From NCBI GenBank assembly GCA_963422645.2, contig CAXXVO010000005.1, positions 372,756-436,755 of the forward strand: a stretch of 64,000 nt of DNA. The letters are read 5' to 3'. The notes below the pieces were generated by a model. The model did not search any database. It was not told the origin of the DNA and saw only the letters and a list, made by a program, of their open reading frames with translations. The position numbers and the translations under genes are program-made. Within the stretch, counting starts at the first letter, position 1. Every line of letters begins with the position of its first letter. Positions 1 through 64,000 of this stretch are shown piece after piece. The stretch is from Alphaproteobacteria bacterium. GTDB taxonomy: Bacteria; Pseudomonadota; Alphaproteobacteria; UBA828.

Positions 1-774
1 ATGAACAAGGCAATCCGTTCGATCCTGATCGCACGGGGCTTCGATATCCGCCAGTTCACGCTCATGGCGTTCGGCGGCGCTGGCGGCATGGTGGCAGGCG
101 AGCTGCTCCGCATCGGTGACGTGCACCGGCTCGTCGTGCCGAGCAATCCAGGCGCAGTTTCGGCCATCGGGATGCTCGCCACCGACCTCCGCCACGACTT
201 TGCGCAGTCTTCGGTCCAGTGGTTCGGCGATGTCGTGTGGGGTGAAATCCGGCGCACCCTGCAACATCTTCGAACGCTCGGCGCAGAGCGGCTCGAGGCG
301 GACGGCGTGGCTGAAGCGGCAATGCACTTCGACGACGCGCTCGACCTGCGCTACGTCGGGCAGGACTATTACCTGCGCGTCTACGTCGATGGCGACGACC
401 TCGACGGCGAGCGCATCCGGGCCGATTTCGACCGGCTGCACGAGCACACCTACGGTTTCGCCAATCCGGAGTTCGAGGTCGAGATGGTCAATGCGCGGGT
501 CTTCGCGATCGGTGCGTTCGAGCGGCCGCAGCTTCCCGAATTCGGCGCACGCGGCTCGTCGGATGGCCCGCTCGCGCCGAAGGCGCGTCGCCCGGTGTTC
601 TTCGACGGTGCGTTCGTCGAGACGGATATCTACGATGTAAGGGCGCTGCGTGCCGAAGATGCGGTTGCCGGTCCTTGCATCATCGAGGATCCGCGCTCGA
701 CGATCATCGTCATGCCGGGCCAGAGCGCGACGGTCGATCGCTTTCGCAATCTCTCGATCGAGGTCGCGGCTTGA
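1..774 (+). CDS. Hydantoinase A / oxoprolinase family subunit (C-terminal part; starts before window)
   Basis: AFGGAGG and DLRYVGQ motifs, C-terminal GPCIIED..STIIV; directly upstream of the B subunit. Confidence 0.9.
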   Translation: MNKAIRSILIARGFDIRQFTLMAFGGAGGMVAGELLRIGDVHRLVVPSNPGAVSAIGMLATDLRHDFAQSSVQWFGDVVWGEIRRTLQHLRTLGAERLEADGVAEAAMHFDDALDLRYVGQDYYLRVYVDGDDLDGERIRADFDRLHEHTYGFANPEFEVEMVNARVFAIGAFERPQLPEFGARGSSDGPLAPKARRPVFFDGAFVETDIYDVRALRAEDAVAGPCIIEDPRSTIIVMPGQSATVDRFRNLSIEVAA

Positions 775-806
775 GGTCGCGCGGCGGGTCGGGTTGAGGG
801 GGTACC

Positions 807-2630
807 ATGGCCAAGGCAATGCATCTCGCTGAAAGGGCGCAGGAAGCGGCGGTCGATCCGGTCACGCTCGAGGTCGTCCGCGCCGGCCTGCATTCGATCA
901 TCAGCGAGATGTCGATCACGCTGAACAGGACCTCCTATTCGACGATCCTTCGCGAGATCAACGACTACAGCTGTGTCCTCTTCGATAGCCGAGGCCGGCT
1001 TCTGGCTCAGGCCGAGGGCATCCCGGTCTTCAACGGCAGCATGAACTTCGTGGTCGATGCGGTGATCGAGAAGTTCCCCCTGGCAGACATGCATCCAGGG
1101 GACATTTTTCTCTCCAACGATCCCTATACGGCCGGAGGCACGCACAAGAACGACATCAACGTCGTCATGCCGATCTTCTGGCAGGGCGAGCTGGTGATGC
1201 TGGCGGCGAACAAGGCGCATCACCTGGACATCGGCGGCAAGGACCCGGGCAGCTGGTCGGCGGATGCGCGCAACACCTATCAGGAGGGCCTCTGCCTTCC
1301 CGTCCTGGGGCTCGCGCGCGGTGGCGTGATGAATGAGGAGATCATCGAGGTCCTGATGGCCAACCTGCGCACGCCGACGCTGTCGCGCGGCGACTTCTCG
1401 GCCCAGATCGCAGCGCTGAAGACCGCGGAAGTCAGGACTCACGAGTGGCTGGAGAAGAATGGTGCCGATGTGCTGACCCGGACAGCGGACGCGCTGCTGG
1501 ACCACGGCGAGCGTGTCGTCCGTGCAGCCATCGAGCGAATTCCCGACGGGGTCTACAAGGCATCCGGCTTCGCCGATGGGGACGGCGTCTCTGACGAGCC
1601 CATTCCCATCGCGGTCACCGTCACGGTCGACGGCAGCGACATCTACATCGACTACAGCGGGAGCGGCGCCCAGAGGGAAGGCTCGGCGGGGAACGCCCAT
1701 TGGGTCGTGACGGTCTCGATGACACGCCAAGCGATGATGTTCTTCACCGACACGGCGCTCGGCGGCAACGAGGGCTCGTACCGGCCGATCCACGTGTCGG
1801 CACCGACCGGCTGCGTCTTCAACCCGGAGTACCCGGCGCCGGTGACGACCGGCATGGGCAACATGGGCACGCGGCTGATCGAGCTGATCTTTCAGGCGCT
1901 GGCCGACGTCATTCCGGATGAGGTCATCGGCGGCACCTTCGGCTGCTTCAGCTGTATGACCCTCGGCGGCAAGGACCCGCAAACCGACGGCGAGTTCGTG
2001 CACTTCGAGTGCTATTCCGGTGGCTGGGGCGGGCGCCATCATGCGGACGGAAACAGTGCGACCGTCTCGCTCGGCAGCGGAGACGCCTACAACATTCCGG
2101 TGGAGGTGATGGAGACCACCACGCCGATCCTGCTTTGCGAGAAGTTCGCCCTGCAGGAGGGCTCCGCCGGTGCCGGCAGGCATCGCGGCGGCTTCGGTAC
2201 CGAGATCGACTACCGGATGATGGGCGAGGCCGAGCTTGCCATCGCTCTGGACCGCGAGACCTTCAGGCCCTATGGGCTGTTCGGCGGCCTGGAAGGGCAG
2301 GGCAGCGAGCTCCTGGTCGAGCCCGGCACGCCGTCGGAGGAGCGTTACGTCCGCGCGAGCGGCGTGAAGGTGGCTGAAGGCGCGCTGGTCCGTCACCGGA
2401 CGGCAGGCGGGGGCGGCTACGGCCCACCGGCCGAGCGCGATCCGGCCCTGGTTGCGAATGATTGCTTGAACGGACTGATTTCCATCGAGGACGCGCGCGA
2501 GCTCTATGGCGTGGTGATCGATCCCGGCACCTTCGCGCCGGACCTCGACGCCACGGCCGCTCTCCGGCGGTCGTGTCGAGGCGAAGACGGTGCTTCGCCG
2601 CCGCCAGCCGGGACCGAACAGAGTCGGTGA
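807..2630 (+). CDS. Hydantoinase B / oxoprolinase family subunit
   Basis: DPVTLEV start, NDPY..GGTHKND, HHLDIGG, SAGAGRHRGG, GGGGYG motifs. Confidence 0.92.
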   Translation: MAKAMHLAERAQEAAVDPVTLEVVRAGLHSIISEMSITLNRTSYSTILREINDYSCVLFDSRGRLLAQAEGIPVFNGSMNFVVDAVIEKFPLADMHPGDIFLSNDPYTAGGTHKNDINVVMPIFWQGELVMLAANKAHHLDIGGKDPGSWSADARNTYQEGLCLPVLGLARGGVMNEEIIEVLMANLRTPTLSRGDFSAQIAALKTAEVRTHEWLEKNGADVLTRTADALLDHGERVVRAAIERIPDGVYKASGFADGDGVSDEPIPIAVTVTVDGSDIYIDYSGSGAQREGSAGNAHWVVTVSMTRQAMMFFTDTALGGNEGSYRPIHVSAPTGCVFNPEYPAPVTTGMGNMGTRLIELIFQALADVIPDEVIGGTFGCFSCMTLGGKDPQTDGEFVHFECYSGGWGGRHHADGNSATVSLGSGDAYNIPVEVMETTTPILLCEKFALQEGSAGAGRHRGGFGTEIDYRMMGEAELAIALDRETFRPYGLFGGLEGQGSELLVEPGTPSEERYVRASGVKVAEGALVRHRTAGGGGYGPPAERDPALVANDCLNGLISIEDARELYGVVIDPGTFAPDLDATAALRRSCRGEDGASPPPAGTEQSR

Positions 2631-2668
2631 TGTTCAAACACGGGAAAACCGAAGGGGAGGGCTTGATC

Positions 2669-3766
2669 ATGTGGAAGTGGATTACCGGGGCCGTTGCAGC
2701 GGTCGCGATAAGCGCGTTTGCCGTCTCGGCGTCGGAGGCGGCATTTAAGCTGGAGGGCGAGCCCAGGGTCGCGATGCTCCAGCTCGCCACCGTAAACGAC
2801 GGCGGCTGGTCTGAGGCGCTCGAGTACGCGCGGGTCAAGACCGAAGAGGCGCTGGGCATCGAGATCGCCTATACGGAGAACGTGGCCGAGGACAACTCCG
2901 AGATCCTGCGCACCATCGATCTCTACGTGAACCGGGGCCACAACATCATCATCGGCACCTCGTGGGGCTATGGCGACGCCTTCCTCGAAGCCGCCGCCAA
3001 GTACCCCAACGTGGCCTTCGTGAACTGCGCCGGCGAGACCAACAACTCGGTGAACCTGGAGAGCTTCTACGCCCGCAGCTATCAGGGCTGGTATCTCGCC
3101 GGGATCGTCGCCAGCCATCTGACGCAATCCAAGAAGGTGGGCGCCATCGGCGGCTATCCGCTGGGCGTGGTGAACTGGGACCTCAACGGCTTCCTGCGCG
3201 GGGCGCAGTCGGTGGATCCTGAAATCGAAATGGTCGGCGTCTTCGTCAACACCTGGTACGACCCGGTGAAGGAGACGCAGGCGGCAGAGGCCTTGCTGGA
3301 GCAGGGCGTCGACGTGCTGGGCTCCAACATGAGCACGCCAGGCCCGCATCTCACGTTCCAGGAGCAGGGCAAGTGGTCGGTCGGCTTCCAGGTCGACGTG
3401 TCCGACCAGGCACCGGATGCGGTGGCGACCTCGATGGTCTACAAGTGGGAGGCCTATTTCATCCCAACGATCTCTGCGATCATCGAAGGGACCTGGGAGC
3501 CTGGCGAGTGGGGCTGGTGGGAAGGAATCGATACCGGTCTCTTCGACGTCGATCCCATCGCGGACTGGGTGCCGGCAGCGGCGGTGGCGGATATCGATGC
3601 GGCGCGCGCGGCGATGGCCGCGGGCACGCTCGATCCGTTTCAGGGGCCGCTCCACCGCCAGGACGGCTCGCTGGCAGTGCCCGAGGGCGAGGTTCTCTCC
3701 GACGACAACCTGTGGGGAATGAACTACTTCGTCCAGGGCGCCATCGGCACCATGCCGGCGGAGTAA
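2669..3766 (+). CDS. BMP (purine/nucleoside-type) ABC transporter substrate-binding protein
   Basis: GGAGG RBS before ATG 2669, signal peptide, DGGW and IIIGTSWGY, WYDPVKE motifs. Confidence 0.88.
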   Translation: MWKWITGAVAAVAISAFAVSASEAAFKLEGEPRVAMLQLATVNDGGWSEALEYARVKTEEALGIEIAYTENVAEDNSEILRTIDLYVNRGHNIIIGTSWGYGDAFLEAAAKYPNVAFVNCAGETNNSVNLESFYARSYQGWYLAGIVASHLTQSKKVGAIGGYPLGVVNWDLNGFLRGAQSVDPEIEMVGVFVNTWYDPVKETQAAEALLEQGVDVLGSNMSTPGPHLTFQEQGKWSVGFQVDVSDQAPDAVATSMVYKWEAYFIPTISAIIEGTWEPGEWGWWEGIDTGLFDVDPIADWVPAAAVADIDAARAAMAAGTLDPFQGPLHRQDGSLAVPEGEVLSDDNLWGMNYFVQGAIGTMPAE

Positions 3767-3812
3767 ACCTGCCGGGCCGTTTGCGGCCCGCAAGTCGTGC
3801 CGGCGCGACAGG

Positions 3813-5312
3813 GTGAGTCATGCCCTGGAAATCGCCGGTGCGAGTAAGGCGTTCGACGGCCGCCCGGCGCTCAGGCGGGCGTCGTTCGCCTGCGACTGGG
3901 GCGAGGTCCACGCCCTGCTCGGAGAGAACGGGGCCGGCAAGTCGACGCTGATGAACGTCGCCTGCGGGCTCTATGCTCCGGACGAAGGCACCATCGCGGT
4001 CGACGCCCGGCCCGCCACGATCACCGCGCCGGCCGACGCCGCCAAGCTCGGCATCGGCATGGTCCACCAGCACTACAAGCTGGTGAAACGCTTTACGGTT
4101 GCCGAGAACATCGTGCTTGCCTGCCACAGCGCACTCGGCGTTCGGCGCCCGCGGGACGCGGCCGTGGCGGTGGCGGCGAAGGCGGCGGAAGTGGGCTTCG
4201 ACATCGACCCCGATGCTGTCGTCGGCGACCTCTCCATCGCCGAGCAGCAGCGCGTCGAAATCCTCAAGGTGCTGCTCCTCGGCGCCCGGATTCTCATCCT
4301 CGACGAGCCCACTTCGGTGCTGACCGATCAGGAATCGGTCTCGGCGCTCAGCTTCATGCGCCGCCTGGCCGAGGATGGCCACGCGGTCGTCCTGATTACG
4401 CACAAGCTGCGGGAGGTGATCGGCTATTCGTCGCGGGTGACCGTGATGCGCGGCGGCGAAACGGTGCTCGCCGGCGCCGAGACGGCGGGGATGGACGCCG
4501 AGACGCTGGCCCGGACCATGGTGGGCGAGGAAGGCGAGACGACCGAGCGCCACGCCCGGACGCTCGGCGAGGTGCGGCTCCGGGTCGAGGAGCTGAGCGT
4601 TCGCGGCGCCGGGGCCGTCGGCGTCGAAAGTGTCGGCTTTGCCGTGCGCGGCGGAGAGATATACGGGATCGCGGGCGTCGGCGGCAACGGGCAGCAGGAA
4701 CTCGCCGACGCGCTTACCGGGCTGCGCCCGCCCGCCCGTGGCCGAATCGCGATCGATGACGACGAGATCGCGGGCCGGGATGTCCCCGCCTTTCGCCGTC
4801 GCGGGATGCGCGCCGTGCCCGCCGACCGGTTCCGCACCGGCCTCCTGGCGGAGCTCGCGGTCTACGAGAACCACGGGGTGACCGGCGTGCCGGCCGGCGA
4901 ATACGGCAACCCGGCACTGGTTCGCCTTGGCGCCATGAAAGCGGCGGCGGCGGGTGCCATCGACGCCTACAACATCCAGGGTGCGGCGCCCGCCACGCTT
5001 TCCAGGCTACTTTCCGGCGGCAACGCCCAAAAGCTCCTGCTCGCGCGCGAGCTTCGGGGGAAGGCCAGCGTGCTGGTCGCCCACTCTCCCACCCGCGGAC
5101 TCGACGTGAGCGCCTGCCGCACCGTCCACGACCTGCTGCAGGGCGCGGCGGACGCGGGCACCGCCTGTGTGCTGATCAGCGAGGACCTGGAGGAGGTGCT
5201 CGCGCTCTCCACCACCATCGCCGTGATCAGCCGGGGCAGGCTGGTGGGTGAATTCGCCGCAGGCGAGGTGAGTCGCGCCGAAATCGGCCGTCTGATGCTG
5301 GGCCATGCTTAG
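3813..5312 (+). CDS. CUT2-type ABC transporter ATP-binding protein (two ATPase domains)
   Basis: GENGAGKS Walker A, LILDEPT, LSGGNAQK, PTRGLDV. Confidence 0.93.
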   Translation: MSHALEIAGASKAFDGRPALRRASFACDWGEVHALLGENGAGKSTLMNVACGLYAPDEGTIAVDARPATITAPADAAKLGIGMVHQHYKLVKRFTVAENIVLACHSALGVRRPRDAAVAVAAKAAEVGFDIDPDAVVGDLSIAEQQRVEILKVLLLGARILILDEPTSVLTDQESVSALSFMRRLAEDGHAVVLITHKLREVIGYSSRVTVMRGGETVLAGAETAGMDAETLARTMVGEEGETTERHARTLGEVRLRVEELSVRGAGAVGVESVGFAVRGGEIYGIAGVGGNGQQELADALTGLRPPARGRIAIDDDEIAGRDVPAFRRRGMRAVPADRFRTGLLAELAVYENHGVTGVPAGEYGNPALVRLGAMKAAAAGAIDAYNIQGAAPATLSRLLSGGNAQKLLLARELRGKASVLVAHSPTRGLDVSACRTVHDLLQGAADAGTACVLISEDLEEVLALSTTIAVISRGRLVGEFAAGEVSRAEIGRLMLGHA

Positions 5313-6375
5313 CCCGATCTACCTCGTGCCGCGCCAGCAGGCGCCGCTCTGGATGCGGGCAGCGACGTTCGTGGGCGGCATCGCGCTCGGCCTGCTCATC
5401 GCCTTCGGCATCCTCATCGCCTATGGCGTCTCCGCCGGGCAGATCGTCAACGAGTTCATCGTCTACGTGTTTCTCGATTTGAACGGCCTTGCCCAGGTCG
5501 TGACCGCCTCGACGCCTCTGGTGTTCGTCGGCCTCGCGGCGGCGGCGGCGCTCAAGCTCAAGTTCTGGAACATCGGTGTCGAGGGCCAGATGTGGCTGGG
5601 CTGCATCGCCGCGACCGGCGTCGCCCTCTTCGACATCGGCCCCGACTTCTTCCGCCTGCCGCTGATGTTCATCGCTGCCGCCGTGGCCGGTGCCTGCTGG
5701 ATCGGCATTCCCGCCTTTCTCAAGCTCCGCTTCCGGGTCAACGAGATCATCACCTCGCTGCTGCTGACCTATGTCGCCTATCAGCTGGTCCAGCATCTGT
5801 TGTTCGGCCCGTGGCATGATCCCGGCAGCGCCTTTCCCAACTCGCGGCACTATGACGAGGGGATCGAGCGTCTGGCGCGGCTCGGCTGGGGTTCCTCGCA
5901 CACCGGCATCTGGATCGCCCTTGGGGCCGGGGCCCTGCTCTGGTTCACCATGGCCCGCTCGCGGCTCGGCTTTTACATGGATGCGATCGGCGCCAATGTG
6001 GAAGCGGCGCGGGCGGCGGGCATCCCGGTCGTGCTGACCACCGCATTCGCCGCAGCCATGTCGGGCGGGCTCGCGGGCGTCGCCGGCGCGGGGCTCGCCG
6101 CCGGTCAGGAATACCGCATGACGCTCTTCATCGCGGGCGGCTACACCTTCAGCGGCATCGTCATCGCCTTCATCGGGCGCTTTCGGCCGGTCCCCGTCAT
6201 CGTCACGGCGTTCGTGGTGGGCGGCGTCTACACGGCCGGCGACACGCTCAAGGTGTTCTATCAACTGCCTGCGGCAATCACGACGCTGATCGAGGCGGTC
6301 ATCCTTCTCACCTTCGTCGTCGTCGAGTTCTTCAGCCGCTACCGCCTCAGCTGGGGCGTGCGGGAGCACGCCTGA
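5305..6375 (+). CDS. ABC transporter permease
   Basis: Hydrophobic, WNIGVEGQ motif; overlaps ATPase stop. Confidence 0.9.
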   Translation: MLSPIYLVPRQQAPLWMRAATFVGGIALGLLIAFGILIAYGVSAGQIVNEFIVYVFLDLNGLAQVVTASTPLVFVGLAAAAALKLKFWNIGVEGQMWLGCIAATGVALFDIGPDFFRLPLMFIAAAVAGACWIGIPAFLKLRFRVNEIITSLLLTYVAYQLVQHLLFGPWHDPGSAFPNSRHYDEGIERLARLGWGSSHTGIWIALGAGALLWFTMARSRLGFYMDAIGANVEAARAAGIPVVLTTAFAAAMSGGLAGVAGAGLAAGQEYRMTLFIAGGYTFSGIVIAFIGRFRPVPVIVTAFVVGGVYTAGDTLKVFYQLPAAITTLIEAVILLTFVVVEFFSRYRLSWGVREHA

Positions 6376-7304
6376 TGGCGGCCGATTTCGTCCAGAACTG
6401 GCTCGCCACCACGCCGGGCTTCGCCACGCCCTACCTGCTCGCGGCACTCGGCCTGATAATCAATGAGCGCGCCGGCGTCCTCAATCTCGGCTGCGAAGGC
6501 ATGATGCTGGTGGGCGCGATGACCGGTGCGGTCGTGAGCTTCCACACCGGACTCGCCGGCGCCGGCGTTCCCGTTGCCATGCTGGCGGGTGCCCTGGTCG
6601 GCCTCGTGTTCGGGATCGCCGTCGTCGTCTTCCGCACCGATCAGGTGCTGACCGGGCTCATCATCGTCGCTCTCGGCGACGGGCTGACCGGGGTCGTCGG
6701 CCGGCCCTACATGTTCGAGAAAGTCGCCGGCTTTCGCGACCTCGATCTCGGCGTGCTGAGCGATATCCCGTGGATCGGCCCGATCGTCTTCCGGCAGGAT
6801 ATCCTGGTCTACGCCGCTGCAGCGCTTGCCATCGGGGTGTGGTGGGGTCTCGAACGCTCCAACGCGGGCCTCAGGCTCCGCGCCGTTGGCGAGGATCCGG
6901 CGACGGCGGATATTGCCGGTGTCAACGTCCAGCTCTTTCGCATCGCCGCCGTGATGCTGGGGGGCGCGCTATGCGGAATCGCCGGGGCCTACCTCTCGCT
7001 CGCCTCCAGCTTCGTCTGGACCGAACACATGGTCGCCGGCCGAGGCTGGATCGTCATCGCGCTCGTCATCTTCTCCGGTTGGCGGCCGGGGCGCGCGGTG
7101 ATCGGCGCGCTCATCTTCGGCGGTGCGGAGGCTCTGATTCCGCGCGTTCAGGCCATCGGCCTCGACGTGCCGATCTATATCGTCGGCATGCTCCCCTACG
7201 TGCTGACGCTCGCGGTGCTGATCGTCCCCACAATTTTGCGCGGCGAGCGCTCGCCCGCGCCGAGCGGGCTACTGCTCAACTATCTCCGGCAGGATCGGCG
7301 TTAG
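6375..7304 (+). CDS. ABC transporter permease
   Basis: ERAGVLNLGCEG, LRAVGEDP, GRGWI motifs. Confidence 0.9.
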   Translation: MAADFVQNWLATTPGFATPYLLAALGLIINERAGVLNLGCEGMMLVGAMTGAVVSFHTGLAGAGVPVAMLAGALVGLVFGIAVVVFRTDQVLTGLIIVALGDGLTGVVGRPYMFEKVAGFRDLDLGVLSDIPWIGPIVFRQDILVYAAAALAIGVWWGLERSNAGLRLRAVGEDPATADIAGVNVQLFRIAAVMLGGALCGIAGAYLSLASSFVWTEHMVAGRGWIVIALVIFSGWRPGRAVIGALIFGGAEALIPRVQAIGLDVPIYIVGMLPYVLTLAVLIVPTILRGERSPAPSGLLLNYLRQDRR

Positions 7305-7361
7305 ACTGTCGTCAGGAAGATAGGGCGATCATCGTCATCGACACGGAATGGGAGGCTAGAC

Positions 7362-7973
7362 ATGTCCGGCTTGGCAACGGTGCGCGAAACCCACGAAGTA
7401 GCCGCGCGCAGCGGCAAAGCGTTCGAGGTGGCAACCGGAGACCTGATTCGGATCACGGATCTGGAGGGATCGCAGCCGGTGGATTTCTGGGCCTTCAGCA
7501 AGGCGGACCACCTGGAGTATCTCTCCTGCGAGCACACCAAGCCCTCGATCGAGAAGCTGTTTCCCCACGTCGGCGATTCGGCATACACCAACCGGCGGCA
7601 GAAGATCGTCACGGTGGTGGACGACACCTCTCCCGGCCAGCACGACATGCAGTACGCCGCCTGCGATCCCACGCGCTACGCTGAGTTGGGAGTCGAGGGC
7701 TATCACGAGAGCTGCCAAGAGAACCTGCACCTGGCGCTCGACGACTTCGGCATCGTGCTCGAATTCACGCCGCAGCCCTGGAACCTGTTCACCAACTTCT
7801 TCATCAACCCGGACGGCACCATCACCATCAAGGCGCCTGAGTCGAAGCCGGGCGATCACATCGTGCTGCGGGCCGAGATGGACGCCATCGTTGTCGTCTC
7901 CGCCTGCCCCCAGGATCAAAACCCGACCTGCGGCGGGCAGCCCAGCGATGTCCGCGTCGAGGTCGGGGGCTGA
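7362..7973 (+). CDS. DUF1989 (urea carboxylase-associated family) protein
   Basis: GSQPVDFWAF, HD...AACD, HESC..NL, SACPQD motifs. Confidence 0.85.
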   Translation: MSGLATVRETHEVAARSGKAFEVATGDLIRITDLEGSQPVDFWAFSKADHLEYLSCEHTKPSIEKLFPHVGDSAYTNRRQKIVTVVDDTSPGQHDMQYAACDPTRYAELGVEGYHESCQENLHLALDDFGIVLEFTPQPWNLFTNFFINPDGTITIKAPESKPGDHIVLRAEMDAIVVVSACPQDQNPTCGGQPSDVRVEVGG

Positions 7974-8081
7974 ACGCAGGCGCGCCGCCGACTTCCCACA
8001 GGCTGGATATTCGCCGGGGCAGCGACTATGTAGTGTGCTGCAGTGCAGCATTCGCTTGCCGGACACGGGAGAACACAGAAC

Positions 8082-9269
8082 ATGATGGATGATCCGATCG
8101 TCATCGTCGGGATGGCGCGCACCCCCATGGGCGGGTTTCAGGGCGCATTGAAGGACGCAAGGGCGCCTGAACTGGGCTCCGCCGCAATCGAGGCCGCGCT
8201 GAGCCGCGCCGGCGTCGCCGCCGACGAGGTCGACGAGGTCATCATGGGCAACATCCTCTCGGCCGGCCAGGGGCAGGCGCCGGCGCGCCAAGCTTCCATC
8301 GGCGCCGGAATCCCCGAGAAAGTCGGCTGCACCACGATCAACAAGATGTGCGGCTCGGGCATGAAGGCGACCATGTTCGCCCACGACCTGATCGCGGCGG
8401 GTTCCGGCGATATCGTTGTCGCCGGCGGCATGGAGAGCATGACCAACGCGCCCTACCTGCTGGATCGCGCGCGGGGCGGCTACCGCATGGGCCACGGCAA
8501 GGTGCAGGATCACATGTTCCTCGACGGGCTGGAGGATGCCTACGACAAGGGCAAGCTCATGGGCCACTTCGCCGAGGAGACGGCGCGCACCTATCAGTTC
8601 ACCCGCGAGCAGCAGGACGAATTCGCCATCACCTCGCTCAACCGTGCGAAGACGGCGATCGAGGACGGCTCCTTCGACGGCGAGGTTGCGCCGGTTACGG
8701 TCAAGCACCGCAAGGGCGAGACCGTCGTCACCCGGGACGAGCAGCCGCTGACCGCCGATCTTGACAAGATCCCGACGCTGCGCCCGGCCTTCGCCAAGGA
8801 CGGCTCGGTGACCGCCGCGAATTCCAGCTCGATCTCCGACGGCGGCGCCGCGCTGGTGCTGATGCGGCGCTCCGAGGCCGAGCGGCGCGGGCTCACGCCG
8901 GTCGCGGTCATCCACGGCCACGCGACGCACGCGCAGGCGCCCGCCTGGTTCACCACCGCGCCGGGGCCGGCGCTCCGCAAGCTCTACGAGAAGACGGGCT
9001 GGGACGCGGACGACGTCGACCTCTACGAGATCAACGAAGCCTTCGCGGTCGTCGCCATGGCGGCGATGCGCGACCTGGACCTCGACCACGAGAAGGTGAA
9101 CGTGCACGGCGGCGCCTGTGCGCTCGGCCATCCGGTCGGCGCCTCGGGCGCACGCATCGTCATCACCCTGTTGGCGGCGCTGGAGAAATACGGGCTCGAC
9201 AAGGGCGCAGCGGCGCTCTGCATCGGCGGCGGCGAGGCCACGGCCTTGGCCGTCGAGCGGCTGCACTAG
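8082..9269 (+). CDS. Acetyl-CoA C-acyltransferase (thiolase)
   Basis: [30 protein letters not shown] motifs. Confidence 0.95.
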
Positions 9270-9279
9270 GGCCGCCGCC

Positions 9280-9879
9280 ATGACCGGCGAGCGCGAGACC
9301 ATTCCGGCCCGGCGCGGCCGGGCGGCCAAGCTCGGCGCGGGCCAGAAGCTCCGCCTCATCAACACCCACGGCACCCAGGTGGTGGATACCTGGGCCTTCA
9401 ACGCCGACGACATGGCCGAGTGCATGTCGATGGAGCACTCGCGCGTCGCCATCGGCGGCGTCTTCCCCCGGCCCGGCGATACCATGGTCACCAACAAGCG
9501 CCGCCCCATCCTCACCCTGGTGGAGGACACCTCGCCCGGCATTCACGACACGCTGATCGCCGCCTGCGACCGCTGGCGCTACATGCTGCTTGGCGCAGGC
9601 GACGATCACGACAACTGCGAGGACAACCTGCACGACGGCTTGGCGGCGCTGGGTCTCAAGGCGCCGAAGACGCCGTCTCCCTGGAACATGTGGATGAACA
9701 TCCCGGTGGGCGAGGGCGGCTCGGTCTCCTTCGAGCCGGGCGTGGCGAGCCCCGGCGACTACGTGGTGCTGCGGGCGGAGATGGACCTCGTGCTCGCGTT
9801 CTCCTGCTGCCCGCAGGACATTCTCCCGATCAACGGCGTCGCGTGCACGCCGGTGGACGCCTCCTTCGAGCGGCTCTGA
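9280..9879 (+). CDS. DUF1989 (urea carboxylase-associated family) protein, second paralogue
   Basis: GTQVVDTWAF, HDTLIAACD, HDNC..NL, SCCPQD. Confidence 0.85.
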   Translation: MTGERETIPARRGRAAKLGAGQKLRLINTHGTQVVDTWAFNADDMAECMSMEHSRVAIGGVFPRPGDTMVTNKRRPILTLVEDTSPGIHDTLIAACDRWRYMLLGAGDDHDNCEDNLHDGLAALGLKAPKTPSPWNMWMNIPVGEGGSVSFEPGVASPGDYVVLRAEMDLVLAFSCCPQDILPINGVACTPVDASFERL

Positions 9880-9890
9880 GGGCCAAGGCC

Positions 9891-11042
9891 ATGGCAGCGA
9901 AGGGCATCTTCCTCACCGACGAGCAGCGGATGATCCGCGACATGGCGCGCGATTTCGCCGAGGGCGAGCTCGCCCCCCATGCCGGCGAGTGGGATCTGAA
10001 GGGCGGCTACCCCGACGACATCCTCCCCCGCATGGGCCAGCTCGGGCTCATGGGCATGCTGGTGCCGCCGGAATGGGACGGTGCCGGTGCCGACCACGTG
10101 GCCTACGCGCTCGCCATGGAGGAGATATCGGCCGGCGATGTCGGCACGTCGACGGCGATGAGCGTCAACAACTCGCTGGTCTGTGCCGGCATTCTCAAGG
10201 GCGGCTCCGAGGAGCAGAAGGAGTGCTTCCTGCGCCCGCTTGCGCGCGGCGACATGCTCGGCTGCTTCTGCCTGACCGAGCCGCAGGCGGGCTCGGATGC
10301 CTCCAACCTGCGCACCCGCGCGGTGCCGGACGGCAACGGCTACCGGCTGAGCGGCACCAAGCAGTTCGTCTCCAGCGGCTCCAGGGCGGACGTCGCGATG
10401 GTCTTCGCCGTGACCGACCCCGACGCCGGCAAGAAGGGGATCAGCTGCTTCCTCGTGCCGACCGGGTCGGAGGGCTACACGGTCGCGAGCCACGAGACCA
10501 AGATGGGCCAGCGTGCCCACGACACCTGCCAGATCGTCTTCGAGGACGTGCGGCTGACCCCCGACCTCATGCTGGGCGAGCCGGGGCAGGGCTATGCTAT
10601 CGCGCTCGGCAACCTCGAAGGCGGCCGCATCGGCGTCGCCGCCCAGGCGACCGGCGCCATGCGCGCGGCTTACGAGGCCGCACTGGCTTACGCCAAGGAA
10701 CGCACGAGCTTCGGCAAGCCACTGATCGAGCATCAGGCGGTGGGCTTCCGCCTGGCCGACATGGCGACCGAGATCGAGGCGTCGCGGCTGCTCACGCTGC
10801 AGGCTGCGCGGCTGCGCGATGCCGGCGAGCCCTGCCTGAAGGAAGCCTCGATGGCCAAGCTCTTCGCCTCGGAGACCGCCGAGCGGGTTTGCTCCAAGGC
10901 GATCCAGACGCTGGGCGGCTACGGCTACCTGAGCGACTTCCCGGTGGAGCGCATCTATCGGGACCAGCGCGTCTGCACCATCTACGAGGGCACGAGCGAC
11001 GTCCAGCGGCTGGTGATCAGCCGGGCGCTCGCGCGGGAGTAA
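9891..11042 (+). CDS. Acyl-CoA dehydrogenase (short/branched-chain type)
   Basis: CLTEPQAGSDA, GRIGVAAQ, QTLGGYGY, IYEGTSDVQ. Confidence 0.95.
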   Translation: MAAKGIFLTDEQRMIRDMARDFAEGELAPHAGEWDLKGGYPDDILPRMGQLGLMGMLVPPEWDGAGADHVAYALAMEEISAGDVGTSTAMSVNNSLVCAGILKGGSEEQKECFLRPLARGDMLGCFCLTEPQAGSDASNLRTRAVPDGNGYRLSGTKQFVSSGSRADVAMVFAVTDPDAGKKGISCFLVPTGSEGYTVASHETKMGQRAHDTCQIVFEDVRLTPDLMLGEPGQGYAIALGNLEGGRIGVAAQATGAMRAAYEAALAYAKERTSFGKPLIEHQAVGFRLADMATEIEASRLLTLQAARLRDAGEPCLKEASMAKLFASETAERVCSKAIQTLGGYGYLSDFPVERIYRDQRVCTIYEGTSDVQRLVISRALARE

Positions 11043-11046
11043 GGCG

Positions 11047-11649
11047 ATGAGCGACAGTCTCGACTTCTACTTCGACTTCTCCTCGCCTTACGGCTACCTC
11101 GCGGCCGAGCGCATCGACGGGATCGCGGCAAAGCACGGGCGCAGCGTGACGTGGCGGCCGATGCTGCTCGGCGCCGTGTTCCAGAAGATCGGCGGGAGCC
11201 CCCTGGTCGACCAGCCGATGAAGGGGCCCTACTCGCGCCTCGACATGCTGCGCTCGGCGCGCTTGCACGGCATCGTCTTCAACGTCCCCGACAACTTCCC
11301 GGTCAACAGCATCGCCGCCTGCCGCGCTTACTACTGGCTGGCGGGGAGCGACCCCGGCACCGCGCACGATCTCGCCCAGGCGCTCTATCGCGGCTACTTC
11401 GTCGAGAACCGCGACCTGAGCCGGCCGGAGACGGTGGTCGGGGCGGCGCAGGCGCTGGGCGTGGACGGCGATGCGCTGGTGGCGGCAGTGCAGGATCAGG
11501 CCATCAAGGACCGCTTGCGCGCCGAGAACGACGCCGCAATCGAGCGCGGCGTCTTCGGCTCGCCCACGGTCTTTGTCGGCGACGAGATGTTCTGGGGCCA
11601 CGACCGGCTGGAGGTGATCGACCGCTGGCTCGAAACCGGCGGTTGGTAG
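11047..11649 (+). CDS. 2-hydroxychromene-2-carboxylate isomerase / DsbA-like kappa-GST family protein
   Basis: FYFDFSSPYGY and GVFGSPT..FWGHDRL motifs. Confidence 0.9.
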   Translation: MSDSLDFYFDFSSPYGYLAAERIDGIAAKHGRSVTWRPMLLGAVFQKIGGSPLVDQPMKGPYSRLDMLRSARLHGIVFNVPDNFPVNSIAACRAYYWLAGSDPGTAHDLAQALYRGYFVENRDLSRPETVVGAAQALGVDGDALVAAVQDQAIKDRLRAENDAAIERGVFGSPTVFVGDEMFWGHDRLEVIDRWLETGGW

Positions 11650-12120
11650 CCTTCGGAGAGCGCGCTCGCCCCTGGATCAGCCGCGCGCGTCGGCTCCGAG
11701 CTTTACTTCGTCGTCGTAGACCCCTTCCGGCAGCGGCAGGCCGTCGAGCTCGGCCTCGCCAAGGGGATCGTCCGGCGAAATGCCGCGCTGCTCCAAGAGC
11801 GCCATGAGCTGGCGGGCGTGCTGGGCCGCGTGCCACGCCGTCCGCTCCAGCACTCGCTCGGTCGGGTGGATGCCGTAATAGGTGTCGAGCGTGCCGAGGC
11901 GAGCCGCATTGGCGCTGCGCCACCAGGATGCAAGCGCATCGCGCACGGTCTGGCCGTAGGCCGAGACTTGCGCCGCGCTCCGCATCTCAGGGCCCGGAGT
12001 GCGCTCGAAATAGTCGAAGGTGAGCCGGGCGCCCTGGGCCGCATCGAGGAAGGCCGCCGGGATCACGAAGATGTGGTAACCGAGGTCGAGGACGGTACGC
12101 TCGCGGCCCGGCAGTCCTTC

Positions 12121-14008
12121 GTAACTGCCCAGGTTCTTGCTGTGAAAATTCTCTGGGATTCGGCACAACGCTACCCACGCGACGCCCGTGTGCTCCTCTG
12201 TGGTCGCCGGGTTTCACAGCTCACGATGCCCCTCTTGCGGACTGCGACCGGTAAGCTACCCCGATGTGGCCCGAAGTCCGCCCGCGCGACGGGCACCGAT
12301 TTTCATTCTATGGGGTGGTCCAGCACGGCGTCGACCATGATCGTTTATGAGAATGGCTCCGCTGTTGGAGAACCCGTGCCAGGTGAGCTTACGCGCACTT
12401 GACGGTGGCGATGAGCCGATCCGATGGGCTGGTCAGGGCTTCGATGATATTCCAGCCCTGCTTTCTGGCGGTGGTGATGACGCTGCGCAGGATGGCGAAG
12501 TTCTCGGCCCCCTGCGCGGACCGGAAGCCCCCGGAGATCTTCTGGCGCAGCTTCATCATCCGAAGGTCGCGCTCGGCCTCGTTGTTCGTGAACCCGACCT
12601 CGAGGTCGATCAGGAACCGGAGCACCGCGCATTTGTGGTCGCGCAGCCTCAAGGCCAGATTGTGACCGATCCTTCGCTTCCGGCGCTTCTTCCTCTTGCC
12701 AGGCGAGAACGGTGGTTGGCTCTCGTGAAAGGCCAGCGCATCGGCGATGATCTCGTCGTATCGGCGCTCGATCAGCGCCACAAGCCTCGCCGGAACGGCG
12801 ATATCCTTGTCCAGCGCGATGCGGGCGGCGCGATTGGCTCGGCGCAGGAGCTGCTGCATCCGCCGGGCCCAAGCCTCCCCTTCGATGTCCACCAGCGCCT
12901 GCAACTCCCGCAGGTGATGGGCGTTGCACAGGCCGTGCTCCACCCCTTCCATCGCGAAGTACGGCTTCCAGTGATCGTGCACGACGATGCCGGAGACACC
13001 CGAGAGCAGGGCGCCGCGCTTGCCGCTGACCCGGTACGCCGCCAGCAGCGGCGTGCAGATCACATGAAGCCACTGCGTCTGACCGCCGATCCGCAAGCCG
13101 GTCTCGTCCATGTGTTTCACCCGCGCCGTGCCCGCCGCCAGGTCCTGTATGTGCAAGGCCGCGTCCCGCAGCCGCTCGGCCGCCCTCTCGCTCATCGTCG
13201 CCAACGTCGCAGCCGTCACCGGCGCGCCGAAGAGCTCGGCCATCACCTGCGACAGCCGATCCTCCGGCAGGAAGTGAGCGTGCTGAAGGTAGACCGCCAC
13301 CCCGGCAATGCGCGGGCCGTACTGCACCGGCGCCGACACCCCGTCGGGGAACGCCGCCCGGGTCACCGTCCCGCAATGCCCGCAGCACTTGGCATGCGCC
13401 CGGTGCTCGGTCACCTCCAGGGGGCTCGGCTCGGGCAGATCGAACACCTGGCGGGCGACGGGCGTTCCCGCCCTGGCCGCGTCCGAAAGCGGCGAACCGC
13501 ATCCCTTGCAGGAAGCCGGGACGTGATCCTTCACCCGATCCGGGTGATCGGCGCGGCGCAGCGTCTTGCCCTTGTGGCCGGGCTGGCCACCGGGCTTGCG
13601 GCCCGATTTGCCGCGCAGGCTTCGGGTTCGCCGCTTCGAATTCGGCTTCCTCAGCCCATCGCTCGAAGGCGGCTTGCCGCTGTTGCCGCTGTTGAGGCCG
13701 AGACGGCGCTCCAACTCCTCGATGCGCTCGACGAGACGCGCGACTTGCTCTTCCAGCCGCGCGTTCTGCTGCCGAAGCCAGGCATTTTCCTCCCGAAGCC
13801 GGGCGTTCTCCTCCTCCAGGCGGGCGATCTTCTGCGCGGGCGTTTCGGGCGCTGCTCCCGTCGAAGGGCCGCGCGGCGACTCGGGATTGCTCATGTCGTT
13901 GTTGAGTCATTTCCCGAAATTCCCGTCAAGCCCTTTCCACCAACTCCGAACGAGAAACGCCTCAATCCACTGGCCCAAAATGACAAATCAGACGACCTGG
14001 GCAGTTAC
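12121..14008 (-). mobile_element. IS66-family element (single-ORF, ISBst12-like)
   Basis: Terminal IRs GTAACTGCCCAGGT / ACCTGGGCAGTTAC; 8-bp TSD AGTCCTTC at 12113-12120 and 14009-14016. Confidence 0.95.
12389..13894 (-). CDS. IS66 family transposase
   Basis: Coiled-coil N-terminus, NSGKPPSSD, GGQPGHKG, Zn-ribbon Cys pairs, DETG, CNAHHLREL, TNNEAERDLR. Confidence 0.95.
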   Translation of the reverse strand: MSNPESPRGPSTGAAPETPAQKIARLEEENARLREENAWLRQQNARLEEQVARLVERIEELERRLGLNSGNSGKPPSSDGLRKPNSKRRTRSLRGKSGRKPGGQPGHKGKTLRRADHPDRVKDHVPASCKGCGSPLSDAARAGTPVARQVFDLPEPSPLEVTEHRAHAKCCGHCGTVTRAAFPDGVSAPVQYGPRIAGVAVYLQHAHFLPEDRLSQVMAELFGAPVTAATLATMSERAAERLRDAALHIQDLAAGTARVKHMDETGLRIGGQTQWLHVICTPLLAAYRVSGKRGALLSGVSGIVVHDHWKPYFAMEGVEHGLCNAHHLRELQALVDIEGEAWARRMQQLLRRANRAARIALDKDIAVPARLVALIERRYDEIIADALAFHESQPPFSPGKRKKRRKRRIGHNLALRLRDHKCAVLRFLIDLEVGFTNNEAERDLRMMKLRQKISGGFRSAQGAENFAILRSVITTARKQGWNIIEALTSPSDRLIATVKCA

Positions 14009-14384
14009 AGTCCTTCTTCGAGGGCGGCGGCCGGGAACTGGCCGAGATAGCGCTGGGTCGCGGCGAGAATCAGGTCGATCCTCTGCACCAGCTCCGGCGG
14101 GGGCAGCTGCTCCCGGTCGAACTCGACGCCGATGAAGCGCGCGAGATCGCCCAGGTCCTGGGCAAAGACGAAGCGCTTCCCCTGCACGACAACCGGCACC
14201 GACTGGGCGCCGAGGCTGGCGAGCTCCTCCACCGCCTCCGGCCTGGCACGGACGTTGATCGATTCGTAGGCGATCCCGCGCGTGGCCAGGAACTCCTTGG
14301 CCCGGAGACAACTGGAGCACCCGGGCTGCCAGTACACCTTGAAGTCGTCTGCCATGTTCGATCTCCTGGGCGGGCGGCGCGTGC

Positions 14385-15158
14385 CTATTCCGCCGTGTAG
14401 CCGCCGTCGATCACCAGCTCGGTGCCGGTGACGAACTTGGACTCGTCCGAAGCCAGATAGACCACGCCGTTGGCGATGTCGTTGGGCTCGCCAACGTGGC
14501 CCACCGGGTGCAGCTTGCCGAACTCCTCCGGTCCCGCAGCCGCGTCGCCGAACATGCGGGTCGCGGTCTCGTCCATCATCGGCGTGTGGATGAAGGCGGG
14601 GTGGATCGAGTTGACGCGAACGCCGCTGCCGTCGCGCGCGCATTCCAGCGCCACGCACTTGGTGAAGTAGCGGACCGCGCCCTTCGACGCCGTGTAGGCG
14701 GCGAGATGCGCCGTGCCGACAATGCCGAGCACCGACGACATGTTGATGATGGAGCCGCCGCCCGAGTCGCGCATCGCGGGGATCGCGCTCCGGGTGCCGA
14801 GGAAGACGCCATCGGCGTTGACCGCCATGATGCGACGCCAGGTCTCCAGCGAGACATCGGCGATGGGTTCGGCGCGGGTGATGCCGGCGTTGTTGACGAG
14901 AATGTCGAGCCGGCCATGCTCCGACACCACGCTCTCGACGGTCGCCTGCCAGGCGGCTTCTTCGGTCACGTCGAGGGTCTGGAACCGGGCCCTTCCTCCC
15001 ACCGTAGTGATCGATTCGGCGACCGCCTGGCCGCGACCCTCGTCGCGCCCCGTCACCAGCACCGCCGCGCCTTCCTCGGCCATGCGCAGCGCCGACGCAG
15101 CGCCGAGCCCGCTGGTCGCCCCGGTCACGATCGCCACCTTGCCCGCCAGTCTTGCCAT
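14385..15158 (-). CDS. Short-chain dehydrogenase/reductase
   Basis: TGATSGLG, NNAG, YTASK, DGGY. Confidence 0.93.
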   Translation of the reverse strand: MARLAGKVAIVTGATSGLGAASALRMAEEGAAVLVTGRDEGRGQAVAESITTVGGRARFQTLDVTEEAAWQATVESVVSEHGRLDILVNNAGITRAEPIADVSLETWRRIMAVNADGVFLGTRSAIPAMRDSGGGSIINMSSVLGIVGTAHLAAYTASKGAVRYFTKCVALECARDGSGVRVNSIHPAFIHTPMMDETATRMFGDAAAGPEEFGKLHPVGHVGEPNDIANGVVYLASDESKFVTGTELVIDGGYTAE

Positions 15159-15276
15159 CACCCGCCTCATACCCCGCAAGGGCATTGCATATGCTGCGCC
15201 GCGCCTATCGAATTGAGAGTAACATTGCAGACTATACCCCGCAGGCGGCGCCTGCGGTTCAAAAGGTCGCGCACCC

Positions 15277-16974
15277 ATGGCGGACGGGAACGGCGGGCTC
15301 GGCGGCAACGCTTACCGGGCGGACCGGAATCTTCAGGCCCTCCTGCGCCGCAGCGCGCCCTGGCTCACCGAAGGCGACGCCGAGCGGCTGAGCAGCTTCG
15401 GCGGCTGGGTGGCGACCACAGTCGACGAGCAGGCGGATTACACCAATCGCTTCGCGCCGCCGGTTCTCGAGACCCTGGACGAGGACGGCCGGCCCCGCTC
15501 GGTGGTCCGCCACAATCCGCTCTATGCGGCGGTACACCGCGAGGTCTACGAGCGGGGCATCGTCGGGCTCAACTACGGCGCGTCGCATCGCCCCTACACG
15601 CTGACCTTCGCGATGGGCTATCTGCTCGCGCAATCCGACATCTCGATTCACTGCCCGGTGACCCTGACCGGGGCGGTCGCCAACGTGCTCGACCGGTTCG
15701 CGCCGAAGGCGGTGCGGAATGCCTACCTGCCCCGACTTGTGCGTACGGACGGCAAGGCGGCGACGGGCGGCACGTGGGTCACGGAGAAGCAGGGCGGCAG
15801 CGACGTCGGCGCCACCCAGACCACGGCGCGGCGCACCAATGACGGCATCCGGCTCAGCGGGCTCAAGTGGTTCGCCAGCAATGTCGACGGCGGAATCGCG
15901 CTCACCCTCGCGCGGCCGGAGGGCGCGGCCGACGGTAGCGCCGGGCTCGGACTCTATCTGGTGCCGGCCCGTGGCCCCGACGGCACGCCCAACCGCTACC
16001 GGATCAGGCGGCTCAAGGACAAGCTCGGCACCCGCGGCCTCGCCACCGGCGAGATCGAGCTGGAGGATGCCCACGCGGTGGAGGTGGCGCCGCCGCCGGA
16101 CGGGCTCAAGACGATGATGGCAGCCCTCGGCTACAGCCGCATCCACAACGCGATGGCCTCGGCCGGCATCCAGCGGCGCGCGTTCGCCGAAGCCCTCGCC
16201 CATGCCGAAACCCGCGAAGCCTTCGGCCACCGCCTCGCCGCCTACCCGATGGTGCAGGACCAACTGGTCGAAATGCAGGCGCGCCTGGAAGCGAGCGTGA
16301 CGCTGGCCTTCGCCGCGGCGTGGGCGTTCGACGAGGCGCAGCGGACACCGGCCGAGCAACCCTGGATGCGGCTCGTCACTGCGCTCGCCAAGTATCTCAC
16401 GGCCGCTTGGGCGATCACCGCGACCAGCCGTGCCATCGAGGTCTTGGGCGGCAACGGCTACACCGAGGAATATCCCGCGGCCAGACTCTACCGCGACGCC
16501 CAGGTGCTCACCGTGTGGGAGGGGCCGCCCAACATCCAGGCGCTCGAGGTGCTGCGCCTGGCGGGCGCGGACTCGCCGGGGCTCGCCGCCTTCCACGCAC
16601 GCCTCGACGCCATTCTCAACAAGCCCTTCGTCGCCAACCACTCGGCCTTCGTGCGGCCGCGCGCGCTGATCTTCCAGGCCCGGCGGGAGGTGGCCGCGCT
16701 GACCGTGCTGATCCGGGACGACGAGGCAGAGGCCCCGCGCCAGGCGCACCGACTGATGGACCGCATGGCCAAGGGCCTGGCGGCCGCCCTCCTGGTCGAG
16801 GAAGCGGCCACCGACTGGGGCCAGGGCGATGCGCGAAAGGCGGTGGTCGCGCGCCTCTTCGCCGCACAGGAGCTGGCGGCGCCGGAGCCGCCGAGGCCGG
16901 GTGAGAGCGAAGGCCAGAAGTTCTTCCGCCCCCTCGCCGCGTACGAGCGGATCGAGACCGTGCAGTTGGACTGA
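15277..16974 (+). CDS. AidB-like acyl-CoA dehydrogenase
   Basis: CPVTLT, TEKQGGSDV, RLKDKLGT, EVLGGNGY, VWEGPPN. Confidence 0.88.
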   Translation: MADGNGGLGGNAYRADRNLQALLRRSAPWLTEGDAERLSSFGGWVATTVDEQADYTNRFAPPVLETLDEDGRPRSVVRHNPLYAAVHREVYERGIVGLNYGASHRPYTLTFAMGYLLAQSDISIHCPVTLTGAVANVLDRFAPKAVRNAYLPRLVRTDGKAATGGTWVTEKQGGSDVGATQTTARRTNDGIRLSGLKWFASNVDGGIALTLARPEGAADGSAGLGLYLVPARGPDGTPNRYRIRRLKDKLGTRGLATGEIELEDAHAVEVAPPPDGLKTMMAALGYSRIHNAMASAGIQRRAFAEALAHAETREAFGHRLAAYPMVQDQLVEMQARLEASVTLAFAAAWAFDEAQRTPAEQPWMRLVTALAKYLTAAWAITATSRAIEVLGGNGYTEEYPAARLYRDAQVLTVWEGPPNIQALEVLRLAGADSPGLAAFHARLDAILNKPFVANHSAFVRPRALIFQARREVAALTVLIRDDEAEAPRQAHRLMDRMAKGLAAALLVEEAATDWGQGDARKAVVARLFAAQELAAPEPPRPGESEGQKFFRPLAAYERIETVQLD

Positions 16975-17080
16975 CTGTATCGACAGGCCGGCGGCGGAAT
17001 ACGCCTATCCGGCCGCCGCCGCCGCGTGGTATGTGCTGATCCCGCTGGCGAAGCGGGTGCACGTGACCGGAGCGAGGGCG

Positions 17081-17854
17081 ATGGAGATCAACGGCAAGGA
17101 AATCGCGGTCGAGCAAGAGGGCGACGGCGACGCTGTGATCATGGTCCACGGCCTCGGCGGCACCAGCAACACGTGGCACCCGCAGGTCGGCCCGCTCGCC
17201 CGGTTCTTCCGCGTGGTGCGGCTCGACCTCGAAGGCTCCGGCCGCTCGCCCGCCACGGGCGCGCTCTCGATTGCCTCCTTCGCCGCCGACGTGATCGCGG
17301 TGATGGATGAGCTGGATATCTCGACCGCGCATCTCTGCGGCCACTCCATGGGCACGATCGTCTGCCAGCACATCGCCGCTGAGTGGCCTGAGCGGGTGAA
17401 GAGCCTCGCGCTCCTGGGCCCACTGGCCGAGCCGCCCGAGCCGGCCCGCCAAGCGATCCGCGACCGCGCGGGTGTGGCGCGGAAGAGCGGCATGGTGCCG
17501 ATCGCGGACACCTTGGTGGAGGTCGCGATCTCGGCCGAGACCAGGGCGCATCATCCGGCGTCGGCCGCCTTCGTCCGCGAGATCCTCATGCGCCAGGATG
17601 CCGGGGGCTACGCGCGTACCTGCGAGGCGCTCGCCGCCGCCGAGAGTGCGGACCTCGCCAACATCGGTTGCAAGACCCTGCTGATCACCGGCGACGAGGA
17701 CGGCGTCTCGCCACCGCCGGCGGTGAAGGCACTGGGCAACCGGATCAAGGGCTCCCGCGTTGCCGTGCTCCCCGGCTGCGGCCACTGGACCCCCATAGAG
17801 AAGCCGACGCAGGTCAACGGCCTGCTCCTCAACTTCTATTACAGCTTCACTTAG
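17081..17854 (+). CDS. Alpha/beta hydrolase (enol-lactone hydrolase-like)
   Basis: HGLGG, GHSMG nucleophile elbow, GDED, GHW. Confidence 0.9.
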   Translation: MEINGKEIAVEQEGDGDAVIMVHGLGGTSNTWHPQVGPLARFFRVVRLDLEGSGRSPATGALSIASFAADVIAVMDELDISTAHLCGHSMGTIVCQHIAAEWPERVKSLALLGPLAEPPEPARQAIRDRAGVARKSGMVPIADTLVEVAISAETRAHHPASAAFVREILMRQDAGGYARTCEALAAAESADLANIGCKTLLITGDEDGVSPPPAVKALGNRIKGSRVAVLPGCGHWTPIEKPTQVNGLLLNFYYSFT

Positions 17855-17862
17855 GCTGGGCC

Positions 17863-18348
17863 ATGGTGACACGGAAGCCATCGAAGCAAGGGGCCTCGCG
17901 CTCGGGCGCGGGCAGGGCCCGGGCTAACTCCGCCAAGCGCACCGCGCGCGGCTCACAGACCGCGAGGCCGTCCGGCAACGCCCCGGCGACCTTCTACATT
18001 TGCCGCTCCTGCGTCTGGTCGGAATCGGCGCGGGAGCGCGACGGCAAGCGTCAGGGCACGTTTCTGCTGGAGGCGGTGCATGACCTGGTCGAGGCCGAGC
18101 CCCTGCCGGAGGCGCTCAACCTGCGCGCGGTCTACTGCCTGAACGGCTGCACGAGTCCCTGCAACGTCGGCTTTCGCGCGGCCGGCAAGCACCACGTGCG
18201 CTTCAGCCATTTGACGCCGGAGAACGCGGCGGACGTTATCGCTTATGCCCGCGCCTACCAGGCGAGCAAGACCGGCGAAGTTTCCGAGGACGAGACGCCG
18301 GCGGCAATGCGCGGCAAGATGACGGTGCACACCCCGCCGATTGGATAG
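17863..18348 (+). CDS. DUF1636-like putative metal-binding protein
   Basis: ICRSC and CLNGC..PC Cys pattern. Confidence 0.7.
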   Translation: MVTRKPSKQGASRSGAGRARANSAKRTARGSQTARPSGNAPATFYICRSCVWSESARERDGKRQGTFLLEAVHDLVEAEPLPEALNLRAVYCLNGCTSPCNVGFRAAGKHHVRFSHLTPENAADVIAYARAYQASKTGEVSEDETPAAMRGKMTVHTPPIG

Positions 18349-18356
18349 TCTCTGCC

Positions 18357-18935
18357 TCAGCTCCGCCAGGTGGCCGCTTCGCCGGCATCGATCTCCTGCT
18401 CCTCCAGCTGAGCACCGGCGTAGCGTCGGTTGGCCTCGCCCAAGGCATCGCGCAGGGCCTTCACCAAACTTGCACGCTCCTCCGGCGCGAGGAATGGGCC
18501 GATGATGAGCGAGCGGCCGTGCGAGGTGAGGATGATCTGGCTGTGGTGCTCCACCGGCTCGTCAAGGGCAACGCGGAGCCAGTAGGGGTTGAAGCGCCAT
18601 TCCGTCGTGCGGCCGTTGGGCGCGATGCGCCGGACCACGACTTCGTCTGGGGTTACGCGGATGGTCTCCCGCAGGCGACCGGAGCGATAGCTCAGCCGGA
18701 ATGCGAGATAGAGCAGCACGATGTCGAGGCCGAAGAAGCCGAATACCGGCCACGCACCTTGCAGCAGAAAATAGGTGCCAAGGCCGACGCTGACCACGAC
18801 CACGCAGGTCATGACCGTGAGGAAGCCCGCGCGCCCCAGCGAGCGGTTGGGCGCGAGCACCGCATCGAAGAGCGCCGGCGCATCGGGCTTCTCGTGCTGG
18901 GCTGGTGTGTCCGGCCCGCACGGGGAGGAGGTCAT
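18357..18935 (-). CDS. DUF2244 membrane protein
   Basis: PNRSLG..GF, GAWPVFGFFGLD, FNPYW, FLAPEER. Confidence 0.85.
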   Translation of the reverse strand: MTSSPCGPDTPAQHEKPDAPALFDAVLAPNRSLGRAGFLTVMTCVVVVSVGLGTYFLLQGAWPVFGFFGLDIVLLYLAFRLSYRSGRLRETIRVTPDEVVVRRIAPNGRTTEWRFNPYWLRVALDEPVEHHSQIILTSHGRSLIIGPFLAPEERASLVKALRDALGEANRRYAGAQLEEQEIDAGEAATWRS

Positions 18936-19179
18936 GACTATAGAGTAATGCCCAAAAAGCGCGGCGGTAAAGCACGACCGGAGAATTCGGCGTATGAGAA
19001 GCAAGTAACTGGCCGCAACCCCCTTATTTTGGAGAGTCGTAACTACCCAGGTACCCAATCCTGAGTTGAGGACGGTGATTATGGCGGCGGCCGCGGCCTG
19101 GTTCTGCCACCGCGATTGGTTCTTGACCTCATAGAGTTGCGGGACTATGGACTGCTCTCTCGCGTGACGGGAGCGGTCC

Positions 19180-19845
19180 ATGGGGTATTTCGGCTCGAAG
19201 GCGACAGCAGGTCTGTGCCAAGCGCTGATTGCGCTGATGCCGCCGCACTCCGTCTACATCGAAAGCCACCTTGGGGGCGGGGCGCTGATGAAGCGCAAGC
19301 CGCCGGCCGTGCGTTCGATCGGCATCGACCGCGATGCGCAGGCGCTCGAGGCCTTCGTCTGCGACTACCCGGTCGATCTGGTTCACGGCTGTGCCCATGA
19401 CTTCCTGGCCTCGTTCCCGTTCCTGGGCCCGGAGCTGGTTTACAGCGATCCGCCCTATCTGCACGCGACCCGCCGCTCGGCGCAGCGCTACCGCTTCGAG
19501 TACGAGGAGGCCGGCCACGTCGCGCTTCTCGCGCTGCTCAAGGCTCTGCCCTGCCAGGTCATGATCTCGGGCCATCCGTCGGCGCTCTATGACGAGGTGC
19601 TGGCGGGATGGCGCCGGCTGGCGCTGCAGGTCACGACCCAGGGTCTGGTGCGAACCGAGGTCGTCTGGTTCAACTACGCCCCCGACCGGATGCATTGGGC
19701 CAGCCACGCAGGCCGGAACTTCACCGACCGCCAGCGCATCAAGCGCAAGGCAGCCAACTGGGGCCGGCGCTACCAGGCCTTGCCGCCGGGCGAACGCCTC
19801 GCCGTGCTCGCCGCCATGATGGCCGTCGAGGCCGAAGACACGTGA
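19180..19845 (+). CDS. Small Dam/D12-class N6-adenine DNA methyltransferase
   Basis: YFGSK, YIESHLGGG (SAM-binding motif I variant), DPPY catalytic motif, MISG. Confidence 0.82.
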   Translation: MGYFGSKATAGLCQALIALMPPHSVYIESHLGGGALMKRKPPAVRSIGIDRDAQALEAFVCDYPVDLVHGCAHDFLASFPFLGPELVYSDPPYLHATRRSAQRYRFEYEEAGHVALLALLKALPCQVMISGHPSALYDEVLAGWRRLALQVTTQGLVRTEVVWFNYAPDRMHWASHAGRNFTDRQRIKRKAANWGRRYQALPPGERLAVLAAMMAVEAEDT

Positions 19846-21380
19846 CGGTGTCGCACTGGCACGAAGACCTCGCCGCCCGTAACGAGGCCTTCTGCTGCCT
19901 GAAGGAGCTTCTCGAGCCATCATCCCTCGCAACCACTGTCGTCGTTGCCGTCCGGGAATGGGGGCAGGGGCTGCTGCGATCAGCCACCGCGCTCGCCCGG
20001 GAAAATGCCGCACTCGAGCAGGAGAACGCGGCCCTGCGCGAGCGCATCGCCGAACTCGAGCGCAGCGCGGCCCTCAACAGCACCACAAGCAGCAAGCCCC
20101 CCGCCAGCGACGGGCTCAAGAAGAAAAGCGGAGCCCAGAGGCGCACCCAAAGCCAGCGCGGAAAGTCCGGCGGGCCCAGTGGCGGCCAGCCCGGCCACAA
20201 GGGAACCACCCTCGCGCGGAGCGACAGCCCGGACCGTGTCGTCGATCACCACCCCTCCACCTGTTCCGGCTGTGGCGTCGAGCTCTCGGACGCCGACCGG
20301 CAAGGCGCGCCCGCCTGTCGGCAGGTCTTCGACGTACCCGAGCCGCAGCCTCTCGAGGTCACCGAACACCGCGCCCATCGCTGCCTCTGCGGCGCATGCG
20401 GCACGCTGACACGAGCCGCCTTCCCGCCGGGCGTCACCGCCCCGGTCCAGTACGGCCCTCGCATCACCGCTTGGGTGAGTTACCTGCTGTACGCCCAGTT
20501 CGTGCCCGAGAAGCGTCTGGCCGAACTCATGAGCGACATCTTCGCGGTGTCCATCTCCACTGCCACGATCGCCGCCATGGGCCGGCGCACAGCGCAGCGC
20601 TTCGAGGGCTTCCTCGACCATGTCGCCGATCTGATCCGCACGCAGGCGCCGGTCAAGCACCTCGACGAGACCGGCCTGCGTATCGCCGCCCGTACCCGCT
20701 GGCTCCATGTGCTGTGCACCCCGTTGCTCACCGTCCTGCGCATCGGCGAGGGACGCGGCGATGTCGAAAAGAACCTGAAAGGCATCCTCGTCCACGACGA
20801 CTTCGCCCCCTACTTCACCATCAAGGGCGTCCGCCACGGCGCCTGCAACGCACATCACCTGCGCGAACTCCAGGCCCTGATCGACATCGAGAAGGAGGAA
20901 TGGGCGGCGAGCATGCACCGCCTGCTTCAGCGCGCGCGCAGGGCCGCCCGCTTCGCCCGTGAGAAAGACCGTCAAGTCCCCGCCTCCCTGGTGGCCCGCA
21001 TCTCAAGGGCATGGGACCGTATCCTCGAAGAAGCCATCGCCTTCCATGAGGCCCAACCGCCGCTCCAGATCGCAAAGCGAGGGCGAAAGAAACGCCGCAT
21101 CGGCCACAACCTCGCGCGCCGCCTTCAAAAGCATAAGGAGGGCTGCCTGCGCTTCCTCACCGACCTGCGCACGCCGTTCACGAATAACGAGGCGGAGCGT
21201 GACATCCGTATGAACAAAGTGCATGAGAAGATCTCAGGCGGCTTCCGCTCCCTGCAAGGCGCCTGCAACTTCGCCGGAATGCGCAGCGTCATCGTCACCG
21301 CTCGAAAGCAAGGCTGGAACATCCTGCAAATCCTGGCGCACCCGGAACCGATGCAGCTGATCCCTATACTGCGCTCCTGA
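19842..21380 (+). CDS. IS66 family transposase
   Basis: GTG start overlapping MTase stop (GTGA); SSKPPASD, GGQPGHKG, DETG, CNAHHLREL, TNNEAERD. Confidence 0.92.
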   Translation: MTVSHWHEDLAARNEAFCCLKELLEPSSLATTVVVAVREWGQGLLRSATALARENAALEQENAALRERIAELERSAALNSTTSSKPPASDGLKKKSGAQRRTQSQRGKSGGPSGGQPGHKGTTLARSDSPDRVVDHHPSTCSGCGVELSDADRQGAPACRQVFDVPEPQPLEVTEHRAHRCLCGACGTLTRAAFPPGVTAPVQYGPRITAWVSYLLYAQFVPEKRLAELMSDIFAVSISTATIAAMGRRTAQRFEGFLDHVADLIRTQAPVKHLDETGLRIAARTRWLHVLCTPLLTVLRIGEGRGDVEKNLKGILVHDDFAPYFTIKGVRHGACNAHHLRELQALIDIEKEEWAASMHRLLQRARRAARFAREKDRQVPASLVARISRAWDRILEEAIAFHEAQPPLQIAKRGRKKRRIGHNLARRLQKHKEGCLRFLTDLRTPFTNNEAERDIRMNKVHEKISGGFRSLQGACNFAGMRSVIVTARKQGWNILQILAHPEPMQLIPILRS

Positions 21381-21613
21381 ACTTCTCCGGCTCATCCTGA
21401 GTATCGCTGTCCTCTCATCTTGTTCGCGACGCGGCGTTCATCATCCTCTCGCGCTCAAGAGAGTAGGCACCCCCGCGGCGTGGGGGCGTTGACGCAAAAG
21501 GAACTGGCTTGTTCCATAAGAGAGAGGGGGTACCTGGGCAGTTACGAATACATATCCGTGACGACCTGGTTTTCCGCGGTGCTGAACCAATGAGTAGCAC
21601 CGCCAGTAGCTAA

Positions 21614-23230
21614 CCTGACCTATTCATCCTGCGTTGCCTTTGGAGGTCACGATGGCACGGCGTGAGCTTTCCCCCTGACGCCATAGGCATCCGGTTTCGA
21701 GCTTTGTTGTGACAGGCGTTGGGGGTTGAGGGGGAGTTCGGGTTTACGGGGCACGGCGCCCCGGCGGTCAGGGGCCTGCTGCTGCGAGGCGCCCTGCGAG
21801 CAGGCGGAAGAGGGCGGCGTCCGGGCAGGCAGAGGAGAAGTGGATACGGATGCGGGCGGCCTTTTCGATGACGCGGGCACCGATCTTGAGCAGGCGCAGC
21901 CTGAGAGTGGCGAACTCGGCGCGGGCGAGCGGCGCAGCACGGGGAATGGCGTCGCGCAGGGCGAGCATGAGCCAGTAGGCGCCGGTGTGCAGGACCAGCC
22001 TGAGCTGGTTGGCGAGCGGGCTTTGGCAAGAGGTCCGGTCCGAGGCGAGCTGGCCCTTGTGCAGCTTGATCAGGTTCTCGGCCTGGCCGCGGGCGCAGTA
22101 GAGGACTTCGTAGAGATGGCGGGGCTCGCCGCTGAGCGAGGTGACGATATAGCGGGCGTCGAAGCCGCGCGTGCTCGCCTCTAGCCTGGCGACGACCCGG
22201 CGTTCGCGGCCCCAGGAGCGGGCGGCGTAGGCGAAGGCGGCGAAGCTGCGCATCCTGTCTGCGCCGGCCTCGGCGCGGCGCACCTTGAGGTCGTCGGCCA
22301 CCTCGTAGGCGAGGGCATGCAGCGCGCGATTGCCCGCGAGGCCGAAGATGTAGTCGACGCCGTTCTCCTCGCACCAGGCCATGGCCTGCGGGCGGCCGTA
22401 GTGGGAATCTCCGCGGAAGGTGAGCCGGGTGCGGGGCCAGTGGCGGCGTATACGGCGGACCAGATGCTTCAGCAGGGTGCGGACCTCAGGCCCGGACGGC
22501 GTCTTTCCCGGGCGCAGGAGGACCGCCACCGGCTTGCCGCTCTCCACATGGTAGACGTGGACGGGGAGAAAGCAGCGCGTGTCGTAATGGGCGTGGAAGA
22601 GCGAGAGCTGCTGGTGGCCGTGCACGGCATCGCAGGTGTCGTCGATATCCAGGGTGATGGCGGCGGGAGGGGCGGGAAAGGAGCGGCAGAAGAGATCGAC
22701 CAGCGCCGCCGTCATGCGCGCCACCTCGATGCGGGACGGTGCGTTCTCCAGGCGGCTCATGGTCGGCTGCGAGCAGAGCGCGCCCCCGCTCTCCGGCGCC
22801 TGGCCCGCGGCGAGCTTGAACAGGGGGTCCGTGCGGAGCGCGTCGCAGTCGTCGGCATCCTCGTAACCGCAGGCGATCGCCAGCATGCGAAAGCGCAGCA
22901 TGGCCGAGAGCGAGTGGACCACCTGCGCCTGATTGCGCCGGTCGCGGATGCAGCCTGCCAGGGTCTCGGCGAGGCGCAAGCGGCGCTCCGCCCCGCGCAA
23001 CAGGACGAGGCCGCCGTCAGACGAGATCAGGCCACCATCGAAGGCGGCACTCACCTTCTTGCGTTGGACGCTTGGCAGATCGAAGGGGAGAAGGCTATCG
23101 TCGGTCATGGCGGGCGTGGCGTTTTCGTTGTTCGGAGAGGAAGACGCTCGGACAACGAATTCCTACCCGATGGCAACGGCTTACGCTACGTCCGCCACCC
23201 CAAAATCAGACACGCCGTGAATAATTGGGG
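21614..23230 (-). mobile_element. IS1380-family element
   Basis: Imperfect IRs CCTGACCTATTCAT / (rc) CCCCAATTATTCAC; 4-bp TSD CTAA at 21610-21613 and 23231-23234. Confidence 0.88.
21768..23108 (-). CDS. IS1380 family transposase
   Basis: FDGG.ISSDGG, GYEDADD, SQPTMSRLEN, LDIDDT, RGDS, RGQAENLIK. Confidence 0.95.
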   Translation of the reverse strand: MTDDSLLPFDLPSVQRKKVSAAFDGGLISSDGGLVLLRGAERRLRLAETLAGCIRDRRNQAQVVHSLSAMLRFRMLAIACGYEDADDCDALRTDPLFKLAAGQAPESGGALCSQPTMSRLENAPSRIEVARMTAALVDLFCRSFPAPPAAITLDIDDTCDAVHGHQQLSLFHAHYDTRCFLPVHVYHVESGKPVAVLLRPGKTPSGPEVRTLLKHLVRRIRRHWPRTRLTFRGDSHYGRPQAMAWCEENGVDYIFGLAGNRALHALAYEVADDLKVRRAEAGADRMRSFAAFAYAARSWGRERRVVARLEASTRGFDARYIVTSLSGEPRHLYEVLYCARGQAENLIKLHKGQLASDRTSCQSPLANQLRLVLHTGAYWLMLALRDAIPRAAPLARAEFATLRLRLLKIGARVIEKAARIRIHFSSACPDAALFRLLAGRLAAAGP

Positions 23231-23494
23231 CTAATTTGCTCGCCAAGTCCTGATATCTGTTCTCAATACTTTGCATGAAAACTGATTCTGCACGTTGATC
23301 CCATACTCTACGTGCACAAAAATTGGGTGCTCCGGCTTCAATAATACGGATTTATGTTCCCTGATCAGGTGAACACGAACCACTACATTTTCATCGCAAA
23401 ATCGCTCAATCGATTTCTTGGGAAAACAGTGTTGATGGATTGTGAGCTGATGTGGATTACCCTTTTGTGTTTTTTCGTACTTCAAGGCCGTTAC

Positions 23495-25729
23495 CTAGAG
23501 AAATCGATTCGCAGCGGGGAAGCCGCGCGGCGCGGCACGCCCGGCCTGGCCGCGCTTGCCGTGCCACTGGTCGAGCGCCGTCTCAGTGCGCACACCGGTG
23601 CCCGAGCGCCAGCGCAGCCCCGCCGCGCCGTCGAACACCTGCGCGTCCGAAAGCGCGGCGTCGCGGTAGCGCTGCAAGATGACGCCCCGGCCCCGCGTCA
23701 TGGTGGGCACCTCGCCGGCGGGGAACACCAGCAGGCGCCGGTTGGTGCCGACGACCGCGACCGTATCGCCGGCCGCCTCGACACAGGCCGCAGCCTCCGC
23801 CCCTTGCGCCGGGTTAAGCACCTGCCGCCCGGTGCGAGTCTGCGCAACGACCTCGTCCTCGGGCACAAAGAAGCCGCGCCCGTCGCTCGCCGCCACCAAT
23901 AGCCGCCGGTCGGGCCGGTGAGCGAAGAGAGCGACCGGCTCATGATCGTTGCCGAGGTCGACCATGAGGCGCACGGGTTCTCCGAAACCGCGGCCGCCTG
24001 GGAGCCGATCCGCCGCGAGCGTGTAGAAACGCCCGTTGGTGGCGAAGAGCAGCAACTTGTCCGTGGTCTCGGCGTGGAAGCGGAAGCGTTCGCGGTCGCC
24101 ATCCTTGTAGCGTACCGCCGTCTCAGCCTCGGCATGGCCCTTGATCGCGCGGATCCACCCCTTCGCCGAGCAGATCACCGTGATGGGCTCGCGCTCCACC
24201 AGCGCCTCCGCCGGCACATCCTTTGGCAGGGGCGCCGCGCCGATGGCGGTGCGGCGCGCGCCGAGCTCGGTCTCCTGCCCGAAGCGCGTCTTGATCTCCG
24301 CGATCTCGGCTATGAGCGCGGTCTTCTGCCGGCGCGTGCTGTTCGCGAGCTTCTCGAGCTGGCCGCGCTCCGTCTCCAGCGCCTCGTGCTCGCGCCGAAT
24401 CGCCTCCTCCTCCAAGCGCCGCAGCGCACGCAGGCGCATGTTTAGGATCGCGTCGGCCTGCAGCTCGTTGATCCCGAACGCGGCCACGAGCGCGGGCTTC
24501 GGCTCGTCCTCCTCGCGCACGATTCGGATCACTTCGTCGAGATTGAGGTAGGCGATGAGATAGCCGCCGAGCACATCGAGCCGGTGCGCGATCGCCGCCA
24601 GCCGGTGGGCGGTACGGCGCAGCAGGATCTCGCGTCTGTGATCGAGAAAGGCCTGGAGCACCTGCCTGAGAGTCATCACGCGGGGCACGCCCGCCGCATC
24701 CAATACGTTCATGTTGAGCCCGATGCGGGTCTCCAGCTCGGTCTGGCGGAAGAGCATCTCCATCAGAAGCTCGGCTTCGACGGTGCGGCTCTTGGGCTCC
24801 AGCACGATGCGCACGTCCTCGGCCGATTCGTCGCGCACGTCGGCCAAGAGGGCGAGCTTGCGGGCCTGGAGCAGCTCGGCGATGCGCTCGATCAGGCGCG
24901 CCTTCTGCACCTGATAGGGAATCTCGGTGACCACGATCTGGTACTGGCCGCGACCGATGTTCTCCTTCTCCCAGCGCGCGCGGACGCGGAAGCCGCCCCG
25001 CCCCGTCGCATAGGCCTCCACAATCTGGTCGCGGTCCTCCACCAGAACGCCTCCGGTGGGGAAGTCCGGCCCCGGCACCAGACCCACCAGGGCGTCGTCC
25101 GAAAGCTTGGGATCCTTTAGGAGCGCGGTGAGCGCGTCGCAAAGCTCGCCGGCATTGTGGGGCGGAATGCTGGTGGCTAAGCCGACCGCGATTCCCGTCG
25201 CCCCGTTGGCGAGCAGGTTGGGAAAGGCCGCCGGCAGCACAACGGGCTCGCTTTCGCTGCCGTCGTAGGTCTCGCGGAAGTCGACAGCGTCCTCGTCGAG
25301 GCCATCCAGCAGGGCTTGTGCGACCTCCGTGAGCCGCGCCTCGGTGTAGCGCATCGCCGCGGCGTTATCGCCGTCGACGTTGCCGAAGTTGCCCTGCCCC
25401 TCGACCAGCGCATAGCGCGCGGCGAAGGTCTGGGCGAGCCGCACCAGGGCGTCGTACACCGAAGAATCGCCGTGGGGGTGGTACTTGCCGATCACGTCGC
25501 CCACGACCCGCGCGCACTTCTTGAAGCCCACATTGGGATCCAGTTTCAGGACCCGCATCGCATAGAGGATCCTGCGCTGGACCGGCTTGAGCCCGTCGCG
25601 CACGTCGGGCAACGAGCGCGCGGTGATGGTGGAGAGCGCATAGGCGAGATAGCGCTCGCTCAGCGCATCACCGAGCGGCACGGGGAGGACCGTGCCTTCC
25701 GTCGCGACGTCGTCTGCGATTCGCGCCAT
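23495..25729 (-). CDS. parC: DNA topoisomerase IV subunit A
   Basis: [40 protein letters not shown]; short C-terminal domain without a GyrA box. Confidence 0.95.
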
Positions 25730-25760
25730 GACAGCCGCTATAGCACAGGCGGCGTAAGGG

Positions 25761-26531
25761 TTAAGGATCTTGCGCCGGCGACACGGCGTATGGCGGCGCA
25801 GCACCCGCCTGCAAGCGATCGATGAAGCGCCCCCTGGCGGGCGGCATGCGGCCGCCCTGCCCCGCGAACACGTGCTTTTCGAAGAACCAGCCTGTCAGCC
25901 GCAAGCCAGCGACGATATCGGCGGCAGGGGCGGCAGCGGTATCCTCCTCCGACCGCATGAGGAAGGACGGCAGCGAGAGCAGCTTCTCCGCATAGGGCGC
26001 GGCGGCCTCTTGCGACACCGCCCGCCCGCTACGCGGCGACACATAGGCCAGACCCTCGACCGCACCGGTCACCGCACAAGCCGAAAGGTCGAGGCCGAAG
26101 CCGAGCTCGGCGAGCAGCGCAAGCTCCCAATGGACCACCGCTTCGGCCCAGCGCTCGCTCGCTTCGAGCGTGTCGAGCAGGCGTCCGGTGGCGCCGTAGA
26201 CCTGCAAATAGGGAAGCCGCTCCGGCAGCGTCGCCTCCACCAGCGCGCAGACGGCAGCGAGCGCCGCGAGACGGGGCGGGTCATCCAACACGAGGCTCGC
26301 CCGCGCGCGCACCAGCTCGCAGGTATAGCGGCCGAGATGCTCGGCAAGGCGAGCCTGCCAGCGGGCCGTGAGCGCATTGCCCGGTTGATAGAGCCCGCGC
26401 GCGCGGCGGCCGCGCGCACCGTGCACCAAGCCGGCGTGGCGGCCGTGATGCTCGGTGAGCAGCGAGACGACGGCGGCATTCTCGCCGTGGCGGCGGGCAG
26501 AGAGGACGATCCCCGTATCGCTCCATTCCAT
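25761..26531 (-). CDS. recO: DNA repair protein RecO
   Basis: [42 protein letters not shown]. Confidence 0.95.
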
Positions 26532-26627
26532 CGCCTGCCCCCGAATCAGCGTCGGCGCGACGCTGACCGAAACAGTGCCGCGCCCGCGGCGCCCTTGCAA
26601 CGCGGCGGCCGCTTCGCCACAATCGGA

Positions 26628-26720
26628 ACTGCTCTGGGGGAGCCGTACGCGGCTGAGAGGTCGGAACAACTCCGACGACCCCTTGAACCTGATCCGGTTA
26701 GGACCGGCGTAGGAAACGAG
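26628..26720 (+). promoter_or_regulatory. TPP (THI-box) riboswitch
   Basis: GGGGAGCC..GGCTGAGAGG..GACCC..GAACCTGATCCGGTTAGGACCGGCGTAGGAA consensus directly upstream of a ThiXYZ-type transporter. Confidence 0.95.
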
Positions 26721-26722
26721 AC

Positions 26723-27490
26723 GTGACCCCGCCAGAAAACATGCAAACCGAGTCGGACCACGCTGTCCGCGTCGAGAGCGCTCGCTTTGGCTTCGAAGGC
26801 GCGCTGCTCTTCGACGGCCTGGAGCTCACCCTGGAGCGGGGCCGCTGGACCTGCCTGCTGGGGCCGAGCGGCGTCGGCAAGTCTAGTCTGCTGCGGGTGA
26901 TCGCCGGCCTCGAGCGGCTCGAGTCCGGCAACCTGAACGTCCTGGGCGGCGCGTCGGTCGCCTACATGGCGCAGCAGGACCTGCTCATGCCCTGGCTCAG
27001 TGCCCTCGACAACGTCTCTCTCGGCGCACGCCTCAGGGGCGAGAAGCCCGACCGCGAGCGCGCGCTGGCACTGCTGAAGCGGGTGGGCTTGGGCGGAGAG
27101 GCCGATGCCCTCCCCCGCACCCTCTCCGGCGGCATGCGCCAGCGCGTCGCGCTCGCCCGTACGTTGATGGAAGACCGGCCCATCGTGCTCATGGACGAGC
27201 CCTTTTCCGCGCTCGACGCCATCACGCGGATGCGGCTGCAGGAGCTCGCCTCGGGCCTCCTTGCCGGGCGCACGGTCCTGCTGGTCACCCACGATCCGCT
27301 GGAGGCGCTCCGGCTCGGGGAGCGCATCTACGTCATGGCCGGGCGCCCCGCCTCGCTGCAGCTGGCCGCCGCGCCCGACGGCCCACCGCCCCGCAAGCCC
27401 GGCGACCGCTCCCTCCAAGCCCTGCACGCCGAGCTCCTGGAACAGCTCACGGCGGCCGACGATGCCGGCGCCCACATGCGCCCCCATTGA
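26723..27490 (+). CDS. thiZ: Thiamine-precursor (HMP/FAMP) ABC transporter ATP-binding protein
   Basis: GPSGVGKS, LSGGMRQR, MDEPFSALD; under TPP riboswitch. Confidence 0.85.
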   Translation: MTPPENMQTESDHAVRVESARFGFEGALLFDGLELTLERGRWTCLLGPSGVGKSSLLRVIAGLERLESGNLNVLGGASVAYMAQQDLLMPWLSALDNVSLGARLRGEKPDRERALALLKRVGLGGEADALPRTLSGGMRQRVALARTLMEDRPIVLMDEPFSALDAITRMRLQELASGLLAGRTVLLVTHDPLEALRLGERIYVMAGRPASLQLAAAPDGPPPRKPGDRSLQALHAELLEQLTAADDAGAHMRPH

Positions 27491-27505
27491 TGGCCCGGAA
27501 CCGGA

Positions 27506-28246
27506 ATGCGCGCCTTCAGGCTGACCACGATCTGCGGCCTCCTGGTCCTGGTCTGGCAGGCGGTGGTCTGGCTGGCCGACACGCCCCACTTCATCCTGCC
27601 CGGGCCGGCGCGGGTCGGCGCAACCTGGTGGGAGCACGCCGGGCTGATCCTGGGCCACGCCCAGACCACCCTGCTGGAGATCGCCCTCGGCCTCGTGCTC
27701 GGCACCCTGCTGGGCGTTGTCAGCGCCCTGGTGCTCACCTACGTGCAGCCGGCGCGTCTCTGGCTGCTGCCGGTGCTGGTGGCCTCCCAGGCTGTGCCGG
27801 TCTTCGCACTCGCTCCGATCCTCGTGCTCTGGCTCGGCTACGGCATCGCGTCCAAGGTCGCGATGGCGACGCTCATCATCTACTTCCCCGTGGCCGCGAA
27901 CTTCTTCGACGGCCTCAGGCGGACCGAGCCGGGCTGGCTCGACCTCGCCCGCGCCATGGGCGCAAGCCCGTGGCGGACCATGTGGCGCATCCGTGTGCCG
28001 TCGGCACTGCCCGCATTGGCCTCGGGCGTTCGCGTGGCGGCGGCGGTGGCACCCATCGGCGCCGTGGTGGGCGAGTGGGTGGGCTCGAGCGCGGGTCTCG
28101 GCTTCCTCATGCTGCACGCCAACGCGCGGATGCAGATCGACCTGATGTTCGCTGCGCTGCTCACCCTCGCGGTCTTCGCGGTGGCGATTTACTTCATCAT
28201 CGACCACGTGCTGCGCCGGGCCCTTCATTGGCAGCCGGACACGTGA
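27506..28246 (+). CDS. thiX: Thiamine-precursor ABC transporter permease
   Basis: SsuC/TauC-type permease, APIGAVVGEWVG motif. Confidence 0.85.
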   Translation: MRAFRLTTICGLLVLVWQAVVWLADTPHFILPGPARVGATWWEHAGLILGHAQTTLLEIALGLVLGTLLGVVSALVLTYVQPARLWLLPVLVASQAVPVFALAPILVLWLGYGIASKVAMATLIIYFPVAANFFDGLRRTEPGWLDLARAMGASPWRTMWRIRVPSALPALASGVRVAAAVAPIGAVVGEWVGSSAGLGFLMLHANARMQIDLMFAALLTLAVFAVAIYFIIDHVLRRALHWQPDT

Positions 28247-28269
28247 TTCAGCGACAGGGAGGACGATAA

Positions 28270-29229
28270 ATGCGGACCATGACGAAAACACTTCTGGCGG
28301 CAGTCGCCTTATGCCTGGCGGCGGCCCTGATCGCACCCAAACCCGTTGGCGCAACCGAGAAGCTGACCCTGATGCTCGACTGGTTCGTCAACCCCGACCA
28401 CGCGCCCCTCTTCGTCGCTCTGGAAAAGGGTTATTTCGCGGAGGCCGGCCTGGAGGTCGAGCTGATCGCGCCAGCCGATCCCAACGACCCGCCCAAGCTG
28501 GTCGCCGCCGAAAAGGCGGACCTCGCAGTCTCCTACCAGCCCCAGCTTCACCTCCAGGTGGCTGAGGGGCTGCCACTCGTCAGGATCGCGACGCTGGTCG
28601 CAACCCCGCTCAATACGCTGCTGGTGCTCGCAGACGGCCCGATTCAGTCGATCGCGGACCTCAAGGGCCGCACCGTCGGCTACTCGGTGGGCGGCTTCGA
28701 GGACGCGCTGCTCGGCGCCATGCTCGAACGCCACGGCCTCAGCATCGATGACGTGACACTGGTCAACGTCAACTTCTCGCTGTCGCCATCGATCCTCTCG
28801 GGTCAGGTCGACGCCGTCATCGGCGCCTACCGCAACTTCGAGCTCAACCAGATGGACATCGAAGGGTACCCGGGCCGCGCCTTCTATATCGAGGAGGAAG
28901 GCGTGCCGCCCTACGACGAGCTCATCGTCGTCGCCCACACCGACCGGCAGGGCGACCCGACGCTCCGGGGCTTCGTCGACGCGCTGGAACGCGGCGTGCA
29001 GTTCCTCATCAACCATCCGGACGAGTCGTGGCAGTTGTTCCTGCGTGGCCGGGAGGAGCTCGACGACGAGCTCAACAAGCGCGCCTGGCGCGACACGCTG
29101 CCGCGCTTCGCGCTCAGGCCGGCAGCGCTCGATACCGCGCGCTACGAGCGCTTCGCCGCCTTCCTCCAGGCCCAGGGACTAATTCCGGAGGCGCTCCCTG
29201 CTTCGGCCTACGCGGTGGAGCTCGATTAG
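28270..29229 (+). CDS. thiY: NMT1/THI5-like substrate-binding protein
   Basis: Signal peptide, LDWFVNPDH, SYQP, RNFE, YDEL motifs. Confidence 0.88.
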   Translation: MRTMTKTLLAAVALCLAAALIAPKPVGATEKLTLMLDWFVNPDHAPLFVALEKGYFAEAGLEVELIAPADPNDPPKLVAAEKADLAVSYQPQLHLQVAEGLPLVRIATLVATPLNTLLVLADGPIQSIADLKGRTVGYSVGGFEDALLGAMLERHGLSIDDVTLVNVNFSLSPSILSGQVDAVIGAYRNFELNQMDIEGYPGRAFYIEEEGVPPYDELIVVAHTDRQGDPTLRGFVDALERGVQFLINHPDESWQLFLRGREELDDELNKRAWRDTLPRFALRPAALDTARYERFAAFLQAQGLIPEALPASAYAVELD

Positions 29230-30197
29230 CCCGCCGCATTGAGCCGATCGGCGAACGCGAGTACCGCACGGGCGAGGGACTGCTTCTCCTCTCGCGCGGT
29301 CATCATCGTGGCCGTGACCTCGACCGCGACGCCGGCGGCGGCAATTCCGGCCGCCTCGGCCCGGTCGGCCGCGTCGAGCACGAAGCCATCGATCAGCCCG
29401 GCGTAGTGTTCGGCGATGGCGGCCGCGCTCGGCGCGATGCCGCGTTCCGACATCATCTTCGCGGTCGGCCCCTTGACCGCCTGCCCCCCGATGATCGGGG
29501 AGATCGCGACCACCGGTGCCTTGCAAGCCGTGAGGGCCGCACGCACGCCTGGAAGCGCCAGGATCGGATCGATGCTGATGTAGGGGTTCGACGGGCAGAT
29601 GATGACGGCGCCGAGATCGGGTGACGTGAGCGCGTCGAAAAAGCCGGCCGAGGGCCGCGCCTGCTCCGCCCCTTCGTGGCGAAACTCGAGCACGCGGGGA
29701 CGGCAGCGCTCGCGCACGAAGTAGTGCTGGAAGGCGAGCGGCCCTTCTTCCGTCTCGACGATGGTGGGAACCGGGTCGTCGCTCATGGGCAGGATGCGCG
29801 CCTGGATTCCGAGCTTCGCGCTGAGCGAGGACGTGACGGCGCTCAGACTCTCGCCCGCCCGCAGCCGCCGGGTGCGCTCTACATGGATCGCGAGGTCCTT
29901 GTCGCCGAGGAAGAACCAGGTCTCTCCGCCGAGCGCGCCGAGCGCCTCAATGAAGGCGCCGCTCTCCCCCGCCCGCCCCCAGCCGGTCTCCGGGTTCGCG
30001 AGCCCGGCGAGGGTGTAGGTGAGCGTGTCGAGGTCGGGGCAGACCTTGAGCCCGAGATGCTCGAAGTCGTCGCCGGTGTTGGCGACGACCGTAAGCCGGC
30101 CGGGGTCCTCCAGCACGTCGCAGAGCCCGAGCGCGAGCTTGGCGCCGCCAACGCCCCCTGAGAGCGCCACGTAGCTGACGTCAGCGGAAGAGGTCAT
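29226..30197 (-). CDS. cofD: 2-phospho-L-lactate transferase (F420 biosynthesis)
   Basis: LSGGVGGAKL, NTGDD, PDLDT, FQHYFV, PSNPYISIDPIL, KGPTAKMM. Confidence 0.95.
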   Translation of the reverse strand: MTSSADVSYVALSGGVGGAKLALGLCDVLEDPGRLTVVANTGDDFEHLGLKVCPDLDTLTYTLAGLANPETGWGRAGESGAFIEALGALGGETWFFLGDKDLAIHVERTRRLRAGESLSAVTSSLSAKLGIQARILPMSDDPVPTIVETEEGPLAFQHYFVRERCRPRVLEFRHEGAEQARPSAGFFDALTSPDLGAVIICPSNPYISIDPILALPGVRAALTACKAPVVAISPIIGGQAVKGPTAKMMSERGIAPSAAAIAEHYAGLIDGFVLDAADRAEAAGIAAAGVAVEVTATMMTAREEKQSLARAVLAFADRLNAAG

Positions 30198-30966
30198 CGG
30201 CCTCGGCACGGATGAGCGCGGCGCCGTCGTTGCCCGGACCGGCGGCAGCGAGGCCGCGCACCACGACCACGGGCATGCCCTCGTCGGCCTCGCCCTGTAG
30301 CAGAGAGGCGGCGGCGGCAAGCTCGTCCGCCAGCGCCACCTGCGTCACCTCGAGCGGGCGGCCGAAGAGATCGTCGCGCCCCCGTAGGTCAAGCAGGGAC
30401 GGCAACCCTGCGGCACCGAGCGCGAGGCCCACGGTGCCCACCCGCCAGGCGCGGCCAACGCTGTCGTTCACGATGACGGCGCAATCGACCCCGAGCCTTT
30501 GGCGCAGTCCCTCGCGCAGGCGCAGGGCGCTACCGTCCGGGTCGCGGGGCAGAAGCAACACCCGCTCGTCCCCATCCGCCGGCTCCACGTTGGAATTGTC
30601 GATGCCGGCGTTCGCCATGACGAACCCCAGCCGGTGCTCGACGATGATCACCCCCGGCCGATGCCGCACCACCCGCCGCGCCTCGCTCAAGATGAGCTCG
30701 ACCATGCGCGGATCCTTGTCGGTGCGCGCGGCAAGCTCTCGTGCTTCGGCGCCGGGCTCCACCCCCGCCAGATTGGCGTAGCGACCCTCGCTCTTGGACA
30801 CGATCTTCTGGGCGATCACGAGGACATCGCCGGCGGCAGCGGCCTCGTCGACGCGCGCGAAACCGTCCGCGATCAAGACCGCGAGATCGTCGCCGGGCTG
30901 GACCATGGGAATGCCCGGCAGCGCGAAGAGGGAGAGCGCGCGGGGACGCGGCGGTCGTGGGTTCAT
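30181..30966 (-). CDS. cofE: Coenzyme F420-0:L-glutamate ligase
   Basis: PGDDL, QKIVSKSEG, ANAGID.SN, DSVGRAWR, ADELAAAA. Confidence 0.93.
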   Translation of the reverse strand: MNPRPPRPRALSLFALPGIPMVQPGDDLAVLIADGFARVDEAAAAGDVLVIAQKIVSKSEGRYANLAGVEPGAEARELAARTDKDPRMVELILSEARRVVRHRPGVIIVEHRLGFVMANAGIDNSNVEPADGDERVLLLPRDPDGSALRLREGLRQRLGVDCAVIVNDSVGRAWRVGTVGLALGAAGLPSLLDLRGRDDLFGRPLEVTQVALADELAAAASLLQGEADEGMPVVVVRGLAAAGPGNDGAALIRAEADDLFR

Positions 30967-31448
30967 TGCGGCGCGCCGCTGCCGCCAGTCGCGTCGCGCG
31001 CGCCACCGCCGCCGGCCGCGCTCCAACTGGTCACCCGCTCGATCCTGATCGCGATCACGGGGAGCGGCGCCAGGTCCATCGCGCGGTACTGCGGATACTT
31101 GGCGCAGAGAAGCCGCTGCGCGTCGTCGTGCTCGAAGCCGCTATCCAGAATCTCCGCGCGGCCGCGCACCATGACCCAGTGGAGCCTCGACCAGTCGTCA
31201 TCGTCATAGTGATCGGCGGTCAGCGCGACGTGAGGGTTCTCGACCATGTTGCGGAGGCGCTTGAGCGGCTTCCCGCTCTTCGGTTTGCGATCGATCGTCA
31301 TGTAAAGGGAATCGCCCGCAAGGGCGAAGCAGACCGGCCCGACATTTGGGATGCCCGCCCCGTCCGCCGTTGCAAGGTGCGCCACCCGCCGCTCCTCCAG
31401 GAAGGCGCGCTCGCCCTCCCCGAGGACGGCCGCCTTGCCCTCGCCCAT
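30963..31448 (-). CDS. PPOX-class putative F420-dependent oxidoreductase (Rv0121-like)
   Basis: VAHLAT, DRKPKS, KRLRN..ENP, DHYDDD.WSRL.WV, KYPQY; adjacent to cofE. Confidence 0.85.
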   Translation of the reverse strand: MGEGKAAVLGEGERAFLEERRVAHLATADGAGIPNVGPVCFALAGDSLYMTIDRKPKSGKPLKRLRNMVENPHVALTADHYDDDDWSRLHWVMVRGRAEILDSGFEHDDAQRLLCAKYPQYRAMDLAPLPVIAIRIERVTSWSAAGGGGARDATGGSGAPQ

Positions 31449-31469
31449 GCCGCGACAGCGCCGCCCGGC

Positions 31470-32336
31470 TCAAATGTCCGCGAGTGCCGTCTTGATCCGC
31501 TCGATGGCCTCGATATGGGCACCCGGTGAGGCAAGACCCGAGTTCATCGTGTTGACCGAATAGTGTGTGGCGCCGAGTTTCTTCCAGCCCGCTGCGTGCG
31601 CCCGCCACTGCTCGGGCGTCTTGTCCAGCACATCGAGCCAGGTTTCGATCCCGACCTCGCCGGGGTCCCGCCCGGCCTCTCGGATATAGCCCTGGAACTT
31701 CTCGACCTCGGCCGCACCCGCCTCGTCCGGCGCGAAGAGCGGGAACCAGCCGTCGCCGATCCGGGCGGTGCGCCTGAGCACGGCATCGGCGTGGCCGCCG
31801 AACCAGATAGGGATGGGACGCTGAACCGGGAGCGGGTTCAGCCCGGCATCGGTGATGCGATGATCCTGCCCCTCGAAGGTGATCAGTTCGTTGGTCCAGA
31901 GCAGGCGCATGACCTCGATCTGTTCCTCGATGCGCCGCGCGCGGTCCCCGAAATCCATGCCGAGGGCTTCGTATTCCACGTGGTTCCAGCCGATCGCTAC
32001 GCCGAGCCTGAGTCTCCCTTCGCAGAGCACGTCGAGCGCCGCCGCCTGCTTGGCGACCAGCGCGGTCTGACGCTGGGGCAGGATGATGATGCCGGTGACG
32101 AACTCGAGCCGCTGGGTGACAGCGGCGAGGAACCCGAACAGCACGAAGGGCTCATGAAACGCGTCGGTGTGCTCGTAGGGGCCCTTGAGCTCGTGCGTGG
32201 CCGCGTTGCCGCCGAGCACGTGGTCGAAGGCGAGGACGTGTTCGTACCCCAGCGCCTCGGCCGCCTGCCCGTAGTCGCGAACGACTGCGGGATCGTTGCC
32301 GATCTCGGTCTGTGGAAAAACGACGCCAAGCTGCAT
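31470..32336 (-). CDS. LLM-class putative F420-dependent oxidoreductase
   Basis: FPQTEIG, DHVLG, FHEPF, LPQRQT.LVAKQAA, GWN..EY. Confidence 0.88.
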   Translation of the reverse strand: MQLGVVFPQTEIGNDPAVVRDYGQAAEALGYEHVLAFDHVLGGNAATHELKGPYEHTDAFHEPFVLFGFLAAVTQRLEFVTGIIILPQRQTALVAKQAAALDVLCEGRLRLGVAIGWNHVEYEALGMDFGDRARRIEEQIEVMRLLWTNELITFEGQDHRITDAGLNPLPVQRPIPIWFGGHADAVLRRTARIGDGWFPLFAPDEAGAAEVEKFQGYIREAGRDPGEVGIETWLDVLDKTPEQWRAHAAGWKKLGATHYSVNTMNSGLASPGAHIEAIERIKTALADI

Positions 32337-32470
32337 TCGGGCCTCCCTCGCTCTCTGTTGCGCGCGCGGCCGGCGCGGCCGCGGCATACCATGCTATCAT
32401 GCCCCGTCAGCGCGGCATCGTCGGACATTGGCGGAGCGGCCGCGCCCCGGCCGGGCAAAGGAGAGATGGG

Positions 32471-32953
32471 ATGGCGGATAGCGACGCGTGGCGCGGCAAA
32501 GTCGGCGGTATGACCGACGAAGAGGTCAACGAATTCCTCAAGGAGCCGCACCTCTGCCGGCTGGCCTGCCTCGACGAGGAAGGTTGGCCCTACATCGTGC
32601 CGCTCTGGTATCAGTACCGCGACGGCGGCTTTTACGTCGTCCCGCGTGCGCGCTCCGTCTGGGCCAAGCACATCCAGCGGGATCCGCGGGTCCACCTCTG
32701 CGTCGACATCTGGGAGACGATGCAGAAGGTGATGGCCAAGGGGAAAGCCGAGATCGTCGAGGAGCCCAACACCGGCGGCAAGTGGGTCGAGGTCGCGACC
32801 GAGATGTCGCTGCGTTATCTCGGCGAGAACGGACCGAAATATCTTGAGCCGACGCTGGTCGAGCCGCGCTGGCTGATCTTCTTGAAGCCCGATTCGCAGA
32901 TGACCTGGCAGGGCGTGGACTGGGCCAACCGCTACAAGCACGAGAAGTGGTAG
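32471..32953 (+). CDS. Pyridoxamine 5'-phosphate oxidase-like (split-barrel) flavin/deazaflavin protein
   Basis: RLACLD..GWPYIVPLWY, RDPRV pattern. Confidence 0.8.
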   Translation: MADSDAWRGKVGGMTDEEVNEFLKEPHLCRLACLDEEGWPYIVPLWYQYRDGGFYVVPRARSVWAKHIQRDPRVHLCVDIWETMQKVMAKGKAEIVEEPNTGGKWVEVATEMSLRYLGENGPKYLEPTLVEPRWLIFLKPDSQMTWQGVDWANRYKHEKW

Positions 32954-33039
32954 CAACCGTCGCCGACTGCACGCACCGGCCCGGGCCGGCGGTTGGACCG
33001 TAGCACGCCCTAGGGCGCCGGTACCCCAGTACCCGGTAC

Positions 33040-33978
33040 ATGACCGACGCGGGCGAAGCGCGGGCGAGCGCCGCGGGGGGCACGCCCAGGGTGGGCGTGC
33101 TCGCGGTCGCCTATCTCCTGTTCGCAGGCTCGCTCTACGGCCTGCTCTTCTCGATCAACAAACTCGCGACCACCAACGGGGTGCCGGGTCTCGCCTACGT
33201 CTTCTGGCACACGATTGGCGCGGCGCTGATCCTTTGGCTCGGCTGTCTCGCGACCCGCACGCCGGTCGGTTTCGACCGGGCGCATCTGCGCCTCTATCTC
33301 GTCGCCGGCGCGGTCGGGATCGCGATTCCGGTGGCGCTGCTCGCCCATGTGGCGCCCAAGCTGCCGGCGAGCCTCGTGGTCATGGTCACATGCCTCTCGC
33401 CTGCCTGCACCTACCTGATGGCGATGACGCTCCGAATGGAGCGCTTCCGGCTGCTCAGCTCCGGCGGCGTGGCGCTCGGACTTGCCGGAGTTCTGATCCT
33501 GGTGGTGCCAGGCATCACGCTGCCGACCTTCGCGGAGGTAAGCTGGCTGCTGTTGGCGCTGCTGGCGCCGGTCTGCTTCGCGGCCTTCAACATCGCGGGC
33601 GCCCTGCTCTGGCCGCCCAAGGGGCACTCGCTGGGGCTGGCCTGCGGCATCCAGCTCGGCGGCGCTGTCGTGCTGATCCCGGTGATGCTCGGTACGGGCG
33701 AGACCTACCTCTTCCCCGGCCCGCTGCTCGTCGGCGACCTCGCGATCCTGGGCGCGACAGGCGTTACCGCGCTGGTTTGGTACTTGATCCTCGAGATCCT
33801 CAGGCTGGGCGGCCCGCTCTTCCTCTCGCAATTCGGCTATATCGTGGTGCTGGCGGGCTTGGGTTGGGGGGCGTTGATCTTCAGCGAACGCTTGAACAGC
33901 TCGGCGTGGATCGCGGCGGCCCTGCTGCTGGCGGGCCTCGCGGTGCTCACGTATTCGAAGCGCCGCAGGCGCGTCTAG
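33040..33978 (+). CDS. DMT/EamA family transporter
   Basis: About 10 hydrophobic segments in two repeats, FSE near C-terminus. Confidence 0.85.
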   Translation: MTDAGEARASAAGGTPRVGVLAVAYLLFAGSLYGLLFSINKLATTNGVPGLAYVFWHTIGAALILWLGCLATRTPVGFDRAHLRLYLVAGAVGIAIPVALLAHVAPKLPASLVVMVTCLSPACTYLMAMTLRMERFRLLSSGGVALGLAGVLILVVPGITLPTFAEVSWLLLALLAPVCFAAFNIAGALLWPPKGHSLGLACGIQLGGAVVLIPVMLGTGETYLFPGPLLVGDLAILGATGVTALVWYLILEILRLGGPLFLSQFGYIVVLAGLGWGALIFSERLNSSAWIAAALLLAGLAVLTYSKRRRRV

Positions 33979-33998
33979 CTCGCGTGGAAGGGGAACGC

Positions 33999-34790
33999 AT
34001 GACGATCAGACTGCTTCAGGTCGACACCTTCACCGACCGGGTGCTGGGCGGCAATCCGGCGGCGGTCTGCCCCCTCGACGCCTGGCTGGACGAGGCGACG
34101 ATGCAGGCCATCGCGGCCGAGAACAATCTGTCGGAGACCGCGTTCCTGGTTGCAGAGGGCGAGGGCTATCGCCTGCGCTGGTTCACGCCCAACGTCGAGG
34201 TCGATCTCTGCGGCCACGCCACCCTCGCCGCCGCCTTCGTCGTGTTCGAAGAGCTGAGGCCGGGCGCGGAACGGGTTTCGTTCGAGACGCTCAGTGGCAG
34301 GCTCACGGTCGCGCGCAAGGGCGCGGAGCTGGTCATGGACTTCCCGGCCCAGCCCGCAAGCCCGGCGACGCCACCTGCGGTGCTGGCGCAGGCACTCGGC
34401 GCGGTGCCTGCCGAGGCGCTCGCCGGCGCGGACTGGATCGCAGTGTTCGAGAACGCGTCCCAGGTCGCGGCGCTTCGCCCCGATCAGGCGCTGCTGACCG
34501 CGCTTGACCGTCGCGGGGTCGTGGCGACCGCGCCCGGAGACGAGGGCGACGCGGACTACGTGCTGCGCTTCTTCGCGCCCAAGAACGCCGTGCCCGAGGA
34601 CCCGGTCACCGGCAACGTGCAGACAGCGCTCGCGCCCTATTGGTCGGGCCGGCTCGGCAAGCGGCGGCTCACCGTTCGTCAGCTTTCCGCCCGCGGCGGT
34701 CGCATGGTCTGCGAGGACCGGGGCGAACGCGTCTCGATCGCCGGCCGCGCGGTCCTCTACATGAATGCGACCATCTCGCTCGGCCGCTGA
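33999..34790 (+). CDS. PhzF family epimerase/isomerase
   Basis: QVDTFT..GNPAAV, NLSETAF, EVDLCGHATLA, EDPVTG. Confidence 0.92.
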   Translation: MTIRLLQVDTFTDRVLGGNPAAVCPLDAWLDEATMQAIAAENNLSETAFLVAEGEGYRLRWFTPNVEVDLCGHATLAAAFVVFEELRPGAERVSFETLSGRLTVARKGAELVMDFPAQPASPATPPAVLAQALGAVPAEALAGADWIAVFENASQVAALRPDQALLTALDRRGVVATAPGDEGDADYVLRFFAPKNAVPEDPVTGNVQTALAPYWSGRLGKRRLTVRQLSARGGRMVCEDRGERVSIAGRAVLYMNATISLGR

Positions 34791-34811
34791 GAACCGACCG
34801 GGCCGGAAGCT

Positions 34812-35156
34812 TCAACCGGCGCAGTCGACGCAGCGGGCGATGGTCGGGTCGATGGCGAGTCGCTTGGCGGGAATTCGCTCTCCGCAGTCGGTGCAATAGC
34901 CGTAGTCGCCGGTATCGAGCCGGCGCAGCGCCGCCTCGATGAGCGGCAACTTTGCACGGCGGCGCGCTTCCACCGACTGCGCCATCGCCTGCACCTGTAT
35001 GGCGTCCATACGCGAGACACGGCCGACGCTCTGCTGATCGAGCGTGACCGGGCGCCGCTCGTCCGCCGCAGCCTCGCTCAGCGCAAGCAGTTCGACGCGC
35101 TCCTTTTCGAGGATTTGCCGAATTTTTTTGGGATCGCGGGTGGGGCGGGCGGTCAT
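34812..35156 (-). CDS. TraR/DksA C4-type zinc finger protein
   Basis: LDQQSVGRVSRMDA, YGYCTDCGE.I..RL..P...CVDC. Confidence 0.88.
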   Translation of the reverse strand: MTARPTRDPKKIRQILEKERVELLALSEAAADERRPVTLDQQSVGRVSRMDAIQVQAMAQSVEARRRAKLPLIEAALRRLDTGDYGYCTDCGERIPAKRLAIDPTIARCVDCAG

Positions 35157-35315
35157 GGGAGACGTAGGCGCATTACGGTGTCGATTGTAAACGATCACGC
35201 GGGGCAAGCGAGGGCGACGTGTCCAAGCGCGTAAATTTTCGCCATAGGTGCGGCGCTTGACGCGCTCGCCCGCTCCGCCGCACCCTGCAATGCGCGGCGA
35301 AGCGAGGAGAAACCC

Positions 35316-36240
35316 ATGGCGTCGGGAGCATTCGTGGTAACCGGATCGGCGGGTCTGATCGGATTCGGTGTTGCGGCCCGGCTCGCGCGGGAGGGGCGCA
35401 CCGTCATCGGCACCGACCGCATCCAGCCACGAGAGGACGGCGGGTTTCCCTCGACCGATGCAGAGCTCACCGACGTTCACAAGCTGCACGCCATCTGCGA
35501 CGCCGATATCGCGGCGATCGTCCATTGCGGCGCGATCTCGGGCCCCATGCTGGGCCGCGACAACCCGCGCGCGGTGATCGAGACCAACGTCGCGGGCACC
35601 GCCAACCTGCTGGAGATCGCGCGTCAACGGGGCGTGCGCCTAGTGTTCTGCTCGTCCACGTCGGCCTACGGCAACACCGCCACGGGCCTCGATCCCGTGC
35701 CCGAGGACGCGCCGCTCGCGGCCGACGACGTCTACGGCGCCACCAAGGCATCCGGCCGGCGACATCTTGACGCGCGCCTACGTGGCTCAGACCGGACTCG
35801 ACGCCGCCGTCCTGCGCTTCTCGTGGGTCTATGGGCCGCGCCGGCGCACTACCTGCGTGGTGCGCGAGATGATCCAGGACGCGCTGGTCGGGCGCGCCAC
35901 CACGCTTCCCTACGGACGCGGCTTCACACGGCAATACGTGTATATCGACGACGTTGTGAGCGCCGTGATCGCGGCGCTCGATGCCGGGGAGATCGGGCCG
36001 CAGCGTGCCTTCAACATCACGGGCGGTCAGCGCCTTGAGTTCGGCGAAATCGTCGACACCGTGCGGCTCGCGGTACCCGAGGCGAACATCACGCTCGGCG
36101 AGGGCGTCGATCCTGAGGACCAGAGCCACGGGCGCTTCGACATCTCCGCGGCTGCGCGCGCCCTCGGTTGGCAACCGCAGATCGCATTTGCCGACGGCGC
36201 GCGGAAATACGCCGGCTGGCTGGCAGAGAACTCCGTGTAG
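35316..36240 (+). pseudogene. NAD-dependent epimerase/dehydratase, frameshifted
   Basis: TGSAGLIG, YGATK; 4-bp duplication (TCCGGCCGGCGAC) at 35751-35763 shifts the frame, which resumes as DILTRAY..LRFSWVYGP. Confidence 0.82.
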
Positions 36241-36286
36241 AGCCGGCACCTGTACGAGAGCGATAAGGATCAGAGGGAGGATTGCC

Positions 36287-37081
36287 ATGCTACGCGCCGC
36301 AGTAATTGTACCCTTTCCCTATGATGAGGAGGGCCTCGACTACAGGCGTGCCGAGATGGAGCAGGTCGAGCTCTCCGGCAACGTCACCTTCGACTACAAG
36401 CCGCTCAAGGCGGGTCCGATGCACTTCCTCGGCCGCCACGACGAGATGCTGGTCGAGTTCGCCATCTTCGAGGCGGGTATCGCGCTGGCCGAGGAGGGCT
36501 ATGACGCCATCACGGTCAACACCCTGAGCGATTCGGGCGTCGCCGAGCTTCGCGCGGTGCTGGACATTCCCGTGGTCTCGAACGGCAAGTCGTCGCTGCT
36601 CTACGCCCTCACCCTCGGCACGCGCTTCTCGGTGATCGCTCAGACCGACCCATCCTATCCGCAGTACACCGACGCCTGGCTCGCCTTTTACAAGAACCTG
36701 ATGAAGAAGTTCGAAATCTCCCAGTTCTGCACCTCGGTCGAGCTCTTCGAGGCGAAATCGGACATGAGGGCGCTGTTCTCGGGCCGCGAGGCGGAGGTCT
36801 TCCCCAAGATGAAGGAGGCCTGCGAGAGGGGCCTTGCCAAGGGCGCCGACGTGATCGTCCTCGGCTCCACCACGCTCTCTCAAGCCGGGCCCTATCTCTC
36901 GGAGAACCTGCCCGTCCCGGTGGTCAATCCCGGGCCGCTCTCGCTCAAGATGGTGGAGACGGTGCTGGGCCTCGGCCACAGCCACAGCCCGGTGGCGCAC
37001 CCGAAGCCGGCCGTGCCACGCCCGAAGATGATCCACGCCATGATGGACGCCGCGCGCGACCATCAGACAGCGGACGACTAG
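36287..37081 (+). CDS. Asp/Glu/hydantoin racemase family protein
   Basis: GYDAI..NTLSDSG, LDIPVV, GADVIVLGSTT, PVVNPG. Confidence 0.82.
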   Translation: MLRAAVIVPFPYDEEGLDYRRAEMEQVELSGNVTFDYKPLKAGPMHFLGRHDEMLVEFAIFEAGIALAEEGYDAITVNTLSDSGVAELRAVLDIPVVSNGKSSLLYALTLGTRFSVIAQTDPSYPQYTDAWLAFYKNLMKKFEISQFCTSVELFEAKSDMRALFSGREAEVFPKMKEACERGLAKGADVIVLGSTTLSQAGPYLSENLPVPVVNPGPLSLKMVETVLGLGHSHSPVAHPKPAVPRPKMIHAMMDAARDHQTADD

Positions 37082-37105
37082 GCCGAGCCGGGGCGGCACG
37101 AGCGA

Positions 37106-37921
37106 ATGAGCCAGCCATCGACCAAGGGCGATCCCACAGGGGCAGTCGATCCGGCGACCTGGGACGCCGGACTCTACGACCGCTCCTTCGGCTTCGTCTC
37201 CGCATTCGCCACCGACATGATCGATCTGCTCGCGCCCCAGCCAGGCGAGCGGATCGTCGATCTCGGCTGCGGCACGGGCAAGCTGACGGCGGATATCGCC
37301 GCACGCAGTGCCGAGGTCATCGGCATCGACGGCGATCCGGCGATGGTGGAGCGTGCCCGCGCGCTTCACCCGGACCTCACCTTCGAGCATGCCGATGGGC
37401 GAGGTTTCGCCATCGAGGGCCATGCCGACGCGGTCTTCTCCAACGCCGCCCTGCACTGGATGAAGGAGGATCCCCCGGCGGTGATCGCCTGCGTCGCCCG
37501 CGCGCTCAGACCCGGCGGCCGCTTCGTTGCCGAGATGGGCGCGCACCGCAACGTGCGAATCATCACCGATGCGCTCTACCAGGCGCTGGCCGAGGAAGGG
37601 GTCCCGGCTGAGGAGGTCGACTTCCCCTGGTACTTCCCGCGCAACAGCCGCTATGTCGGTTTGCTGGAAGATGGCGGCTTCGACGTAACCCGGCTCCGCT
37701 ACTTCGCCCGCCCGACCCCGCTCGACGACTGCCCCAACGGCCTCGCCGACTGGATCGCCATGTTCGGCCGCAACTTCACCGACGCGGCGCCGCCGGGACG
37801 CGCTCAGGCAGTCGTTGAGCGAACCGTAGCGCTCACCCGCGACCGCCTCTGCCCCGACGGCCGCTGGGTCACCGACTACACGCGCCTTCGCTTCATCGCG
37901 GTGAAGGTCGCCGACGGATAG
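37106..37921 (+). CDS. Class I SAM-dependent methyltransferase (Tam-like)
   Basis: DLGCGTG, FSNAALHW, DYTRLRF. Confidence 0.88.
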   Translation: MSQPSTKGDPTGAVDPATWDAGLYDRSFGFVSAFATDMIDLLAPQPGERIVDLGCGTGKLTADIAARSAEVIGIDGDPAMVERARALHPDLTFEHADGRGFAIEGHADAVFSNAALHWMKEDPPAVIACVARALRPGGRFVAEMGAHRNVRIITDALYQALAEEGVPAEEVDFPWYFPRNSRYVGLLEDGGFDVTRLRYFARPTPLDDCPNGLADWIAMFGRNFTDAAPPGRAQAVVERTVALTRDRLCPDGRWVTDYTRLRFIAVKVADG

Positions 37922-37961
37922 CAGAGTCGCGAAAACACGCAGCTGCCTCACAATTCACAGT

Positions 37962-37991
37962 TGATGTTTGATGCGTGATGAGTCAGCATCA
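37962..37991 (+). promoter_or_regulatory. Probable antitoxin operator upstream of vapBC
   Basis: TGATG repeated at 7-bp period (37962, 37969, 37976) plus inverted CATCA (37987). Confidence 0.45.
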
Positions 37992-38014
37992 TACTGTTTC
38001 GATGGGGACCTGCG

Positions 38015-38260
38015 ATGCGAACGACCCTGAACATCGACGACGATGTGCTCATCGCCTTGAAGGAACTCGCCAGACGTGACTCCAAGTCATTGGGTGACGT
38101 GATCTCGAGCCTGTTGCGCCAATCCCTGACGCATGGGCACGCGGACGGAAGGGCAAAATCTGGCCAAGAGTCCGAATTCGGCTTTCGTCCCTTCCCCAAG
38201 CGCGGCGGGATCATTACCAACGAGTTAATCGACCGTTTGCGCGAGGAAGCCGGCGACTGA
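38015..38260 (+). CDS. vapB: VapB-type RHH antitoxin
   Basis: MRTTLNIDDDVL start; overlaps the PIN gene start. Confidence 0.85.
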   Translation: MRTTLNIDDDVLIALKELARRDSKSLGDVISSLLRQSLTHGHADGRAKSGQESEFGFRPFPKRGGIITNELIDRLREEAGD

Positions 38261-38688
38261 TGCGGGCGCTGCTGGACGTGAACGTCCTGATCGCGCTGCT
38301 GGATGCCGACCACCTTCACCACGAGGCCGCAAGGCGTTGGTTGCGGGACAATATCAGGGAGGGGTGGGCCACTTGCCCGCTGACCGAGAACGGGTGCGTG
38401 AGAATCATGGCCCAATCCACCTACCCCAACCGCCTGCCCGCACCCCTCGTTGCCGAGCGCCTCCGGCAGGCCACCACAAGCGCCCACCACGAATTCTGGC
38501 CCGATTCGGTAAGCCTGCTGAGCCCGGGCGCAGCGGATTGGAGTCGGTTGATAGGCCCGCGACAGATCACCGATATCTATCTGCTGGCACTCGCCGTTGC
38601 GCGCCGCGGACGGTTCGTCACATTCGACGCCCGAATCGACTCAAGAGCCGTTCCTGGCGCCGAGAATCAAAGCTACTGCCTGATTTGA
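38260..38688 (+). CDS. vapC: VapC PIN-domain toxin
   Basis: LLDVNVLIAL, CPLTENG, TDIYLLALA, TFD acidic residues. Confidence 0.9.
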   Translation: MRALLDVNVLIALLDADHLHHEAARRWLRDNIREGWATCPLTENGCVRIMAQSTYPNRLPAPLVAERLRQATTSAHHEFWPDSVSLLSPGAADWSRLIGPRQITDIYLLALAVARRGRFVTFDARIDSRAVPGAENQSYCLI

Positions 38689-38953
38689 GCAGCCAAGGGC
38701 AGGGTGCCGCCGCAGAGTATGCCCATATCTGGCTAACTTCGGACGGCGGAGAGCCTCTGAGTCCCGCCCCTCACCAATCGCCTCCCTTGTTTGAATAACG
38801 TGGGTTTCGGGGTGACTACCCCTACAATATGTAGTACCAACCCCTATAGAGGCTGCCCCAATCTGGCCACAATGAGCATTTAGGCAGGGTAATGAGAGAC
38901 GCCGCCAACTCGCGTCACCGACCCGTGTCTCCCTACGCGATTGAGTAGAGCCC

Positions 38954-39706
38954 ATGGCCGGCCACTCCAAATGGGCCAACATCATGTACCGCAAGGGCGC
39001 GCAAGACGCCCGGCGGGCCAAGCGCTTCACCAAGCTGATCCGCGAGGTCTATGTCGCGGCCAGGGAGGGCACGCCCGACCCCGACCATAATCCCAGGCTG
39101 CGCACGGCCATCGCGGCGGCCAAGTCGCAGAGCGTGCCCAAGGACAACATCGAGCGCGCCATCAAGAAGGCAGCGGGCGGGGACGGCGGGCAAGAGCGTT
39201 TCGACACGCTGAGCTACGAGGGCTTCGGACCCGGCGGCGTTGCCGTAATCGTCGACGCAATCACCGACAACCGCAACCGGACTGCAGCCACGATCCGCTC
39301 GATCTTCAGCCGCCACGGCGGCACGTTGGGCGAGACAGGCTCTGTCAACTATCTGTTTCAACGTGTTGGAATCATTCGCTTCCCCGCAGACGCAGCCAGC
39401 GGCGACAACATGTTCGAGGCGGCTCTCGAGGTCGGCGCCGACGAGTGCGAAAGCGAGGCGGACGGCCACGAGGTGATTTGCGCACCAGAATCCCTGAGCG
39501 AGGCGAGCGAGGCGCTGACCGCGCGCTTCGGCGCGCCGGAGCGGGTCGAGATCTCCTGGCGCCCGCAGACGACGGTGCCCATCGACGAGAATAGGGCGGA
39601 GGCTGTCTTCAAGCTGCTGGAAGCGCTCGACGACAGCGACGACGTGCAGCAGGTCTCGGCGAACTACGACGTCACCGACGATGTCCTGCGCAAGCTCTCG
39701 GCCTGA
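38954..39706 (+). CDS. yebC: YebC/PmpR family protein
   Basis: MAGHSKWANI, NPRLR, YEGFGPGG, TDNRNRT. Confidence 0.96.
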   Translation: MAGHSKWANIMYRKGAQDARRAKRFTKLIREVYVAAREGTPDPDHNPRLRTAIAAAKSQSVPKDNIERAIKKAAGGDGGQERFDTLSYEGFGPGGVAVIVDAITDNRNRTAATIRSIFSRHGGTLGETGSVNYLFQRVGIIRFPADAASGDNMFEAALEVGADECESEADGHEVICAPESLSEASEALTARFGAPERVEISWRPQTTVPIDENRAEAVFKLLEALDDSDDVQQVSANYDVTDDVLRKLSA

Positions 39707-39721
39707 GCGGGGGCGAGCGGC

Positions 39722-40246
39722 GTGGCGCGTGTTCTCGGCCTCGATCCCGGACTTAGGCGCACTGGCTGGGGCGTGATCGAGGCCGCGGGCAACCGGCTGC
39801 GCCATGTCGGCCACGGCGTGGTCGCCACCGACTCTGGAGCGAGCGTGCCGGAGCGACTCTGCTCCCTGTACGAAGGCCTCGTAGAGATCGTCGCGCGCTA
39901 CGAGCCCGACGAGGCCTCGGTCGAGGAGACCTTCGTCAATCGCAATCCCGCATCGACTCTCAAGCTCGGCCTTGCGCGGGGTGTGGTCTTGCTCGCGCCG
40001 GCGCTCGCCGGTCTCCCCGTCCATGAGTATGCCGCGAACCGGATCAAGAAGGCGCTGGTCGGCGCCGGGCACGCCAACAAGGAACAGGTCGCACTGATGG
40101 TCCGCCACCTGCTGACCGGTGTCGGCGACGCGACGGCAGACGCCACGGACGCGCTTGCCGCAGCGATTTGCCATGCCCACGCGGCAGGCACCCACGCCCG
40201 CTGGCAGCCGGCCCCGGAGCCGGCTGCGTCGAAGGCAGCACGATGA
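39722..40246 (+). CDS. ruvC: Holliday junction resolvase RuvC
   Basis: [27 protein letters not shown]. Confidence 0.95.
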
Positions 40247-40836
40247 TCGCGAAGCTGCGCGGAGTCCTCGACAGCCTGGGCGATGGCTGGGCGGTCGTCG
40301 ACGTCGGTGGCGTGGGCTACTTGACCTATTGCTCCACCGGCACCCTCGCTTCGCTGCCGCCACGAGGGCAGGAGGTGAACCTCACCATCGAAACCGTGGT
40401 GCGTGAAGACCACATCCATCTCTACGGCTTCTCCAGCGAGCAGGAGCGCGACTGGTTTCGCCTGCTGCAGACCGTGCAAAGCGTCGGCGCCCGCCTCGCG
40501 CTCGCAATTCTGGGCGCGCTGCCGGCACCGGAGCTTGCCGTCTGCATCGCCGCTCAGGACAGGGCGAGCCTGACCCGTGCACCTGGGGTGGGACCCAAGC
40601 TCGCAGCGCGCATCCTGAGCGAGCTGAGAGACAAGGCCGAGACCCTGCCGGGCGCTGCACCGGCACCCGCAGTCGCCGGCGGTGCGGCCAACGCCGATGC
40701 CATCGCGGCCCTCGTCAATCTCGGCTACCGCCCGACCGAGGCCCACGGCGCGGTGTCGGGTGCGGCCCGGTCGCTCGGCACAGAGGCCCCTGTCGAGGAG
40801 TTGATCCGCGCCGGCCTTAAGGAGCTCGCACAGTGA
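40243..40836 (+). CDS. ruvA: Holliday junction branch migration protein RuvA
   Basis: [32 protein letters not shown]. Confidence 0.95.
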
Positions 40837-41879
40837 GCGAGGCACGCGTCGTCGCTGGCGCGGCGGAGCCCGAAGACCGGCTCGATAGCGGGCTCAGGCC
40901 GCGCAAGCTCGACGACTTCGTCGGCCAACGCGCGGTGCGCGAGAACCTGCGAATCTTCATCGCAGCCGCGTCTGCGCGCGGCGAGGCCCTCGATCACGTG
41001 CTGTTCTACGGGCCGCCGGGCCTCGGCAAGACCACGCTGGCGCAGATCGTCGCCCGCGAGCTCGGCGTCGGTATTCGCACGACCTCAGGCCCGGTGATTG
41101 CGCGCGCAGGCGACCTCGCCGCCATCCTGACAAACCTCAACGAGCGCGACGTGCTCTTCATCGATGAGATCCACCGGCTCAATCCGGCGGTGGAGGAGAT
41201 TCTCTATCCGGCCATGGAGGATTCTCAGCTCGACCTGATCATCGGCGAGGGGCCGGGCGCGCGCTCGGTGCGGATCGATCTGCCGCCCTTCACCCTGGTG
41301 GGCGCGACGACGCGCACCGGCCTCATCACCACGCCGCTGCGCGAGCGCTTCGGCATCCCGCTCAGGCTCGACTTCTACGAGGTCGACGAGCTGGTCGAGA
41401 TCGTGACCCGCAATGCGGGGCTTCTCGACGTCGCGTTGAGTGCCGATGGGGCCGCCGAGGTCTCCGCCCGCTCCCGCGGCACGCCGCGCATCGCCGGCCG
41501 CCTGCTGCGCCGCGTGCGCGACTTCGCGGCAGTGGCGGGTGAGGCGACCATCGACGCCGCCATCGCCGACCGCGCGCTCAACCGGCTCGAGGTCGACCAG
41601 CGCGGTCTCGATTCGATGGACCGTCGCTATCTCTCCTGCATTGCGGAGAACTACGGCGGCGGTCCGGTAGGAATCGAAACCATTGCCGCGGCGCTCTCCG
41701 AACAGCGTGACGCGCTGGAGGAGGTGATCGAGCCCTTCCTGATCCAGCAGGGCTTCGTGCAACGAACGCCACGCGGCCGCATGCTCACCCGGCACGGTTT
41801 CGGTCATCTGGGTATGGCGCAGCCGGAGGAAGCGCCGCGCCAGCTCGCCCTATTGGACGAAGGCCATGGCAGCCGTTGA
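40833..41879 (+). CDS. ruvB: Holliday junction DNA helicase RuvB
   Basis: [37 protein letters not shown]. Confidence 0.97.
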
Positions 41880-42336
41880 AGCGGACAAAGCGATGGCCCC
41901 GCTGGGCGGCCGCTTCGAAGGCGGCGAGCACGTCTATCCGCTCCGCGTCTACCACGAGGACACGGACGCAGGCGGCATCGTCTACTACGCCAACTACCTC
42001 AAGTTCGCCGAGCGGGCGCGGACCGAGATGATGCGAGGCGCCGGAATCACCCACGTAACGCTGATTGGGGACCACGACGCAGCCTTCGTTGTGAGGCGCT
42101 GCGTCGTGGACTACAGACAGCCGGCGCGGCTCGACGACGAGATCGAGGTGCGCACCAGCATCGGCGCGGTGGCTGGCGCCCATATCGACGCAGAACAGCG
42201 CGTCATGCGCGAGGACGCGCTGCTGGCCAGCATCGACCTCAAGCTCGGCTGCGTCGGGCGCGACGGCCGCGCAGTGCGGCTGCCGACGCCTTTGCGTCAA
42301 GCGCTCTCAAGACTGGTACCGGCGGACGGGCAGTAG
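41866..42336 (+). CDS. ybgC: Tol-pal associated acyl-CoA thioesterase
   Basis: [28 protein letters not shown]. Confidence 0.92.
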
Positions 42337-42346
42337 CGGGGGAGAC

Positions 42347-43081
42347 ATGGAATCCGACCTTGTTCGCGCCGTTGAGATCGGCGCCAGCGCGGTGGCCGAG
42401 GACTTCTCCCTCTGGGGCCTGTTTCTGCAGGCCGACGTCATCGTCAAGGCCGTGATCGTGGTGCTCCTGATTGCGTCGCTCTGGAGCTGGGCGATCATCT
42501 TCGACAAGAGCCTCCGCTATGCCCGCGCCCGCCGGCTTGCTGTCGAGTTCGAGCAGGCCTTCTGGTCCGGCGGCTCCCTCGATCAGCTCTACGACAACCT
42601 CTCCAATCAGCGCAGCCACCCCATGACCGTGCTCTTCGCATCGGCGATGGACGAGTGGCGCCGCTTCGCGAGCCGAGGATCCCATCTTTCGGCAGACCGG
42701 CTGGAAGGCCTCCAACGCCGGATTGCCTACGCCATGGATGCCGCGCTCAACCGGGAGCTCAATCAGCTCGAGCGCTATCTCGGTTTTCTCGCCACGGTGG
42801 GCTCGACGGCACCCTTCGTCGGCCTCTTCGGCACCGTCTGGGGCATCATGAACAGTTTCCAGTCGATCGCGGCGAGCAAGGACACCTCGCTCGCCGTGGT
42901 GGCACCCGGCATCGCCGAGGCGCTCTTCGCGACCGCGCTCGGTCTCGTGGCCGCCATCCCTGCGGTGGTGGCCTACAACAAGCTTAGCAGCGACCTTGAC
43001 CGCTATGCCGGCCGGCTGGAGGCCTTCGGCACCGAGTTCCGCGCCCTACTTGGCCGCCAGCTTGAGGAGCGCGCGGGCTGA
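42347..43081 (+). CDS. tolQ: TolQ
   Basis: TAPFVGLFGTVWGIM, VVAPGIAEAL. Confidence 0.95.
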   Translation: MESDLVRAVEIGASAVAEDFSLWGLFLQADVIVKAVIVVLLIASLWSWAIIFDKSLRYARARRLAVEFEQAFWSGGSLDQLYDNLSNQRSHPMTVLFASAMDEWRRFASRGSHLSADRLEGLQRRIAYAMDAALNRELNQLERYLGFLATVGSTAPFVGLFGTVWGIMNSFQSIAASKDTSLAVVAPGIAEALFATALGLVAAIPAVVAYNKLSSDLDRYAGRLEAFGTEFRALLGRQLEERAG

Positions 43082-43536
43082 TGGCGACCGAATGGGATCA
43101 GCCATTGAACGGTCGGAGCCGGGGCGGGCGGCGCCGGCGCGCGCCCATGAGCCAGATCAACGTGACGCCTTTCGTCGACGTCATGCTCGTGCTGCTGGTG
43201 ATCTTCATGATCACGGCACCGCTGCTGACGGTGGGCGTGGAGGTCGATCTTCCCAAGTCCGACGCGCCACCCTTGCCGGGAGACGACGAGCCGCTCTCGG
43301 TCACCGTTGCCCGCGACGGCACCACCTATCTTCAGGAAAGCGAGGTGACCGTCGATGAGCTGATTCCCAAGCTCGAGGCGATCACCGAGCGCCGCCCCGA
43401 TGTCCGCATATTCATTCGAGGCGACCAAGAGATCGCCTACGGCCGCGTCATGGAGGTCATGGGCGCGCTCAACAGGGCGGGCTTCAACAACCTTGCGCTG
43501 GTGACGGAACCGAGCACGGCGGGGAGCGATGAGTAA
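43081..43536 (+). CDS. tolR: TolR
   Basis: [17 protein letters not shown]...YG.VM. Confidence 0.95.
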
Positions 43537-44494
43537 GCGCGGCTGGCTTTTCTCCGGCCTCCTCCACGTCGGGGTGATCGTCGCCGCGGTGCTTGGCCTG
43601 CCGAAAGTTTTCGAGAGCGATGCGCTGGTGCCCAGCGACCAGCCGATCGTGGTCAGCCTGGTCGAGATCGCCGCCGAGGCGAGTGCGCCCGCCGAAGAGA
43701 TCGAGCCCGAGCCCGCACCGGAGCCGGAGCCTATCCCCGAAGCCGCGCCGGAACCGGAACCGGAGCCTGAGGTCGTGGCAGAGCCGGAGCCGGCGCCGGA
43801 ACCCGAGCCTGTGCCGGAACCGGAGCCGGAAGTTCTTGCCGCGTTGGATCCTGAGCCCGTCATCGAGCCCGAGCCGATCATCGAGCCGGAACCGGAGCCC
43901 GCTCCTCCGCCCGAGCCAGTCGTAGAGCCGGAGCCGGAGCCGAAGGCGCCCGAGGCGAAACCGGAGCCTCCGCCCGCGCCCGATCCACCGCCGGTTCCCA
44001 TTGCCAAGCCACCGATGAAGAAGAAGCCGAGCTTTGACACTCTGCTGCAAAGTCTTACGGACGAGGAGCCCGAGGCGGCATTGCCGCCGGCGAAAAAGGA
44101 AGAAGAGCCGTCCTTCGACGACATGCTTGCGAGCATCGCAGGCGTAGACGATAAGTCACCCGCAGCAGCCAAGGCGCCTGCCCCCCTCACTGGGCCCTTG
44201 CGGCGGACGATCACCGATGCCATCAAACGGAAGGTCGAGCGGAACTGGAGCGTTCCGGCCGGAGTCCTGGACGCCAGCGAGTTGGTGGTGACGCTGAGGA
44301 TCCAGCTGGGGCCGGACGGGGCCGTTCGACGGGTGGAAATCGTGGACGCCGACGGAGGCCCCAACTACCGGACGATGGCGGAGAGCGGTCGCCGTGCCGT
44401 GCTGAAGGCCAGCCCCTTCGACGCCTTGACGCGCCACGTGGACAAGTATGAAGGTTGGCGCGACATCACCATGACCTTCAGTCCGCCGGTGTGA
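43529..44494 (+). CDS. tolA: TolA-like protein
   Basis: N-terminal TM with S..LH motif, Glu-Pro linker, TonB/TolA-type C-domain; between tolR and tolB. Confidence 0.8.
43700..43990 (+). repeat. Coding Glu-Pro low-complexity repeat (GAGCCG/GAACCG units)
   Basis: (EP)n blocks within tolA. Confidence 0.8.
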
Positions 44495-44585
44495 GGCGTT
44501 CGTTGCGTTTGAACATTATCGAAACAGATGAAGCGACGGAGCGACGATGAGACGATTGCTGACACTGAGTGGACACACGGGACGC

Positions 44586-45911
44586 ATGATGCGCCGCGCC
44601 CTGCCCCTCCCCGCCGCCGTCGTCCTCTGTCTGGCGATTCTATGTATCGCCGCAGACGCCAGGGCCGAACTCCGCGTGGACATCACCCGCGGCCATGTGG
44701 AGCCGCTCCCGATTGCGCTCGTGGATCTATCGGGTGCGAACGAGGCGGATGCCGAGATCGGCCGCAAGATCACACAAGTGATCACCGGCAATTTGGAGCG
44801 TTCCGGCCTGTTCCGCTCTATTGACCCGGCCGCCTTCATCAGCGAGCCGGGCGGTATGGCGGCGCGGCCGCGCTTCCAGGACTGGCGCATCATCAACGCA
44901 CAGGCGCTGGTGACGGGCCGCGTGGTGCCGGGCGATCCCGGCCGGCTGATGATCGAATTCCGTCTCTGGGACGTGTTCGCGGAGCAGCAACTGGTGGGTT
45001 TGAAGCTGAGCGGCTCGGCGGAAGCGTGGCGATCGATCGCCCACACCATGTCCGACAAGATCTACGAGCGACTGACCGGCGAGAGCGGCTATTTCCACAC
45101 CAGGGTCGTCTACATCGCCGAGACCGGGCCGCCGGACAAGCGGATCAAGCGCCTCGCGATCATGGATCAGGACGGCCACAATCTGCGCTACCTGTCGGAC
45201 GGCCGCCATCTGGTGCTGACTCCCCGCTTTTCGCCGACTGCACAGGAGATCACCTATCTCTCCTACGAGCGTGGCGTGCCCAAGGTCTACCTGCGCCACA
45301 TCGACACCGGCCAGCAGGAGGTGCTCGGCGATTTTCCGGGCATGACCTTCGCCCCGCGCTTTTCGCCCGACGGCAATTATGTCGTCATGACGTTGGCGCG
45401 GGACGGCAATTCCGAGATCTACGAGATGGACCTGCGCTCGCGCGGGACCACGCGGCTCACCAACAACCCAGCCATCGAAACCGCACCCTGCTACTCGCCG
45501 GACGGCCAGTTTATCGCCTTCGAGTCCGATCGGGGCGGCAGCCAGCAGATCTACGTGATGCGCCGCGACGGAAGCGACGTGCGCCGCCTCACCTTCGGGG
45601 AGGGGCGCTACGGGACACCGGTGTGGTCGCCGCGCGGCGACCTGATCGCCTTCACCAATAGCCATCGCGGCCAATTCTCGATCGGCGTCATGAAGACCGA
45701 CGGGAGCGGAGAGCGAATCCTGGCGCGAGACTATCTGGTCGAAGGCCCGACTTGGGCACCGAACGGGCGCGTGCTGATGTTCTTCCGCTCGAGCTCGCGC
45801 AACCCCGACAGTGCCGAACTTGTCACCGTCGATCTGACGGGGCGCAACGAGCGCATCCTGTTCACGAGCACGGCGGCCTCCGATCCGGCCTGGTCGCCGT
45901 TGATCCAGTAA
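44586..45911 (+). CDS. tolB: TolB beta-propeller protein
   Basis: RLAIMDQDG, repeated P.FSPDG / P.WSP motifs; start may be 44547. Confidence 0.95.
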
Positions 45912-46096
45912 TGGCCCAAAGCTATAGTCATCCTGCCATCCGACGAGACTGCCGCTTCGGCAGCGGCTCAGCCCCCACGGCACGCAATCATGCGCTGCGC
46001 CGTGCTTCGGCGTTTGAGGATCGGCAGGATTCCAGCCGGGTGTGGGTGGGATAGCGACGATCCCGCCGCCACCGAATGATGAAGGAGAGCGTGTGA

Positions 46097-46648
46097 ATGC
46101 GACTGAGATTGATCTTGCCGCTTGTGTTGGCGCTCGGCTTGGCGGCATGCGAAAGCACGCCCGAGGAAACCGCCTCGAGCACCGGCGCTGGGGTCGGCCA
46201 AACACTCGATACGGGCACAGACACTTCTTCCACCGACATCATGATCGAGGAAGAGACGACCGTGGCGTCCCTTGACCCGAGCCAACCGCTTCCCGGATCG
46301 CAGGAGGAGTTGGTTCAGAACGTTGGCGACCGCGTTTTCTTCGATTTCAATAGTGCGGTTTTGGCAGCGGATGCGCGGCGCACGCTCGATCGTCAGGCGG
46401 AGTGGCTAAGGCTGTTCCCCGAGGTCTCACTGGTGATCGAGGGCCATTGCGACGAGCGCGGCACCCGAGAGTACAACCTCGCTCTCGGTGAACGCCGTGC
46501 CAACGCCGTTCGCGAGTACCTGATCGATCAGGGCATTGCGCCGTCACGGCTCAGAACGGTCTCGTACGGCAAGGAGCGACCCTACGCGCTCGGTCACAAT
46601 GACGAGGCGTGGGCCCTCAATCGACGCTCCGTCTCCGTCATCGGTTAG
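46097..46648 (+). CDS. pal: Peptidoglycan-associated lipoprotein
   Basis: Lipobox LAAC, EGHCDERGTREYNLALGERRA, SYGKERP. Confidence 0.96.
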   Translation: MRLRLILPLVLALGLAACESTPEETASSTGAGVGQTLDTGTDTSSTDIMIEEETTVASLDPSQPLPGSQEELVQNVGDRVFFDFNSAVLAADARRTLDRQAEWLRLFPEVSLVIEGHCDERGTREYNLALGERRANAVREYLIDQGIAPSRLRTVSYGKERPYALGHNDEAWALNRRSVSVIG

Positions 46649-46671
46649 GAGTCCGGGGAGCCGGAAGAGCG

Positions 46672-47706
46672 ATGCGTGGCGGAGCAGCCAGCCCGCCAGG
46701 CGGTGCTGGCCGCCTTCGGAGGTGGTGGATGACGGCGGGACCTGCAGCGGTGGTTGCTGTGCTCGCAGCAATGGCTGTACTGCTGGCGACGACACCGGCC
46801 GACGCCCAGGCGGACCTCCGGCCGCAAGTCCGCGAACTGAAGAGCCAAGTCCGGAGTTTGCGCGCCCAGCTTGCCGACTTGGAACGGACGGTCCACGCCG
46901 GCGCCACGCGGCGCGGTTCGGCGTCTGACACAGGGTCGGACGGTGGGCAGACGGCGCTGAACAGCCGGCGTCTGGCAGAGCTCGAGAGCGACATCGACGA
47001 AGCCAGGGAATGGCGCCGCCGTGTCACCGGCCGCTTCGAAGAGTTGGACAATAGGATGCGCCGACTCGAAGACCGTATTGAGCGGCTGGTGGCCGACGTC
47101 GACTTCAGGCTGTCCACCCTCGAACGGCAGCAGGGTGGAACGCCGGCGGCTTCAACGGTCGCTCCCGCCATCGACACACCCGCTGCGGTGCCCTCGGACC
47201 AATCCCAAGCGAGCATCGCGCCTGGGCAGGAAAGCGGGTACGAGCCCTCTGAAGCACCCCGCCCCCTCGGTACCGTACCAGAGGTGCAATCAGGCGACGG
47301 CGACGTGGTGTCTTTCACCGGGTCGCCGGAGGAGCAGTACAGGGCAGCTTTCTCCCTCCTTGAAGAGGCGCGCTACGAGGAGGCGCACGACGCGCTTTCA
47401 CTCTTTATCGATGCGAACCGCACGCACGGTCTCGCACAAAATGCTGCTTATTGGCGCGCCGAGAGCCTGTACGCCCGAAAACTTTATCCGGAGGCGGCAA
47501 AGTCCTACGCGCTCAACCTCCGCCAGTACCCGGAGGGCCGCAAGGCACCCGATAACATGGTCAAGCTGGGCATGGCGCTCCTCAAACTCGGCCGCAGCGA
47601 AGAGGCGTGCCGGGCCTTCGCGCAGCTCGACCAGACTTTTTCCGATCCGCCGCTCAATATTCGCCGAGCGGCACAGCAGGGACGGCGCCAGGCGAACTGT
47701 CCCTGA
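46672..47706 (+). CDS. cpoB: Tol-pal protein CpoB/YbgF
   Basis: Coiled coil plus TPR (AAYW.AES, KAPD.MVKLG); follows pal; start uncertain. Confidence 0.85.
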   Translation: MRGGAASPPGGAGRLRRWWMTAGPAAVVAVLAAMAVLLATTPADAQADLRPQVRELKSQVRSLRAQLADLERTVHAGATRRGSASDTGSDGGQTALNSRRLAELESDIDEAREWRRRVTGRFEELDNRMRRLEDRIERLVADVDFRLSTLERQQGGTPAASTVAPAIDTPAAVPSDQSQASIAPGQESGYEPSEAPRPLGTVPEVQSGDGDVVSFTGSPEEQYRAAFSLLEEARYEEAHDALSLFIDANRTHGLAQNAAYWRAESLYARKLYPEAAKSYALNLRQYPEGRKAPDNMVKLGMALLKLGRSEEACRAFAQLDQTFSDPPLNIRRAAQQGRRQANCP

Positions 47707-47717
47707 TCGCCGCCGGG

Positions 47718-49160
47718 ATGCTCCCGCCTGTGGCCGCGCCACGCATCGTCACACCCGAAAGCCCAGATCCCAGCCCCGCAGCCATCGATGCGGCGGCTTT
47801 CGACGCGCTCATGGCTCCGCTCGGCCCCTTCGAGCCGGCGCCCAGGATCGCGGTCGCGGTCTCCGGTGGACCGGACAGCCTCGCACTATGCTTGCTGGCC
47901 GATCGCTGGGCGCGCGCCCGGGGAGGAGCGGCTTTCGGACTGACCGTCGACCATGGGCTGCGCCCCGAATCGGGAACCGAAGCCGCCCAGGTGCGCCGCT
48001 GGCTCGTCGGCCGCGCCATTACCCACCGAACGCTCCGGTGGAAGGGCGCACACCCTCTCTCAGCGATTCAGGAGCAGGCTCGGGCCGCACGACTCGCGCT
48101 GCTTACCGGCTGGTGCCTCAGAGCCGGCGTGCTCCACCTGCTGCTCGGCCATCAACGCGAGGATCAGGCGGAGACCGCGCTGCAACGGCTCGTCCGTGGC
48201 AGCGGTATCGACGGGCTCGCAGCCATGGCACCGACTCGCCTGGCGATGGAATCGGCGGGCGGCGGAGTCCGTCTGCTTCGCCCCCTGCTTCCCGTGTCTC
48301 GCGATGCGCTGATCGCGACCTTGGCCCGTTGGGATCAGTCCTGGATTGACGACCCGACCAACCGCGATATCCGTCACGACCGCCCACGCTTGGCAGTGGC
48401 ATTGGCGCGGCTCGGGTCGGAAGGGCTGAGCGCTTCGCGGTTGGCGAGTGCCGCTGCGCGCGCCGCGAGCGACCGCGCCGCGCTGGATCGACTCTGCACC
48501 GACCTGCTTGCCGCCTGTGCGCACCCCTCACCGGCGGGCTTCGTGATCCTGGATCGCGATGTCTTGCGGCGAGCGCCGCCGGCGTTGGCGCTGCGAGCAT
48601 TGGCCAGAGTCGTCTCTACGGTCTCCGGCGCTCCCTACTCGCCGCGGCAGGAGCGGCTGGAGCGACTCGCCTCCCGGGTGCTCGGCGACAACGTGAAGGC
48701 AGCGACGCTTGGCGGATGCCGCGTGGTGCCGCAGCGAGATGGTCGAATCGTCGTATGCAGGGAGGCGGTTGCGGCCTCAGCGGTTCAGCCGATCAAGCCG
48801 GGTGAAAGCGCGCTCTGGGACGGGCGATTCGTCGTCTCCTTGGGACGCTCTGCCGGCGCAGGGCCCTTTCTCGTCCGTCGACTCGGGACCGACGGCTTGG
48901 CTCAGGCTCGCGCGATGGCGCGCAAAGCAGGTATGCCGCTCACGACCGATTGCATACCGGCACCGGCGCGGCCCGCGCTGCCCGCGCTATTCGACCTTGA
49001 CGGCCCGCTCGCCGCTCCCCACTTGGGATTCAGGCGGACCTCACACCAAGACGAAGCCGGGACTGCAGAGTTTTCAGCGTCGTTCCGGCCGGCACGCCCT
49101 TTGGCGCCGGGGCTTCCGGCAACGCTCCGCGTGTTGCCGCTACAGGATGAAGACAGTTGA
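47718..49160 (+). CDS. tilS: tRNA(Ile)-lysidine synthetase
   Basis: AVSGGPDSLAL, VDHGLR, H..EDQAET, RPLL, DPTN. Confidence 0.93.
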   Translation: MLPPVAAPRIVTPESPDPSPAAIDAAAFDALMAPLGPFEPAPRIAVAVSGGPDSLALCLLADRWARARGGAAFGLTVDHGLRPESGTEAAQVRRWLVGRAITHRTLRWKGAHPLSAIQEQARAARLALLTGWCLRAGVLHLLLGHQREDQAETALQRLVRGSGIDGLAAMAPTRLAMESAGGGVRLLRPLLPVSRDALIATLARWDQSWIDDPTNRDIRHDRPRLAVALARLGSEGLSASRLASAAARAASDRAALDRLCTDLLAACAHPSPAGFVILDRDVLRRAPPALALRALARVVSTVSGAPYSPRQERLERLASRVLGDNVKAATLGGCRVVPQRDGRIVVCREAVAASAVQPIKPGESALWDGRFVVSLGRSAGAGPFLVRRLGTDGLAQARAMARKAGMPLTTDCIPAPARPALPALFDLDGPLAAPHLGFRRTSHQDEAGTAEFSASFRPARPLAPGLPATLRVLPLQDEDS

Positions 49161-49313
49161 CGAAACCGCTGAAGAGACTATTGATCGCCCGCGCAGTGAA
49201 TGTCGTGTACACTGCAGCGGCTGCGCGTGCGGAATGCACGCGGGGCCGGAACGCTGCTTCGCTGCTGGCGGCGTGGGCCGGAGACGAACGCGACGACAAT
49301 CGGGGGCCGAACG

Positions 49314-51242
<1,929 letters not shown>

Positions 51243-51258
51243 CGACACCCAAGCCGTC

Positions 51259-52383
51259 ATGACGGCGGCACCTCTCATCCGGCCGACAGCCGAAGACTCT
51301 CAGGACGTCGACGGCGACCTGCCGGAGCCCCTGACTGGCGGCGTCTATCTGAGACCCTGCAACCCGATCCCGGGCGGTGCGCTCTCCTTCGATCTGGTGG
51401 ATGTGCTCTTTCGAGGCCGACCTGAGCGCCGGCGCGTGAGGCTGCAACAAGCCGTGCTCTCTCGCTGGGCCGAGAAGAACGCGCCGGGAGCGGCCGACGA
51501 AATTGCACAACTCAAAGGCCGCTTGAGCGCGTCCCGCGGCCCGGTTTGCGGGCTCACGCTCGACCGGCCGCGCCTGATGGGCGTCCTCAACGTGACGCCC
51601 GACAGCTTCTCCGACGGTGGCGCCTATGCGGCCGAGGGCGACGCGATCGCCCACGGCCGTGCCATGGCCGCAGCCGGCGCCGACATCATCGACGTCGGCG
51701 GCGAATCGACTCGGCCCGGCTCACAAGCGCCGAGCGAGTTGGAAGAGATGCGCCGGGTGATCCCGGTGATTCACGCCCTCGCCGACGACGGCCTTCTGGT
51801 CTCCGTCGATACCCGCCGCGCTACGGTGATGGAGGCCGCGCTTGCCGCGGGCGCGCGGATCGTGAACGACATGAGCGCCCTGCGCCACGATCCGGAGGCT
51901 CGCACAGTCGTCGCCCGGTTCGGCGCATCGGTCGTGCTCAGCCACATGCAGGGTACGCCCGAGACGATGCAGCGCGAGCCCCGCTACGAGGACGCGAGCC
52001 TCGACGTGTTCGACGCACTGGCGGCACACGTAAGCGCGGCCGAGGACGCGGGCATTTCGCGCGACAAGATCATCGTCGACCCCGGCATCGGCTTCGGCAA
52101 GACGGCCCGCCACAATCTCGAAATCCTGCGCGACATCGCGCTCTTCCATGGCCTTGGCTGTCCGCTGCTCGTGGGTGCATCGCGCAAGAGCTTCATCGGC
52201 AGGCTCAGCGCCGGCGAAGCGCCCAAGGAACGGCTGCCCGGCTCCCTCGCAGCAGGGCTGCATGCGCTCGGCGAAGGCGCACACATCCTGCGGGTGCATG
52301 ACGTCGCCGAGACCCGCCAGGCGCTCGCGATGTGGCGCGGCATTCGCGACCCCGAGGCAGCCGCGCCGGAGCCGCCCCGGTGA
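51259..52383 (+). CDS. folP: Dihydropteroate synthase
   Basis: [39 protein letters not shown]. Confidence 0.95.
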
Positions 52384-53795
52384 GCCGCGCCGGCGGGAAG
52401 AGCGCTGGCGAAGCGCCGCGTTCCCTGTTTGGAACGGACGGCATTCGCGGCATCGCGAACCAGGAGCCGATGACCGCCGAGACCGCGATGAAGGTCGGTG
52501 CCGCTGCCGGCAGCCTCTTCGTGCGCGGCGACCACCGGCACCGCGTCGTTATCGGCAAGGACACGCGGCTCTCCGGCTACCTGTTCGAACCGGCGCTGAC
52601 GGCCGGCTTCATCTCGGTCGGCATGGACGTGATCCTGGTTGGCCCCTTGCCGACGCCCGCCGTGGCGATGCTGACCCGCGCGCTCCGGGCCGATCTCGGC
52701 GTGATGATCTCCGCCTCCCACAACCTCTTTGCCGACAACGGCATCAAGCTCTTCGGGCCGGACGGCTACAAGCTTTCCGACGACATGGAAGCGCGCATCG
52801 AGGCAGCTGTCGATACCGGCGCACACGGGCTGGCGGCGCCGAATGCGCTCGGGCGGGCGCGCCGTCTCGACGACGCCGAGGGCCGCTACATCGAGTTCGT
52901 CAAGAACAGCTTTCCACAGCCGCTCGGGCTCGAAGGCAGGCGTATCGTGATCGACTGCGCCCACGGGGCCGCCTACAAGGTGGCCCCGACCGTTCTGTGG
53001 GAGCTGGGTGCCGAGGTCATCACCATCGGTGCCGAGCCCGATGGCTTCAACATCAACCAGGGCTGCGGCTCGACCGACACGGCCGCGCTTGCCCGCACCG
53101 TGGTCGAGCGCGGCGCGGATATCGGGATCGCGCTGGACGGGGACGCCGATCGGGTCGTGATCTGTGACGAGACCGGTGCGGCCATCGACGGCGATCACAT
53201 TCTGGCACTAATTGCGTCGAGCTGGGCGGACGCGGGGCGGCTTCGCGGCGGCGGTGTGGTCGCGACCGTCATGTCCAATCTGGGGCTGGAGCGCTACCTT
53301 GAGGGGATCGGCCTCACCCTGAAACGCACCCGCGTCGGCGATCGCCACGTCGTCGAGCACATGCGCGAGCAAGGGTTCAACCTGGGCGGCGAGCAGTCGG
53401 GCCATATCGTCATGAGCGACTATGCGACGACCGGCGATGGCCTGCTGGCAGCGCTTCAGACCATGGCGGCACTCGCGGCGACGGAGCGCCGGGCGAGCGA
53501 CGTGACTGGCCTCTTCGAGCCCGTCCCCCAGATGCTCCGCAGTGTCCGGGTCGCGGACACCCGCGCACTTGAGGGCGCGGGCGCCAAGGCGGCGATTGCA
53601 GCGGGCCGCGCGCGACTCGGCAAGCGCGGCCGCCTGGTGATTCGTGCGTCCGGTACCGAGCCCGTCATTCGCGTAATGGCCGAAGGCGACGATGAAGCGC
53701 TGGTCACGGCGGTGGTCGAGGACGTTGCCCAAGCGGTGATCGCGACGGCCGAGGCAAACGACGCGGAGGAGCGCACTGGCGCAGCCGCACAATGA
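52380..53795 (+). CDS. glmM: Phosphoglucosamine mutase
   Basis: [34 protein letters not shown]. Confidence 0.96.
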
Positions 53796-54592
53796 AGGGC
53801 CGGGTGCTCATTGTCGCTGGCTCCGATTCGGGCGGCGGTGCCGGCATCCAGGCCGACATCAAGACCGTGACCGCACTGGGCGGCTACGCGGCGACAGCGA
53901 TCACCGCGCTCACCGCCCAGGACACGAACACTGTTCACAGCGTTCATGCAGTGCCGGCGGATTTCGTTGCCGAGCAAATGCGCGTCGTGCTTGCCGACAT
54001 CGGCGCCGACTGCATCAAGACCGGGATGATCCACAGTGCGCCGATCATCGAGGCGGTCGCCGATGCTGCGGCCCGGTACGGCGAGGGCATTCCCCTGGTG
54101 GTCGATCCCGTGCTCGTGGCCAAGGGCGGGGCTTCGCTGCTGGAGGACTCGGCCATGCGTGCGCTCGAGACCACGCTCATCGGCCAGGCCGACCTCGTGA
54201 CGCCCAATATTCCGGAGGCGGAGCGGCTGACCGGGCTCACCATTGCCACGGTGGACGACATGGCCCGGGCGGCCGAACGCATTCACGAACTCGGACCAAA
54301 GGCGGTCTTGGTGAAGGGCGGCCACCTTGAGTCGGACAAGATCACGGACTTGCTGAGTCACACCAGCGGGATCGAACGCTTCCATGCACAAAGGATCGTG
54401 AGCCGCCACACTCACGGCACCGGCTGCACTCTGGCCTCGGCCATCGCCACGGGAATAGCGCAGGGCATGGGTCTCGTCGATGCCGTAGCCCGCGCCAGAC
54501 GCTATCTCAGGGCTGCGATCGAGGCGGCGCCGGGCCTGGGCGCCGGCCACGGGCCGGTCAATCACGGGGTGACGGTGACGCCCACGACATAG
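53792..54592 (+). CDS. thiD: Hydroxymethylpyrimidine/phosphomethylpyrimidine kinase
   Basis: [34 protein letters not shown]. Confidence 0.95.
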
Positions 54593-54611
54593 ACGCCGCG
54601 AGCGGTAACGA

Positions 54612-54869
54612 TCATGCGGCGCCGTGCTTTCCAATCCACTCGCGAAGCGCCTCATCAATTCGCGTCTGCCATCCTCGGCCACCGGCCTTGAAGTAATCGA
54701 TCACGTCCGGCGAGAGGCGGATCGTGGTTGACACCTTCGGCTTGGCGACCGGCGGCCGGCCCCGGCGAACTTTCGCCTTGGCAAGTTTCTCAGGCCAACC
54801 GTCCCTGGTCAGATCCGGCGCGTCATCGGGATTAGAATCGCGGGCCGTAGAGTGCTCGTTCTCGTTCAT
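54612..54869 (-). CDS. brnA: BrnA antitoxin
   Basis: DDAPDL, RGRP, TIRLSPDVIDYFK..G.GWQTRI. Confidence 0.9.
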   Translation of the reverse strand: MNENEHSTARDSNPDDAPDLTRDGWPEKLAKAKVRRGRPPVAKPKVSTTIRLSPDVIDYFKAGGRGWQTRIDEALREWIGKHGAA

Positions 54870-55101
54870 TGGCTTTCCTCATGCTGATGATCCGATACGC
54901 GCCACCGCGCGGCGTCCAGACCAGTACCACCATCGCGCCGTCGAGGAACCCGATGGTGATGAAGCGATCTTCACCGTAGTCTCGCCGGTCGTCCTCTACG
55001 GTCAGCGTGGCACCCGCAAACACCTCCCCGGCCCGTGCCATGTCCAGTCCCCTGCTCTGCAGGGTGGCGGTGCGTTTCGCCGGGTCAAACTCCATGGACA
55101 T
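54832..55101 (-). CDS. brnT: BrnT ribonuclease toxin
   Basis: EFDPAK, DYGEDR, RIISMRKANERE. Confidence 0.9.
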   Translation of the reverse strand: MSMEFDPAKRTATLQSRGLDMARAGEVFAGATLTVEDDRRDYGEDRFITIGFLDGAMVVLVWTPRGGAYRIISMRKANERERALYGPRF

Positions 55102-55291
55102 GATTCATGTTACTACGTTAATTCGAATTCTCTCCCGTCGCCACTGAAGAGTTTCGCTACACAAAGGGCGGTCGCCGGGAGCAGTTGAACGTTGCGCACG
55201 AATAACCAATTCGGCCATCGCGTGGCCGGCGCAACTATCGGGTGGCCGGGCGCTTTCGCGTTTCCTAGATTGGCGGCTCAGGAGGGCCGCC

Positions 55292-56212
55292 ATGACAGCC
55301 TCACCCACCACATCCTCGGACATCGCGCAGAACGCGTGCGACTACGCCCGCATCGAAGCCGCGATCCTCTACCTCGAGGAGCACTTCCGCGATCAACCGA
55401 GCCTCGATGACGTGGCGCGGGAGGCCGGCCTCAGCCCCCATCATTTCCAGCGCTTGTTCCGGCGCTGGGCGGGCATCTCGCCCAAGCGCTTCAGCCAGTT
55501 CCTGACGCTGGACTATGCCAAGGCGCAGCTCGAAGCCTCCGCTTCGATCCTCGATGCCGCCTATGACGCCGGCCTCTCCGGCCCCTCCCGGCTGCACGAC
55601 CTCTTCGTCACCTACGAGGCGATGAGCCCCGGCGCCTTCAAGCAGGGCGGCGACGGCGTGGATATCTCATACGGCGTGCACCCGAGCCCCTTCGGCTCTT
55701 GCTTCGTCGGGCAGACCGAACGCGGCATCTGCGCCCTCGGCTTCGCTGACGACCAAAGGAGCGACACCCAAACCGTCCGCGCGGAGTTCGAGCATCGCTG
55801 GCCCGCCGCGCGATTTCGGGAAGATCAGGCCGCAACCGAACCCATCGTCGCGCGCATTTTCGATGGCCGGCAGGCGAAGGCCGTTGAACCGCTTCGGCTC
55901 GCGCTTTGTGGCACCAACTTCCAACTCAAGGTGTGGGAGGCGCTGCTGCGCATCCCGCCCGGACGCATCACGTCGTACCACGCGCTTGCCCAGGCGTTGG
56001 GGCTGCCCCGCTCGGCCCGCGCGGTGGGCGGCGCCGTCGCCGCCAACCCGGTCTCGTATCTGATCCCCTGCCACCGGGTGATCCGGCGCTCGGGCCGCAT
56101 CTCGAATTTCGAATGGGGGCAGTCTCGCAAGCGCGTCATGCTGGGTTGGGAGGCGGCACGCTTCGGATCGGAAGATCCGGATGCCGGGCAGGATCAGGCG
56201 CTTCCCGCCTGA
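55292..56212 (+). CDS. AraC-HTH / methylated-DNA-protein-cysteine methyltransferase fusion (Ada-like, no N-terminal Zn domain)
   Basis: HFQRLFRRWAGISPK HTH, GTNFQLKVW, IPCHRV active site. Confidence 0.9.
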   Translation: MTASPTTSSDIAQNACDYARIEAAILYLEEHFRDQPSLDDVAREAGLSPHHFQRLFRRWAGISPKRFSQFLTLDYAKAQLEASASILDAAYDAGLSGPSRLHDLFVTYEAMSPGAFKQGGDGVDISYGVHPSPFGSCFVGQTERGICALGFADDQRSDTQTVRAEFEHRWPAARFREDQAATEPIVARIFDGRQAKAVEPLRLALCGTNFQLKVWEALLRIPPGRITSYHALAQALGLPRSARAVGGAVAANPVSYLIPCHRVIRRSGRISNFEWGQSRKRVMLGWEAARFGSEDPDAGQDQALPA

Positions 56213-56348
56213 GCCTCGCGGATGAGGGCGCGGAGCTTGCTGGGCGGCAGCGGCAGGCTGTCGATGGTGACGCCCAAGGGCTTGAGCGCGTCTTCGATGG
56301 CGGCCGCGATCGCCGGCGGACCGCCCATGCGCCCGCCCTCGCCGCCGC
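56194..56348 (-). pseudogene. 3' remnant of a xanthine dehydrogenase/CoxL-family molybdopterin subunit gene, cut by a transposon end
   Basis: Reads GGEGGRMGGPPAIAAAIEDALKPLGVTIDSLPLPPSKL..stop; breaks exactly at TGT 56349. Confidence 0.75.
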
Positions 56349-56351
56349 TGT

Positions 56352-56496
56352 GGGCGGACGAAAGTCGTTGTGAATCGGGTTAAGGGGTGGAATCAGGCGG
56401 AAGGGTACGGAAGATGGCGGAATCTCAAGGGGATGCGGGGCGTCGTCAACGGCGGGTGCGTCGCGGCGGGCGGACGAAAGTCTTTGCGAATCCGGT
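56352..56496 (+). repeat. Two imperfect 29-bp direct repeats (putative transposase binding sites)
   Basis: GGGCGGACGAAAGTCGTTGTGAATCGGGT (56352) vs GGGCGGACGAAAGTCTTTGCGAATCCGGT (56468). Confidence 0.85.
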
Positions 56497-56703
56497 CTGG
56501 AAGCGACCGTGAATCGGCTGGAAACGATGATTTTCGGGGCGTTTCAGGGGTGCTGAAAGGCCCGTAAATCGGGACGGTTTCGGGGTATCGGATTCGGTCG
56601 GAAAATCCGGTGCGGGGCGCGGGTCCGGCGGCGCCCGTTCTCGAGGCTGGCGGCGGCCCGCGCCGGGCTACGGAATCGGTCCTGGAGCGGCGGGCGCCGC
56701 CGC

Positions 56704-56711
56704 GCTAGAGT
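56704..56711 (+). promoter_or_regulatory. Putative -10 element for the tRNA-like RNA
   Basis: GCTAGAGT resembles the alphaproteobacterial housekeeping -10; ends 6 nt before the first stem base; -35 weak. Confidence 0.35.
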
Positions 56712-56717
56712 GAGCGT

Positions 56718-56788
56718 GGCGACGGAAGCATTCGCAATACTCTCATACCTTCGGGCGAGCGCGGGGGTTGTGGCCCGCCCGGCGCCGA
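56718..56788 (+). ncRNA. Candidate tRNA-like (cloverleaf) non-coding RNA convergent with MuF-nuclease
   Basis: Closing stem GGCGACGG/CCGGCGCC, arm AGCATT/AATACT, arm with C(TTCG)G tetraloop, T-like arm GCGGG/CCCGC stacked on the 3' closing strand; no TTCGA loop or CCA. Confidence 0.5.
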
Positions 56789-57883
56789 TTATTCCCCCTC
56801 CCGGTTGATCCTCGTCAAGCGCCGTCGCGCGGCTTTGAGGTCGTAGGGCTGCGCCTTATGGAGGGTCGCGAGGTAGGTCTCGGAGCCGTCCTTTGTCGCC
56901 TTGACGACGGCGCGCCGCAGGCGGCCGCTGTCTTCCATGAACCCGATGGCGACGCGCTCACCGGACGTGAACAGCTCCCCTTCGTCGAGGATGCGCTGGA
57001 CGCGGGCGTAGTCCGTGGGTTCGAGGTCCGTGTGTCTGGCGGTTTGCTTTGCGGCGCTTTCGCCGGAGAGGCGGACGGTTCGGGAGCGTGCGCCGATGGC
57101 GGCGCGGACCGGGGCGGGGAGGACGGCGAGGGGCCAGTCGGCATCGGAGGCGCCGGTAAGGTGGCGGCGGAAGAGCGCCCCGTTCCAGGGTTGGCCTATG
57201 GCGGCGCGGGCGAGTTCGTCGGGGGCGGCGTCGATCTTCCGGATCAGGCGTGCGGCGCTGTCGCGCCCCGGCCGGGCCAGGCCGACGTTGTGCTGGAAGC
57301 CGGGGTCGATGCCGATCGGGACCCGGTGGATGCGGCCGGTTCGGCGGTCGGTCCAGGAGCGCGTCCGCTCCGAACCGGAGGGCGGACCCCCGGACACCTT
57401 GTATCCGTAGCGTTCGAGGTCGTCGTCTCCGAGCTGCTGGACGATGCAGCGGCACTTCCATCCGTTGGGCGGGTAGTGGGTCTTCCAGAAGGGGTGATCG
57501 ACGGGCAGCACGGTTCCGTGCCATGCGAGGTGGTCGGGCCTGGTGCGGGCGTCCTGGACGGCGACGTAGCGGAGCCAGGGCATGGCCTCCCTGAGGCGCT
57601 CGATGCGCTCCCATCGGCCGCGGGCGTAGGCCATGCGGATGTTGGTATCGAAGATAATGCGCAGGCGGTGGGCCGAGCCGAGCTGGACGATGCGCGTCTT
57701 GCCGGTGAGGGGATCGGTCATGGGCTGCCTGCCCCACCATCCCTTGCGGACCAGGGTGGGCTGCAGCTCCTTGGCGAAGGTCTCGAAGGTTGTGCCGTCC
57801 GCGATGGCCTTGTCGGCGGCGGTGCGCAGGTCCTGGAGGATGTCGAGCTTCGCGGCCTTGGCGGCGGTGAAGGAGACCAGGTG
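56789..57883 (-). pseudogene. Phage Mu gpF-like (MuF) minor head protein with C-terminal PBECR-like nuclease domain; 5' end displaced by IS21
   Basis: FTAAKAAKLDIL, KGWWG, RL..IFDTN, DARTRPDH, HYPPNGWKCRC, GIDPGF; extra ~130-aa tail VRLS..KQ..H..DY..VVKATKDGSE.YL.TLH. Confidence 0.82.
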
Positions 57884-57886
57884 TGT

Positions 57887-58038
57887 TGTTAAGCGTGGAA
57901 AAGTGACCCCCTATTGGGGGTGATCGGCGTCCAAAATTGACCCCCTTGGATTTGTGTCCATGAACACACCTCGTCGTTTGGACGGACGGGGTGGTGGGGG
58001 AGATGCTGGTTGTGGAAACGATCGCGAAGATCCGTCGG
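57887..58038 (+). mobile_element. IS21-family left end plus first 12 codons of istA
   Basis: TGTTAAGCG..AAAGTGACCCCCT..AAAATTGACCCCCT repeats; ATG 58003 MLVVETIAKIRR then interrupted; exact first base 57884-57887. Confidence 0.75.
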
Positions 58039-58137
58039 TGAGCGTGCGCCCAGCATTTGATGGTGCGGTTTTCGGATTATTTGATGTTCGTGATGCGGCG
58101 CTTGGTTGATCTGCGAGAGCGGTGAGTGGCCTGGCTT

Positions 58138-59007
58138 TCATCGAGACCGCAGGAGCATCTCGTTCCAGTCCTTGGCGTGTCGTGGGCGCAACCTTTTCAC
58201 CCTTGGATCGTTGAGCACGAGATGCTCGGCGGCAGTGTCGCCGGCGCTGTCTGCGTCGTAGGCACAGACGATGCGACGTGGCTTCCACTCCTTGATCCAG
58301 GGCGGGACCGAGCTGGCGATGCCGGCGGTTGAGGCGACGACGGCGCCGTTCTCGCGCGTCCCCTCGACGCGCAGGCTTCGTGCAGAGATGGCGTCGACGG
58401 CGCTCTCGGTGAGGATGACGAGGGCGGGCTGGTTTCGGTCGCAGTGGAGCCAGAAGCCGCCACGCGCCTTGCGCGATCCCGGGGCCATGCCCCTGAAGCG
58501 TTTTGTTCCGGGCTGCGGCGCGGTGCCGAGGATCTCGGCGCCGGTCGTGTGCCCGCTGGCGTTTCGGCAGATGAAGACGGCGTTGATCCTGTCATCGGCG
58601 TAGAGGAGGCCTCGGCCGTGGCAGGCTTCGAGCACGTCGGTGCCGATAGCGCGTTGGCGGATGAGGGCGTCCCGGACCCTGGGCCAGGCGCGGGGACTGG
58701 GCCTTGGCAGCCGCAGGCGTCGCGGGGCGGCTGGGATGGTGGTGATCTCCCTCCGCCCCTCATGGCTTCCGAGGAAGCGGAGGGCTTCCGGGAAGCGGCA
58801 TCCCGTCGCATGGATGACGAGGTCGATGGCGCCACCCCCTCCCGTGCCGCGCAGGTGATCGAAGAACTTCTCGCCGTTGATGCTGATGACCGAGCCCCCG
58901 CGCTTGAAGCGCGCCCGGTCGGTCGGGTCTCTGCGGTAGCCGAGGGCGGCGGCGACCCGGTCGAGGGGGATGTTGCGGCAGGTGGCCAGGGGATCGCCGC
59001 CGCTCAT
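58138..59007 (-). CDS. DUF3991/Toprim primase-like protein
   Basis: GGGAIDLV..F.EAL, LTESAVDAIS, AYDADSAGD (Toprim DxD), KDWNE. Confidence 0.8.
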   Translation of the reverse strand: MSGGDPLATCRNIPLDRVAAALGYRRDPTDRARFKRGGSVISINGEKFFDHLRGTGGGGAIDLVIHATGCRFPEALRFLGSHEGRREITTIPAAPRRLRLPRPSPRAWPRVRDALIRQRAIGTDVLEACHGRGLLYADDRINAVFICRNASGHTTGAEILGTAPQPGTKRFRGMAPGSRKARGGFWLHCDRNQPALVILTESAVDAISARSLRVEGTRENGAVVASTAGIASSVPPWIKEWKPRRIVCAYDADSAGDTAAEHLVLNDPRVKRLRPRHAKDWNEMLLRSR

Positions 59008-59048
59008 TGCCGGGTCCCGGCGAAGGTCTGCTTGGAAGGGAGGCTGAC

Positions 59049-59109
59049 GGCGTTCCCGTTCCTGTACCCTTCAACGCTTAAGAGTTCCGGGAACGGGAAC
59101 GGGAACGCC
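59049..59109. repeat. GGGAAC/GTTCCC iteron-like palindrome between helicase and primase genes (copy 1)
   Basis: Perfect 14-bp IR GGCGTTCCCGTTCC / GGAACGGGAACGCC, three tandem GGGAAC, relatively AT-rich centre. Confidence 0.75.
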
Positions 59110-59619
59110 TCATCCCGCACTTCCGTTGATGGCGGCAGGGGATTGCGGCTCCCGGTGCGCCTCGGCGGCTGCGAGGCGATAGCCACCCCTGGGCGCCCGT
59201 TCGATGCGCCCCTCCCTGGTGAGGCTCTCGATGGCGGCAACGACGGTGGCGTTGCGGGCAGCGGCGCGTGAGCGGATCTGGGCTTTCGAGAGCGGCTTTT
59301 CGGCCTGCTCGATCGCCTTGAAGACGCGCTGCTCGACGGTGGCGGGCTCGTGCCTGTCTTCATCTGCCGCGTCCTGGTGCAGACGGAAGGCCGGCCCATG
59401 TCCGCCGTCGACGAGTTCCAGCTCGATGTCGTTGAGGCCCCGGGCGTCGCGCTGCTCGACCGTCATGACGATCTTCTTGTCGCGCCGGCGCAGGTACAGA
59501 TTTGAGTCACCCCAAGCGTGCAGCTCGCTGCTCCCGCGCAGGGCCTGCCCCGGCCGGGTGCCGCCGCTCTTGCGGGCGTGGTGGACGAGGAGGACGGCGG
59601 TTTCGAAGCGGCGCTGCAG
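59110..59619 (-). pseudogene. 3' part of RepA/AAA_25-type helicase gene (copy 1), cut by copy 2
   Basis: LQRRFETAVLLVHHARK..RGSSEL.AWGDS, C-terminal wHTH-like segment. Confidence 0.75.
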
Positions 59620-59690
59620 TGAGCGCGCGCGGTCTTTCAGCGGGGATCGGGGCCTGATCCGCTCGGATTTGTTGAGGTTTTGGGGCGGGT

Positions 59691-59731
59691 GCCCCTCGGC
59701 GAACTTGCAAGAAGTTCGCCGGGGGGCTTTG
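59691..59731 (+). terminator. Strong hairpin, possible intrinsic terminator inside the element end
   Basis: GCCCCTCGGCGAACTT-GCAAG-AAGTTCGCCGGGGGGC followed by TTTGT. Confidence 0.5.
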
Positions 59732-59769
59732 TCTCGTGGTGACGGTCACAATCGCCAGAGACGGCCCCA

Positions 59770-60387
59770 ATGTCGCACAACATTTTCCGCCACTCCATGC
59801 TTTGCAACGCCCTGGTCTGGGCCTGGCTGCGCGAGGTCGATGAGGCCGAGGCGGCGCGCTGCCGCGAGGCGGGCTGCCGACACTGCCCCGGCAAGCTGCA
59901 CAGCGCGACGTATCCGCGCAAGCCGTACGGTCTGGCAGCCGAGTTGAGGGAAGAGGGCACGCGGCGGTTCAGCTTCTGCTGCGCGGATTGCCGCCTGCGA
60001 GCGACCCCACCATCGGTACGATTCTTCGGGCGCCGCTTTTATCTGGGCGCCCTGTTCGTTCTGTTGAGTGCACTGGTTCTGAGAGGCGGGGTGCGGTTGC
60101 AGACGATCAAGCGGAAGTGGGGGGTCTCGGTCGCCACACTGCGCCGCTGGCGGAAGTGGTGGCTGGAGGCGTTCCCGGCGACGGAGCCCTGGGGAGCGAA
60201 GCGTGGCGAACTGGTGATGCCACCCGAGGAGGTGCCGCTGCTCTTCGTGCTGCGGCAGATGCGGGGCGGACGCTTCGGTGAGCGTCTGTTCCTGAGCCTG
60301 ATCTGGTTCAAGCCGTGGACGGGCTATTGCGGGCTCGGCGATGGCTCGGCGCCGCCCGCAGAAAGTGTTCCTGTCACGCCCGGATAG
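59770..60387 (+). CDS. Transposon-associated Cys-rich (Zn-finger) + HTH hypothetical protein
   Basis: CRHC..YPRKP..FSFCCADCR..TPPSVRF and V..ATLRRWR.WW; first gene of the element. Confidence 0.7.
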   Translation: MSHNIFRHSMLCNALVWAWLREVDEAEAARCREAGCRHCPGKLHSATYPRKPYGLAAELREEGTRRFSFCCADCRLRATPPSVRFFGRRFYLGALFVLLSALVLRGGVRLQTIKRKWGVSVATLRRWRKWWLEAFPATEPWGAKRGELVMPPEEVPLLFVLRQMRGGRFGERLFLSLIWFKPWTGYCGLGDGSAPPAESVPVTPG

Positions 60388-60436
60388 GGCGTTCTACATG
60401 GGCATCTCTCCGATGCGGCGAGGGAGGGATGCCGGA

Positions 60437-61914
60437 ATGGACAAGGACGACGCAGGCGCCAGGCGCGAGAAGTGGGCCCGGCTGCGCTTTGCGGTGGTGG
60501 GGCCGCTTCTGGCTTCACCGCCGCCTGCAGGCCAGCTGGGGGCCGAGTTCGAGCGTCTGTCGCAGCGCGACTGGGAGCACCCGTCGGGCAAGGGGCCGGT
60601 GCGCTTTGCGGCCTCGACGATCGAGCGCTGGTACTACCGGGCGCGGGCAGAGGAGCAGGACCCGGTCAAGGCGCTGCGCCGGAAGCCTCGGACCGACGTC
60701 GGCCGCGAGCGGTCCATGTCGGCGGGGCTGATCGCGGCGCTGCGCGAGCAGTACCGGGTCCATCCCTCGTGGGCGGCGCAGCTCCACTACGAGACCCTCA
60801 AGGCTCATGTTGCGACCCATCCCGAGCTCGGCCCGATGCCGTCCTACGCGACGCTGACGCGGGCGATGCGCAATCGCGGCCTGGTGCGCGAGCGCCCCAG
60901 GAAGTGGCACGAGGGTGAGGACAAGCCGGCGGTCGAAGCCCGCGAGGTCCTTAGCTACGAGGTGTCTCGCAGTCACGCGCTGTGGCACGGGGACTTCCAC
61001 CACGGCAAGCGCCGCGTGCTGACGGCGTCGGGCGAATGGCAGACGCCCATCCTGCTCGGCTTCCTCGACGACCACTCCAGGCTTGGCTGCCACCTGCAGT
61101 GGTACCTGGAGGAGACCGCCGAGGTCTTCGTCCACGGGCTCTGTCAGGCCTTCATGAAGAGGGACTTGCCCAGGTCCCTGCTGACCGACAACGGCGGGCC
61201 GATGACGGCGGGCGAGGTCGAGGAGGGCTTGCACCGCCTCGGCATCGTGGGGGCCACGACACTCGCTTACAGCCCCCATCAAAATGGAAAAATCGAGTCG
61301 TTCTGGGGCACGGTCGAGGGCCGCCTGATGGCTCAGCTCGAAGGCGTCGACGCGCTCACCCTGAAGATGCTCAACGACGCCACCATAGCCTGGCTGGAGC
61401 AGGACTACCATCGGCGGGTGCACCGCGAGCTCGGCATGACGCCGCATGAACGCCTCGCCGGGAGCGTCAAGGCATCGAGGCCCTGCCCCGCCTCGGACGA
61501 GCTCAAGGCGGCCTTCCGCATCGCCAGGAAGCGCACGCTCAGGCGCTCGGACGGCACCGTCTCGGTCGAGGGCATCCGCTACCAGGTGCCACAGCCGTGG
61601 CGCCACCTGAGGACGCTCTGGGTCCGCTATGCGCGCTGGGACCTCAGCGGCGTCGGATCTGGTGGAAGGCCGAAGCGGCGAGCGCGCTGTGCACGCTGTA
61701 CCCCCTCGACAAGCGCGGCAACGCCGATGGCGTCCGCCGTCCTGCGAGACCCGGCAGCGACCATGGCGGCGCCAGCGCGGGCGTCGGCGAACTTCCGCCG
61801 CTGCTCAAGGGCGTGCTCGACGCCCAGGCCGCAACAGGCCTGCCGCCGGCCTGGGTACCCCATAACAAGACGCCCGGTCCGGGCGAGGACGACGATCAGG
61901 GAGATCCGTCATGA
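60437..61914 (+). CDS. DDE (rve/Mu-TnsB-like) transposase; two apparent +1 frameshifts near 61655-61690
   Basis: HTH (STIERW), LWHGD, DDHSR, TDNG, NGKIE; C-terminal Mu-transposase-like beta domain. Confidence 0.85.
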
Positions 61915-62751
61915 ACCGCGAGCTGCTCACCTTCTACGGGCTCAAATGGAACCCCTTCGCCACCGACCTTCCGGTCGACAGCCTCATGGTGAGCCCCGCC
62001 GTCGACAGCTTCTGCCTCAGAATCGAGCATCATCTTGTGCGCCAGGGCGGCTTCGCGTTGATCGCCGGCGAGCCCGGCACCGGAAAGAGCGTGGCGTTGC
62101 GCGTGCTCGCCGACCGCCTCGGCCGCTCGGACGGGCTCAGGGTCTGTGCCATCACCCACCCCTCTTCCAGGCTGTCCGACTTCTACTCGCGAGATCGGCG
62201 GGATGTTCGGCGTCGACCTGATGTACAACAACCGCTGGGCCAGCTTCAAAAACCTGCGCGAGCGATGGCTCACCCATGTCGACGACACCCGCATGCGGCC
62301 CGTGGTGCTCATCGACGAGGCCCAGGAGCTGCTGCCCTCGGTGATCTCCGAGATCCGCCTGCTGGCGTCCACCGACTTCGACTCAGCGCGCCATCCTCTC
62401 GGTCGTCTTCGCGCCGGCGACAGCCGCCTGATCGACAGGCTTCCGCCAGCCCGACTTGCAGCCCATCGGCCTCGCGCCTGCGCCAGCGCCTGGTCATGAC
62501 CCAGGCAGACGCCGGCGACCTCGCGGCCCTGCTCGACCATCTGGTCGAGCAGGCCGGCAATCCGGGCCTCATGAGCGCAGAGCTCAAGGACACCCCTGGT
62601 CACCCACGCCGGCGGCAACCCCAGGGCGCTTACCGTCATGGGCGACATGCTGCTCGCCGCCGGCGCCGAGAAGAACCGCGAGGTTCTCGACGAGAAGCTC
62701 TTCATGGAGATCCTGGGCGAGCCCGCCAAGCCGAAGAGGGCACGGCGGTGA
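61911..62751 (+). CDS. ExeA/MuB/TnsC-like AAA+ ATPase (several apparent frameshifts)
   Basis: YGLKWNPF, GEPGTGKS, VLIDEAQE, AGGNPR; ATGA overlap with transposase stop. Confidence 0.78.
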
Positions 62752-63756
62752 AGGGCTTCCCGACACGGGCGCCGATGCAGCTCGAGGATCGCCCCCGGGC
62801 GCAACAGTGGATGGTGGACACGCTGTGGGCCGAGCAGGCCGTGGGCATCGTCGGCGGCGAGCCCAAGTGCGGCAAATCCCTGCTCGCGCTCGATCTCGCC
62901 GTCGCCGTGGCCACCGGCGTCCCATGCCTGCGCCACTACCGCCCCAGCGCAAGCGGGCACCGTGCTGCTCTTCGCCGCCGAGGACGCCGGCCACAGGGGT
63001 GCGCAAGCGTCTGCAGGGGATCGCCCGCGCCGCCGCCACCCCCCTTCGACGAACTCGACCATCGCCGTCATCGACGTGCCCACCCTGCGTCTCGACCGGC
63101 CCGGCGACCGTCAACGCCTGCAGCAGACCGTGGAGCGCATCGAACCGCGCCTCCTGATCCTCGATCCCCTGGTCCGCCTGCACAGCGTCGACGAGAACGC
63201 CGTCGCAGAGATCGCCCCCATACCTCGGCTTCCTGCGCGAACTGCAGCGCCGCTTCGAAACCGCCGTCCTCCTCGTCCACCACGCCCGCAAGAGCGGCGG
63301 CACCCGGCCGGGGCAGGCCCTGCGCGGGAGCAGCGAGCTGCACGCTTGGGGTGACTCAAATCTGTACCTGCGCCGGCGCGACAAGAAGATCGTCATGACG
63401 GTCGAGCAGCGCGACGCCCGGGGCCTCAACGACATCGAGCTGGAACTCGTCGACGGCGGACATGGGCCGGCCTTCCGTCTGCACAGGACGCGGCAGATGA
63501 AGACAGGCACGAGCCCGCCACCGTCGAGCAGCGCGCGTCTTCAAGGCGATCGAGCAGGGCCGAAAAGCCGCTCTCGAAAGCCCAGATCCGCTCACGCGCC
63601 GCTGCCCGGCAACGCCACCGTCGTTGCCGCCATCGAGAGCCTCACCAGGGAGGGGCGCATCGAACGGGGCGCCCAGGGGTGGCTATCGCCTCGCAGCCGC
63701 CGAGGCGCACCGGGAGCCGCAATCCCCCTGCCGCCATCAACGGAAGTGCGGGATGA
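62748..63756 (+). CDS. RepA/AAA_25-type (RecA-fold) helicase (several apparent frameshifts)
   Basis: GGEPKCGKS, LLFAAED, LLILDPL, VHHARK, RGSS; GTGA overlap with ATPase stop. Confidence 0.78.
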
Positions 63757-63819
63757 GGCGTTCCCGTTCCCGTTCCCGGAACTCTTAAGCGTTGAATGGG
63801 TACAGGAACGGGAACGCCG
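63757..63819. repeat. GTTCCC/GGGAAC iteron-like palindrome (copy 2)
   Basis: Inverted copy of 59049-59109. Confidence 0.7.
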
Positions 63820-63860
63820 TCAGCCTCCCTTCCAAGCAGGACCTTCGCCGGGACCCGGCA

Positions 63861-64000
63861 ATGAGCGGCGGCCGATCCCCTGGCCACCTGCCGCAACATC
63901 CCCCTCGACCGGGTCGCCGCCGCCCTCGGCTACCGCAGAGACCCGACCGACCGGGCGCGCTTCAAGCGCGGGTGGCTCGGTCATCAGCATCAACGGCGAG
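63861..64000 (+). CDS. DUF3991/Toprim primase-like protein (copy 2, partial)
   Basis: Matches the 5' end of 58138-59007 apart from indels. Confidence 0.7.
   Translation, partial: MSGGRSPGHLPQHPPRPGRRRPRLPQRPDRPGALQARVARSSASTA

Follow-up and report, generated by a model that had tools for sequence, protein, structure and literature searches.

A recently active multicopy DDE transposon related to Tn6049 that carries helicase-like and primase-type genes

Can a transposon encode part of its own copying machinery? The question is raised by the end of a 64,000-nt stretch of DNA (the window; positions 372,756-436,755 of the forward strand of CAXXVO010000005.1, assembly GCA_963422645.2, Alphaproteobacteria bacterium, UBA828), where a transposase operon runs on into a helicase-like gene, a palindrome and a Toprim gene. 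A sequence-only reading had taken it for a compact transposon class that primes its own replicative transposition or replicates as an excised circle. A transposon with its own helicase-like ATPase, hairpin and primase may indeed provide some of its copying machinery.

Two inverted copies of one mobile element

Positions 58039-59620 and 59620-64000 of the window are two inverted copies of one recently active multicopy DDE transposon of 5.19 kb, with the following features.

58039-59620, minus strand: copy 1, right-hand 1,582 bp (element 3608-5189), indel-free
58039-58051: right terminal repeat, reading TGAGCGTGCGCCC inward on the plus strand
58138-59007, minus strand: DUF3991/Toprim protein, 289 aa, DnaG-fold primase, ZBD-like N-terminus without cysteines
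59033-59109: iteron hairpin of copy 1, inverted hexamers CGTTCC (three) and GGAACG (two), between AAA_25 and primase genes
59110-59620, minus strand: C-terminal part of the AAA_25/winged-helix protein of copy 1 (about residues 164-332)
59620-64000, plus strand: copy 2, left 4.36 kb (element 1-4358), ending at the contig end
59620-59632: left terminal repeat, TGAGCGCGCGCGG
59691-59727: GC-rich hairpin, 16-bp stem and 5-nt loop, inside the left end (element 72-108)
59770-60387, plus strand: ORF1, 205 aa, Zn-ribbon (CxxC ... CCxxC) and HTH
60437-61914, plus strand: TnpA, DDE transposase, 491 aa, start ATG 60437, upstream ATG 60341
61911-62751, plus strand: MuB/ExeA/GspA-like AAA+ ATPase, 277 aa when intact, frameshifted in copy 2
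62748-63756, plus strand: RepA-like RecA-fold ATPase of the AAA_25 type, winged helix at the C-terminus, 332 aa when intact, frameshifted in copy 2
63757-63834: iteron hairpin of copy 2, between AAA_25 and the cut primase gene
63861-64000, plus strand: start of the primase gene of copy 2, about 46 codons, then the contig end

The ends read TGAGCG...CGCTCA. The TG-starting left end proposed at 59620 (TGAGCGCGCG) matches the left end of the eight full copies in the genome, and the other end lies, as proposed, at 58039, 99 bp beyond the primase stop. The predicted unit of about 5.2 kb without further cargo is borne out by full copies of 5,189-5,192 bp. Every feature named beforehand was found, in the order described, on the reference intact copy (L001, G000:C9:31295-36483, 5,189 bp): ORF1 (151-768), TnpA (818(722)-2293), ATPase (2290-3123), AAA_25 (3120-4118), hairpin (4119-4195), Toprim (4221-5090) and right end (5189). 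The stop/start overlaps are likewise real (ATGA, 2290-2293; GTGA, 3120-3123).

The genome holds eight intact copies and four more interrupted by other IS elements, besides some 25 fragments, with identities of 99.4-100%. Target duplications measure 4-5 bp, rarely 6 bp; they surround three of the eight full copies in this genome, and in four other genomes clean 4-6-bp duplications border every one of 19 insertions. The insertion sites are loosely CCNGG-like, heterogeneous and non-specific. Related units in other genomes reach 100% identity, as in one record with 10 copies of 4,384 bp, and congeners contain up to 68 AAA_25 matches. Many near-identical copies and target duplications together identify a recently active mobile unit, and with its defined ends it is a DDE transposon, compact and bounded, rather than a piece of a prophage, satellite or ICE. 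The clean duplications at 19 of 19 insertions argue against the replicative transposition that had been suggested, at least in its simple Shapiro-type intramolecular form.

The inner break of copy 1 abuts the left end of copy 2. Relative to L001, copy 2 shows 22 insertion events and one deletion, with only one substitution. The indels all fall within 61655-63974 and frameshift the ATPase, AAA_25 and TnpA genes in the window copy only, TnpA through insertions at 61655 and 61685. They are missing from eight other copies and look like consensus or assembly errors at a contig end. An inverted repeat at 58870-59626 and 63235-64000 is no more than the overlap of the two inverted copies. The first 155 bp of another IS (57884-58038) adjoin the right end at 58039, and a Phage_Mu_F-like ORF (56789-57721) lies 300 bp from the element, outside its ends. 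For the GC-rich hairpin inside the left end, the candidate roles are read-through terminator and operator.

Transposition genes and the helicase-like ATPase

The family was surveyed in 80 related loci from 57 assemblies. ORF1, immediately 5' of TnpA in 73 of the 80 loci, conserves C70, C71, C74 and a WRxWW motif (53 sequences); its HTH_23 match is weak in the window copy and reaches 3.4e-6 in L002, and an atlas lead points to DUF6431/HTH_23 clusters. TnpA matches HTH_32 and, below the respective cutoffs, Pfam rve (2.7e-6) and NCBIfam IS481 (9e-34), as well as the transposase family phrog_310 (6e-35), and its residues D186, D251 and E287 are invariant (26 sequences). The AAA+ ATPase matches AAA_22 (6.2e-19), TIGR03015 (6.8e-28, below cutoff) and phrog_296, a 'DNA transposition protein' family (6e-19).

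The next protein is a clear AAA_25 member (Pfam 2.5e-36), with Walker A and B and other motifs invariant in 28 sequences. Its structure model is only moderately confident (pLDDT 65). It matches RSF1010 RepA (1g8y) at an E of 1.9e-8. Foldseek matches comprise DnaB (top), RadA, KaiC and RepA; this fold search places RadA, Rad51 and KaiC alongside the helicases DnaB and RepA without separating them. The gene lies directly 3' of the ATPase gene in 66 of 80 loci, or 66 of 67 testable ones: of the 14 loci without an AAA_25 call, eight have a partial or absent ATPase, five have less than 1 kb downstream and one has room but no AAA_25. Pairwise distances of TnpA and AAA_25 are strongly correlated among 38 non-redundant elements (r = 0.95; as high in 0 of 999 permutations), also within clades (r of 0.79 and 0.94); these correlations equal those of TnpA with the ATPase, as does the mean divergence. 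Synteny, co-divergence with TnpA and invariant ATPase motifs thus indicate that the AAA_25 gene is a core part of this element family, although the wider family can do without it, as L037 and Tn6049 do. Its nearest relatives outside transposons adjoin a plasmid replication initiator gene or a PriCT-2 primase domain gene, or occupy phage early regions 5' of terminase and portal.

The iteron hairpin and the Toprim primase

The iteron-like palindrome noticed in the window is real and conserved in related elements. A strict pattern finds it at 29 of 56 loci, between -60 and +330 nt of the AAA_25 end, with no match in the remaining 626,651 nt of locus DNA, and by eye it can be seen in nearly all loci that the pattern missed. 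The hairpin of copy 1 folds as DNA at -24.3 kcal/mol (z -5.0), and z lies between -4.5 and -8.3 in five of six cases. The arms vary by lineage on both sides (GTTCC/GGAAC, GCTTCC/GGAAGC, GTTACC/GGTAAC, GTTTCC/GGAAAC). Arm mismatches, counted by eye, show no strand bias (four G-T on the plus strand against three on the minus), so a single-strand structure is only putative. By its distribution, the TTCC/GGAA iteron hairpin right after AAA_25 is a core family part. At six bases, the iterons are spaced more closely than duplex-DNA sites of winged helices usually are, and the pairing of winged helix with iterons was drawn from three lineages only.

The Toprim protein (Pfam DUF3991, 1.7e-10; Toprim_2, 3.3e-9) had been called a primase, and structure comparison agrees. 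With its AlphaFold model (pLDDT 86.7), all 39 Foldseek matches at E<=1e-3 are primase domains of DnaG, T7 gp4, T4 gp61 or Twinkle, the nucleases JetD and RecR appearing at 1e-2 or worse; the catalytic E201 and the DxD residues D251 and D253 are invariant (24 sequences). Contrary to what had been supposed, the gene itself is no constant part of the unit: of 40 testable loci 5 have it and 35 lack it, its occurrence is scattered on the TnpA tree, and the congener with 68 AAA_25 matches has no Toprim match. Co-conservation inside the same ends in other genomes therefore holds for the helicase-like gene and fails for the primase, which is an addition of a sub-lineage including the window element, inserted between hairpin and right end. 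In the same genus, a homologue (47% identical) is found as gene three of an unrelated element of IS21 type (IstA and IstB), in a congener with 11 Toprim matches; two different DDE/AAA+ transposon families have thus acquired this primase. Other relatives of the Toprim protein occur on small plasmids, one of them of 2.9 kb, as fusions with MobV relaxases.

A possible element-encoded primosome and its relation to known systems

The best reading, to which we assign a probability of roughly 0.45, is that the element supplies its own primosome, which drives its copying during transposition. The AAA_25 protein would be a hexameric helicase, brought to the element through binding of its winged helix to the iteron hairpin. 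With the element's own primase, or that of the host in four-gene forms, it would constitute a primosome for the DNA synthesis that copies the element, either by copying out, in the manner of IS3-type elements, or by starting at strand-transfer forks, in the manner of Mu. The element would then be freed from host-specific helicase-loading and restart factors. In favour are the recent mobility of the unit, the core status and helicase kinship of AAA_25, the conserved hairpin and the primase fold of the Toprim protein. Against this stand the dispensability of the helicase-like gene in the wider family (Tn6049, L037) and of the primase in most testable loci, a fold search that does not set helicases apart from RadA, Rad51 and KaiC, the close spacing of the iterons and their pairing with a winged helix in three lineages only, the unbiased arm mismatches, the lack of a DNA polymerase gene within the element, and the fact that no replication intermediate or circle was seen.

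Position four of the operon also invites the view that AAA_25 with its winged helix is an accessory of transposition (target capture at, for example, forks or ssDNA, immunity or regulation) in the slot of TnsD, TnsE or TniQ of Tn7 and Tn5053, the hairpin being an operator or terminator. This slot is variable (it holds AAA_25 in the present element, a 71-aa ORF in Tn6049 and different small ORFs in L037), the RecA fold is shared with the ssDNA-binding RadA and Rad51, and the hairpin sits at the operon end, where a terminator is expected. However, the heterogeneous sites with their weak CCNGG-like bias suggest no site-specific selector, iterated arms and a conserved loop motif exceed what a terminator needs, the sequence kin of AAA_25 are RepA and phage helicase-primase families, and the recurrent association with a primase suits replication better; we regard such an accessory role as possible but unlikely. 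It is improbable that an excised or copied-out circle replicates autonomously from the hairpin as origin, with AAA_25 as initiator-helicase, and then reinserts: the assembled genome has no right-end-to-left-end junction within 30 bp, element-sized metagenome contigs begin unpermuted at the left end (ORF1 at 147 in L011, 151 in L001), no AT-rich unwinding region flanks the hairpin, and partition and copy-control genes are missing, even though the initiator-like winged helix, iterons and RepA-like ATPase resemble small replicons and the relatives of both proteins keep the plasmid and phage company described above.

Cargo genes are frequent in transposons, and the patchy primase distribution would suit a passenger. 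Helicase and primase might then be remnants of phage or plasmid replication, or anti-phage or anti-defence cargo, without a role in transposition; Toprim domains do occur in defence nucleases, according to an excerpt of PMC8649781. Yet AAA_25 tracks the divergence of TnpA no less closely than the transposition ATPase and is retained in 4.4-kb units without spare room, the Toprim fold is that of primases rather than of JetD or RecR, and PADLOC gave no significant matches (AAA_25 only AbiEi, 0.0055; Toprim only a DnaG-like DRT part, 3e-9), which leaves this explanation distinctly doubtful. That the region is a piece of a Mu-like prophage, satellite or ICE, or arose through misassembly, is scarcely credible. 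The nearby Mu F-like ORF, the PHROG matches of TnpA and ATPase to transposable-phage families, and the contig end with its inverted duplication and many indels would fit, but that ORF lies outside the element, the same 5.19-kb unit with its ends occurs intact eight times, each time with other flanks and inside long contigs, many genomes have related units with target duplications, and TnpA gave zero tblastn matches among 50,697 phage records.

Nor is the element without known kin. Judged by gene content and protein identity, it belongs to a large family related to the little-studied Tn6049 (Cupriavidus metallidurans CH34; Pseudomonas aeruginosa plasmid pHS87a), its closest named relative. The first three genes are shared in the same order: a homologue of ORF1, a TnpA with about 50% identity across 93-95% of its length, and an AAA ATPase of GspA/ExeA type. 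Excerpts of the literature describe short imperfect terminal repeats beginning TG and 4-5-bp target duplications (PMC4739549), and 12 copies in CH34 (PMC2864759). Tn6049 differs in being 3.5 kb long and in lacking the AAA_25 gene, the TTCC-iteron hairpin and the primase; its fourth gene is a 71-aa ORF that matches no Pfam family, and the hairpin behind it is an ordinary GC one. A quick TnpA tree with midpoint rooting places it among AAA_25-bearing lineages, at a support of only 80, so Tn6049 may have lost AAA_25.

Phage Mu and B3/D3112-type phages (MuA and MuB) likewise combine an rve-fold DDE transposase with an AAA+ ATPase and have TG...CA ends and duplications of about 5 bp, and TnpA and the ATPase match PHROG families of such phages; the element, however, has no phage genes, and TnpA lacks Mu-transposase Pfam domains. 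Replication of Mu depends on host PriA, DnaB, DnaC and DnaG, whereas the element has helicase-like and primase genes of its own. Tn7, Tn5053/Tn402 and Tn552 share the operon plan of DDE transposase, AAA+ protein and further accessory gene, with similar 5-bp-class duplications, but the element has no TnsA, TniQ/TnsD, TnsE or resolvase, its accessory is a RepA-like RecA-fold ATPase and its targets are not site-specific. The IS21 family (IstA with IstB, a DnaC-like paralogue) is also a two-protein DDE and AAA+ system, and the IS21-like element of the congener shares the primase as third gene; TnpA, however, scores 37 bits on the IS21 model (cutoff 160), and the ATPase is AAA_22/ExeA-like, not IstB_IS21.

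The concept of a transposon carrying replication proteins is shared, going by partial sources, with the self-synthesizing transposons, casposons and Polintons/Mavericks, the latter combining an rve integrase with replication genes. These are 10-20 kb long and encode a protein-primed or family B DNA polymerase, which the element does not, and casposons use Cas1; the element would supply a helicase with or without a primase only. RSF1010 (RepA helicase, RepB' primase, RepC, ssiA/ssiB hairpins) resembles it in its RepA-type RecA-fold ATPase, in having a plasmid-type primase as a separate protein and in using hairpins as DNA signals. The setting differs, a transposon instead of a plasmid, with no RepC homologue, a DNA-binding domain fused to the ATPase and a primase of DnaG/Toprim rather than RepB' type. 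RSF1010 primes independently of its host, and the same benefit is proposed for the element.

Anatomy, mobility and copies of the element

The intact reference copy of the element, on contig C9 of this genome (locus L001), carries the following features.

Features of the intact copy (positions in L001)
151-768: ORF1, 205 aa, with a conserved CxxC...CCxxC Zn-ribbon and an HTH
818-2293 (upstream ATG at 722): TnpA, 491 aa, rve core with invariant D186, D251 and E287
2290-3123: AAA+ ATPase; AAA_22 (6.2e-19), phrog_296 'DNA transposition protein', ExeA-like TIGR03015 below cutoff
3120-4118: AAA_25 ATPase; AAA_25 (2.5e-36), RSF1010 RepA 1g8y (E 1.9e-8)
4119-4195: iteron hairpin, three CGTTCC units, loop, two GGAACG units; -24.3 kcal/mol, z -5.0 as DNA
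4221-5090: DUF3991/Toprim protein, 289 aa, DnaG-type primase fold
5189: right end, 99 bp 3' of the Toprim stop

The stop/start overlaps described by the sequence-only reading are present in the intact copy (ATGA between TnpA and the ATPase, GTGA between the ATPase and AAA_25), and the other end, placed ~100 bp beyond the primase stop, lies at 99 bp, which gives a unit of 5,189 bp. By its D, D(35)E triad (D186, D251, E287), invariant in 26 sequences, TnpA is a DDE transposase of the rve/retroviral-integrase superfamily; the rve match is 28 bits, under the Pfam cutoff of 32.6, and the best family scores are with NCBIfam IS481 (117 bits, cutoff 224) and phrog_310 (6e-35). None of the five element proteins contains a DNA polymerase domain, and an Rfam scan of the L001 and L002 elements shows nothing above chance (best matches miRNA models, E 0.1-0.8).

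The element ends, TGAGCGCGCGCGG... and ...GGGCGCACGCTCA, form terminal inverted repeats that start with TG and are short and imperfect. Four other genomes contain multiple identical copies, and there target duplications flank all 19 insertions, measuring 4 bp in five cases, 5 bp in 13 and 6 bp in one; the sites are heterogeneous, with no more than a weak CCNGG-like bias. In this genome direct repeats flank three of the eight full copies (ACAT, CCGT and TTCCC) and none flank the other five. The identification of the element as a transposon is thus upheld by defined ends and by duplications in both settings. Fragment junctions here mostly adjoin other high-copy repeats in a genome heavily rearranged by other IS elements, so that rearrangement by recombination is likely. 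Simple insertions of this kind fit cut-and-paste or copy-out/paste-in transposition better than an intramolecular Shapiro-type replicative mode.

With the full copy as megablast query, 44 matching pieces are found in the genome. Eight are uninterrupted copies of 5,189-5,192 bp, located on C4, C8 (three), C9, C13 (two) and C19, which vary among themselves at a handful of sites. Four copies (C11:82970-87697 with 80741-81205; C18:61466-68422; C19:9476-16827; C8:588811-596163) are split by inserts of ~1.76 kb (element 4726-4729) or ~2.16 kb (1332-1335 and 3075-3078), and the 4-bp overlap at each split indicates that other IS elements inserted into the transposon. Two further copies are near-full, one being truncated where its contig starts, and about 25 pieces are fragments. 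A 13-nt left-end motif occurs 39 times, whereas right-end motifs number 26 and copies that bear a left end about 24; the roughly 15 extra left-end motifs may be short left-end fragments or look-alike sites.

Two incomplete copies lie in the window, as delimited by self-BLAST of window 57800-64000 against the genome.

Transposon copies and neighbouring features of the window
58039-59620, minus strand: copy 1
59620-64000, plus strand: copy 2, element positions 1-4358
57884-58038: first 155 bp of another IS of ~2.55 kb with about 69 occurrences in the genome, cut at 58038 by the right end of copy 1; the same end of this IS also abuts several truncated transposon copies
57800-57883: 84-bp stretch repeated at six other genome sites (99-100% identity)
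56789-57721, minus strand: 310-aa ORF, possibly a prophage remnant, whose product has a Phage_Mu_F head-morphogenesis domain (3e-18); it lies just beyond the IS fragment and the transposon
55292-56212, plus strand: Ada-like protein with AraC-type HTH and 6-O-methylguanine DNA methyltransferase domains
43703-43948: imperfect tandem repeats in the ORF at 43529-44494, where they encode a Pro/Glu-rich stretch
12434-12593 and 21176-21335: 160-nt inverted repeat, 76% complementary, arms 8.6 kb apart

Copy 1 is a clean right-hand fragment (element positions 3608-5189) whose break adjoins the left end of copy 2. Its missing half, element 1-3608 joined to a right end, was sought in this genome and not found; the nearest candidate, element 1-3595 on C10, adjoins unique DNA. 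The junction reflects either insertion of copy 2 into copy 1 or a rearrangement. A 750-bp contig-end inverted repeat is the overlap of the two inverted copies; long inverted terminal repeats were rejected as its explanation, full copies elsewhere being free of such a repeat. On C3 (162385-166181), two copies that lack their 5' part follow each other head to tail: one (element 3226-5190) runs with its right end straight into internal position 3359 of the next. This break, like the window junction at 3608, falls within the AAA_25 gene.

The 3' limit of the window coincides exactly with the end of contig C6. Copy 2 differs from L001 by 22 insertion events, one deletion and one substitution. The indels all fall within window 61655-63974, a stretch devoid of substitutions, and none is present in other copies; we attribute them to consensus errors where the contig end has poor support, and they break the reading frames in the window. 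Programmed frameshifting and decay were rejected, since the changes are all indels, occur in copy 2 alone and do not extend beyond the last 2.3 kb of the contig. This pattern suggests that the last ~2.3 kb of C6 is poorly polished, and other contig ends of the assembly may be likewise.

An active, widespread family with a RepA-like protein and an iteron hairpin in its core

The element belongs to an active and widespread family related to Tn6049. TnpA relatives number in the thousands in metagenome protein sets, and among species-representative genomes at least 475 stretches are matched, of which at least 446 encode a TnpA relative. Record titles among the matches include Alpha- and Gammaproteobacteria, Acidobacteriota, Gemmatimonadota, Myxococcota, Planctomycetota, Verrucomicrobiota and Dormibacterota, a phylum spread to be read with the caveat that short repeat contigs may have been assigned to the wrong MAG bin. 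Near-identical TnpA sequences (branch lengths 0.015-0.05) occur across bins of different phyla, pairing Alphaproteobacteria with Dormibacterota (L034/L039), Alphaproteobacteria with Gemmatimonadota (L002/L011) and Acetobacteraceae with Verrucomicrobiota (L051/L069); either recent transfer or mis-binned repeat contigs would explain them. Copy number reaches tens of identical copies per genome. In the host genus, the AAA_25 gene is found in 7 of 18 other species (68, 25, 13, 6, 3, 1 and 1 matches), and in none of 12 genomes from other genera.

Gene order was compared in the best 80 of the at least 446 loci, drawn from 57 assemblies. ORF1 lies directly 5' of TnpA in 73 of these 80, and AAA_25 directly 3' of the ATPase in 66; of the remaining 14, eight have a partial or absent ATPase, five have less than 1 kb downstream, and one with room (L037) has small ORFs in the AAA_25 slot. 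In a more distant clade (L076:5538-6290, matching part of L043 and L057), ~750 bp separate the left end from alignable ORF1; where ORF1 is extended in frame (L076:5788-6882), Pfam gives no match.

TnpA and AAA_25 are strongly correlated in their pairwise distances (r = 0.95 over 38 non-redundant elements, with 0 of 999 permutations as high; r = 0.79 and 0.94 within the two main clades). These correlations match those between TnpA and the ATPase, with equal mean divergence. Given this co-divergence, AAA_25 behaves as a core gene rather than recent cargo.

The AAA_25 protein displays the RecA-fold core, Walker A/B motifs and family similarity of RepA/DnaB-type hexameric helicases. Its ATPase motifs GGEPKxGKS and LDPxVRLH are invariant in 28 sequences, and a profile of the AAA_25/winged-helix protein retrieves 1,202 clusters (50% identity) at E<=1e-30. 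A C-terminal winged helix (residues 258-312) is confidently modelled (pLDDT about 90). PHROG matches are to helicase-primase families, and the fold search, made with a model of moderate confidence only, retrieves RadA, Rad51 and KaiC in addition to DnaB and RepA. 'Helicase' is the best-supported label for the protein and denotes a predicted activity. The nearest relatives outside transposons are 28-43% identical; one adjoins a plasmid replication initiator gene, another directly follows a PriCT-2 primase-domain gene in a phage-plasmid, and those in three viral contigs lie in the early region, 5' of terminase and portal genes.

The iteron-like palindrome of the sequence-only reading is a feature of the family. 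A strict pattern (at least two TTCC-type units, a spacer and at least two GGAA-type units) lies just 3' of the AAA_25 gene at 29 of the 56 loci and is without a match in their other 626,651 nt of sequence; on inspection, variants missed by the pattern are seen in nearly all the others, L065 retaining the left arm only. Arm units vary by lineage in both arms (GTTCC/GGAAC, GCTTCC/GGAAGC, GTTACC/GGTAAC, GTTTCC/GGAAAC, AGTTCC/GGAACT), and the loop retains a CCCTA..AG/CTACAG-like motif. Folded as single-stranded DNA, five of six examples have z values of -4.5 to -8.3 and one of -2.1. Arm mismatches show no strand bias by eye, so that the data do not separate action as a hairpin from action as a symmetric duplex site. 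The residues opening the last helix of the winged helix vary with the iteron (RNATV with GTTCC, RPATV with GTTACC, R(T/A)xTL with GCTTCC); with three lineages only, this apparent pairing is a lead rather than a test. In four-gene elements, ~250 bp separate the hairpin from the right end (L002:10330-10574, L010:10350-10600); two genomes share this stretch in conserved form, and it contains many further GC hairpins but no Rfam match.

A DnaG-fold primase in some lineages

A DnaG-fold primase is firmly established in some lineages of the family. For the Toprim protein model (pLDDT 86.7), all 39 Foldseek matches with E<=1e-3 are DnaG-type primases, T7 gp4, T4 gp61 or Twinkle (top matches 2au3, 1nui and 1eqn), and Toprim nucleases score 1e-2 or worse. 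The catalytic residues E201, D251 and D253 (E and DxD) are invariant in 24 homologues. A cysteine-bearing CHC2 zinc-binding domain is absent: the N-terminus aligns weakly to the zinc-binding domain 1d0q (E 0.027) and has a conserved FFDHxxGxGGGAIDL motif without a Cys/His zinc ligand set, and thus looks like a zinc-binding domain whose cysteines have been lost. Prediction of an AAA_25-primase complex gave a score of 0.00, a value that carries no information on binding in either direction. Among plasmid relatives of the primase, fusions to MobV relaxases are frequent.

Of the best 80 loci, 40 have a complete AAA_25 gene followed by 1.2 kb or more of sequence; the Toprim gene is present in 5 of these, in three assemblies. 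The proposal that helicase and primase are conserved together within the same ends is supported for AAA_25 (66 of 80 loci) and not supported for the primase. In multicopy genomes, repeat units of the family occur with and without the primase.

Repeat units of the family
OZ224045: 4,384 bp, no primase
OZ220705: 4,355 bp, no primase
OZ219866: 4,410 bp, no primase
CAVZBG: 4,918 bp, no primase
OZ219747: 5,161 bp, primase

In a quick TnpA tree, primase-bearing elements are interspersed with primase-less ones in one clade, and several gains or losses are needed to account for this. Many Toprim homologues are 50-94% identical, several of them on ~5.2-kb contigs. Toprim matches are absent from the congener with 68 AAA_25 matches; in another, 12 copies lie next to a Toprim gene (86% identical), and a third has 11 Toprim matches (47% identical) within a separate 4,242-bp repeat. 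This repeat encodes, in order, an IstA-like transposase (rve and Mu-transpos_C_2), an IstB_IS21 ATPase (1.5e-56) and the Toprim protein, and two unrelated DDE/AAA+ transposon families have thus acquired the primase. Copies of the IS21-like repeat at L086:4004-8245 and L087:3884-8125, on two contigs of one genome, are 100% identical; a 148-aa ORF lies upstream, without a Pfam match.

Possible role of the module and comparison with known systems

In the mechanism that we consider most likely, with a probability of roughly 45%, a putative primosome encoded by the element would support DNA synthesis during transposition. The RepA-like helicase, tethered by its winged helix to the iteron hairpin, would constitute with or without the DnaG-type primase the element's own primosome, and DNA synthesis copying the element would be independent of host-specific helicase loaders or restart proteins. 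A main argument against this primosome is that the helicase-like gene and the primase are both dispensable in parts of the family. More tentatively, the family may represent a large cross-phylum class of bacterial DDE transposons with their own primosome and with copying independent of such host factors; recruitment of the same primase by the unrelated IS21-like family would point to self-priming as a strategy that replicative bacterial transposons have adopted repeatedly.

Other roles are less probable. AAA_25 could be a non-replicative accessory or selector, which we regard as unlikely; the RadA and Rad51 matches of the fold search speak for it, and the PHROG matches to helicase-primase families against it. 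A plasmid-like circle phase of the element is more doubtful still: the element has a winged helix and iterons, reminiscent of an initiator and origin, and the assembled genome has no head-to-tail (right-end-to-left-end) junction. Four public contig sets show no circle or tandem joints either, but contigs cannot show rare forms, and this result weighs in neither direction; the 20 public runs listed with the element are all available as Logan contigs except one Hi-C run, and no RNA run is among them. That helicase and primase are pure cargo is improbable, PADLOC returning nothing significant beyond generic domains for either protein, and AAA_25 co-diverges with TnpA. A prophage fragment or an artefact deserves almost no weight for a unit with defined ends and duplicated targets.

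DDE transposons with AAA+ partners (Mu, Tn7, IS21, Tn552) are textbook borrowers of the host replisome. A helicase-like ATPase, a hairpin and sometimes a primase in a 4.4-5.2-kb unit would alter this picture if the module is replicative; it would then also account for spread across hosts with differing primosomes and provide a compact and testable system in which to study how replisomes assemble at transposition intermediates. Should the module prove not to be replicative, the family is still a major, uncharacterised source of IS-driven genome rearrangement in the genus.

The closest named relative, Tn6049 of Cupriavidus metallidurans CH34, was reportedly first described by Van Houdt et al. 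in 2009. It shares with the element the gene order of Zn-ribbon/HTH ORF1, TnpA (about 50% identity) and GspA/ExeA-like ATPase as well as TG-starting short imperfect terminal repeats and 4-5-bp direct repeats (PMC4739549). It measures 3.5 kb, with 12 copies in CH34 according to PMC2864759, and has a small fourth ORF where the 5,189-bp element has AAA_25, the iteron hairpin and Toprim instead; AAA_25 gene, hairpin and primase are all absent from Tn6049. A full-text literature search, with most subscription journals outside its scope, found no Tn6049-related transposon with a helicase or primase. PGAP labels the Tn6049 TnpA an 'IS481 family transposase', whereas the element differs from the IS481 family in its subthreshold score (NF033577, 117 bits against a cutoff of 224) and in having five genes rather than a single ORF. 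Mu-type replicative transposons generate cointegrates or rearrangements in place of simple insertions; intact duplications are seen on both sides of 19 of 19 element insertions in four other genomes and of 3 of 8 full copies in this genome, itself heavily rearranged by other IS elements. Casposons and Polintons encode a DNA polymerase, unlike this element. The Toprim protein shares with DnaG primases the catalytic motifs and the fold of the RNA-polymerase domain, and differs from them by its cysteine-less N-terminus.
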